Shown: positions 1 through 64,000 of the stretch, one piece after another
Numbering within the stretch: the first letter of the stretch is position 1
How the letters are laid out: every line of letters starts with the position of its first letter
NCBI GenBank assembly: GCA_965112735.1
Contig: OZ218957.1
Span: 2,232,001-2,296,000 of the forward strand
Origin: Phaeosaccion multiseriatum
Lineage: Eukaryota > Protista > Ochrophyta, other classes
Length of the DNA: 64,000 bases
Reading direction: 5' to 3'
Made by a program: the position numbers and the translations under genes
Notes under the pieces: generated by a model
Database searches by the model: none
The model's input: the letters and a program-made list of their open reading frames with translations, nothing else
What the model was told of the DNA's origin: nothing

Positions 1-79
1 CAGTTGTGGGGGGCAGAGGGTACCCGTCCTCGCTACAGCAGCAGCAGTTGGTGATACATCAGCACTGGTCTGTGCGTGC

Positions 80-1747
80 TCACAGCTTGGCGTAGCCGAG
101 GACGAGCGGCCTGAGGTGGTCCTTGTACCCCACCACGGGGTCCGTCCTGTTCAGGGGGTTGCGGCGAGCGCTCTCCATCAGGCCTGGTGTCGAGTGTGGG
201 GGGGGGAGTGGGTGAGACAGTAAGAGGGGGTGGGGGAGAGTGGGTGAGACAGCAAGAGGGGGTGGGAGAGAGTGGGTGAGACAGTAAGAGGGGGTGGGGG
301 AGAGTGGGTGAGAGAGTGGGGGAGGAGGGGCACGAGAGTGAGTGAGTGAGAGAGAGTGATGGAGGAGGGGGCCGAGAGTGAGTGAGTGCGAGAGTGAGTG
401 AGTGAGTGAGTGCATGTTCTGTCTCACGAGGACGGTCACGAGAGTGTGTGCGCTTGACTGTACACCTAACCCCACGCAGAGTAGCGCAAAAAACCCACAA
501 AACAGCATTCATTGACATCTCTGCGGAGAGCGGAGTATCATCATCATCATCAGCAGCAGCAGCAGCACCAGAAAGTACTCTTTCCTTCTCCCCTCCCCTC
601 CACTCCCCTCCTCTCCTCTCGCTCTCACCTTGGTACACCCTTCCATCCCTCCTCCCCAGAGCCGACTGCAGGAGCATCATATCGCTTATGTCCCACGCGT
701 CTACCAGAGCCACCGCGTGGGGCCTTAGCTCATGCAGCAGCCGCACCACCCCTTGCCGCACCCACTGGGCCTGCTCTGCGCTGAGGAAGCCGTCCTCCGT
801 GAAGTCGCCCATCTCTCGCTCTATCCAGTACAGCCCGAAGAGGCTCTGCGTGTGTGTGTGTGTGTGCATGTGCATGTGTGTGTGTGTGAGCGTGTGTGTG
901 TGCATGTGTGTGTGCATGTGTGTGTGCGTGCATGTGTGTGTGTGTGGTGTGTACGTTTGTGTAGTGTTGTGTGTAAGGGGGGGGGCGAACAAAGACAACA
1001 TGCATAATCGCACACCCACCACGCCAGAGAGAGAGAGGGACAGAGACAGCGATAGACAGACAGAGAGACAGAAGACAGACAGAGAGACAGAGACAGAGAG
1101 AGAGGGAGAGAGAGATGGAGAGATAGGAGAGAGAGAGAGAGGGAGGGAGACACAGACAGACAGACAGAGAGGGGTCACGTGAAGTGCGTGGCGTTAGTGG
1201 GGAATGCCAGGGCAAGGGCAAAGGGATGTGACCTGTAGGAGCCTTCATGAGGGGGTGGTAGAGAGCAGGAGCCTAACCGTTAGGGAGTCAGTAAAGGCAC
1301 CAGAGGGAAAGACGTAGTACATATACACACAGCTGCTGTTTTCTCCTCCTCCTCCTCCTCCTCCTCCTCCTCCTCCTCCGCCCATTCCTCCTTCTCCTTC
1401 CTCCCTCCCTTGTCTTCTCTCTCCTGAGCTCACCCCACCCCTCACGCACCGGCAGCATGCGTAGAGCCTCGGCTGTCCGCCCCTCCACATGCCCTCCCGT
1501 TGCCGCCCCCTCCACCCCCTCGTGAAAGTGCTGCAGCACAAGATTCATGCAGTGGGCTCGACTGGCGCGGTAGATCTCCTGCAAGACAAGACAGGAAGAT
1601 GAGGAGTGCAGATATATGCATGAAAGTCGACATCACCAGCCGAGGAAGAGCGACATCATAAGTATGTGTATGTTTGTCGACAGCACCCGCAGCCAGATGG
1701 GTGGACAGTCGACGCAAGACATAAGAGAGTTTACGGCCCGCATCATG

Positions 1748-1795
<48 letters not shown>

Positions 1796-2815
1796 AAGAG
1801 AAGAGCGAGAGAGACAGAGATAGAGGGAAAATCAAGCAGCGAGGCAGCCCGTCGGTAGTAGTCAGTAAGACAACCATCCCGACACCCCCCTCCTACTCCA
1901 GGCAGAGGGCTCTAAACCTTACGTAACCCTTACGTAACTGATCCTTACTGACATATCCCTCAACTTACCACAAGAGAGCGGTTCCACGCCTCCTCAGCAC
2001 TGAGCCTCTGTGCCCCTCCTCTGTACGCCTCGAGGGCGCTCTCCACCCCCAACAGCACTCGAGCGGCTCGGTGGGCCATGGCCTCGAGAAGCACCTCGAT
2101 GGAGCCCATCTCTTCGGGGGTTCGAGCCCTGCAGGAGAAGGAGGGCACCGCTCTTTTCCGCCTTCGTCCCGGCAAGGCCCCTCCTCCTCCCCCTCCTCCT
2201 CCTCGTCCACCACCACCACCGCCCGGCTCTCCCACTCGCCCTTCTCGTGTCCTTGCCGCTGCCGACAAGAGATACTCGCAGCTCGGATCCGGGACTCGCC
2301 CCGTGCGTCGAGCGAGCGACAAGGCCTTGAGCAGGAAGCGCGTGACTTGCTGAGTGAGCATGTGGTTCTCTCCCTCGACGGTGCAGTTCTGGAGGTAGGT
2401 GCCGAGTAGCTCCGGCAGGCCGCTGGTAGGTAGGTAGGTAGGTAGGTAGGTAGGTAGGTGGATAGGTAGGCAGGTAGGTAGGTGAGTAGGTAGGTGAGTA
2501 GGTAGGTGAGTAGGCAGGTAGTAGGCAGGCAGGTGGGTAGGAGGGAGGGAGGGAGGGAAGGAGGGCGGGAGAGAGGGAGGTAGGTAGGTTGGTAGGTAGG
2601 TAGGAGGGTGGAGAAAGAAAAAGGCAAGAGGCGAGGGAGTTGAAATTGCTCGTGAGGCGAGAAGGCGCGGAAGACTAAATGTGAAAAAGGGTGGGTGTAT
2701 AGGCGAGTGGGTGGGTTGGTAGAGAGTAGGGGGAGGAGAGGAGGGGCAACGACACACACATGGAGCGCCACGCTGACAGACATGATTATTCACGTCGAGA
2801 GGGCTCATACACACG

Positions 2816-2846
<31 letters not shown>

Positions 2847-5592
2847 GGAGGGGGGGAGGGAGGGAGAGAGAGACACGCACGCACCCACCTGCTCTGTAGG
2901 TACCCGTGCCCCCCGCAGCACCGTCGACAGTCCTCCAGGCCCTCCGCAGTGATGCTCGAGCAGAGGCTCTTCAGCCCAGAGGAAGACGCGTGGAACGACT
3001 GCATGGCCGCCTTCGCCTCCGCCGCCCTCGACTTGCTACCGCTACTGCTGCCTCCTCCTCCTCCTCCTCCTCCTCCTCCTCCTCCTCCTCCTCCTCCTCC
3101 TCCAGGGCCTGCAGAGGCTCCTTTGAAACTGTCTTCCAACACCTGTAACTGCCGTACCACCGCCACCCCTGTAAAGTGGAAGGCGTAGCTTGCTGCCAAG
3201 AGAGGCACCACCCTGTGGAGCTGCGTCGTGTAGTCCAGTACGGGCCTCTCTATGGGCTCTGTGTCTGTACTGCCCGGGCCGAAGCCTTGGCGGCGTATGG
3301 CGCTGTATCGGACGGCGATGGTGCATCCCTTGGCAAGCTCTCGCCCCGCCTCTTTCACGATGTAGGCGCGCACCTGTGGGGATGGTGTGGGCAGGGGACG
3401 GGAGGGAAGGGCTTCAGCACATCACCGGTGAGTTAACTCTGCCAGGGTGAAAAGGCAAGAAACTGACCAACCGAAATTGCACCAACCCACCGAACTTGCA
3501 TTACGACTACTGTAACCGCCGAAACGGCACCCACGTACGCGTAACACGTGCGTACCTGCATCATTGTGATGTACGCGACCTTGTCACCACCAGTGGACTG
3601 TCCCGCCCAAGGGGAGAGAGAGGTGTGTTGGAGTGTTGTATGCGTTTGGGGCAGTACAAGGAGGAGGATGGGGGAGGAGGAGGAGGAGGAGGAGAAGGAG
3701 GAGAAGGAGGAGGGGGAGGAGGAGGAGGAGGAGGAGGAGGAGGAGGAGGAGGAGGAGGAGGAGGAGGAGGAGGAGGGGGACGAGGAGAAGGAGGGGGGGG
3801 CGGGAGGAGGAGGAGGCCGAAGGCGAGAAAGGGGGGGAGGAGGAGGAGGAGGAGGAGGAGGAGGAGGAGGAGGAGGAGGAGGAGGAGGAGGAGGAGGAGG
3901 AGGAGGAGGAGGAGGAGGAGGAAGGCGAGAAAGGGGGGGGGGAGGAAGAGCAGCAGGAGGACGACGAAGAGGAGGAGGATGAGGAAGAGGATCCAATGAC
4001 ACGCACCCACGCAGGCACGCACGCACCTGCACCTTCTCGTAGCCCCCCTGGGGAGTGACTCGGACGTGCCCCATGGCCATGTTGGTTCGCGGGATGCGCA
4101 CGTGAGAGAAGCGGCAGAAGCCGTTGTCCATCGAGTTGAAGCCTAAGGGGAAATGCGTGCGTGGTGGGTGCGCGTGTGGGTGCGTTTGTGGGTGCGTGCG
4201 TGTGTGTGACGGAAACATACTGAGGCGTGGGGGCAACTCCCCTACCCTCCCGTTCTCTTCTCTGGGCATGTAAAGCTTCGCCCTCCTCCTCCTCCTCCTC
4301 CTCCTCCTCCTCCTCCTCCTCCTCCCCCTCCCCCAACAGCGTCTCACCGATCTTGGGTCCGAGATCCCCAACATCGACGCCGGGCAAGGGCTTGTGTGTG
4401 TTGACGCATCGAATGGGTACGATGAAGTTGTGGATGCCCAGTGACTTGCCTCCCAGGTGCAGCTGAGCAATCACCATCGCGTGGTTCGCCGTCCTGAGTT
4501 GGGGAGAGAGGAACGGAGGAGGAGGAGGAGGAGGGAGGAGGGGTTAGGCGCAAGTGTATGCACGTGTGTGTGCGTATGTGTGTGTGCGCGCGCGTGTGTG
4601 TGCGTGTGTGTGAGTGTGAGTGCCTGCGTGCTTGCGTGTGGGTGTTGTGCGGGGGGGGGCGGAGGGAGGCGAGTGCGACAAAGGGGCCGAGAGGGTGGCA
4701 GCAGCATGGGCTTCATGAGAGAGGAGTGTTCTCTTCATATCATTCAGGCCCCATCTTTTTGGGTACATCTGTAGGTATACCCAACTCGCTCCACCCCGCC
4801 TGCCTTTTACTCCTCTTGCTTTCTCTCTCTCGTACTCTCTCTCTTCTCTTGTCTCTCTCCATCTCTCTCCCTCTCTTTTTGTCTCTTCCCGCTCTCGCCC
4901 TCACTCTCCGCCCTTCGCTCCACCTCGCACCTTCCCAAGGTACCCGGCCACCATTTGGCAGCTGTGAGTGTGGGGCTGTGGATGTCGAACTCGTCCGTTT
5001 CGGGCAGGTAGGTGGCCACCGTTTCCAACGCGCGAATGTTGGATCCGTGCCCGAGCTCCGTCTGCGCGTAGCAGCCAATGACCTGTGGAAGAGGGAGGGA
5101 GAGGGAGGGGGGGAGGGAGGAAGGAAGGTAGAGAGGGGTAGCGTCTTAAGGAGGGCAACAGCGCAGCTTGTGGGGCTTCACCGGAAAACACATGTCAATG
5201 AGTCATGTGGAAGCAATCTCATGTCTACAGTGAGGTGAGAGCGGCGCAGTAAGAGTAATCAGGCAGGCCAAAGAAGGCCCAACTCTTTCACCCAAGGCCT
5301 CCTGTACGCATACGTCCGCACACACGCACACCCACCCACCCACCCACACACTTGTGTATATCTACGTATGCAGGTGATGCAGGCTCATGCAGGCCGGCCT
5401 CCTCCTCCCCTTCTTACCTCCATACTGCTGCACCGGCTCAGCCACGCCCTTTGCTGCTCCTCACTGCACAGGGCCTTGATGTTGGGCACGAACATGAGGT
5501 CGTGTAGCATGGTGGGGAGGGTGTCGCCGAGGGCACCGAGTGTGACCTGCGCGTCCTCAGGGGACAGGTGGCCGCTCGACACCTTTGCGCGC

Positions 5593-5650
<58 letters not shown>

Positions 5651-6169
5651 GTGTGTATGTGTTTGTACGTTGTACAAGGATAGAGAGGGGGGGGATAAGT
5701 GCATAAAACATGAAAAGCATGATGTGAAAGCAATCCCGTGGCGTCCCATCCTCTCCTAATGAGTAGGACTAGGGGGAGGGAGGGTGGGAGAAAGACGGAA
5801 GAGGTTTAAAGAAAAGAAGGGCACTATTACGATACGGCCATTTCTTTGCTGCTTGCGAAGAACCCTTACCATTCTATGGAACTTGGCCGCCTTGCCTAAG
5901 GCCCTCTTGTAGCGCTCAGGCCGGTCCAAGTAGAAGTTGTCGCGATTGCTGAAGGCAGGGTCCTCGGCGAGCATTTTCTCCAGCTCCCTCCTCCTTGTGG
6001 TCTTCTCCCGCCCCCCATCTAACAGATATGTGAGGCTGCTGACATTGATATCGGAACCGTCCCTCTCCCTTTGTAGTTGCTGGCTCGTGACGTCCCCTGC
6101 CTCTTGCTCCTGCCGCTTCGACTCTTCTCTTCGCCTCCTTTCCTCTCCCTTCTCTTGCCCATGTTCCAT
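80..6169 (-). CDS. ACOX1: Peroxisomal acyl-CoA oxidase, multi-exon (approx. exons 6169-5870, 5582-5418, 5082-4931, 4493-4348, 4142-4027, ~3610-3555, 3373-2889, 2423-1968, 1579-1450, 846-629, 182-80)
   Basis: Spliced pieces give the ACOX motifs in order: [60 protein letters not shown]...[87 protein letters not shown]. The C-terminus is AKL* (PTS1). GT-AG boundaries flank each piece. Confidence 0.95.
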
Positions 6170-6490
6170 CAAGACCGAGACCTGTACACACCCTGCTGTA
6201 GAGACCTATTCCTTTTTTACTTCCTCTCCTTCCTTCCTGCGCGCATCCAAAGTGGTTCTTCGAGTCGTCGACAAATCACAGCTCCGTTCCGTCGATCCAT
6301 CGAGTTCTTTGTGTTTAGCGATAATAAGAGGACAAGCTGAAGCACTAGAAGAGGAAGCAGTAGGCGTGGCGGTAGCGGCACTAGTGGTGCAACTAGATCT
6401 GCAGACCCGCGAACGAAGGAGGGCAAATAGATCAGCAGAGCCGCGAACGAAGGAGGAGACCCTGGACTGCGTCTCTCCCTCTGTGGAGCC
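6170..6490. promoter_or_regulatory. Probable bidirectional promoter between ACOX and the TUG-like gene
   Basis: Only ~320 bp separates the divergent ATGs (6169 on -, 6491 on +); no specific motif identified. Confidence 0.45.
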
Positions 6491-10686
<4,196 letters not shown>

Positions 10687-11345
10687 CCTCGCCCTGCCTC
10701 GCTACTGGTCCTCCCCCACCTGGTCAAACCGAGAGTATGAGCTGGCATTGAGACGAGACGGAGGGGTACCGCATGCTCCCGAGATTTATGGTCTGTATTC
10801 CGCGGTTGGGCGAATGGCAGGGGAGGGGCGCCACAAGAAGAGCCGACGCATAACGACGACTCGGAAACACCCTCCCGAGTTCCTCTTTCCTCTCAGTGCT
10901 GTGCCAGCGTCAGGTGTTCAACGCTGGGTTGTATGGGGGTAGCGTAGCCCTCCCCCCTGCCTGAGCACAGAGGGGCATGTGTGCGGTCCTTGCTCGCATC
11001 GGGGATTGTGTCAGAGATGGAGGTGCGGCGCCATTTGGTAACTGCGGAAGAGGGGGTTGATGTTCGGGAAGATGCTCAGCTTTGGTTCACTGGGCTCAAG
11101 GGACAGAGCGTCCCACCTTACATGGCGGTCCCGCAAGACTCGCCACTCCTTCAGAGGCTCGCAAAACATGTGCATATCTTTCTCTTCTAACTAAAAAAAG
11201 CGCAAGCAATGATTTAAAAAATGAAATTAGCACTTGCAATTGCTTCCAATCTTCTCATATTTACATGGCCCATATGCCTCTCCGCCCTTCGCTGCCAAGT
11301 ACTCTGGGCAGGTCACCGAGATGAATGCTGCGGCTTGTGCCTTTC

Positions 11346-11618
11346 TCACTTTGCCGACGAGGAGCCTCCCCCCGCCACAGGGCTTCCGCTCCTGTCTCTC
11401 TTCTGACTCCTTTTCCCCGGGGGGGTGGCCGCCGCCGGAGCAGCAAGTGGTGGCTGAGTGTCCCCCTTGGCGGGGAGAGGGCTGCCGGATGTACGGCGAC
11501 GCTGCTGCCCCCCCCGGGACGGCTGATGCGGCTGGGACCCCCGAAGAGATCTCCCATCACCACCACTCTCGCCTCCTCCTGCGGCGCCTCCCATTCGCAC
11601 ACTCTTTGGCTGATGCTG

Positions 11619-11666
<48 letters not shown>

Positions 11667-12227
11667 AGGGTAAAGCGTGTCCTGCGGCACCCCCTGTGCT
11701 CTCCTCTGTGCCCATGTGGCCTCTTCACGTACGAGTTGGAGTATGGCCGCGTAACTGCCCCACCGCTCCATGCCCGGCACGACGCGCTGCATGAGAAGCG
11801 TATCACCAACCCCTCCACCTCCCCCTCGGCCGGCGGCGGCGGTCACGTCGTCCAGCCTTCCAAAGAGCGCTGCCAAAGAGCTGGCGAGGCGCTCCACCTC
11901 AAGTCCGTTGTGGAACTGAAGCTGCACCGCCAGGAGAGCCATGTACACATCCCACACCCGCTCCACCCCCATGGCCCGCCCCACCTCCCCGGTCAGCATC
12001 TCCGCAGGCAGTAACTCAAGGGCTTCGAGGGTACCGTACCACAGTGCCTCGGAGAAGGAGCAGCCCCACTGCCTGACGTGCACGCGAAGCAGTCGAACGG
12101 GCACCGCTGCTGCTGCTTCTGCTGCTGCTTCTGCACCCCCACCTCCGTCGCCTCCTCCTCGTGGCATGGCTGCTACGAGCGGCTTGAGGTTTGCGCACAG
12201 GACCCGACCGTGCAGGAAGGCCGGGTA

Positions 12228-12265
<38 letters not shown>

Positions 12266-15200
12266 GAGTGGCGGTGGTGCTGATGTTTTCGCTACAGCTG
12301 AGGCTTCCCGTTCCGCTACCACCCATCGTACCTACACCAGCAGCGGTGGCAGTGGTAGCAGCAGCAGCAGCGGCGGTAGCAGCGGCCGAAGCAGCGGCTC
12401 CGATGGCGCTGTTCCACTCCCCGTCCTCGCGCAGAGCCCTAACAAGGGCGGTGGTCCTCCTGAGCATCACCACCGGGTGGCGTTGACACACGTCCTTCAA
12501 CAGACCGATGTGCAATCTTGCACCTGCCTCCTCCTTCCAGTGAACCCGACTTCCACCTCCGTCCAGACCTAGTCCATGCCCCACTGCCCTGCGGCCTGCC
12601 AGGCACCACAGAGCCCTCTTGACAGAAGCGTCGAGCGAGCACTGCACACCGACGCTCGAAAAGGGCTCCTCACGCTGCACAAAGCCCGCGAGCTGCCATC
12701 CGAGGAGGGGCAGGACCTCCTCCTCCCAGCGGTCTCTGCACGCCGCGTACACGGCCTCGGGGAAGGCAAGGTACATACGGAACAGCACAGCCCTCACAGT
12801 GGCACTCACCGCAGCGGTAGCAGCAGCAGCAGCAGGGGGCGGACCACCTTTCAGCCGTGCGACAAGGCGTTGGGCCAGCGAGGAGGCAGTCTCACCAGCG
12901 GAAGCTTCTGGCTTCACTCTGGCTCCGCCTCCTGCTCGCCCAGCCGTCGCCTTGCTCGACTCCACCTCCTCCCCAGCTGCTGCTTCCCCTCCCCCATCTG
13001 CACTATCCGTTTCCTCTTCCTTTGGCGTCTCCACCTTCACGCCTGCCCCCCTCTCCCGCCCTTCCCCGCCTCGCCCCGCCTCGTCCTTAAGCTCGCGCAG
13101 AAGGGCGAGCACCAGGTCCATACATGCCGTGAAGTGCCCTTTAGACGTCCCACATGCCGCGACGATATCCCTCATCCATTCCGCCCGGGAAGGCGGAAGA
13201 GCCCCTTCCCCAGTGCTGATGGCACTGCCGCTCACGACCAATACACTCTCCTTCCTCCTCTTTCTCCTCCTCTTTCGTCGCTTCTCATCCCTATCGCTAT
13301 CCTCCTCCTCATCGTTGTCGTCGTCGTCGCTGCCATCTTCTTCTTCGCCTCCCTCACTACTTTCCCCTGCCCCTAGCCCACCATCTCCACCCCCGTCACC
13401 ACCCGCACCGGCCGCAGGAGCACCCCCTCCTGCAGAGTCCAGCACAAGGAGAACAAGTAGCTTCTGCACCTCATGACAAGACAGGACAAGGCCGCACCGC
13501 CAGGGAGGAGCGGAAGGGACCCCTCCTGCCCCCCCGGGCCCAGGCCGCAACCCTCGCCCCCCCCCAGGGAGACTCGAGTCGCGCAGCACCGCCCACACGA
13601 AGCTCAGCGCCACGGCTGGCCTCAGCCCATACACGTCCTCCTGCAACAGCCAGCGAAGGCAGTGCTCCAGCACGGCCAAGGAGCGGCTCCGTAGAAGAAG
13701 CTCCAGCAGCTCGATGCGATAGCTCTGGGGCAAAGCGAAGAGGCGCTTACGCCCACCACTACCCGCGCCTCCATCACCGTCCAGTGTCTCCGCATCTACC
13801 CCTCTCGCTTCCACCTTGACCTTGACGTCCGCAGTGTCCATGTCGGCAGAGCCATCACCCTCCCCATTCGCCACTTCCTTCTCCTCCTCCTTCTTCACCC
13901 CTCTGAGCAAAGTCCTCTCGCCATCCTTCTTCTTCTCCCCCTCCTCCTCCTCCTCCCCCCCTAACTCTACTTGACTGCAGAAGATCGCCGGCCACAGAAG
14001 ATGCTCCACGGGCAAGTGCTCGAGATGAGTAAGGAGACACCGCTGAGGAGCGCCAACAAGAATTGCCGCTGTACCACCAACCGTTGCTGCTGTTGCTGTC
14101 CTTGTCTCCTCGTCCAATGCATCAGCAAGGACCTTCAACAGCACCCTTCCCACATCTCCGAGGGACGCCTCCCTCCTCCGCAGCAGTTCCCCCACTCCCC
14201 TTCCTGTCGTCATAAGCCGACCCCGACAGCTCTGTACCAGCGAGACCACTCCATCTGCACCGGCCCGCTCCACACAGCAGAGCACATGGTGCAGCCGGGA
14301 GGCCGAGTGTGCGGTCGTCAACTGCTCCTGCACAGTCCGTCGAAGCCAGTCTTCTGTGTCCAGAGCAGGTACCACCTCCGGCCTGCTCTGTAACTCAGAA
14401 GCTCCTCGCTGAAGTCGTCCGAGTTGGGCCTGCTGCAGCCCAATTTGTCCACCTCGTCCTCCGCTGGGCGTCTTACTCCTGTCCTCCTCCTCGTCTTGCC
14501 TGCTGTTGCCCTTACCACTCGGGCTCGGCATTACCTCTGCAGATAAAGACGAGAGCGAGAAGGAAGCTACCGAGGACGAGAACAGAGAAGGCGCGGCACT
14601 GCCTCGTGAGTATACCCTCCTCAGTCCGCCCATTCTGCACACACTCCCCGAAGATAGCAACCGCGACGTCCTGCCCCTGGCTCCGGCCTGCTGCTGCTGC
14701 TGCTGGAGCCGCCTCCGTTGCAGGAGGGCTTTCTCCTTCTCCGCTGTCTCCCCCCCCTCCTTCTGCACGTATGCGTAGAACCTCCCCTTAAACACGTCCT
14801 CATGCGCTGCTGCAGCAGTTGGTGATACAGAGCCCATCTGCCTGCCTTCTCCTTCTCCTCCAGCTGCCATATCACCAACTGCCACGGTTGTGGCACCCCC
14901 CATGGCGTCGTCGCCCCCATGCAAGCGGACGAAGGCCTTGATGCGGCTCAGCAACTTGCGAGCAATCTTCTTCCGAGTGCTCGTGCCCTTACCGAGACCC
15001 CACTGCGAGGTTGAAGCAGGCGCCAGCATATCTCTGTACACGGCCGCCGCAGCAGCGGTCGCAGCCGCCGCAACAGCTGACTGATCCTCTGGCGCCTCAA
15101 GCTGACTCTCTCCCGATAATGGCTTCTTCTTGGAGAGGGAGGAGGAGGAGGAGGAGGAGGAGGAGGTGGAGGGTAGCTCGTCGAGGCGTCGCAGCGCAAG

Positions 15201-18200
15201 CTTCACACACTGCAACGACAAGCCCGAGGCAAGCAGCAGCCGAGGCAAGAACAGCGCCGGCACGTAACGCGCAGCAATGGCGGAGATGAGTGGAGACTCA
15301 GTCTTGGCCAGCCGCACCCACAAATCCACGCTGATGGCCGCTGCCTCCCCCTCTTGCGTCTGAATCACCGCTCCACCCACCCCTAGCACCCTTCTCCGGC
15401 GACGGCCTCCTCCCCCTCCTTCTCTTCCTCCTCCTCCTTGCTGCACGGGCACAGATGGAGGCATGACGGCAGTCTCTGAGTGGCCCGGGAACAAGAGCTC
15501 TAGCAGGGAGGCCAGAGCACTCGGAGGAGCAAAACCTTCTCCTCCCTCTCTCACCCCTCCTCCCACGTTTCCAGACGCTGCCGCATGCAGAGAAGCTGCA
15601 TCTAACACGCCTTCCTCCTCCCTCGGGGGCTCATCGCCATAGTCGTGTGGCCTCTCATCACCCCCCCCGGAGCCCTGCCCCTCGCCACCAGCACCACCAC
15701 CAGCACCTTCAGCCTCTCCATCTTGCTGTTCCATCTGCTCCTTCTTGTCAGCCGCATGGACAGACACCGGCTCACCGTCGTCACCACTGCTGCTGCCCAC
15801 GTGAATGCTCAGCAGCACAACTGCCGCCTGAAGAAGAGGCAAGGGCACAGCGCTCATCCTCGCGGCGCGGAAACCCCCCTCCTCCTCCCCATCCACTGCC
15901 ATCTCCACCTTCTCCCCCTCCCTCGCCGTATCACCCCCCTCACGCTCCTCAGGGCTCAACATCACCAGGCAGGGGAAATCCGCAGTCAAATCGCTCCTCC
16001 AGCAGCTCCTGTCCTCCTCCTCCTCCTCCTCTGCCCCCCCACGAGAGGCGGAAGAGAAGACGGAGGAAGAGGAGGAAGATCCCACAATGGCCTCCGCAGT
16101 GGCCTCTGTGAGTGTCCGGAGAGCCAACTCGTGTACCTCCGGGTACACACGCAGCACCGCCGTGCTCACCATGGCACGACGGCCCAGCAGGCCGCACAGC
16201 GTCCGCGTGAAGAAGGCTGGGTTGCCTCGGTGTCTGCCGTTGTCGCTGTGGCTCCCACTCCGGCTCGTTCCGCTCGTGCGCGTCTCGTCTTCGTTCCTCT
16301 TCTGCTTGCCTTTCTCTCCTTCCACCACTACTACATCTGCGGCTCCACTCTTCACTTCTGTCACCACCAGCGAAGATGCCCCTTCCTTCGCCTCCGCCTC
16401 CCCCTCTCTCTCTTGCCCTTGCGGCCACCTTTGCCGCGTGACAGCGTTGAGCGCGAGTAAGTAGGCTCTAATGGGCTGCGTCGAGGTCTCGTGCTCTAGA
16501 GCCGCCCGCACAGCCTCCATCAGTAGCGGCTTCACCTCCTGCCAGGACGGGAGATGCATGGCCCGGAGCAGCCAGCCACAATCGTCCACATCCAGCATCA
16601 GACACAGCTCCTCCAGATCAATCTCCCCTCCTCCTCCTCCTCCTCCTCCTCCTGCTCCTCCTCCTGCTGCTCCTCCTCCTCCTCCTCCTGCTCCTCCTCC
16701 TCCTCCTACCAGTGCAGAAGCCAGAGCAAGCCCTCCCTCCCCACCCCCCTCCTGCTTGGGCTGCTGCTGTTCCTTCCCAAGACCACCGCGGCGCAGGAGG
16801 CGCGCACCTCCACTTGATGTTGGTGGTACAGCATCACTAATGGTGACGACGCTCTGCAGGGCCCTGCGTGCAGACACTCGCCTCGCCGAGTACGGGTTGC
16901 TGAGCTCCGCCATGAGCAGCTTGGCACACGCCATCGCCTGCTCCCTTCGCTGCTGCACCTCGGCCTCGCTAAGAAGGACAGCGGCGTCTCCTCCTGCCCC
17001 CCCGTACTCCTCCTCTCCACCATCGGAGAGATCCCCTTCGCCTTCTTCCCCACCTTGGTCTGCTCCTTCTTCGTCCCCTTCTTCGTTTCCCTTATCGCCT
17101 TCCTCCTCGTCGTCGCCTCCCATCGCCTCACCTCCTCCGACCATGTCCACATCATCGCTGTGCCCCAGCCTTGTCTCCTTTGCCTGCTTTGTATCCTTTG
17201 GCTTTGGTCCGTCTTCCCCACCATCCCCCCCGGCCTCAGTCTGAGCCGCGATCCCTGCCCTCTGCCATCCACTGCCCTCCATCCGCGCCTTCCTCTTCCC
17301 CTCCCAAAGGAACTCCATGACCCTCTCTCGGAGATGCGACACTAACGACTGTAGCTGCAGCAAGGCCGTCGCCCCTCCATAGTGACTGGTCACCGCCGTG
17401 CTGTCGAGGTGTGCCAGTAGCAGAAGGTAGCTCGTGGCCGCCATCGGTAGGCGATGTATGATGACCTGGGGCTCTGCCGCCATGGCAGACACCAGCCACT
17501 CTGCCGATCGCTCAGTGCTATCGAAGGTAATGTTCTGCTGATGCTCCTTCTTCTCCTCCTGCCCCTGCTTCTCCTGCTGGGAGCTCCCCGCCACCACTGC
17601 TGTAATAAAGTCAGGCTCCGTGCAGCGCCGCAGCCTGGCCCCAATGGCCAGCTCCTCGTCCAACTCCTTGAGCTGGGTCAGCACCCAGGGAGGAGGGGAG
17701 CGAGGCGCTTGCTGCAGGTCCAACAAGATGTAGTCGCTGTAGCGATGCCCATCCACAATCACGTCGGGGTCAAAGGCAGCGGCAGCGGCAGCGGCGGCAG
17801 CAGTGGCAGCGGCAGTGGCGGCAGCTTCAGCCGCAGCAGCTGCTGCCGCTGCAGCAGCGCTCCCCCGGGTATGCCTGCCGCTGTCTTTGCCTCCTGCCCG
17901 GGCCGCTGCCTTCTGAGCCTTACGTCTTCTCTTCTCTTCTGCCAGTCGCAATGCCTCCGCCTCTGCCTCCGCCTCCGCCTCCAAGTCACCATCCTCCTCC
18001 CCCAGAAGCTGGGCGACGGTGAACCTGCTTTTCCTCTTTCTTCCCCGCTGAGAGACGTTGGCGGCATCCTCCTCCTCCCTCCTCGCTCGCCCTTCTCCTC
18101 CCCCTCCTTCTCCGCCTCTGCCTTGCTGTCCCGCTCGACTCTCGGAGGGCGCCCCGACGAGAGAGTGCGTACTTGTCTCGCCAGACGACGGGGAGGACGA

Positions 18201-21200
18201 GGAGGACGACGATGATAACGATTCGGAAACCCTCGCTCGCTTACGCCCCTTGCTGCTGCCGCCTCCTCCTCCGGAGAGTAAGGAAGGTGGTGGAGGGGAA
18301 GAGCTCGCACCCCCTCCCCTGCCGCTACCGCTGCTGCTACTGTTTTTAATGTTGCCCCTGTCGCTCTTTTGCTGCTGCTGCTGCTGCTGCTGCCCCAAGG
18401 ACAGTCCGTGCTCCCCCCCTCCGTAACCATTGTCATTCCCATTGCCCTTCTTCCTCCTCCGCCTCGCTTTGTTGGCCGCCGCCTTATTGTTCCTTCTCAG
18501 GTCCATCTCGAAGATGATATCCAACGCCTTCTTCTCGCGCTCCCGAAGTGCCATCTCCACCGCCTCCATCTTCTTGCGAGCCTGCATCGGGTTCAGATTG
18601 ACTGCTTCTCCTCCTCCCCCCCCTCCTCCTTCTCCTCCTGCTTTCCCCTTATCCTCCTCGGAGGTATCAAATACCATGGACGCCCCAGGAGGCGGAAACT
18701 CGTACTGGGTGCACACAACCATCTGCATCAGGCACCGCAGAGTGGGCATTTTCTCCCACAGCCACTGCCCAATCGTGGCAGGGTTGCTTGCCGCCATCAC
18801 CAGGCACAGCAAGCAGGCTCGCCAGAACGGATCGCTGTGCGCCATGGCGGGCAAAGGCGTCAGCGGAGGCGGGGGGGGAGGTGGAGGAGGAGGAGGAGGA
18901 GGAGGTGGAGGGGGGGAAGGGGTGGCAGTGGAGGTGGTGCCATCGTTGCCGTCATCGCTGTTGAGAAGCGACTCCATAGCCATCATCTTACGCGCCCTGT
19001 CCTTCCGCTGCTCTTGCTGCTGCGGCTGCTGAGGTTTTGCTGGTGCTGGTGCTGCGGTTGGTGCGCCCTGTGTGTGTGTGTGTGTGTGCGTGCGTGCGTT
19101 TGTGGTTGTGTGATGTTTTATGTGAGAAGAGCAAGGGGCGGAGGGCAGGGAACAGGTAGGCAAGGCCAAAGTTGAGTCACTTGAAGTGGGGGGGGGGAAC
19201 ACATGAGAAGGTGAGAGCGTAAAAGGATAGTGACAGCACTTAAGCTCGCGACCGACTGTAGGAGCGGCAGGACCCACGCCAACTTGAAGAAGAATATCGG
19301 GGGGGGGGGGGGGGGAGGTTGGACGGAGGGAGAGAAGGAGCGAGAGAGAGGCAGAGATGGATGAAAGAGAAAGCGAGGAGAGAGAGCGCGAAAATAGAGC
19401 GATCGAGAGAGAGAGAGTGACATATAGAGATAGAGGTTCGCCTCTTGTCTCGGCCCTTGATCAAGCCACTCACCTCAATGTCCATTCCTTCTCCCTCTCC
19501 TCCTCTCTGTGCACGCGCATCCTCTGCAGCCTCTGTGCTGCCCCCGCCCTGTGCCGCCGCCGCCTCCGACTTGCCCGCAACACCACTACCACCACCACCA
19601 CCACCACCACCACCATCGCCCATCGGCAGCGGCTTCTTCGACGAACCCCCTCCCATCTCCAGCAGCGCAGCAATAGCGAGGGACTCCACAGGCGCAGGCA
19701 CATGAACAGGCACAGACACAGGCGCTACAGGCCTTGCACGAGGGTCTTGGAAATTGTATCTGGCGAGCTTGAATAGAGCCTTGACAATCCTCACGTCGTC
19801 CATCCGCAGCAGCTGCTGCTGTTGTTGGCCTTGCTGCTTCGCCTTGTCCCCTTGCTCGGGCTGCTGCTTGCCTTCATCTTGCTGCTCTGCTGGCCCCCCT
19901 CCACTCCCCTCTCCCTCGCCCGCGGTTGCTGCTGGCCCAGAAGCCTCTCCCTTCTTCACCACCTCCTTGGCAATACTGCCCCCTCTCTGCGCGTGAACAC
20001 TGAGATGGGAGGGCCCCTTCTCTCGCCTCTTCTCCGAACGAGCAGCTCGCAGCACAAGCCCCTCGATGACCGAGATAATGTCCCTCGGCTCCAGAGGCAG
20101 CGACCCCCGCCTCAGATTCAGCATCGCCGCCATGCCCTTGCCCTCCAACGCCCCAACCGTCGCACACATGTCTAAAGCCTTTCTCATTGGTCGTTGCAGA
20201 GCTGCTGCCCTCGCTGCCCCCTCCGCCGCCGCCGCTGCCGTGCCCGCAGCCGCACCCGTGGTAGCAGTCCCTGCAGCCTGCCCTCCTGCCGCCGCTGCTG
20301 CTGCCTCCATCGCTTGCATCTCCGGGGTCTCCCCGGGGGGGGGTGCCAAGAAAGTGAGGCGCTGCAGCACGGTCAGCAGAAAGGTGGCGTTATCCGCCGC
20401 CGGAGGAGGAGGAGGAGAAGAAGAAGCCAATGTAACGTCGCTGCTGTTGTTTTCTGCGTCGCTGGAGTCAGTGATTGCCATTGCCCTCTTAGAACTCGGA
20501 GTCGGAGTGATGGGAGAGAAGTCAGAAGGAGAAGAGTATGCCCCTCCTGGGACGAAGGGGCCGCCGGACAAAAGCGAGGGGATGCTGCTGCCTGCTGTCG
20601 GAGGAGCAAAAGCTGCCCCAGCTGATGGGGCGCCACCCTTGCTGCTGCCGCTGGTGGTGGTTCTGCTGATGCTGGTGCTGGTGCTGCTGCTGCTGCCATC
20701 TGTTCCCTCCCTGTCCTTCTTCTCATCGTCCTTGAGAAGCAGCGGCAGAGACCGGCTGCACCATTGGAGACACACGCTCTGGACGGCCTGTGCGGTGGTG
20801 ATGAAGTCTCCCTCCACCCCCCACTGAGTCGCCTCTGCCGCCCGCTGCTGCAGCACCTCCTCTCCATTGACCCCGTTCACAAAGCTACCGCTCCTCTTCA
20901 GTCTTCCTCCTGCCCCACCACCACTCCTCGACCTCTTGCGATTGTGCAGAGGTGCCAAGCTCTTCGCCGTAGAGAGGGCGTCTGCTGCCTTCTTCCGGGC
21001 CTGCATGATGGTGGCAGCGTCTCGACTCGCTCGTGTCAGGACCGAGAGTCGCACGAGAGAGACGATGCGAAGTATGCACCGCTTCCGACGAGCCATGCCG
21101 AGAGCCACGATCCCTCTTCGTTCTGCTCCTCCGCCATCTGCTGCCTTCTCCCCCTCCGCCACACCCTCCATAACTCCATCCAACAAGCCCTTGACGAGTA

Positions 21201-23878
21201 GCAACAGGGCCTCCGTGGGGAGCTGAAGCCGCCCCGTGCCTCGAAACAGCGCCGCCTCCACCACCTTCGCGCTGGGACTGCTTACACCCCCTCCTCCTCC
21301 TCCTCCTCCGCCTCCCTCTCCGTCTTCTCCTTCTCCTCCTCCTCCTCCTCCTCCTCCTCCTCCTCCTCCTCCTCCTCCTCCTCCTGCCTCGCTCTCAAGG
21401 GTTAGCTCCACGAGAACCGCCGCGACGGCTTTGATCGCCCCCTCCGCCCCCACCGCACTCACCACCGATGCCATGGTACGCGCCCCAGTCGATGAGAAGC
21501 CCGCCTGCAACACTGATGCTCCACCTCCTCCTCCCCCTCCTCCTGCTGCTGCTGCCCCCCCTCCCCCTCCTCCTCCTGCTCCTCCTCCTCCTGCTCCTAT
21601 TTCTCCTCCCCCCCCCCCTCCTCCTCCTACTCCATCCGGCACAATTCCCCCTGCCCCTCGCACAGCCCACGTTTGATCCATAATGGCATGCTTCACCACT
21701 CTCCTGGCCAGCTCCGGATGGCGTTTCAGAAGAAGGAGTACCGCCTCTGCATGCACGTCGACTTGGGAGACCTTGGGGCGGAGGCTCAGAATGCGATCAA
21801 CCACGCACTGATCTTCGACGAGTGCTTCCCCCTGGACAGCCTCTGCCAAGGCCACAAGCAGCAGCTTGCCGTAGCGAGACAGGGCGGCGCTTTGCATCCA
21901 CTGCTGGAGACTCTCGGCCGACAAGGCCCTGGAGGCTGGAAGGGGGGCGGTCTCAACGAAGGTCAGCACCAGCTGCCAAGCCGTACCTCCCCCGGAGGAG
22001 CCACCCGTGCCACCACTACCACTGCTGCTGCTACTGCCGCCGCCACCCCCGCCCCCGCCGCTACTTCCCATGCCCCCACCGCCCCCTCCACCGCCGCTGC
22101 TGCCTCTGCTGAGGAGCCCCATGCCACCACCGCCACCCACACCGCCGCTGATGCTTCTACCGCCCAGTCCAATGCCTCCACCACCAGAAATGCCGCCACT
22201 GCCGCTACTACTACTACTGCCACTGCTGTCTTTCAGTGCCTTGGATCGCGTCTCTAGCGCTTGTATCACCACTTGCTGTGCCTCGCGCAAGCTCCCATGA
22301 AACCGATCAGGAGGAGGTGTGCTGCTCCCCTCTGGAGCCGCCGACGGTGCAGAGGTGGAGGGCAGCAAGGACGCCTGAGCTGGCACCTCGAAGGCTCGCC
22401 ACGCCGCATCGTATCCCTCTCCCTCGACCTGAGGCTGGGAGAGCGCACGACGATGCCCACCTGCTGTAGGAGGGTTTGTGTTAGACGTGCCGGCGCCGCC
22501 GCCACCGGCCTTTGGTGACGTGAATCCCACCACTCCGGCCTCTACCACCACCTCTTCCTCGTCACCGGAAGACTCTTCCGAGTCAGATCCAGCGGCGGCA
22601 GCGGCGGCGGCAGCGGCGGCAGCAGAGGGGCCCATCTGTATGGCCACAGGAGCAGCGGCGGAAAGGCTTGGTTGCCGCGGTCTCTCCTCCATTTCTTCAT
22701 CCTCGTCCTCATCCTCCCCCTGCTGAGCTTTCCCCTTGTCCCCCTTGCCCTTACTGTCCTTGGTTACCATGACATCTACGACGGGATTCTCCTTCTCTTT
22801 CTCTTTCTCTTTCTCCGCCTCTTCCTTCGGATCCCACGCGGTTCTCAGGCCCGCAACGAGCGCGGCGCAGGCTGGATGGGCTACCCAATTCCTCGCGCGG
22901 AGGGCATCTTCCATGTAGCAAGCGAGCAGCCCGTGCGGCCACTCTTTGACTCTTCCGAGGCTGCTCGTAATCACAGAGGCAGCCAATGCCTGCTCCGGCC
23001 GTGGAGGGGCCGCCGCATCCGCCGCCATGGCCCCCCTCTGCGATTGCGAGGCTCGCTTGTCAATCTCTCCCCTCAGCAGCGTGCACACCGAGTGGAGTAC
23101 CTCTCCGTTCCAAAAGGCGTGGGGGCGCTCTCTCGCAAAGGCGCGCAGAGCAGCGGCGCAGCTCCCCTTTGGGGGCAGTGAGTCCATTCTCTGTCTCTGC
23201 TGCTGCTCCTCTCGCCGCTTTTGTGGAGTGCTAGGGGCATGTTGATGTAGGCCCGGCGATCGAGACTGGAGGGCGGGGGGTCGGGGGGGAGGAAAGGCGA
23301 AGGGAGGAGGCATGTACAGAGGCGATGGTGAATGAGGAGCATGGCGGTTTAGGGCAGAGCACGGCCATGCCTTCCGGAAGGATAGACAGCGAGTGTTCGC
23401 CCTGGGGCTTGTGCTTCTCGTGAGAGGAGATGCAAGCCCATGATGGATGATCTGACACGTTTCTCCTCCTCGTATGACTCCACCTTCCCCTCTCCCTCCA
23501 TTTCGAAGGCTGGTCTACGACCCTCGACCCCTACTGCCCAGCAGGCAAATCCAATCCAATGTATTTCCCTCTACTCCTGAGACTTGAGAGACTTACATCA
23601 TTCTTCGAGGCCTTCTTGTCGGCCACACGCTGAACAAGGTCCTTGACAAGGGCCACATAGCGCGCGCTGCACGCCACAGGGGCCACCTCAAGGCCGCTTG
23701 CAGGGGAGGGAGGCGGGGGGCAGAGGCTGCGCAGCTGCTGACACAGCTCCTCTTCCACGGCGTTGAGCGGCCGCTGCTCTTCCTCCTCTCGTGCTTCCTG
23801 TCGCTTCCCTCGGCTTGCAGCGCCAGAGCGATCGCTGCCAATGCCGGTTGCGCTTCCTCTCCCGCCAATCGGAGTCAT
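11346..23878 (-). CDS. INTS1: Integrator complex subunit 1-like, ~3,900 aa (exons ~23878-23597, 23265-19474, 19067-11346)
   Basis: INTS1 blocks in order: WPHGLLACYMEDALRARNWVAHPAC, ASNPATIGQWLWEKMPTLRCLMQMVVCTQYEFPP, LDLQQAPRSPPPWVLTQLKELDEELAIGARLRRCTEPDFI, QRHPVVMLRR, LEALELL. Both proposed introns are GT-AG and phase 0, joining the ORFs in frame. The first exon is less certain. Confidence 0.88.
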
Positions 23879-24252
23879 GGGTTGTGAAGAGGAGGTGGGA
23901 ATGCACACCGCCCCCGGTTTTATTTAATCTTCAGCTGCGGGCAGGCCTGCACCCACGCATACAAGAGAATCCCATGCACGCCATGCTGCAACAATAAACC
24001 TCTCAACGTGCCTCTCTCTCTCTAACGAGGATCGATCATTGAGAAAAGGAGGCATATGGGCCGCTGGTTGGCGATAGTGGATTGCTAAAAGCGTGTAACA
24101 ACTTTTTCTCCTTTTTCTCTCCTTTCTCCCGACCTTCCTCTCTCTTCTCTACCCCTTTCTTCTCTCTCTTCTCCTCTGCTGGTGTGTAAAGGATGCTGTG
24201 AAGTAGCAGGGGGGGATCAGCAGAACGTAGCATCAGCGGTCCCGAGCGCAAC

Positions 24253-26064
24253 ATGGGCGAGGAGTACAGCCACAGCTGGAAGGCGATGCGCAGTGAGGTA
24301 TCGGTAGGGGCCGAATCGCAGCCACACTCACAGAGCTACCGATCCCGAAGCGATAGGCCGGGCCTGGATTCAACACAGGGCCATCTGCAGAGCTTGTTCC
24401 AGGCCTCTGCTACCTCGGGCGTGGCGACGGCCGGAAACGAGGGGGCGTTCCATACAGGAACGTCGGCAGTGTGCTCCCTGAGGGCATCCGCCCCAGCCAA
24501 GCGGAGGCGACCGCGACCAGAGGCCTTCTCAGTCAGCTATGGCACGTCGCTGGTAAGCAGATAGGATAAAAGAGGAGAGGCGAGGGAGAAGGATGAGAGA
24601 GGGGAAAGGAAGTCGAAGAGAGGGAAAGGGAGTGAAACGAGCAGGAGGAGCGCAGCTTCTACCGCATTGAATACTGACTGCTACCGCATTGAATACTGAC
24701 TAGCTCTCCTCTGTATTTACAGGACCGCTACGACGGTGCCCGAAGCAGCCACATGGGGCCCACCACCTACGACCTCAAGACACTCATGCAGCTCCGCATG
24801 GAGCGACCCCACACCCTTGGAAAGATCCCTGGAGGGCCCTTCGGCGTAGTCAGCCGCCCTACGCTGAGAAGCTCCTGGCTGCCTCCCAACGTCGCTCCAG
24901 GCTCGTACGACCTCAGGCCCAGCACGACTGCATTCATACCCCGCGCCGAGGCAGGGCGGAAGCTGCCCGGCTCGGTCGTTGGATCGGCCTCCTTCCTCAG
25001 TTCGGGACGGGACAAGGTACCGTAATAGGTTGTCGAAGATTTGGTGAAAGATCGTCACACAGCAACACTAGCTTATGGTGCCTGCTGCTTGACTTGTCTC
25101 GGTTTCTCCTCTCTCGCTCATGATGTAACTTCCCCCCCCTTCCTTCCCACCTACCTGCCTACCTACCTACCTACCTACCTACCTACCTACCTATCCACCT
25201 ACCTACCTACCTACCTACCTACCTACCTACCTACCTACCTACCTACCTACCTTCCTACCTGGCCCATTTACGTGCCCTACCTCGACACTTCGAGAGAGAG
25301 GGAGGGAGGGGGAGAGAGAGTGTGTGTGTATGAGAGAGATGGAGAAAGAGAGAAGAGTCAGAGAGAGTCCAATTTCCCTCCACCTCCTTCCTGCCCCTTA
25401 CCCGCACCCTTTTCCCGCACACACTCCCAACTCCACACAACACACACGACCCCGTAATACCACGATCCTCCCCAACCCCGAAAAGGACATGATGCCGGAC
25501 GCGGAGCGATTTCAGACGCAGCAGCCCCTCTCCAACCTGGATCCGACGACGTACAGCATCCCCACGACCTTTCAGGAGCAAAAGGCGCTGAGGAAACTCA
25601 TCTCTCAGCACGAGCAGACTGAGAAGATGCGCGAGCTAAGCACCCAAAGCTTTCTGGCCTCGCAGCAGTTGGTGGTACAGCAGCATCAGCACCCCCATGG
25701 CACTGTTGACTCCGGGGGGGGGGGCGGCGCTGGCGTTGGCGCTTGTGGGGGGCGGGGCAGCGGGCCCTTAGCGGGTAGTGGTGCTTCATCAGTGGGCTTC
25801 GGGAGTGCTGGAGGAGGACGAGGCCCTTCTATGCGTGTTGGTGATACGGGGGGCAAAGGAATGCCTGTCGAGCGGCCGTCCTCCAGTTGTCACTTGGGCT
25901 CGTCGCAAGGGCTGTGGCGAGAACAGAGTCAACAGATCTCCGCCGTGAGAGAAAGCAACCGCAAGAAGCAGCGGCAGCGGCTGTTAACAACGCAGAACCC
26001 TGCGTTGGAGCGCCGCCAGGAGATCTTGGCCGTGCGGTCTCTGCCGATGCAAGTCATACACTGA
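24253..26064 (+). CDS. Hypothetical protein with sperm-tail PG-rich (STPG/ODF3-like) repeats, possibly axonemal (exons ~24253-24552, 24723-25016, 25486-26064)
   Basis: Three in-frame GT-AG exons. Motifs GPTTYD, APGSYD and DPTTYS resemble PGP-x-Y repeats. Divergent from INTS1. Confidence 0.5.
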
Positions 26065-27689
26065 CTGATGGACGATAATTTGGTTTGGACTCTTGTACAC
26101 TAAAGAATACAAGCGAGAGTCTTGTCTTACGGGAATCAACCCAAGAATTACGTGTGTGTGAGGGGAAGGTATTATATGCACCCTTTGGTGCCATCTGTGC
26201 TGCCTCAAAGGGACTCGTTTTGAACGCGCCGGGGTTTAATCCCCGAACGCGTCAGTCTCCTCCGAGCGAAGCAAAGGGGCGCAGTGGATGCCCTGCGAGT
26301 GTCCTATATAGACCGCTGAAGACCCACAGCCAGCCGGCGTCTGATTGCCCCAATTGCCCCCATAGCACGTGCATAGAGACCACTAACTCCTCCCTCCCTT
26401 CTCTCCCTCCGGGGCGCAAATAGCTTGACGCTTTCGCCGCCTTATCACTCGCCTATTTATCATTTATATACTTTTCCACAAATACTTACTTAATGAGCTG
26501 GTGCGAGTCATGAACTTTCGCAAATTGCTCTTACGACTCGCCCATGGTACAATGGTGCGCGCCAAGCTTCACCGCGGCGAAGAAAGGCAGGCGATGAGGC
26601 GGACGGCTTCGCGTCACTACATCCCCAGTCCCGAGGTATCAGCACCAGCACACGCCCCTGCCACGCCCCCCACACGCACGCACGCTCGCAGCGCCTTCCG
26701 TCCCCGCCTCTTCTTCTCACTCGCCACCACCATGCTCTCCTCCAGCACCTCCCACTCGTCCTGCTGCTTCTCGTCATCCTCATTACCCCCTGCTCCTCCT
26801 GAGCGATAGCGCTGGTAGGCAGACACAAAGCCTCGAATCGTGTTCTCCAGGCTGGCCCCCTTCCTCTTGGTGCGGACAGCGTAGTGGGGCAGCAGCAACA
26901 CCTTACTCTGCCCCACATACACCACCACGCCATTCGACAGCTCCCTATCCCGGTGGCCCCAGCAGGCTATGGCAGCGTCGGCAGCAGCATCTTCCAGCTC
27001 TCTCCACAGACCATTGGGAAGCTGAATCTCATCCCCGACATGAAGCCCCAGCCTCGCAAGCAAACCTACTCCATCCCCATCCTCCTCCGCTGCTTCCTTC
27101 TCTTCCTGCTGCCTCTCCCCTCCCTCAACTGAAGGGGGGCATTTCGCCCTCTTCCTTCCTCTCGTATCGATGTCGGTGGCAGCTCCTCGCTTGGGTTTAG
27201 GCGTGCACTGGGCAATCTCCGTCTGCTCCGCTCCGTCCCTTTTCATTCGAGCATGGCGTGTACACATCCCACCACATCCACCTTTTGCTTGCTTCTCACA
27301 CTCCTCCACAGTACAAGTCTTTCTCACAGCCCCATGCCTAGTGCACAATCCTCCCTGCCTCGACTGCTTCTCACACCCCTCCACAGTACACGTCTTTCTC
27401 ACAGCCCCATGCCTAGTGCACAATCCTCCCTGCTGCGAATGCTTCTCACACCCCTCCACAGTACACGTCTTAGGTATCTTCACACCTCCGTGCCTAATGC
27501 ATAATCCTCCTTGGACCCGATGCTTCTCACACCCCTCCACAGTACACGTCTTTCTCACAGCCCCATGCCTAATGCAAAATCCTCCTTGGACCCGCTGCTT
27601 CTCACACCCCTCGACAGTACACATAAAACGCATTGTCACAGCTCCGTGCCTAGTGCACAATCCTCCCTGCTGTGACTGCTTCTCACACC

Positions 27690-27943
27690 GCCTTGTCACC
27701 CGCACCACCCACAGCAGGATAGTTCACATATCACCTCCACCACCTCACTCCTTCCCACACCCCTTCATCTCCTCCTCCCCCCTTCACTCCCTTCCCATTC
27801 CCCATTATCCTCTACTCTACCACCCTTACCATCCTCTTCCCCTCCACATCACGCTCCATCAATACCACACATACACACATCTACACATGGTTACAACTTA
27901 CCTCGAGCGCTCCAATACTGAGCCCATAAGCTCTAATATACAT
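27690..27943 (+). mobile_element. CRE-like non-LTR retrotransposon, 5'-truncated copy 1 (~254 bp, 3' UTR only)
   Basis: Matches the 3' end of copy 4, ends ...GCTCTAATATACAT, and is flanked by the duplicated target CTCACACC. Confidence 0.85.
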
Positions 27944-28030
27944 CTCACACCCCTCCACAGTACACGTCTTTCTCACAGCTCCATGCCTAGTGCACAATCC
28001 TCCCTGCTTCGACTGCTTCTCACACCCCTC

Positions 28031-28396
28031 GACTGGGGGCTCATGGGAGCCATCGACGGAGCGGCCGCCTGAGGAGCAGGAGTACACCAGCCAGCAGACA
28101 GCGAGACCATCAGCACACAGCATAGCAACCACAGTTAGTCACGCCTTGTCACCCGCACCACCCCCAGTAGGATAGTTCACATATCACCTCCACCACCTCA
28201 CTCCTTCCCACACCCCTTCATCTCCTCCTCCCCCCCTCACTCCCTTCCCATTCCCCATTATCCTCTACTCTACCACCCTTACCATCCTCTTCCCCTCCAC
28301 ATCACGCTCCATCAATACCACACATACACGCATCTACACATGGTTACAACTTACCTCGAGCGCTCCAATACTGAGCCCATAAGCTCTAATATACAT
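28031..28396 (+). mobile_element. CRE-like non-LTR retrotransposon, 5'-truncated copy 2 (~366 bp)
   Basis: Same 3' end; flanked by CTCACACCCCTC(GAC); 5' junction has microhomology CCCTCGAC. Confidence 0.85.
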
Positions 28397-28487
28397 CTCA
28401 CACCCCTCGACAGTACACGTCTTACGTATGCGCACAGCTCCATGCCTAATGCACAATCCTCCTTGGACCTGATGCTTCTCACACCCC

Positions 28488-29063
28488 CACCAAACGGACG
28501 AGCTCATCGAGGCGATGGCCATCCACAAGGCATCAAGAGGGCTCGGCCCCGCAGCGGCGGCAGCCACGGGCCCCATCAAGGGCCTCCTGCGCCAACAACT
28601 GTCCCTCGCCCTTCAACGCGCCCTCTCACAGCGGGAGATCAGGTATGGCACCCTCCTTCGAGCCACGATGACGCAGCACGAAGCAGCAGAAACCCTCGAC
28701 TGGGGGCTCATGGGAGCCATCGACGGAGCGGCCGCCTGAGGAGCAGGAGTACACCAGCCAGCAGACAGCGAGACCATCAGCACACAGCATAGCAACCACA
28801 GTTAGTCACGCCTTGTCACCCGCACCACCCCCAGTAGGATAGTTCACATATCACCTCCACCACCTCACTCCTTCCCACCCCCCTTCATCTCCTCCTCCCC
28901 CCCTCACTCCCTTCCCATTCCCCATTATCCTCTACTCTACCACCCTTACCATCCTCTTCCCCTCCACATCACGCTCCATCAATACCACACATACACGCAT
29001 CTACACATGGTTACAACTTACCTCGAGCGCTCCAATACTGAGCCCATAAGCTCTAATATACAT
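28488..29063 (+). mobile_element. CRE-like non-LTR retrotransposon, 5'-truncated copy 3 (~576 bp)
   Basis: Same 3' end; flanked by CTCACACCCC; includes the ORF tail HQTDELIEAM...DGAAA*. Confidence 0.85.
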
Positions 29064-29075
29064 CTCACACCCCTC

Positions 29076-29879
29076 GGAGCGCTCCCCCACGGCCACAACA
29101 CCATGGCCCCCGCAGAATGGACCATGGCCCTTCGTCGCAACCTCGGTGTCAACACACCATACGCGGACCCGCCCCCACCCTGCCTCGGCACAGGCTGCGC
29201 CCGCACGGCAAGCACCACCCACGCCACCATCTGCCCCCGCACCGGCCTCCACAACCACACACACCACCTCCTCGTCAAGGCCTTTGGGAGGATGATGCAC
29301 AGCGTGGGCATAGGCGGAGCACGAGTAGAGGACCAGACCTGCTTCGACGGCCCCACGGGCACCCGAGCAGGCCGAGACCTACGCATGGACCTGACCTATC
29401 CCGCAGGTAGCTTCCCGGGAGCGGACGCACCCCTGCGGAGAAACCTCCTCTGCGACATCACCGTCACCAACCCCACCGCCCCCACCCACGTGGGACGGGC
29501 CTCCACCACGCCAGGCCACGCAGCAGCCGCCGCCGAAGAGCGCAAGCGCACGCACTACCTGGGCAGTTTTCTGCCCGGGACTTCAACCCTGAAGTGCATT
29601 GCAATCGAGACGTACGGCAGACTGGGCCACCAAACGGACGAGCTCATCGAGGCGATGGCCATCCACAAGGCATCAAGAGGGCTCGGCCCCGCAGCGGCGG
29701 CAGCCACGGGCCCCATCAAGGGCCTCCTGCGCCAACAACTGTCCCTCGCCCTTCAACGCGCCCTCTCACAGCGGGAGATCAGGTATGGCACCCTCCTTCG
29801 AGCCACGATGACGCAGCACGAAGCAGCAGAAACCCTCGACTGGGGGCTCATGGGAGCCATCGACGGAGCGGCTGCCTGA
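29076..29879 (+). CDS. C-terminal fragment of the retrotransposon ORF: CCHC zinc knuckle and RLE (PD-(D/E)xK) endonuclease; RT domain lost by truncation
   Basis: ALRRNLG; C-x4-C-x7-H-x3-C (CLGTGCARTASTTHATIC); RMD...CDITVTNP; AAAAEERKRTHY; IAIETYGRLG; QQLSLALQR. This is the motif order of CRE/SLACS/Cnl1-type RLE elements. Confidence 0.85.
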   Translation, partial: GALPHGHNTMAPAEWTMALRRNLGVNTPYADPPPPCLGTGCARTASTTHATICPRTGLHNHTHHLLVKAFGRMMHSVGIGGARVEDQTCFDGPTGTRAGRDLRMDLTYPAGSFPGADAPLRRNLLCDITVTNPTAPTHVGRASTTPGHAAAAAEERKRTHYLGSFLPGTSTLKCIAIETYGRLGHQTDELIEAMAIHKASRGLGPAAAAATGPIKGLLRQQLSLALQRALSQREIRYGTLLRATMTQHEAAETLDWGLMGAIDGAAA

Positions 29880-30203
29880 GGAGTAGGAGTACACCAGCCA
29901 GCAGACAGCGAGACCATCAGCACACAGCATAGCAACCACAGTTAGTCACGCCTTGTCACCCGCACCACCCACAGCAGGATAGTTCACATATCACCTCCAC
30001 CACCTCACTCCTTCCCACACCCCTTCATCTCCTCATCCCCCCTTCACTCCCTTCCCATTCCCCATTATCCTCTACTCTACCACCCTTACCATCCTCTTCC
30101 CCTCCACATCACGCTCCATCAATACCACACATACACACATCTACACATGGTTACAACTTACCTCGAGCGCTCCAATACTGAGCCCATAAGCTCTAATATA
30201 CAT
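29076..30203 (+). mobile_element. CRE-like non-LTR retrotransposon, 5'-truncated copy 4 (~1.13 kb) with zinc knuckle and restriction-like endonuclease
   Basis: Flanked by the 12-bp duplication CTCACACCCCTC (29064-29075 and 30204-30215); ORF remnant followed by a 324-bp G-poor 3' UTR. Confidence 0.9.
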
Positions 30204-30905
30204 CTCACACCCCTCCACAGTACACCTCTTGCGTATCCTCACAGCTCCGTGCCTAATGCACAATCCTCCCTGCTGCGACTGCTTCTCACACCCCTCCACA
30301 GTACATGTCGTCCGCGTCTTCCGCATTCTCGCAGCTTCGTGGCTAATGCAAAGCCCTCCTTGGACCTGCTTCTTCTCGCAGCCCTCCACAGTACACGTCT
30401 TGACCACAGCTCCGAGGCTCAAGTAAAGTCCGCCCTGCTGCGAATGCTTCTCACACCCCTCCCCAGTCCGCGGTTTTTGGATCCCGGCTGCGAGGCAGAG
30501 GGTCTTCTCCTCTGAGAGTTCTTCAACAGATCAACGGGATAAGATATCAGGGTATGATGATGGAAACCTCAGCTCTGAGTGGCTCCTCCCTCACGTTCTC
30601 TCCCGCGGATCGCTGTGGAGAGATTGTCTTCTAGTTCCCCCCCAACGCCTTCAAAACAAAACAAACTCGCCTCAGGAGATGAGGGTCTCACGCCCATCCA
30701 CCGCACACCAGCTCTTGAGTGGCTCTTCCCTCTCGTCTCCTCCCGCACGTTGCTGAAAGACAAGTCTTTGTGCAGAGTATTGCCTGTGAAATGGGAACCT
30801 GTGAAAGGAGAGAGAAAATGAGAAAATGGGAAAGGGGGGATATGGCGCGTCTGGTGCCATCTGTGCTGGCCAAATTTTGCAGCTGAAATTTTGTATTTTT
30901 TTCTT

Positions 30906-31805
30906 CAATCGCACTGCCTATTGACCTAACGACCTGTTCGCCACTCCCGCCTCGAGTGTCGTGTGCATGAGCTCCCTGCTCCCTCCGACGTCAGTCACAT
31001 CGCCATGATGAGTATGGGAGCCTGACAGCAAGAGAGCAGCCCAGCCTACAGCAGCCCCAGCCTGATGGCCTCACAGCCGAAGCCTGAGAACCTCTCCTCC
31101 CCATCCCACAACCGAATCATAGAAGATGCAAGTGATCTAATCAAAAGCAAAGTCAAAGAGGAAAGGCCCCTCTTCGTCTGTAGCTTTGACCCGGCTCATG
31201 CCTTCCGTGCTCCCACCTCCCTGCACAGCCAACACAACACACATGAATACATCCAGAGGGCAACAGCGGCAGAGCAGAGCAGAGCAGAACAGAGCAGCAG
31301 CGAGGGCCCGGCGTACGAGCGACAGGGCGCAGCTGCTTCACACAAGTCCGTGTGTACGGGTCACGTCAAGCACGGGGCAGAATGTCTGAACTCAACCCCG
31401 CTAGGGAATTCACAGGATAGGCACCAGCCTCTATCTAAAGTACTGCTTCTACCAAGAACACTCCCAGCGTCCATCATGGCGGTGGCAAGGCGTGAAAGTC
31501 ACTCGCCCCATTACCCTCCTCCCTGTTGGCTTATTCCAACCCACAACCCCCTGGACAAGACTCGCAGACACTTCCTCCCCTCTCTCTCCTCGTCGATGCT
31601 CTCGGTCTTCCGCTGTCTCCTGCCCCAAGCCTCCGACCTCCAACACCCCCTAGCCCCCCCCCGACCCACCCACACCCACCCGCCCACCCGCCCACCCACC
31701 ATGGTACGATGGTGCAAGCCAAGCTTCACCGTGGCGAAGGTAGGCAGGAGATGAGGCGGACGGCTTCGCGTCACTACATCCCCAGTCCCGAGGTATCAGC
31801 ACCAG
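30906..31805. repeat. Segmental duplication unit (3' flank of the Cys-repeat gene), paired with 33638-34862
   Basis: Near-identical from CAATCGCACTGCCTATTGACC to the gene's last codons. Upstream flanks 30460-30870 and 33010-33401 are also homologous. Confidence 0.9.
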
Positions 31806-32976
31806 CACAAGCCCCTGCCACGCCCCCCACACGCACGCACGCTCGCAGCGCCTTCCGTCCCCGCCTCTTCTTCTCACTCGCCACCACCATGCCCTCCTCC
31901 AGCACCTCCCACTCGTCCTGCTGCTTCTCGTCATCCTCTTCACCCCCTCCTCCCCCTGAGCGATAGCGCTGGTAGGCAGACACAAAGCCTCGAATTGTGC
32001 TCTCCAGGCTGGTCCCCTTCCTCTTGGTGCGCACAGCGTAATGGGGCAGCAGTAACACCTTACTCTGGCCCACATACACCACCACGCCATTCGACAGCTC
32101 CCTATCCCGGTGGCCCCAGCAGGCTATGGCAGCGTCGGCAGCAGCATCTTCCAGCTCTCTCCACAGACCATTGGGAAGCTGAATCTCATCCCCGACATGA
32201 AGCCCCAGCCTCGCAAGCAAACCTACTCCATCCCCATCCTCCTCCGCTGCTTCCTTCTCTTCCTGTTGCCTCTCCTGTCCCTCAACTGAAGGGGGGAACT
32301 TCGCCCTCTTCCTTCCTCCCCTATTGATGTCAGTGGCAGCTCCTCGCTTGGGTTTAGGCGTGCACTGGGCAATCTCCGTCTGCTCCGCTCCCTCCCCTTT
32401 CATTCGAGCATGGCGTGTACACATCCCACCAGATCCACCTTTTGCTTGCTTCTCACACTCCTCCACAGTACACGTCTTTCTCACAGCCCCATGCCTAGTG
32501 CACAATCCTCCCTGCCTCGACTGCTTCTCACACCCCTCCACAGTACACGTCTTTCTCACAGCTCCATGCCTAGTGCATAATCCTCCTTGGACCCGCTGCT
32601 TCTCACACCCCTCCACAGTACACCTCTTGTGTATCCTCACAGCTCCATGCCTAGTGCATAATCCTCCTTGGACCCGCTGCTTCTCACACCCCTCCACACT
32701 ACACGTCTTGCGTATCCTCACAGCTCCGTGGCTAGTGCACAATCCTCCCTGCTGTGACTGCTTCTCACACCCCTCCACACTACACGTCATCCTCACAGCT
32801 CCGTGCCTAGTGCATAATTGTTCCTGCTGTGACTGCTTCTCACACCCCTCCACAGTACATCTCGTCCGCGTCTTCCGCATTCTCGCAGCTTCGTGGCGAA
32901 TGCAAAGCCCTCCTTGGACCTGCTTCTTCTTACAGCCCTCCACAGTACACGTCTTGACCACAGCTCCGAGTCTCAA
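31774..32976 (-). CDS. Cys-repeat (WRKY19-like zinc finger) protein, copy B, uninterrupted; 7 repeats plus a unique C-terminal domain
   Basis: Repeats C-x4-C-x9-C-x2-H (CTVEGCEK...GGLCTRHG). The frame is open up to 33084 but the listed start is TTG, so the true start or an upstream exon is unknown. Confidence 0.75.
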   Translation of the reverse strand: MRLGAVVKTCTVEGCKKKQVQGGLCIRHEAARMRKTRTRCTVEGCEKQSQQEQLCTRHGAVRMTCSVEGCEKQSQQGGLCTSHGAVRIRKTCSVEGCEKQRVQGGLCTRHGAVRIHKRCTVEGCEKQRVQGGLCTRHGAVRKTCTVEGCEKQSRQGGLCTRHGAVRKTCTVEECEKQAKGGSGGMCTRHARMKGEGAEQTEIAQCTPKPKRGAATDINRGGRKRAKFPPSVEGQERQQEEKEAAEEDGDGVGLLARLGLHVGDEIQLPNGLWRELEDAAADAAIACWGHRDRELSNGVVVYVGQSKVLLLPHYAVRTKRKGTSLESTIRGFVSAYQRYRSGGGGGEEDDEKQQDEWEVLEEGMVVASEKKRRGRKALRACVRVGGVAGACAGADTSGLGM

Positions 32977-33637
32977 GTAAAGTCCGCCCTGCTGCGAATG
33001 CTTCTCACACCCCTCCCCAGTCCACGATTTTTGGATCCCGGCTGCGAGGCAGAGGGTCTTCTCCTCTGAGAGTTCTTCAACAGATCAACGGGATAAGATA
33101 TCAGGCTATGATGATGGGAATCTCAGCTCTGAGTGGCTCCTCCCTCACGTTCTTTCCCGCGGATCGCTGTGGTGTTTTTTCTTCTTCTTCCCCCCCAACC
33201 TTCAAACAAAACAAATGCGCCTCAGGAGATGAGGGTCTCACGCCCATCCACCGCACAACAGCTCTTGAGTGGCTCTTCCCTCTCGTCTCCTCCCGCACCC
33301 GGCTGAAAGACAAGACTGTATATTACGTGTGAAAGGGGAGACTGTGAATGGAGACAGCAAAAAAGGGTAATGGGGCGCGTCTGGTGCCATCTGTGCTGGC
33401 CGAAATGAATGAAACGACCCTTATGATGCCATCTCTGCGCTGCCTAAAAGTAACGACTTTAACCGCCCCTCGGATTTAGGCCCCAGGCGCATCAGATGCC
33501 CGCAAGTGTCCGATGCCGAATCTCCCGCGCATAGAGGGATCACTGGAGACCCACAGCCAACCTGCGTCTAATGGCGCACATAGCACGCGCATAGACTGCC
33601 ATGTTCAACGCGAGAGTGAAAAAAGTATTTGTTCAAT

Positions 33638-34862
33638 CAATCGCACTGCCTATTGACCTAACGACCTGTTCGCCACTCCCGCCTCGAGTATCGTGTGCAT
33701 GAGCTCCCTGCTCCCTCCGACGTCAGTCACATCGCCATGATGAGTATGGGAGCCTGACAGCAAGAGAGCAGCCCAGCCTACAGCAGCCCCAGCCTGATGA
33801 CCTCACAGCCTGAGAACCTCTCCTCCATCCCACAACCGAATCATAAAAGGTGCAAGTGATCTAATCAAAAGCAAAGTCAAAGAGGAAAGGCCCCTCTTCG
33901 TCGGTAGCTTTGACCCGGCTCATGCCTTCCGTGCTCCCGCCGCCTCCTTGCTTGCACAGCAAACACAACACACATGAATACATCCAGAGGGCAACAGCAG
34001 CAGAGCAGAGCAGAGCAGAGCAGCAGCGAGGGCCCGGCGTAAGGGCGACAGGGCGCAGCTACTTCACACAAGTCCGTGTGTACGGGTCACGTCAAGCACG
34101 GGGCAAAGTAGTCGTACTTTTACTAGACTGATACCTTATCCTCTGAACTCAGACCCCGCTAGCTAGGGAATTCACAGGATAGGTACCAGTCGGCCCTGGA
34201 AGAGGTTATCAGATTACTGATTACGGCCGGCGCAGCCGGCCTGATTACTGATTACTGCCGGCGCCAGCCGGCCTGATTACTGATTATGGCGCCAGCCGGG
34301 CCTGATTACTGATTATGGCCGGCGCCAGCCGGGTCTGATTACTGATTATGACCGGCGCCAGCCGGCCTGATTACTGATTATGACGGGCGCTAGCCGGCCT
34401 GATTACTGATTATTGGCGCCAGCCGGCCTGATTACTGATTATGACCGGCGCACACTGTAACCTCTTCCAGGGCCGATACCAGTCTAGCAAAAGTACGACT
34501 TCTACCAAGAACACTCCCAGAATCCACCGTGGCAGTGGTAAAAGGCGTGAAAGTCGCTCGCCCCATCACCCTCCTCCCTGTTGGCTTATTCCAACCCACA
34601 ACCCCCTGGACAAGACTCGCAGACACTTCCTCCCCTCTCTCTCCTCGTCGATGCTCTCGGTCTTCCGCTGTCTCCTGCCCCAAGCCTCCGACCTCCAACA
34701 CCCCCTAGCCCCCCCCCGACCCACCCAAACCCACCCACTCATCCACCCACCCACCATGGTACGATGGTGCAAGCCAAGCTTCACCGTGGCGAAGATACGC
34801 AGGAGATGAGCTGGACGGCTTCGCGTCACTACATCCCCAGTCCCGAGGTATTAGCACCAGCC
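33638..34862. repeat. Third, truncated copy of the duplicated unit; only the last codons (GANTSGLGM*) of the Cys-repeat gene remain
   Basis: Aligns to 30906-31805 apart from a MITE and a short inverted duplication; homology stops abruptly at ~34862. Confidence 0.85.
34190..34476. mobile_element. MITE with 19-bp TIRs and internal ~31-bp tandem repeats
   Basis: TCGGCCCTGGAAGAGGTTA...TAACCTCTTCCAGGGCCGA, flanked by TACCAG on both sides; absent from the paralogous site near 31420. Confidence 0.88.
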
Positions 34863-34948
34863 ATAAGATGTTCGGGTCCGCCGCCATCTGTGAAGTTTTT
34901 CTGTAACATCTTTTTTGATCCTCCTTTTTTATCTCCTGCCCGGGCCCC

Positions 34949-37900
34949 ATGGCGCCGCCCGCCCTCTTTAGGAGGAGGACCCCCTTTCCCCGAGCAGGGA
35001 TATGGGCCTCGTCGAGAGGGGGCTACAGCAGACAGCCGCATAGACCAGCGGGGTCGCCAAATGAGGGAGATTTCTCTCCCTGTGGCTTCGATGAACAAGA
35101 AGGCGCACCCGTTGCAAGCGTCGCTCTAGCCGATAGCTCCATCGACTTGTCGGAAGAAGAGGGTCAAGGAGATAGGGGACATACAACTGGGGATGATGAC
35201 TCAGCGGCGAAAAGGGGGGGTGCAAGAAAGGAAAAGAAGGAGGCGCAAGAGGAGATACAGGCACAAGGTACAGCAAAGGAGGATTATATGGAGCTTCTGC
35301 GACTGATCCGGGAACGCCAGAGCGTAAGGAGAGCGGAATGGTCAAAGACCACGACTGAACTTGCCAAAGCTGCGGCCCAAGCCGCTGAGGCAGAGGCAGA
35401 AGCGGAAGCAGCAGCACAACGGACCAGAGCTAAACTTGGCCGATCCGAGGCTGGCCAAGCGGATGAAGCACAAGGCGCAGAGGTTAGTGCTAGTGTGGAC
35501 CATTCTAAGGCCAAAGCAGAGGGGGGTAGGGGTGAGAGATCAGAGATTCCACCCAGTCTAATCTACCTTCGTTATCAGAACGATGCTGCCAGGGCCGTCG
35601 ACTGTGGCATTGGGCCCTCTTCCCATTGGCCATGGTCTGTGTGCTGCCCACCCCTTCCTCCTCTGAGTAGAGCAAAGGACTGACCATCATTCTCTTCGCC
35701 CCCATTGCTACCCAGCAGTTACAGAAAGAGCATGGCCAGAAGGGAGACGCCATGGGGGAGGAGGACGACGAGGCCGAGGAGGAGAAGGGAAAGGACGAGG
35801 ACAAGGGGAACGAGGAGAATGGGGAGGGAAGAGACAGAGAAGGGGCACAGAAGCGGGCTAGCCAGGGCCCAATCGGAGAGAGCACGGGGTGGGGTGGAGA
35901 AGAGAACGACCTTGCACGCGACAATGGCGTCGAGGAGGACTGGAACTTAGAGGGGGGGGGAGAGGAGGAAGAGCACCAAGAGAAGGGGGGGGAGGAGAAT
36001 GAGCAGGAGGGTGGGGAGGAGGGGAAGGAGGAGGAGGAGCAGGAGCAGGAGGGTGGGGAGGAGGGGAAGGAGGAGGGGGAGGAGCAGGACGGTGGGGAGG
36101 AGGGGAAGGAGGAGGGCCCTGATGAGGTCCAAGGTAGTGGAGGGAATGAGGGACACGACGATGACGTGTCTTCAATCGAGTCTGGTGGTAAGTGAATGGA
36201 GGGAGGGAGGGGGAGGGGGAAGGGGGGGCGGAGGGGGAGGGGGAGGGAGGAGGGGTGAGCAGCGGGTGTGCGTGTGTAGTGTGTGTATGGTTGGCGGGAG
36301 TGCGGAGGGAGGAGAGGGTGGAAGGGAAGGGGGGAGGCACCGAGAGAGGAAGACAACCAGGAGAGAGAGAGTGAGAGAGTGAGGGACAGAGAAGAAAAGG
36401 GAGGACGAGAAGAAGAAAGAAAGAGAGGAAGGGTTGGAGGAGAAACAGAGAAGGGAGGAGGTGGAGCGACTGTTTGCCATTCCCAGCCCAAGTGCCCCCC
36501 CCCCTCCATCCACTGCCATCCCCCCCCCATCCACTGCCATCCCCCCTCATCCACTGCCATCCCCTGCCCCCCAGCCTAAGTGCCCCCTCCCCTGCAAAAA
36601 TCCAGTCATCGCACTGCACTATCTTCACTTCCTTTCCTTCCTCTCGGTGTTTTTTTTCATCATTGTTTCTCTTCCCGGCCTCCCTCCAATGCGCTCTCTG
36701 CCATGCTCTGCCATCTCCTGCATGTACCGCATGCATGCGCTTGTGTGTGTGTGCGTGTGTGTGCCTGCCCATCTATGTCTGTCTCCCTCTCTGTCTTTCC
36801 GTCCATCTCCATGTCTCCCCACCTAGACTCCCTGGACTCTCCATCTTCTCAGCATCACCTTCTGCGGCAAGAGGTGCCGGAGTGGCTCCTTGACGCGGGA
36901 GGGCAGGGAAGACAGGCCTTCTTTGACCTCTACAAGTAAGTGTAACGATTGTGAAAATACTAGTGACGTCATCACCATACCCTCAGGGGGGGGAGAACAC
37001 ATGATGACATCACCCTCCTCTCCTCTCCCCTTCCCTCCCCTCCCCTCCCCTCCCCTCCGCTGCCCCTCCCCTCGCCTCGCCTCCCCTCCCCTCCCCCCCC
37101 CACACCCAACAACCCACAATCCTATCACACCCTCACTTCGGTATGGTGCATACGACTGGGATCTATCTACGATCGGCTGCCATCGACTACCATCGGCTGC
37201 CTTCCGCTGCCATCCACTGCCATCGACGGCAGACACGACAACCCCCCTGCCATCTGTCGTACGGGAGAGGAAATCCTCGGCCGTAGTAGAGGAAACAAGG
37301 GCATGTTTGTGAATGGTCAGCCCAATTTGCGCTTCCTTCCCATGCGCCCCGTCTCTGCGGCAGCACTGAGGCAACTGCCCCCGCCTGTGTTGAAGCGAGC
37401 ACCACCGAAGCCCAAATGGACACCCACGATCATAGCCAGTGATACCAAGAGGAAGCGGAAGAAGGAGAAGGAGAAGGAGCAGGAGGAGGAGGAGGAGGGG
37501 GGGGGGGGGAGGAGGAGAAAGAGGGGGGGCGGGAAGGAGGAGGGGAAGGGAAACGGGAAGCGGAAGGGGAAGGACAAGGGGAAGGAGAAGGACGGGGGGG
37601 AGGAAGGGGGGAAAGGGAAGCAGAAGGAGGCGGGAAAGGAGAGGGGGAAGGAGGTGGGGAAGGGACAGGAGCATGAGGCGGGGGAGGGAAGAGGCACTGC
37701 AGCACACAGCCCGCAACATGTGGTGATACAGCAGCAACAACAGCAGGCCGTAAGGACCGCGACGAAGCCCGGAGGAGGAGGAGGAGGAGGAGGAGGAGGA
37801 GGAGGAGGAGGAGGAGGAGGAGGAGGAGGAGGAGGAGGAGGAGGAGGAGGAGGAGGAGGAGAAGGGGGGGTTGGAGGAGGAGGAGGTGAGGAGGAGGCGA

Positions 37901-38541
37901 GTCTTACCAGCGCGCCGGATGCGGCCCTGCGTGCAGACTTTGTTCGTTGCGCGGCACACGATGGCTCTCAGAGGCCTTCGTCTGCGAGAAGGAACTACCT
38001 GCTGCGTTGCGCGCACCAGCAGCTGACGCCTCTACCTGTCGTGACTGCGGCTCTGGTCGATGTTCGTCGGGTGGGGGGAGAGGGGGAGGGCGAGGTGGGG
38101 AAGGAAGGAGGAGAGGGAGAGGGGGGGGCGGAGGAAGAGGGGAAGGGAGAGGGGAAGGAGGGGGAGAAGGTGGGTGATGGAGGGGAGAACGGGAAGGGGC
38201 GGCAGAAGCAGCAGCCGCAACAGTTGGTAATACAGCAGCACCACCACGACGACGACAGCGATTCATCCGATGTCGACGACGACCTGGAGGAGGAGGAGCA
38301 CAAGGCCGCGCGTCTGAGGGAGGCTGAGGAGGCCGGGGACCTCAAGACTGCTCTCATGCTCACTCAGGCCAAGCGGGCGCCGCCCCGCTTCAAAGGGTCA
38401 CTGTCCCTGCGCCACTACTTTGTGGGGTGCAGCAGGGCAGAGGCATTCAAAAAGGCGCTCAGGGCCTTGCCGATGGAGCTAGAGGTGGGCAGGGCTGAGG
38501 TGGGGGGAGGTTATCTTGCTCGCTCGCGCTCTCTCTCTCCC

Positions 38542-38624
<83 letters not shown>

Positions 38625-41600
38625 GTCGATTCATCTCTATCTGTTTCTCCTCCAAAGGATCAAACGCACACAGACACACACACGCACGCTCTCTCTCTTT
38701 TTCTGTACATACTATCTTTCCGCGATGTGCGTGCATACATGTCACAAGCCCCTCCTTCTCCTCCTTCTCCTCCTCCTGTCATACTTTCTCACAACCTATC
38801 AACCCCGCCGCCCTCCCACTCCAGCGAGTGGAGCTTGTGGATGTGGGCGTGGATGACTCAGCCTGTGCGCAGCTCCTCAAGGCCCTCCTGGCGAGGAGCA
38901 CTACAGTGACGTCACTCAACGTCAGCGGCAACCCCCTGGGGAAGCTCTGCATAGAGGCCCTGACAGACCTTGTTAAGGACCCACAGTGCGGTCTGCAGGT
39001 GCGTGCGTGTTCGTGGGGTGGGTTGGTGGGTGGATGGGTGGTGTGTGTGTGTGTGTGCGTGTGTGTGTGTGCAAACACCTCTGTGTGTGTGTGTGGTGTG
39101 TGTGTGTGGTTGTGCGAGTGGTGTGGGTGTGTGTGTATGTGGCTGTATGTGTGCGTGTGCATGAGTGTGCGTGCATGTGTGTGCGCGCACGGACGTGTGT
39201 GCGTGTGCGTGTGTGTATCAACGACCCCGCACTTACTGCGTGCTTGACATTGCTCTACATTGCTCTACATTGCTTGACACTGCTCGACATTGCTTGACAC
39301 TGCTCGGCATTGCTTGACACTGCCCTACATTGCTCGAAATTGCTTGAAAAATTGCTCGACATCGCTTGACGTTGCTCTACATTGCTCTACATTGCTTGAC
39401 ATTGCTCGGCATTGCTTGACACTGCTCTACATTGCCCGACATTGCTTGACATTGCTTGACACTGCCCTACATTACCCGACATTGCCCGACATTGCCCGAC
39501 ATTGCTTGACATTGCTTGACACTGCCCTACATTACCCGACATTGCCCGACATTGCCCGACATTGCCCGACATTGCCCGACATTGATTCCTATGCAGACGC
39601 TTCTGCTCGGAGGTACCAAGCTTGGAGACAACCTGACCGCCACGGTGAGTGAGTGCGTGAGTACGTGAGTGCGTGAGTGCGTGAGAGTGTGAGTGTGTGA
39701 GTGTGAAGGAATGAGTGAGTGAGTGAGTGAGTGAGTGAGTGAGTGAGTGAGTGAGTGAGTGAGTGAGTGAGTGAGTGAGTGAGTGAGTGAGTGAGTGAGT
39801 GAGTGAGTGAGTGAGTGAGTGAGTGAGTGAGTGAGTGAGTGAGTGAGTGAGTGAGTGAGTGAGTGAGTGAGTGAGTGAGTGAGTGAGTGAGTGAGTGAGT
39901 GAGTGAGTGAGTGAGTGAGTGAGTGAGTGAGTGAGTGAGAGAGTGAGTGAGTGATTGAGTGAGTGATTGAGTGATTGAGTGATTGAGTGAGTGAGTGCGC
40001 GTGTAAGTCAGTGCGTGAGTGCGTGAGCGATGTGGAGGGCCTACCACCTCACCATCCGATGCCATCGCACGCAACCAAAAGTCGGAAAAGCTAAAGCCAC
40101 TCCTGCACTACAGCTACAGCAGCCTCATCACGGCTCTTATCACTCACTCGCCCACCTCCTCCCTCAATCCCTCCCTCCCTCCCTCCCTCCCTCCCTCGCT
40201 CCCTCCCTCCCTCCCTCCCTCCCTCCCTCATCCCCTCAGCTGCTGACGGCCCTATACAAGCGCTGCCCCCCTCTATGCGAGCTCAGCCTATGCCGCAACA
40301 ATGTGAGCGGCGCGGCCCTAAGTGACACTATTGGGCCTCTCCTCACGGGTGGTCTCACCACCCTGCGCACGCTGGACCTCTCCTGGAACCATCTCAGCAG
40401 TGCTGCAGGGGAGGAGTTGGGAGATGCCATGGCATGGAATCGGACTCTGACCAGGTAGTACTGGTATATATAAAGGCAAAGGGGGGGAGGGTTCCTGGCT
40501 TGACACACCCACCTACCTTTCCGTATCTGACACTCCTTCCCTGCCGTCCGCTGCCATCCACCCCCCTCAGTATGAACTTGTCGTACAACAACCTCGGTGC
40601 AGAGGGGGCACTCTTCATTGTGGAGGGACTGCAACACAACGCCACCCTCCTCACACTCGACCTTGCCGCCAACCAGGTAGGTTAGGTCTATCTGTCTGTC
40701 GCTCTCTCTCTGTCTGTCGCTCTCTCTCTCTCTCCCCCTCTCTCTCTCTCTCTCTCTCGCTCTCGCTCCTTCTCTCTCTCCATCTCTTCCCTTCCCTTAG
40801 TTGCCACTCTCTGCCCTACGTAGTAACTGAAACTGAACCTGTAAACACCACCACTTCCATGCTCCAGGTTGGCGACGAGGCGGTGGTGGCAGCAGCTCGC
40901 ATCCTGGGAGAGGGCGGGAGGAGGGACAGCAGCAGCATCCAGAGCAGCAGTCCAATGGGCAGCGGTTACGTCGGCAGCACGAGCAAGAAGAGCTGTGCCC
41001 TGCGGAAGCTCTCCCTGCGTGAGAACGGTTTCGGAACGGCAGCAGGGCTGTTCTTGGCGCTGGCCCTGAGCAGGAGGGAGGGGCCGGAAGTGGAGGTGGA
41101 CATCGGCGGCTGCCTCGTGTTTACAGAGAAGGCAAGTTGGGGGTGACGGGTGGGGGGTTGAGGTTGGGGGTTTGAGTTTGGAGTTTTGCGTTTGAGTTTG
41201 AGTTTGAGTTTGAGTTTGAGTTGGGGCGTTGTTGTGTGTGGCCGGTAGTGGGCGGTGGTGGGCGGGGCCTTTCTTTGCCATGCTCCTTCTCTGTTTGCCT
41301 CTCTCCCTCTCCCACTCCCTCTCCCTCTCTTCCTCTCTCACTCCCTCTCCCTCTCCCTCTCCCTCTCCCTCTCCCTCTCCCCCTCCCGCTCCCTCTCCCT
41401 TGCTCTCCTTCGTGTCTTGCCCTAAACATGCGCGCCCGCACCCACCCACCTACACCCATCCACCCACCCACACCCAATCCCCCCCCTATATATATATATA
41501 CTCACACACACGCGCGCACGCGCGAACACACAAACACACACGTACATGCAGCCCTCCTTCTGGAGCGATTACAAAGCATACCTGTCGGCACTGGCCAGGA

Positions 41601-43423
41601 AGCGCAAGGCCGCACTAAAGCAAAGGGTGTTGGCCAAGAAGGCTAAGAAGAGAGAGGCCAGGGAGGGCAGCAGAGGGCCTGGGCAGGGCGCTCAGGGCAA
41701 GAAGGAGCAGGGGCCTAGTCTGTTGCAGGTGCGTGCGTGCGTGCGTGCGTGCGTTGCGCATCTATGTCCGTGTCTTGTCGATCCACTGCGTTGTGCCCTA
41801 CTATGCACTGCCGTCCACTACCATGCACCTCCATCCACTGCCATCTACTACCATGCATCTCCATCCACTGCCATCCACTACCATGCACCTCCATCCACTG
41901 CCATCCACTGCCGCTGTGTCCTCGCTTGGCCATTCGGGTTCTGTGGAGTACCCTTTGCTTCCAAAGAAAAATAAGGAACCATTGCTTTCGCTTTGCTGTC
42001 GTTTTGCTGTCATTTCCTTTTACAGAAAATGCTCTCCAGTCGGAAGAAGGGGGAGAGCGCCGCTGCAGAGCTGCGTGAAGAGGAGGAGAGGAAGGAGAGG
42101 AAGAGGAAGGACGACGCGGCCAGGAAGATGGTAAGCTAGTGTCTGGTTGGCTGACTGGCTGGCTGGCTGGCTGGGTGGCTGGGTGGCTGGCTTGCTGGCT
42201 GGCTGGCTGGCTGGCTGGGTGGGTGGATTGGGTGGGTGGGTGGGTGGGTGGGTGGTGCGCTCTTACCCCGCCGCTTGCTTCCTCTGCTTCACTCTCTCAT
42301 TCACTTCACTGCTGTGCTTCACTTTCGCCTCACTGCTGCTTCCATGCTCTGCCTCACTGATGCCTCACGGCTGCTTCACTGCTGCTTCAGTCGCGCCTGC
42401 CGGACGTTCAGTCTTTGGAGTGGATGAGCCTTGCACACGAGCAGCACTTCAAGCTGCAGCTGGGCAAGGCCCTCGACAGGGCCAAGCTAGAACAAGTCAG
42501 TAAGGAAGAAAGGAGGAAAGGAAGGAAGGAAGGAAGGAAGGAAGGAAGGAAGGAAGGAAAGGAAGGAAGGAAGAAAGGAAGGAAGGAAGGAAGGAAGGAA
42601 GGAAGGAAGGAAGGAAGGAAGGAAGGAAGGAAGGAAGGAAGGAAGGAAGGAAGGAAGGAAGGAAGGAAGGAAGGAAGGAAGGAAGGAAGGAAGGAAGGAA
42701 GTGGATGAGTAGATAGATTGGTGGGGCGGGGTAGGGTGGGAGGCTTACTGACTTAGAACAGAGCACCCGCTTCCCCCCGTGGAGGGAAGCCGATCTTCTC
42801 GCCGCATCAGGCCTGGAAGGGAGGGCCCTACCCACCCCCCCCCTCCCGCCCTCCTTTCCCATCTGCTGCCACCCTACCCCTTCCTACTCACTACCCTCCA
42901 CCATTCACCCCATTCTTTCGTTCTGTCCCATGCCCTGCCCCATCTACTGCCATCTCCATCTCCCATCTACCATCCGCTGCCATCCCCTGTAATAGCTGCT
43001 GCTGCTGTACAACTCCGCCCAGTGCGATGTAACGAAATGCTCTTACAAGCCGGCGTCGGACAAGCCGATGCAGAATTTGCGCTTGCTGAAAGGGGACGCC
43101 CTTGTGGTCGAGGACGATACAGCAGTTGGTAATACAGCAACTGGGAGCACAGGAGGTCCGGCAGCGGCAATGACCGAGGAGCAGCTCGCTGCCGCGGTGC
43201 GATCTAGAGCAATGGCGGCTGCGAAAGCAAAGGCGGCAAAGGCGCTTGCAAAAGCGAAACAACTGGAGGAGGCAGAGAGGGAAAGGCGGGCAAGGAATAA
43301 GGCCGGAGCAGCAGGAGGAGCGGCTACTTCCAGGGGCAAGGGCGGGGCGGTGAGCAGAAAAGAGGTGAGTGGGTGGGAGGTGTGTGAGAAAGAAAGAGGC
43401 AAAGTGGGGAAGGGAGCGAGGGT

Positions 43424-43454
<31 letters not shown>

Positions 43455-46400
43455 GGAGAGCCCGAAAGCAATATAGGGCTGGGGAGGGCAGAGGGAGAGT
43501 GGAGCAATGAGCGTGGAAGGGGCCCCTGCTTGCCTGCCAAGAAGGCGCTAATTTTCTTGACTTAAGGAGCCCCTGCTTGCCTGCCATCGACTCTTATCTT
43601 GTCCGACCATTCCATAACCCCACAATCTTCACTGTGTGTGTGTGTGTGTGTGCGTGTGTGCGTGTGTGTGTGTGTGCGTGTGTGCGTGTGTGCGTGTGTG
43701 TGTGTGTGTGGGTGGGTGGGTGTGTGGGTGTGTGTGTGTGTGTGTGTGCGTGTGTGCGTGTGTGCGTGTGTGTGTGTGTGTGTGCGCGCGCGTTTGTGTG
43801 TGTGCGTGTGTTTGTGCGCGTGTGTGCGCGTGTGCGCGTGTGTGTGTGTGCCTGTGCATGTGCATGTGGTCCGGCGGTGCGGCTGTAAGCAGAAGGATGG
43901 ACACACGGAACCACCCTCGCCGGACGCCCTCGTCTTGCAAGCATGGCACAGGGAGAGAGAGAGAGCAGACAGGGCTGCTGTTGGTGATACATCATCATCA
44001 ACAAATGGCAGCAGGCCCAGCGCTGCCTTCCATCGTAGCAAGGAGGGGGGAGGGAGCCAAGGCCGAGGAGGGAGCGCGCAAAGGGGCGGGGGGGGCAAGA
44101 ACGAGAAGGAGGGGGACAAGACGAAGGAGAAGGAGGAGGATGATAAGGAGGAAGAGGAGGAGGAGAACGAGGGTTTCCAAGTCGAGCAGCAGGTCATGCG
44201 AGGGCGGGCCGCGGAGATAAGAGCCCTTCTAGATCAGGTGTGAAGTGTGTGCCCGTGTGTGCGCGTGCGTGTGTGCGTGTGTGCGTGTGTGCGTGTGTGC
44301 GTGTGTGCGTGTGTGCGTGTGGGTGGGTGTAGGCGTGTGCTTGCTTGTGTGGTGAGTGTGTGTCTTGACAATACACAATGCGCTGATTGTCATCTTCCCG
44401 CCTCTCCTTTCCTCTTCTCTCCCAAACCCCCCCCCTCCCTTTGTGCTCCTTCAACTACATCACTCTGACGAACGGACGGACAGGTGCCCGCCGAAGGGCA
44501 AATGATGATCAGGTAACGGTTACAGTAACTGTCATAGTAACACGTCAAGGAAGAAACAGAGGCTCTGTGAGGGGCTGAAGTCCATGCTCGTGGCCAAGAG
44601 GAGGGGAGCTTCCGTTGATTGTGTCCATGCTGCTTCAGCTCCAAAGGAACACCTTTGCACGCCTGCTGTCCCGGTCACCTCCCTCACCTCCCTCACCTCC
44701 CTCACCTCCCTCGCCACCCCCTCTCCTCCTTCGCCCTACTGAACCCCCCCTCCATCGTCCCTCTCACCCCCCTCACGTTACTCCGTCCTCTCTCCCTTCC
44801 CCTGCCTCACCTTCCTACCTTCTCTCTCCCCTCTCTCCCCTCCCCTGCCTCACCTTCCTACCTTCTCTCTCCCCTCTCTCCCCTCCCCTCCCTCACTTTC
44901 CTACCTTCTCTCCCCTCTCTCCCCTCTCTCCCCTCCCCTTCCTCACCTTCCTATCTTCTCTCTCCCCTCCCCTCCGCTCCACTCCCCTCCCCTCCCTCCC
45001 TTGCCACCGCTGCTGCTGCTCAGCTACCGGCCGTGTGCGATGCCCAACACTACACCCAAACTTACCTCATCCTCCCCGGGGGGGGGGGGGGCAGGGAAGA
45101 AAGCAGGCGGCAACGGCTCCAGAGCGGGAGCAGCCAGGGGGAGGGCAATGCCAGCCGCGGAGGCAGCCTCAGCAGCCTCAGCAGCAGCAGCGGCGGCGGT
45201 GGCGATAGAAGCAGAGGTCGCCACGGCAGCATCGTTAGGCGGGGCGGGGAGAAGGGGAGCGGGTACAGCAGTTGGTGATACAGCATCACCAGCAGTTGGT
45301 GATACAGCAGCAGCAAGAGCAGCCGCCAATGCAAATGCGAATACGCTGTCCTCCGCGTCCCCAGCCTTCCTCCTGGGTGGACTTGGGGAGGTGGGCATGG
45401 GGAGCACGCTGTCATTAATGGCCACATTGGACACTTCGCTTCAGCGGGTCGGACTCGCCGTGGCCCTGGCCAAGAGAACGGAGCTGTCAATGGGACACAT
45501 GCGTGCTCTGCTGCACTGCCTCAAGGAGGTAAGTTCCTTGGTTGGTTGGTTGGTTGGTTGGTTGCTGGCTGGGTAGGTGGGTTGGTTGGTTGGTTGGGTA
45601 GTCGTTGGATGTTAGGTTGGTGGGTGGGTGCGTGGGTTGGTTGGTTCGTTGATGCGTTTGTTGGTTGGTGGGCTGGTGGTAGCTCGGGTGAAGGGTCAGG
45701 ACTGCTTGCTTCCTTGTCAGCGCCCCCCACACCGCCGCTCAGGCTTGAGAGAGCCTGCTTCACGCCGCCTCCTCCTACTCCTCCTCCTCGTCCTCCCCAC
45801 GTATTTCTGCCCAAATTAAGGTGTGCACCCCAGGGGAGCTCGAACACGTCCTGCTGTGCTTCCTTCCCCACTTCCGCTCGGCGGTGACGCGAGGGGGGAT
45901 CAGAGCCATTGAGGGGTTGAGCCTCGAGGATGACCACAGCAGCAGCAGTAGCAGCAGCAACGGCGGACCGGCTCAGGAGGAGGAGGAGGAAAATATGTGT
46001 GAGAAGGGAAAGCGCAAGGACGAGCCAGAGGAGCGGGCCAGTGAGCGAGAGGAGCGAGGTGGGCGACGAGTGAGGAGGCAGGAGGAGAAGGAGGAGAAAC
46101 TAGTGGTGAGGCAGCAGGTGCGGGCGCTGGCGTTGATGGGCGGCTCAACGGAGCACTGCTTGCGGCGCTTGGGTATCGGGGAGAGAGGAATTGACGAGGT
46201 GGGGAGGCCCAACTACGCTCAGCTCGAGGGAGCGCTGCACTCGGCTGCCTACTTCAACCCCTTCAACCCCACGGGAAGGTGAGTGTGTGTGTGTGCGCGC
46301 GCGTGTTTGTGTGTGAAACTGGAACTGAAACTGGAACCGAAACTGAAAGTGAAACTGAAACTGAAACTGAACCACCCACCCCACCACCCCCACCATCAGG

Positions 46401-46582
46401 TACCATCTCAACCTCCGCCACCCGCACGACCGAAACGTGTTCCGCTCTCTGCTGGTGCTTGACCGAGTCAACAGAGCGCACTTGGCCGTCTCGGGGCAGC
46501 TCGACCCTTCGCAGTTCGGGAATAAACATTTTCTTAGAAACTTTCGCATCGGAGGAGGAGGAGGAGGAGGAGGAGGAGGGGG

Positions 46583-46617
<35 letters not shown>

Positions 46618-49600
46618 GAGGAGGAGGAGGAGGAGGAGGAGGAGAAGGAGGAGCAGGAGGAGGAGGAGGAGGAGGAGGAGGAGGAGCAGGAGCAGGAGGA
46701 GGAGGACAGCTTTCCGGTGGCGGTGACGGAAGCCGCGTAATCCGCTTCCAGGTAGGGCATCCTCAAGTTCAGTTATCGTTCGAACTGCCTGCCTTCTTCG
46801 ATAAGCCTACTTGCTTCCATAGACTGCCATCGATTGCTGTCTGCCTGCCGGGGAGGGGGAGAGGAGGCCAGGGAAGGGGAGGGGAGGGGAGAAGGGAACA
46901 GACAGAGCTGCTCTTTGCTTGTGGTGTGTCCTTTGAAGCAGGTACCTCAGCCAGGATCAATGAAAGCTGTGTGCGTGTGTGCGTGTGTGTGCGTGTGTTT
47001 TTTGTGTGTGCGTGTGTGTGCGTGTGTGCGTGTGTGTGTGTGCGCGCGCCCGCGTTCGTGTGTGTTAAAGGTCGTGGGTGTGGTTGGGTGTGGTTGGGGG
47101 TTTCTTGGATGCCCAAGCAAAAGTAGGGGAGTGTGGGGTGCGTGTCCTCCGGTCAGCCCAGCCGCGGGTAGGGGGGTATATAGCCATACCCTCGTACCAG
47201 AGGCGGTACGTGTGCTCCATCACATCCTTTCCTATGGCTATCCACCCACATCTCACATCCTTCCCCTTCTGCCTCCTCCTCCCCACCTCCCTCCCTCCCT
47301 CCCTCCCTCCCTCCCTCCCTCGCTCCCTCCCTTCCTTCCTTCCTTCCTTCCTTCCTTCCTTCCTTCCTTCCTTCCTTCCTTCCTTCCTTCCTTCCTTCCT
47401 CCCTCCCTCCCTCCCTCCCTCCCTCCCTCCCTCCCTCCCTCCCTTCCGTCCTTCCTCTTCTCTGTGGCATCCGATGTGATCTCTTCCCCCCCGCCCCTTC
47501 CCCGGGGTGATCACCTGTACGCCTCTATCGTGTATTCCAAGTATCTCACTATCCGTCGTAAGGCCAAGGTGAAGAGCAAGAGGAGACTTGTCGCGAAGAG
47601 GAAGAGGCCCAAAGGAGGAGGAGGAAAGGGGGGAGGAGGAAGAGGGAGAGGAGGAGCAGAAAGAGGAATAGGAAAGGCACGAGAGGGAGCAGCAGCGAAA
47701 AGCAGCACAACCAAAGGAGGAGTTGCTGCAATTGAACGAGAAGACAAGAGCACGACCAACAAGAAGAACACAAAATCACCTGCAGGGCTTGGGCATCCCA
47801 TGCTACCCAACACCACCACCTACCCCACCCTCCCTGCCTGCTGCTGCCTTAGCTTCGACTTTGTACACATTGTCAGGTGAGTGTGATGAGAGACTTACTC
47901 AAAAGTAAAAGGGAAGAGACAGGAGGGAGGGAGGGGGGAAGGATCACCACCCCCCTCTCCATGTACCTACATGCCTTTATCATCTACCTCACATGCCTTT
48001 AGATATCGCCTTTACCATCTACCATTATACCATTATCGATCTATTGCCCGACCCATATGCCTCCAGACCATCCACCTATCTATCCATCTATCTGTCTGTC
48101 TGTCCATCCTCTACCTACCTACCTACCTACCTACCTACCCATCTATCTATCTGTCAATCTATCTATCTGACAATCAATCAATCTATCCATCCATCTGTCC
48201 ATCCGTTCATCCATCCACCCATCCACCATGCATGCCTTCACCATCTATCCATCTCCACTTTCAGCCCCCATCTATCTTACCGATCAAATGCTCTGCCCGT
48301 ATCCCCCCACTATCTGCCTGTCTGTCTGTCCATCTGTCCACCCATCCACCCATATGCCTCTACTATATGTACCTGTGGCAGCCCTCCTCCGACGGCGGCG
48401 GTGGTGTGCGAGTCCGTCTTGACAAAGCTCGTGCGCTTCTTCGAGGGGCCGCTGTACGGTGAGGAGAGAGGAGAGAGGAGAGAGGAGAGAGGAGAGAGGA
48501 GAGAGGAGAGAGGAGAGAGGAGAGAGGAGAGAGGAGAGAGGAGAGAGGAGAGAGGAGAGAGGAGAGAGGAGAGAGGAGATAAAGAGAAGGATAGAGCAAG
48601 AGAGACAGAGGGAGAGTAGAGAGAGTAGAGAAAGATGGAGGGAGGAGAGAGGGGGGGGGTGTGAGGAGGGGGGCGGGGGAGGGAGAAAGAGGAAAGAGGG
48701 GAGAGAAGAGAGAGAGGGAGGGAGGGGGAGAGTAAGGGGGGCGGAGGAAGGAGAAAGAGGAGAGAGAAGAGAGAGAGGGAGGGAGGGAGGGGGAGAGTGA
48801 GGGGGGGCGAAGGAAGGAGAAAGAGGAGAGAAAGATAGAGAGGGAGGGAGGAGGAGAGTGAGGGGGGGAGAGGGGCTTGTGTGGGGAGGTGGATTGGAGC
48901 AGGGGCAGGACATGCCAACAGTGAGAAGAGCAATGGGAAGGGCAAAAAGAAGCGCTGTCAGCCTTGTGTGTGTGTGTGTGTGTATACGGTCACCTGTGTC
49001 GACCTTCTCGACCTGACTCCATCTTTCCCTCTCTATCTCCTTCCCCCCCCCCCTTCCCTCCCTCCCTCCCTCCCTCCCTCTCGCCCTTCCCTCCTTCCTT
49101 CCTCCCTTCCTGCCATCATTCCTCCCTCCCTCCCTTCCTTCCTTCCTTCCTTCCTTCCTTCCTTCCATCCTTCCTTCCTTCCTTCCCTCCTTCCCTCCTT
49201 CCCTCCCTCCCTCCCTCTCTCCCTCTCTCCCTCTCTCCAACTCCTTCTCACTGTTCTTCTTTTTCTTCTTATTCTTCTCCTCCTCCTCCTCCTCCCCCCC
49301 CCCCCCTCCTCCTCCTTTTCCTTCTCCATCGGCTTCTCTGTACAGCGCTTCCCATCACTGTGCGCATCAACATCTTGCGTGGCTTAAGCAGCACTCTCTA
49401 CCTCTCTGCCATGCAAATCCGAAGGCTCATGCTCTGCTTCACACGGCCCAAGTCCGAGCAGGAGCAGCCGTTGGTGATACAGCAGCAGCACCAGCCGCCA
49501 CGGGGGAGGTGGGGTGAGGGTAAAAGGGAGGGATGGGGTCAGGGTGAGGATACGGAGGAGGACGACAGGGAGAAGGAGAATGAGGAGGAGGAGGAGGAGG

Positions 49601-51101
49601 AGGAGGAGGTGGTGGAGGAGGAGGAGGAGGAGGAGGAGGAGGAGGAGGAGGAGGAGGAAGAGGTGAAGGAGGAGGTGAAGGAGGAGCAGAAGGAGGAGGT
49701 GGAGGAGGTGGAGGAGCAGCAGCAGGAGGAGGAGGAGGAGGAGGAGGAGGAGGAGGAGGAGGAGGAGAAGGAGAAGGAGGAGGAGAAGGAGGAGGAAGAG
49801 GAGAAGAACAAGAAGACGCGACGAGGGGATGACAAGCAGCAGACGGGTCAAGCGAACGAGGCCCAGAGGCTCCAAGAGGAGGAGGAAAGGCGGCAGCTGC
49901 AGCAGTTGGTGATACAGCAGCAGGTGGAGGAGGAGGAAAGGCTTAGTGAGAGACGCCGAGCCTACGCTCGTTGGGAGAGAGAGCGCGACGAGGGCGCGTG
50001 CGTGGAGGTGCTAGCGTGTCTGCGATCACGATGCGTAGACGAGGTGCGTGGGTGTGTGCGTGGGTGTGTGCGTGGGTGTGTGCGTGTGCGTGTGCGTGGG
50101 CGTGGGCGTGGGCGTGGGCGTGGGCGTGGGCGTGGGCGTGGGTGTGGTGGGGTGGAAGGTGGATAGACATGCGACAAGGCAACGCCACACACACGCATGC
50201 AGGGACACACAGCAGCCGCGCCCTCCCTCTTTCTCCCTCTTATATTACCCCTATGCCTCTAATGTCTCTCCTCACAGACCAATCTAGACGTGTGCCTAGG
50301 GCTGCTGAGCGATGCGGGTATCCTTGAGGCAGAGGCTCGCCTCGGAAAACTCAGCCTCTTCAATCCACCCGTGCCCGACGGAGATTACAAGCTCAATCTC
50401 AGGCAAGACAAGACCCCCCCCCCGCCTCCTCTTCCTCCTCCTCCTCCTCCTCCTCCTCTTCCTCCTCCTTCTCCTCCTCCTCCTCCTCCTCCTCCTCCTC
50501 CTCCTCCTCCTCCTCCTCCTCCTCCTTCTCCTCCTCCTCCTCCTCCTCCTCCTCCTCCTCCTCCTCCTCCTCCTCCTCCTCCTCCTCCTTCTCCTTCTCC
50601 TCCTCCTCCTCCTCCTCCTCCTCCTTCTCCTCCTCCTCCTCTTCCTCCTCCTCCTCCTCCTCCTCCTCCTCCTCTACCACCTGTGACTCTTGGAGTTTAA
50701 GTTTTAGTTGTCCGTGCAACACTCGGTCTCGCCCGCTTGATTGGCACTCGCTCGCCAGCAGATGCCTATTCTGCTGCCACCCCGGTCTCCTTGAGTTGAA
50801 ACTCAAATCTCCAACCCGAACTCACCCTCTCGTGTGTACCCATCGCCTCATGGACCAAGCTCCCCCCTCCCCACCCCCTATTAAGTCAATAAAACTCCCC
50901 CCCCAACCCCCTCCCCTCCCGACCCACACCCACTCAACAGACGCTTTGAGGATCGTCAGATATGCGTGTTGGTGATCGCTCTGGGCCTCAACGACCCCCT
51001 GTGCGTGCTGCGAGGCATGACGCTCGACGGAGTGCCCGTCGAGGGGGGCGTGCAAGCATGGGCGAAGGATGTGCCTACGAGTGGAAAGTGAGTGGGGTGG
51101 G

Positions 51102-51137
<36 letters not shown>

Positions 51138-54100
51138 TGGGTGGAGTGGGATGGGTGGATGGCAGTGGATGGGTGGTATTTGATGAACATGGCTTACACC
51201 CCACTCTCTCTCTCTCTGTGTGTGTGCGATTCGCCATGTATGTGTGTTGGTTGTACGGCTTGGGTCCTTGCTTGTTGGGAGCAACAGATTCCGAACTCGT
51301 CTCATGACGGTTCATCCCAGCTACTTCTACCCGGAGGAGGAGGAGGAGGAGGAGGAGGAGGAGGAGGAAGAAGAGGAGGAGGGGGAGGAAGAAGAAGAGG
51401 AGGAGGAGGAAGAGAAGAAAGAGGAGGAGCACGTAGAGCGAGAGGGAGAAGAGCAAGGAGGAGGACCCGTGGGCGTTGCCGGAGAGGAAAGATGCACAGA
51501 TGGCGAGAGTGGAGGTGGCACCCGCGATGATACAGGAGGAGTAGCAGCACCAGCACCAGCACCAGTGATAGGGGAACAGGAAGCAGCGGGGCAGGGGGGA
51601 CAAGAGAAAAGAGACGCAATGGATAGGGGGGCATGTGGAGGACACGAAGGTGACTTAGGGAAGGGGAGGGGGTTAGAAGCATACGGGGAGGCGGCAGGCA
51701 GGACAGCCGTAGAGGGAGGAGTGGACGGCGATGAGGAGGAGGAGGAGGGGGAGGAGGGGGAGGAGGAAGAGGAGGAAGAGGAGGAGGAGGAGCCAGTCGA
51801 GTTCTTCGTAAGTCAACAGGTGTGTAGGTGGGACAATCAGTCTGGGCATGACCAATTCCCTCCGTACTATTCTCGACTTGCTTTACTTGCCTGTAGCGTT
51901 AGTGCAGTAAGTGAGTGAGTGACAATCTGCCTGACTGACTGACGGACTTACTGAACTCAGTGAGTGATTGGCTGACTCACTGGCGGACTGCCTGCTTGAC
52001 TGACTGACTGACGGACTGACTGAACCACCTGACTGACTGACTGACTGACTGAGTATTTCACCTTCTCTCTCCTCCCCTCCCCTTCCCTCCCACTCAAAAG
52101 GTTCGGCAGCAACTCGCCACCCTCTACCTCGGCTGGAGTGAGCGAGCGGAGCAAGAGGAGCAAGAGGAGGGCGAGGAGGGCGAAGGGGGGGAGGACGTCG
52201 ATGAAGATGAGGCGCAGCGAACCGGCGGTAAGGAAGGGCCCAACAAGCTTGCAGGCTTTCATTCCTAATAGAAGCATTGCTCCTTTGAGCTTTAGCTGCG
52301 CGTGCACTCCTTCTCTTCCCTTCTTTCCTCCCCCCCTTTCACTCCCTCCCCTCCCCTCCCCTCGCTCCCTTCCCTCCTCCCTTCCCTTCACTCCCTCCCT
52401 TCCCTCCCCTCCCCTCCCTCCCCTTCCCCCTTCCTTCCCTCCATGTCTGTCCATCCCGTTTACCCCCATCCACTGCCATCCCCGTGCCTCTCTGTAGTCT
52501 TGGGCCACCCTTGTCCGGTGGTGCGCAAAACTGCCGTCACCCGCCGAGACGCCAAATATCTCGCCTATCAGAAGTCGCTCCGAGAAGAGGAGGAGAGGCA
52601 GGAGGAAGAGCGGAGGCGGCAACAGCGTGAGCGGGAGGAGGGGGAGGGGGAGGGGGAGGAGGACAAGGCCACTCGATCTGTCTCTGTACATTCTCGGCAG
52701 CAGCACCAGTTGGTGAAACAGCAGGAGCTTAAGAGCGAGGCCAGGGAAACGACAATGCCCATGTACGCCATTTGTGAGGTTCAGCAAGGGAGTGCCCTGT
52801 CTCACCATGAAGCACGATTGTAATCCCCCCTCCCTCACATCCTCCCATCCTTCCTTCTTCCCTCCCTCGCTCCCTTCCTCCCCTCCGTCCCTCCCTCCCT
52901 TCCTCCCTCCCTTCCTCCCTTCCTCATTCCCTCCCCCCCGCCCACGCATTGTCCCCCCCCCCTCCTCTCTGTGTGTTCGAATTCTACAGGGGCCCTGCCG
53001 TGGCTGCCCCTTCGGCGAGTGTCCCAGGGGGTACATGGGCAGAGCACGCTCGGACAGCTGCCAAGAGGGGAGGAGGAGGAGGAGGAGGAGGAGGAGGAGG
53101 AGGAGGAGGAGGAGGAGGAGGAGGAGGAGGAGAAGAAGAGAGACTTCAACAGCTCACCATTCCCGCTGCTGCGATTGCAGCTCCTAGGAAGGGACAGGGT
53201 GAGGGTCAGGGTCAGGGTAAGGGTCAGGGTAAAGGCAAAGGTCAGGGTGGGGGTCCGGATCATCTTAGTCAGAGACGCCACTCCTCCATCGACCGGCCCA
53301 TCGCCATGTCTTCGGCGAGGATGAGCCTGTCAGAAGATCCGTCGACGGCCTCTATCGATTGTGTGCCGGTGAGTGGCGGAGGGGAGGGAGGGAGGGGAGG
53401 GAGGGGAGGGAGGGGAGGGAGGGGAAGGAGGGGAGGGAGGGGACGGAGGGAGAGAGAGGGAGGGAGGGAAGGCCTCGACTGCTGTGGTTCTCTTGCTCGT
53501 TTGCTTGCGTATCGCACCCGTTTGGTACCCTATGCACATTGCATCATCGCTGCTCCTCTTTTGCTGACGTATACGCACCCACCTCAGCCCTTGTGTGTTG
53601 GTAATCATTACACGCACACACCCACGCACCCACACACCACCACCTCACCCACCCTTTTCTTGTTGCCTTATACCATCTCGCACCACCTCACTACCGCGCC
53701 CTCCGCAGTACGAGAGGCCTCGAAGACGCAGCTCAGCGCTGGCGTCTCGCTACCGCCGCCTCTCCACAAGCAGCCAGACCACTGAGGCGTCACAGCAGAG
53801 CATGCCCCTACTGCTTGTACCCGGCCTGCTGACGGAGGAAAGGCACGGCGAAGGAGGAGAGGGGGGCGAGGTGGTGTCCGCGTCGAGTCACTTGGGCATT
53901 GGAGGAACGCCGATACCGGAAGACGGGGCGACGACGACGATGATGAGTACGAAGGCGTCGACTCGGAATGCCCCCCCCCACAGTCCTCCTCCTCGTGACA
54001 AGCGGCGGGAGAGCGCGAGGAGGAGCAGCGCAGCGCCGAGCGGCAAGAGGCGGGCCACCGTCGCCGGCAGCCTCACAGGTGGCGTAAGAGCGCCAACAGC

Positions 54101-54362
54101 GACAGGTCGAGGTACAGGAGGAGGAGGACAAGGGCCGCCTCGCACCTCGGAGACGGCGGCTGCCGCCACCTCCACCAGCCCGATGCCCCGGGGGGTGCTG
54201 AGGAGGGCTTCGGTGCCGGCGTTACGTCTCCGTCGCCGCCGCTCCTCGGGACTGCAGAGGGAGCGGTGGCTACGGGAGGGGGAGAAGGTTCGGCAGTTGG
54301 TGAGAAAGAAGGAGCAACAGCAGTTGGCAGGGGGGCAGGACGAGGACAAGCAGCAGCAGTGA
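34949..54362 (+). CDS. Very large multi-exon protein with RNI-like leucine-rich repeats (LRRC74/NLRC3-type LRRs); exon structure approximate
   Basis: ARRNYLLRC...[79 protein letters not shown], later [19 protein letters not shown] and [14 protein letters not shown]. Many GT-AG introns, all on +. Could be more than one gene. Confidence 0.65.
39236..39585 (+). repeat. Intronic 10-bp minisatellite (ATTGCTTGAC / ATTGCTCTAC / ATTGCCCGAC variants), ~35 units
   Basis: 10-bp period visible directly, ending just before the acceptor at ~39596. Confidence 0.9.
39713..39936 (+). repeat. (GAGT)n intronic tetranucleotide array, ~56 units
   Basis: Perfect array following the donor G|GTGAGT at ~39645. Confidence 0.95.
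48461..48577 (+). repeat. (GAGAGGA)n heptamer array in an intron
   Basis: About 16 perfect units directly after a GT donor. Confidence 0.9.
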
Positions 54363-54674
54363 AGGAGTGAAGCAGGTCGCAGAGAAGAAGCGGCAGATCG
54401 GTGGTACTATGCCAGCAGCAGAGCGTCGAGGGAGAGGACGAGAGCCCAGCGGAGGAAAGGAGGGAGAGCCAAGGAGCCATAGCTAACCCAGCAACACGGC
54501 CGCAAGGGTCAAGTGGTAAACTACGGATGGGGTGATTCGCTCGGCATACACCCGCACTTTGAAACACAAGCAATGGAGGCAGCGGATCTGACACAATGGG
54601 TCGAGTGAGGCGAAGCGAGACAGACAGCAGCAACACTTGGAAGATGCTTTAAAATAACACAGGTACTGCAATTA

Positions 54675-55078
54675 CGGGGTTGAAGGGCCCCTTGAAGCCG
54701 ATGGCCGATTTGAGTAAACCCTGAATGGATTCTGAAAGGGGTTTGGCCATACTTTGAACTACCTTTGAAAGCCTTTGAGCAACTTTGAGCCTGGTTGGAG
54801 GCAACTCTGAACCGAGATTGAAGCGCCCCCCAGGACCTTTCAACCCCCACTTTCATTTCACCCCAAGTTTGACCACCTTTGCGCCGCCAGAGCATAGACG
54901 CCACCAGCAGAGCCTTAGCCTTCAGCAGCCCCCCTTCGCCACGCCGTCACCCACAGCATGCGCTCAAAAGTCTGCTCAAAGGCCTTCGAAAGTGGTGAAA
55001 GTATGGTCAAACCCCTTTCAAAATCCATTCAGGGTTTACTCAAATCGGCCATCGGCTTCAAGGGGCCCTTCAACCCCG
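54675..55078. mobile_element. MITE (~404 bp) with ~115-bp TIRs and TA target duplication, Tc1/mariner-like
   Basis: CGGGGTTGAAGGGCCCCTTGAAGCCGATGGCCGATTTGAGTAAACCCTGAATGGATT... is the reverse complement of the right end; TA lies on both sides; no coding capacity. Confidence 0.85.
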
Positions 55079-55129
55079 TAATTCCATTTCTGGACAGAAA
55101 GATGCTGAACAAGAGACATGTCTGCGTCG

Positions 55130-56206
55130 TCAGTCCTGGCACCCGCAGGGGTGTCCATTGGCGTGTACCCACTGCTTCATCTCCTCAAAGGCGGCAGGGA
55201 CCATATTCCAATCATCATCACGCGCATCTTTCAAGTGCTGCGGGCATGCCCTTTCGTCCCAGGGACACATGACCTCCTCTGAGCGGAGCCATTTCAGCAT
55301 GGAGAGGCTCTTGGCGGAATGTACCGCTATAAAACACACACGTGCATCCCATCTGCACTGCTCCCGTGCGTTTGCGTGCAGCCATTTCAGCACTTCCAGA
55401 TTTCCTTCTAGGGCCGCCCAGGCAGCCCCATCCCTCCACTTGCTGGTGTATCCCTCATCCGCCGCCTCCATCTGAGCTCTGACCTTTGGATGATGGAGCA
55501 CCCACTCCAGCCACGTGATACGCCCCAATCTAATTGGACTGTTCCATATGGTAGAGTTAAATGGCGCATTCACCTCGTCTGTGAGCATCCACTCCAGCAT
55601 CTCCAGCTTCCCCTGCCGACATGCTTCCAAACCCACGGTCTCACTCCAAGGGCACATCTCCTTGTCGGGCAGGTCCTCCGTTCTCAGCCATTGGAGGATG
55701 CTGAGTCCGTGCCTCTCATTCCTCACAGCAGCCGTGCACACCCTCCTACCCCAGGAACAGCCCATGCCGTGAAGAGCCTTGCACATGGGCAGATCCCCAT
55801 ACTCAGCAGCAGCCCGAAAAATTCTCGTACCAAGCTTATATCCGTACTTCCTGGCCCACCTCAAGCGCTCCACAGACTCCACCACCCTCCTGCGATGTGT
55901 TGTCTTGGCCGGAAAGTGATGTCGGTAGTGTTCCTTCCACTCTTTGCTCACGGGTGCGATGAAGAAGTCACAACCCTTCCCAGTCCACTCCATGACTGTG
56001 CTGAGCACCACGCCCTGAGCCAAAGCCTGGTCGCAAGCTTCGAAGCTTTCACCACCGCTTCCCTTGTTTCCAGCAAGGGCAGCGGGATCGGGCGCAGCTG
56101 CCACAGTCGCACTGGCACCACCCCCTCCATGCAAAGCCCCTGAGGAGTCGGTGGGTGGAGCTGGCTGGAGCTGCTTGCCGCCCTGCTTGTGGTCAGGTCC
56201 CTCCAT
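55130..56206 (-). CDS. Intronless ankyrin-like repeat protein (giant-virus-type CPW repeats), paralog 1
   Basis: From ATG 56206 (MEGPD): GCSWGRRVCTAA, CPWSETVGLEACRQGKLEMLEW, AALEGNLEVLKWLH, CRWDARVC, CPWDERAC. Confidence 0.8.
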   Translation of the reverse strand: MEGPDHKQGGKQLQPAPPTDSSGALHGGGGASATVAAAPDPAALAGNKGSGGESFEACDQALAQGVVLSTVMEWTGKGCDFFIAPVSKEWKEHYRHHFPAKTTHRRRVVESVERLRWARKYGYKLGTRIFRAAAEYGDLPMCKALHGMGCSWGRRVCTAAVRNERHGLSILQWLRTEDLPDKEMCPWSETVGLEACRQGKLEMLEWMLTDEVNAPFNSTIWNSPIRLGRITWLEWVLHHPKVRAQMEAADEGYTSKWRDGAAWAALEGNLEVLKWLHANAREQCRWDARVCFIAVHSAKSLSMLKWLRSEEVMCPWDERACPQHLKDARDDDWNMVPAAFEEMKQWVHANGHPCGCQD

Positions 56207-57220
56207 GTCTGCAGCCCCGTTCTCTCGTCTGGGCCTTTCTCCCCTTTCCCTCTGACTGTTTGATACTTTCGATAATTGGAGGGAAACTTGGGGGGTGTTC
56301 TCTTCAGTGAAGCCTGATATGACGCGAGAAGGGAAGGGAGAGAGGAAAGGGAGGGTGGAATGAGAAAGTAGAGGCAAATAGGGGCACATCTCTATAGGAC
56401 TTGCCCTGTCGGGGGGGGAAAGAGGCCGGAGAGGAGGGAGAACGACCAGCGCATCGTAGAGCAGAAGGAAGGGAATGAGAAGAAGGGGCAAGCCCCGAGA
56501 AACGATGGTACGTTACACACAACACCACTGCCTCAAGTCACTCCACGCTAACACAACTCCCGCTCGTGCCCATCATTCCCGTGCGCACATCCTCTGCACC
56601 ATCCCGTTCTTCCCCCATTGTCTGCATTCCTTCTCATAAACTGTCCAGGCTGACACAGTTTATTAAGGAAGAACTCGACTTTGTAAAGGCTACTGGGCCT
56701 GCAGAAAGCAAGAAGACACCTACACTCTCTGCTTACCAAAGCTGATGAGCTCCTCCAACGTCTCCCCAGGTAACTGCTGTCGCTCTCGCTGTCGGAAGGC
56801 GGGCAGCTAGAGCGAGGGCAACAGGCGGCCTCTTGATCTGGCTCTTCGTCAGTCGATTTTATCAAAAAGTAAGGAGGGAAGCAAAAACAAAGCAAGCTCA
56901 AGCAACAAGCAGCCAACAAGAAAGAAAAAGAAAGAGGATCACAGAAAGAGGACAGAAAACGATTCCAACACGTGCATGATTCTCTGAATTCCTGATTTTC
57001 CACAATTTCCAATTTCCGCAATTTCCACCACACTCTGTCGGCTCTCACAGTGGATTTCCACCACGCTCGGTTCTCACAAACCTTCTTCTCGATGGTCCGA
57101 TAGTCGGTACTAGCGGGGCAAGCTGTTCACTCAGTGGTAGTAGCAACTCCAGGGTTGAACCTTTTTTGCTCTCATCTTCAAGTACACCCTACGAAAGAGG
57201 GGTAGGGTAGCAATCGAGGG

Positions 57221-58225
57221 ATGGTAGAGGAGGCCTCCAATAGGCACGGCTTGGGAAGTAGGGAAGGCGTAGAAGATTGGGCCGCGGGGACTGCTGATGA
57301 AGCTGCTCTTGCCCACGAGACCTACGTGGCTCGTGCCAAGGCCTTGGGGATGGAGGAGATCCTGCGGAGTGTCCTGCCCCTTGTGGGGAATGGCCACCAC
57401 ATCTTCGTCGCCACTGTGTGTAAGAATTGGCAAGAGCACTACAGCACGTTGTTTCCTTCCCTGGAGACCTCCCTTCGAAGCGTGGTGGAGTCTGTCAAGT
57501 GCGTGCAGATTGCCAAAGAATGCGGGTACGAGCGGAGTGTGGGCACTTCCAAGGCGGCGGCAGAGTTCGGAGATGTGAGTGTGTGCGAGGAGCTTCACAG
57601 TATGGAATGTCCCTGGGACGAAGAGGCCTGCACAGCTGCTGTGAGGAATGCTCGACACGGGCTGCGTGTCCTCAAGTGGTTGAGATCCAAAGGGGCCGTG
57701 TCCTTGTCGGAACGTGGCATACGTGGGGAAGCTGCCACGTACGGCAATGTGGAGGTTCTCAAGTGGCAGCTGTCCGAGCTTGCGGGGCGGCGTCCTGAAT
57801 CTGGGATGTGGTGGGAGGTTGTGGGGGCGGGGCATATTGACGTGCTGGAAATGCTTGTGCAGCACCCCAAGGTCAGAGCTGAGTTGGAGGCGGCAACGGC
57901 AATGGAAGGCAGCGCATGGGGGGATGGGCCTAGAGTGGCGGCCATAAACGGCAATCTCGAAGTGCTGCAATGGCTGCATGCGAACGCTCGGGAGCTGTGC
58001 AGGTGGGATAAAGACGTTTGTTTTGTTTCCGTCTATTACGCCAAGAGCCTCTCTGTGCTGCAATGGCTCAGATCGGAGGAGGTCATGTGCCCTTGGACCA
58101 GTTCGATATGCCCGCAGTACTTGAAAGATGCCAGTGGTGATGGTTGGGATATGGCCCCTGCCGCCTTTGCGGAGATGAAGCAGTGGGTGCACGCTAACGG
58201 ACACCCCTGCCACTGCCAGGACTGA
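57221..58225 (+). CDS. Intronless ankyrin-like repeat protein, paralog 2
   Basis: CPWDEEACTAA, AATYGNVEVLKW, AAINGNLEVLQWLH; C-terminus almost identical to paralog 1. Confidence 0.82.
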   Translation: MVEEASNRHGLGSREGVEDWAAGTADEAALAHETYVARAKALGMEEILRSVLPLVGNGHHIFVATVCKNWQEHYSTLFPSLETSLRSVVESVKCVQIAKECGYERSVGTSKAAAEFGDVSVCEELHSMECPWDEEACTAAVRNARHGLRVLKWLRSKGAVSLSERGIRGEAATYGNVEVLKWQLSELAGRRPESGMWWEVVGAGHIDVLEMLVQHPKVRAELEAATAMEGSAWGDGPRVAAINGNLEVLQWLHANARELCRWDKDVCFVSVYYAKSLSVLQWLRSEEVMCPWTSSICPQYLKDASGDGWDMAPAAFAEMKQWVHANGHPCHCQD

Positions 58226-58694
58226 CGACTTTTAACATGGACAGTGATGACATTGAGAGGAGAGGGAGGTACAGGCACAGACTGCACTGCTGTGGAGCAT
58301 AAAGGGAGATTGTGCTCTGTCTTGAGGCGAAACCGACGAAGGCGCGCAACAAGTCGAGGGCTGTAGAAAGGAAACCCTTCATTGGGCGTCTACCGCCCCG
58401 CTTGACAGGGCTTGTCTCTCTGACGAGAGGCGTCAATCCAGACCCTTTCGCCTTCTCGTTCTGTCCGGGCTGGTGCGTACTTTCCATCTTTCCCCTCTGC
58501 CCTCCTCTCAAGACCTGGGCATCGCCACATGAGGCGGATAGGGTGAATTAGTACGAAGTACGAAGTAGTAAAAGTCCAGCAGCGCTACGCCTCCGCGACC
58601 TTGGCGTGGCAGGCACGTAAGGTAGCACTGACGATGGAAGGTTCTTACAAGCAAAACAATGTAAAAGTAGTTATTACATGTACTTGGGGATGAT

Positions 58695-62352
<3,658 letters not shown>

Positions 62353-63143
62353 CAACTTCCTGAGGCAAAAGTCCTTGAAAAAGAAAAGAAAAAGAAGCCT
62401 CTACCTCCTCTGCTCCACTATCACACTCCTCCTGCTAACAATCGCTTGGTAACAGCTACCATCCATTCGTCATTACCTTTCTCTGGCACTAATGGATTCG
62501 AGAAGGGTGGAATGAATTCGGACTGGATGGCCTCTGTTGCTTGCCTTTCGCTCTGCTTTTCTCTTGCCTGTCGAACCTTAGCACCCACTCCTCCTTCTAT
62601 CCCTCCACTACTACTCCCCCCCTTCCTATAAGCCGCTGATCTCTATTGTACAGTGGGTAAGAAAGGAGGAAAAGGAAAGTTAAGAAAAAGAAGAATCCGT
62701 CTGTGAGTCACAGCTGGCACTTTTTTTCCATTTCCCTCCCTTTTCCCTTTTCCTACAGTACTGAGGAGAAGAGAGTCTATGCCTTGTGTTACGACTAGAC
62801 AGGTCCTCAGCAAAAATGGGGAGGGAAATCTGTTCGTTTTGGTGCCACCATTGTGGAGGCACACGCTTTTTTACTCACGCCACTCCAACCCCCCCCTGCA
62901 GAATTGGTGATCGGCATGAATGGCCGATCAATGGCCCGACCCTATCCTCATTCTCCCGCATAAACACAGGTGTACTTGAAGCTCGGTAAGTGTACAATGC
63001 AGAGAGAGGGAGCGGAGAACTCTTTCCCTCTTCTAATCTTCTCTCCTCCTCTCCCTCCTTATTCCCATTCTCCCCTCCCTCCCCCTTTCTCTCTCCTCTC
63101 TTATTCTTTTTTTACCAGCGATTGACCTACATCAACGGGAATA

Positions 63144-63925
63144 ATGGCAACGAACACATGGAGCTGCCTGTGCGGCTCTTTCCAAGGAGAAGTCACAGGG
63201 GACCCGAAGCTTGCGGTAAGGATCGCCTCCCTCCCGGATTTAACGCCCTGTTTTCATCTCCCTCCTCTCTCTCCCCCCAGGTCTACTGTCACTGTAAGCA
63301 ATGCCGGCAATACAGCGGCACGGCCATGCAGCTCGCCATCTGGGGGCCGGAGAGCTTCAAAGTGCTCAAGGGTGATGACAACCTGATCGCTTACGAGTCG
63401 GCACCAGGCATCTTCCGCAAGTCCTGTAAAACCTGCGGTGCCTTCGCCTACAAGACCGCAGGGCCGGACACCAACATCGTGCCCATCGGAGCCATGGAGT
63501 GAGTGGGCTTCAGAGATGACAGATAGATTGGTAGATACGATACTCAAGGAAGGAAGAGAGGGGAGAAGGGGGGGGAGTGTGGTAGGTGCCTCTTTTGTAT
63601 GATGTTGTCGTGAAGCCCCCCCCCCCCCCCCTTGTTAACCCCGGAGCCCTTGAGATGGAGGAGTCATGACGCCTACCGTACAAGCATTCTGGGGCAGCAA
63701 CCCTGCCGCCCGCTGCGCCGCCATGCTGAGCTGCCGATGCTGCTTCTCGGGCTCACACACCTCTATCTCTCTCTCGCTCTCTTCTTCCCCCTTCCCCTCT
63801 TCCCCTCTTGTTCTGTGCACAGCGGCCCTGGCGTGAAGCCGACCTGCCACATCTTCGTGGGTGACAAGGCCCCCGGCGCGGAGATTCCCGTTCCGGAGCT
63901 TCCCCAGCACGACAAATTCCCCTAA
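63144..63925 (+). CDS. GFA/CENP-V (Mss4-like) zinc-binding protein (exons 63144-63215, 63281-63498, 63823-63925)
   Basis: SCLCG, YCHCKQCRQYSG, RKSCKTCG, KPTCHIFVGDKAP; clean in-frame GT-AG introns. Confidence 0.92.
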
Positions 63926-64000
63926 GTCACTGTAGGCGTTGGACTGGCAGCCGGACAGACGGATGGAGACTTGACATACGGGCATTTGTTACGATCTTGC

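What the first reader, a model, noticed from the sequence alone, without database searches (positions are those of the whole stretch)
27681..30215. Site-specific CRE-like retrotransposon that targets a protein-coding zinc-finger repeat
Seen: four same-orientation copies (~254, 366, 576 and 1128 bp) share one 3' end (...GCTCTAATATACAT, no poly-A) and have different 5' truncations. Each sits at the same base of the 75-81 bp codon repeat, TGCTT|CTCACACCCCTC (between E and K of CTVEGCE|K on the host strand), with 8-15 bp target duplications. Three consecutive repeats are hit, one of them twice. The longest copy encodes a CCHC knuckle and an RLE nuclease. I saw no copy elsewhere in the window despite abundant (CA)n. 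Known: RLE-clade elements insert by target-primed reverse transcription into rDNA (R2), spliced-leader genes (SLACS/CRE/CZAR), telomeric repeats, snRNA/tRNA genes or microsatellites. Inference: this element uses a multicopy coding domain as its target, which I do not recognise as described, and its RLE would be a new sequence-specific nuclease.
Basis: partly seen in the sequence, partly recalled or inferred. Interest (0 to 1): 0.92.

Follow-up and report, generated by a model that had tools for sequence, protein, structure and literature searches.

The report
Retrotransposon homing to zinc-finger codons
A young 6.7-kb jumping gene of the R2-like kind (reverse transcriptase plus restriction-like nuclease) inserts at one exact base inside the Glu-Gly-Cys-Glu|Lys codons of a repeated zinc-finger domain, so a family of protein-coding genes serves as the landing pad that its known relatives find in RNA genes or simple repeats.

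Summary
Four same-orientation, 5'-truncated copies end at 27943, 28396, 29063 and 30203. Each is followed by CTCACACCCCTC, inside three consecutive Zf_WRKY19 repeats of a minus-strand gene. Cutting them out restores a 515-codon frame collinear with an empty tandem paralog. Genome-wide there are 118 element 3' ends. Eighty-one run into the same zinc-finger sequence, and at least 370 sites are empty. The full-length element is 6,733 nt with two ORFs. ORF2 has a non-LTR-type RT, and its C-terminus models confidently (pLDDT 92) onto the linker, CCHC knuckle and RLE of R2 (Z 17). Occupied sites vary almost only at host wobble positions. A second, 33%-identical RLE family in the same genome has unrelated flanks. 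The targeting claim is supported. The "CRE-like" label could not be tested because no reference sequences were on hand. "The RLE is the specificity determinant" is an inference that R2 structures only partly back. I found no report of a protein-coding repeat as a target of such elements. The mechanism is ordinary target-primed reverse transcription; the target class is new. The scan has already noted this same element in several other windows of this genome.

The parts
26617..30530 (-). Host gene: an array of Zf_WRKY19-type zinc fingers (75/81-bp codon repeats) followed by a C-terminal domain of unknown family. It is interrupted by four insertions.
   Evidence: Pfam PF24906 E 5.7e-28. Removing the insertions at TGCTT|CTCACAC restores a 515-codon open frame with 12 fingers.
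27689..27943 (+). Insertion 1: the last ~254 nt of the element (3' UTR only). Target duplication CTCACACC at 27682-27689 and 27944-27951.
   Evidence: source lineage shared with insertion 4
28026..28396 (+). Insertion 2: the last ~366-371 nt, with 5 nt of microhomology (CCCTC) at the 5' junction. The 12-bp target copy lies at 28019-28030 and 28397-28408.
   Evidence: source lineage shared with insertion 3
28487..29063 (+). Insertion 3: the last ~577 nt (end of ORF2 plus the 3' UTR).
29064..29075 (+). A single 12-bp target copy (CTCACACCCCTC) shared by insertions 3 and 4. It is a regenerated target that was hit a second time.
   Evidence: Copies 3 and 4 differ at 4 diagnostic sites, so this is not a tandem duplication.
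29072..30203 (+). Insertion 4: the last ~1128-1132 nt. It holds the ORF2 C-terminus (to the stop at 29877-29879) with the CCHC knuckle and RLE nuclease, and the 324-nt 3' UTR (29880-30203) that ends ...GCTCTAATATACAT with no poly-A.
   Evidence: Model pLDDT 92. R2 matches at Z 15.6-17.2.
30204..30215 (+). Downstream target copy of insertion 4. The zinc-finger repeat continues from here.
31774..33015 (-). Tandem paralog of the host gene with 7 target sites and no insertion. It serves as the empty-site control.
   Evidence: Pfam PF24906 E 7.1e-34. dN/dS against the repaired neighbour is 0.49.

Best explanation
This is a sequence-specific non-LTR retrotransposon. It is 6,733 nt long. ORF1 has 490 codons of unknown family. 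ORF2 has about 1,620-1,740 codons: lineage-specific N-terminal zinc-binding motifs, then RT, then linker, CCHC knuckle and restriction-like endonuclease. It has a 327-nt 3' UTR and no poly-A. It inserts by target-primed reverse transcription into the codons GAG GGG TGT GAG | AAG (E-G-C-E|K) of Zf_WRKY19-type zinc-finger repeats, always antisense to the host gene. Shown: the fixed 3' junction, variable 5' truncation, 8-12-bp target duplications, repeated independent hits, the domain content, and the tolerance of wobble-position variants. Inferred from the junctions and from R2 biochemistry: the nuclease nicks the host sense strand between GAG and AAG, that 3'-OH primes cDNA synthesis on the element's 3' UTR, and the other strand is cut 12 nt away. 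This regenerates a full target that can be hit again, which gives head-to-tail arrays. The element persists because the target is multicopy (at least 450 sites) and is held constant by selection on the zinc-binding motif.
For: Window: four copies with one 3' end and four different 5' ends sit at the same base of three consecutive repeats. Excision restores the reading frame, and the tandem paralog is empty. Copies 1 and 4 differ from copies 2 and 3 at 4 diagnostic sites, so there were at least 2 source copies and separate events. Genome: there are 118 3' ends, and 81 continue for 21 nt or more into the zinc-finger repeat. Of 42 junctions read in full, 31 run into zinc-finger sequence, 5 are head-to-tail with another copy, 2 are followed by an inverted element piece, 3 have the motif and then other DNA, and 1 has no target. 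More than 20 distinct 5' truncation points each lie just after the target motif. At least 370 unoccupied sites exist. Targets belong to diverged paralog groups on contigs C1, C8, C2 and C13, and occupied sites vary almost only at host third-codon positions (+1, +4, +7, +10, +13, +16, +22). Protein: Pfam RVT_1 is at threshold. The profile hits the R2 and LINE-1 RTs at E 1e-16 to 1e-17. CCHC, E, D, D, K and Y are invariant or nearly so across 40 relatives. The C-terminal model aligns to the R2Tg, R2Pm and R2Bm C-termini at Z 15.6-17.2, and the next fold class reaches Z 7.5 at most. Control: a 33%-identical RLE family in the same genome has a fixed 3' end but unrelated flanks at 6 of 6 loci. Copies are 98-100% identical, and at least one full-length copy has both ORFs open.
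Against: No RNA data were available, so transcription and current activity are not shown. The nick positions are inferred from junctions and were not assayed. Some copies were multiplied by segmental duplication: identical junctions occur in L010 and L016, and copies are spaced 4,098 bp apart on C1. The 81 hits are therefore fewer than 81 events. About ten copies, mostly a variant ending ATATAAAT, lie outside recognisable zinc-finger arrays, so specificity is not absolute. The clade was not placed phylogenetically.
Confidence: 0.9

Rival explanations
1. The position is set mainly by RNA-DNA homology and not by protein reading of the DNA. Transcripts run through into the downstream target (CTCACAC...), and this tail anneals to the nicked target, as the 5-nt 28S extension does in R2Bm. 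The protein would then have only loose sequence preference.
For: Copies outside zinc-finger arrays are still followed by 4-12 nt of the motif (CTCA, CTCACAC, TTCACACCC, CTCACACCCCTC). These could be carried along with the RNA. R2Bm structures show such a heteroduplex (PMC10499050).
Against: The tail varies with the local paralog (CTCG..., GTCG..., TTCA...), as expected for resident target DNA and not for a carried copy. A short tail alone could not pick about 450 sites out of 67 Mb. The 5' junctions also sit on the motif.
Confidence: 0.12
2. The specificity is only apparent. A few old insertions were spread by unequal crossing-over, gene conversion and segmental duplication within the tandem zinc-finger gene clusters.
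For: The clusters are tandem and some element-bearing units are clearly duplicated (C1:680-693 kb at 4,098-bp spacing; L010 = L016).
Against: More than 20 different 5' truncation points were found. Two source lineages occur within one gene. Insertions lie in diverged paralog groups on five contigs. Copies are 98-100% identical to one another although they sit in paralog groups with diverged target sequences.
Confidence: 0.03
3. The zinc-finger 'gene' is not a cellular gene but part of another mobile or selfish element, so this would be the familiar case of a transposon nesting in a transposon.
For: There is a weak Pfam hit to CxC6, a cysteine cluster associated with KDZ transposases (E 5.7e-08, just above cutoff). 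The family is large, clustered and fast-evolving. The C-terminal domain has no known family.
Against: The strong hit is to Zf_WRKY19 (E 7e-34), and CxC6 overlaps the same cysteine repeats. No transposase, RT or terminal repeats were seen beside the two genes in the window. dN/dS of 0.38-0.54 indicates purifying selection.
Confidence: 0.05

Closest known systems
R2 (28S rDNA-specific RLE non-LTR retrotransposon; R2Bm, R2Tg, R2Pm structures)
   Same: The order RT, linker, CCHC knuckle, C-terminal PD-(D/E)xK nuclease is the same, with a fold match at Z 15.6-17.2. Both insert at one base of a multicopy, functionally constrained sequence, show 5' truncation, lack poly-A, and show signs of a short target-derived tail at the 3' end.
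   Different: No Myb domain was detected. The RLE has no sequence-level similarity to R2. This element has two ORFs where R2 has one, and a 12-bp target duplication where R2 makes a small deletion or none. It lies antisense to a protein-coding host gene, so it cannot ride the host transcript as R2 rides pre-rRNA. No HDV-like ribozyme was found. The target is a protein-coding repeat.
CRE clade (CRE1/2, SLACS, CZAR in trypanosomatid spliced-leader genes; MoTeR, FoTeR, Cnl1 at fungal telomeres)
   Same: These are site-specific RLE elements of protists and fungi. SLACS and CZAR also have two ORFs (from my own knowledge). They target tandem multicopy sequence.
   Different: Their targets are spliced-leader exons or telomere repeats. 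Clade membership by RT phylogeny was not testable here.
Utopia / NeSL (U2 snRNA-gene-specific RLE elements, present in oomycete stramenopiles; PMC4640811)
   Same: These are RLE elements in stramenopiles with strict specificity for a small multicopy gene family, often found in arrays carrying several insertions.
   Different: Their target is an RNA gene. Oomycete Utopia carries an RNase H upstream of RT, and NeSL a Ulp1 protease. Neither was found here by Pfam.
Homing endonuclease genes, inteins and group II introns (analogy only)
   Same: They home to sequence that encodes conserved protein motifs, so selection on the protein keeps the target from escaping. Here the variation among hit sites is confined to wobble positions.
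   Different: The machinery is unrelated. Those elements splice out and leave the host gene functional, whereas these insertions destroy the reading frame.

Membership tests
Non-LTR (LINE-type) retrotransposon | Reverse transcriptase of the non-LTR type | tested here: met
   Pfam RVT_1 scores 29.4-29.7 bits at a cutoff of 29.6. A profile of 23 relatives hits R2 at E 3.6e-17 and LINE-1 ORF2 at about E 3e-16 to 1e-15.
Non-LTR (LINE-type) retrotransposon | Common 3' end, variable 5' truncation, target-site duplication, no terminal repeats | tested here: met
   more than 20 truncation points, one 3' end, and 8-12-bp duplications.
RLE-bearing non-LTR elements (R2, CRE, NeSL, R4, HERO groups) | C-terminal CCHC knuckle followed by a PD-(D/E)xK restriction-like endonuclease, and no APE domain | tested here: met
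   C, C, H, C, E, D, D, K and Y are invariant or nearly so in 40 relatives. The model has pLDDT 92. The top 7 Foldseek hits are all R2 at probability 1.0. Z is 15.6-17.2 against R2 C-termini. No Exo_endo_phos hit was found.
RLE-bearing non-LTR elements (R2, CRE, NeSL, R4, HERO groups) | N-terminal zinc-finger DNA-binding module | tested here: inconclusive
   A C-x4-C-x16-H-x3-H motif and two RING-H2-like cysteine clusters are visible. Pfam gives only zf-RING_2 at E 2e-4, below its cutoff. A single-sequence model reached only pLDDT 42.
R2 clade in the strict sense | Myb domain and insertion into 28S rDNA | tested here: not met
   No Myb hit at E<=1. The target is a zinc-finger coding repeat.
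   No Repbase or named CRE sequences were reachable. All 150 listed relatives and the 10 looked up carry no informative name.
Utopia / NeSL | U2 snRNA or spliced-leader target; RNase H or Ulp1 protease domain | tested here: not met
   Flanks are zinc-finger repeats. Pfam finds no RNase_H or Peptidase_C48.
Zf_WRKY19 zinc-finger proteins (the target) | Repeated PF24906 domain in an open reading frame under purifying selection | tested here: met
   PF24906 E 5.7e-28 and 7.1e-34. A 515-codon frame is restored by excision. dN/dS is 0.49. Expression was not tested.

The most novel reading that the evidence does not exclude
The element parasitises protein-level constraint. Its 12-bp duplicated target is exactly the codons for E-G-C-E, which include a zinc-ligand cysteine, and it tolerates every synonymous variant seen. 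The host family therefore cannot escape by silent change. That would make this the first retrotransposon whose 'safe harbour' is kept constant by selection on a protein motif. It may also drive the birth-and-death turnover of a rapidly diversifying, possibly nucleic-acid-binding, zinc-finger repertoire in an arms race.
Probability: 0.35. Interest if true: 0.8.

Novelty: new variant of a known kind. Interest (0 to 1): 0.66.

Why it matters
Site-specific RLE retrotransposons are textbook parasites of rRNA genes, spliced-leader exons, snRNA and tRNA genes, other transposons, microsatellites and telomeres (PMC4640811). A member that homes to a protein-coding domain repeat widens what counts as a safe harbour. 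It also shows a mobile element destroying members of a gene family one finger at a time. It offers a natural, very divergent R2-like protein with a new and well-defined target and a 12-nt staggered cut: at most 31% identity to any protein outside its own cluster among 1.84 billion cluster representatives. That is relevant to current efforts to mine R2-like enzymes for targeted DNA insertion. The contrast with a non-specific sister family in the same genome gives a ready comparison for finding the specificity module.

Tried and rejected
- The word-indexed protein search found nothing with the single sequence and only 5 uninformative hits with the profile.
- Sequence and profile searches of the C-terminal domain against PDB found no R2 hit; only the fold comparison did.
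- The names and sources of the best relatives were uninformative.
- The contigs of three relatives had too little 3' flank to read their targets.
- An exact look-up of a neighbouring window gene, meant to identify the organism, found nothing. The organism was therefore not verified here; earlier notes call it a stramenopile alga.
- Rfam found no ribozyme or other family in a full-length copy.
- The 3' UTR is not unusually structured (z -1.1).
- There is no slippery heptamer in the 330-nt ORF1/ORF2 overlap.
- The single-sequence model of the ORF2 N-terminal finger region was unusable (pLDDT 42), so no fold search was run on it.
- The N-terminal fingers are not conserved in relatives.
- The Atlas gave nothing for the host C-terminal domain.
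- Read support: only short Logan contigs were available, so the long-range four-copy structure, expression and strand could not be tested.
The census of full-length copies and 5' junctions therefore rests on 34 loci plus pattern counts.
- No complex prediction was run.
Full report
**1. What is in the window**

The stretch 27.2-30.5 kb on the minus strand encodes an array of 75/81-bp repeats of the type C-T-V-E-G-C-E-K-x5-G-G-L-C-x-R-H-G-A-V. Pfam recognises these as Zf_WRKY19 (PF24906, E 5.7e-28).

Four stretches on the plus strand interrupt the array. They share one 3' end: the 24-nt end occurs exactly 4 times in the window and nowhere else. Their 5' starts differ.

- 3' ends: 27943, 28396, 29063, 30203.
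- 5' ends: about 27689, 28026, 28487, 29072, each with 1-5 nt of microhomology to the target.
- Each 3' end is followed by CTCACACCCCTC.
- Each 5' end is preceded by TGCTT plus 8-12 nt of the same motif.
- On the host strand the junction lies between GAG (E) and AAG (K).

Copies 3 and 4 are separated only by one 12-bp target copy.

Cutting the four pieces out at TGCTT|CTCACAC gives an uninterrupted 515-codon frame with 12 fingers. It is collinear with a tandem paralog at 31.8-33.0 kb that has 7 target sites and no insertion. dN/dS between the two genes is 0.49: 0.54 in the fingers and 0.38 in the C-terminal domain. This is consistent with coding constraint.

Copies 1 and 4 share four diagnostic bases against copies 2 and 3. 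At least two source copies contributed, and the adjacent pair 3/4 is not a duplication.

**2.

The genome (G000) is 67.1 Mb in 22 contigs. The window is C8:2232001-2296000.

- The element's 3' end occurs 118 times.
- 81 of these continue for at least 21 nt into the zinc-finger repeat, with no hit for the reversed control pattern.
- Of 42 junctions I could read in full, 31 run into zinc-finger sequence.
- 5 are head-to-tail junctions: the target copy is followed by another copy, twice by the full-length 5' end.
- 2 have the target copy followed by an inverted element piece.
- 3 have the motif followed by other DNA (two of them are duplicates of one another).
- 1 has no target.
- More than 20 different 5' truncation points were seen, each directly after the target motif.
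- At least 370 unoccupied sites match a strict 26-nt target pattern.

The sites are concentrated on C1 (0.08-0.78 Mb) and C8 (1.44-1.77 and 2.17-2.27 Mb). The element copies are concentrated there too.

Some element-bearing units were copied by segmental duplication. Examples are the 4,098-bp spacing on C1 and the identical junctions of L010 and L016. The number of independent events is therefore below 81 but clearly large.

Hit sites belong to diverged paralog groups (CTCACACCCCTCCAC on C8, CTCGCACCCCTCAAC and GTCGCACC... on C1, TTCACACCCCTCGAC on C13). Across 31 distinct occupied sites, nearly all variation falls at positions +1, +4, +7, +10, +13, +16 and +22. These are the third codon positions of the host frame. 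The duplicated 12 bp are the codons E-G-C-E.

**3. The element**

A full-length copy (C8:1620944-1627676, minus strand; built from L031 and L034) is 6,733 nt long.

- The 5' end starts with a T-run...CTGCTTAAGACAGGGCCACC ATG. Full-length copies have a few extra, variable nucleotides at the 5' junction.
- ORF1 (nt 36-1505, 490 codons) has no Pfam match.
- The ORF2 frame is open from nt 1175 to 6406. Its first ATG, at 1547, lies 42 nt after the ORF1 stop.
- The two frames overlap by 330 nt with no slippery heptamer.
- The N-terminal third of ORF2 has one C2H2-like motif and two RING-H2-like clusters. Pfam gives only a sub-threshold zf-RING_2 hit. Its low-complexity Gly/Arg-rich stretches and fingers are not shared with relatives.
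- The RT is at the Pfam threshold. A profile of 23 relatives hits R2 (E 3.6e-17) and LINE-1 ORF2 (about E 3e-16) RTs.
- An exhaustive HMMER search of 1.84 billion representatives found 706 relatives, with the best at 29-31% identity over the whole RT-RLE region. The ten checked carried no informative name.

The C-terminal 331 residues, aligned with 39 relatives, show an invariant or near-invariant C...C...H...C, E, D (RMD), D (LxDxT) and K...Y. The AlphaFold model has mean pLDDT 92.

- The seven best Foldseek hits in PDB are all R2 proteins.
- VIA-align gives Z 17.2 (241 residues, rmsd 4.0) to residues 909-1169 of one zebra-finch R2 (R2Tg) entry.
- It gives Z 15.6-15.9 to R2Bm residues 836-1107, which are the linker, CCHC knuckle and RLE.
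- The next fold class, the PD-(D/E)xK cap-snatching nucleases, reaches Z 7.5 at most.
- By sequence alone the RLE is not detectable as R2-like.

No Rfam family, and so no HDV-like ribozyme, was found. The 3' UTR is C-rich and not unusually structured.

Copies are 98-100% identical, and at least one has both ORFs open. The family is therefore young and possibly active. No RNA data were available.

**4. Mechanism**

Shown:
- one exact 3' junction;
- variable 5' truncation;
- an 8-12-bp duplication;
- a fixed antisense orientation;
- re-use of regenerated targets, giving tandem arrays;
- tolerance of synonymous target variants.

Inferred, by analogy with R2 (PMC10499050):
- ORF2 protein bound to the 3' UTR nicks the host sense strand at GAG^AAG.
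- It primes cDNA synthesis from that 3'-OH.
- It cuts the other strand 12 nt away.

In R2Bm the target is read by the N-terminal zinc finger, the Myb domain and an RT loop some 22-34 bp upstream, and by the RLE over 7 bp at the cut. A 5-nt target-derived RNA extension pairs with the nicked strand.

By the same logic, the lineage-specific N-terminal fingers are the likeliest main specificity module here, with some contribution from the RLE.

About ten copies lie outside recognisable finger arrays, many of them a variant ending ATATAAAT. They are still followed by 4-12 nt of the motif. This fits either a short core preference of the nuclease or a target-derived tail on the RNA. I could not separate the two.

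Because the element is antisense to the host gene, it cannot depend on host-gene transcription as R2 depends on pre-rRNA. Its promoter is unknown.

**5. Control and depth in time**

A second RLE family in the same genome is 33% identical in the C-terminal domain and has copies on many contigs. It has a fixed 3' end (...CTATTAAGTCAATAAAG) and a (CA)n tract in its 3' UTR. Its flanks are unrelated at all six loci examined. The specificity is therefore a property of this family and not of the method.

An older copy, 76% identical in protein, at C1:453.6-454.1 kb also abuts a zinc-finger target. This hints that the association predates the current burst. It is one case only.

**6. Comparison with what is known**

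Five full-text searches and recent R2 reviews turned up no protein-coding repeat as a target. The large computational survey cited there covered animal genomes only. Repbase reports are not in the library, so absence from the literature is not proven.

The element meets the tests for a non-LTR retrotransposon and for the RLE group. It fails those for R2 in the strict sense (no Myb, not rDNA) and for Utopia/NeSL. CRE membership could not be tested.

**7. Verdict**

The element is a new, very divergent member of a known mechanistic class with a new class of target.

Earlier notes of this scan describe the same element in other windows of this genome (s1-338363, s1-350142, s1-342149, s1-360292, s1-350131). 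My results agree with them and were obtained independently on this window and genome-wide.

Noticed in passing
G000 C1:4580812-4581705, C2:1475318-1476211, C12:2438566-2439459, C7:2031582-2032475, C9:1676991-1677884, C13:3092878-3093771 (L038-L043): A second RLE retrotransposon family, 33% identical to this one in the C-terminal domain, is dispersed on many contigs. It has a fixed 3' end ...CTATTAAGTCAATAAAG, a (CA)n tract in its 3' UTR, and unrelated flanks at all six loci. It is apparently not site-specific. Protein P0002 (Logan) is nearly identical to its C-terminus.
   Followed up: partly
G000 C3:1463380, C4:855952, C4:2128021, C4:4785464-4785594, C5:95190-95250, C5:102338, C13:1605445, C14:3048087: A sub-variant of the element ends ATATAAAT where the main family ends ATATACAT. 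It lies mostly outside recognisable zinc-finger arrays and is followed by only 4-12 nt of the target motif. These copies may be off-target insertions, divergent single fingers, or target sequence carried on the RNA.
   Followed up: partly
L031:7800-8300 (minus strand; ORF2 residues ~280-440 of the 1719-residue frame): ORF2 carries two RING-H2-like cysteine/histidine clusters upstream of the RT (Pfam zf-RING_2 E 2e-4, below its cutoff). They are absent from the relatives compared and are unusual for an RLE element.
   Followed up: partly
L002/L031 near 1-213 and L003 (C8:1617.3 kb and C8:1572.3 kb): In two cases the target copy after an element's 3' end is followed by an inverted fragment of the same element. 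This looks like twin-priming-type inversion or a nearby opposite-strand event.
   Followed up: no
L019/L031:3630-3645 (C8:1620.9 kb): Between two 12-bp target copies there are only two bases (AT). This is possibly an extremely truncated insertion that left just the last two nucleotides of the element.
   Followed up: no
window 26620-27210 (minus) and 31774-32360 (minus): The ~200-residue C-terminal domain of the zinc-finger genes has no Pfam or Atlas match. Another note of the scan (s1-363024) suggested a GIY-YIG-like domain. Pfam at E<=1 gave no such hit, only Zf_WRKY19 and a weak CxC6 hit over the fingers.
   Followed up: partly
window 11346-19277 and 19240-23313 (minus strand): Two very long open frames (2,643 and 1,357 codons) lie end to end with no Pfam match. 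They are unexplained.
   Followed up: no
run X6 (organism B), laid on window 27914-27946, 28637-28734, 29287-29485, 29605-29790, 30161-30203: A run labelled as a different organism holds near-identical pieces of the element at very low depth. One 3' end continues into a different flank. This could be a related strain or species carrying the element, or cross-contamination.
   Followed up: no
L035 (NCBI GCA_040384045.1, contig JAWVHH010030677.1): A distant relative (P0005, 31% identity) in an AT-rich genome has the same ~45-nt stretch before its 5' end and after its ORF. This suggests head-to-tail arrangement there too.
   Followed up: no
full-length element (C8:1620944-1627676): The sense strand is strikingly T-poor: 10.6% T, 37.8% C.
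   Followed up: no
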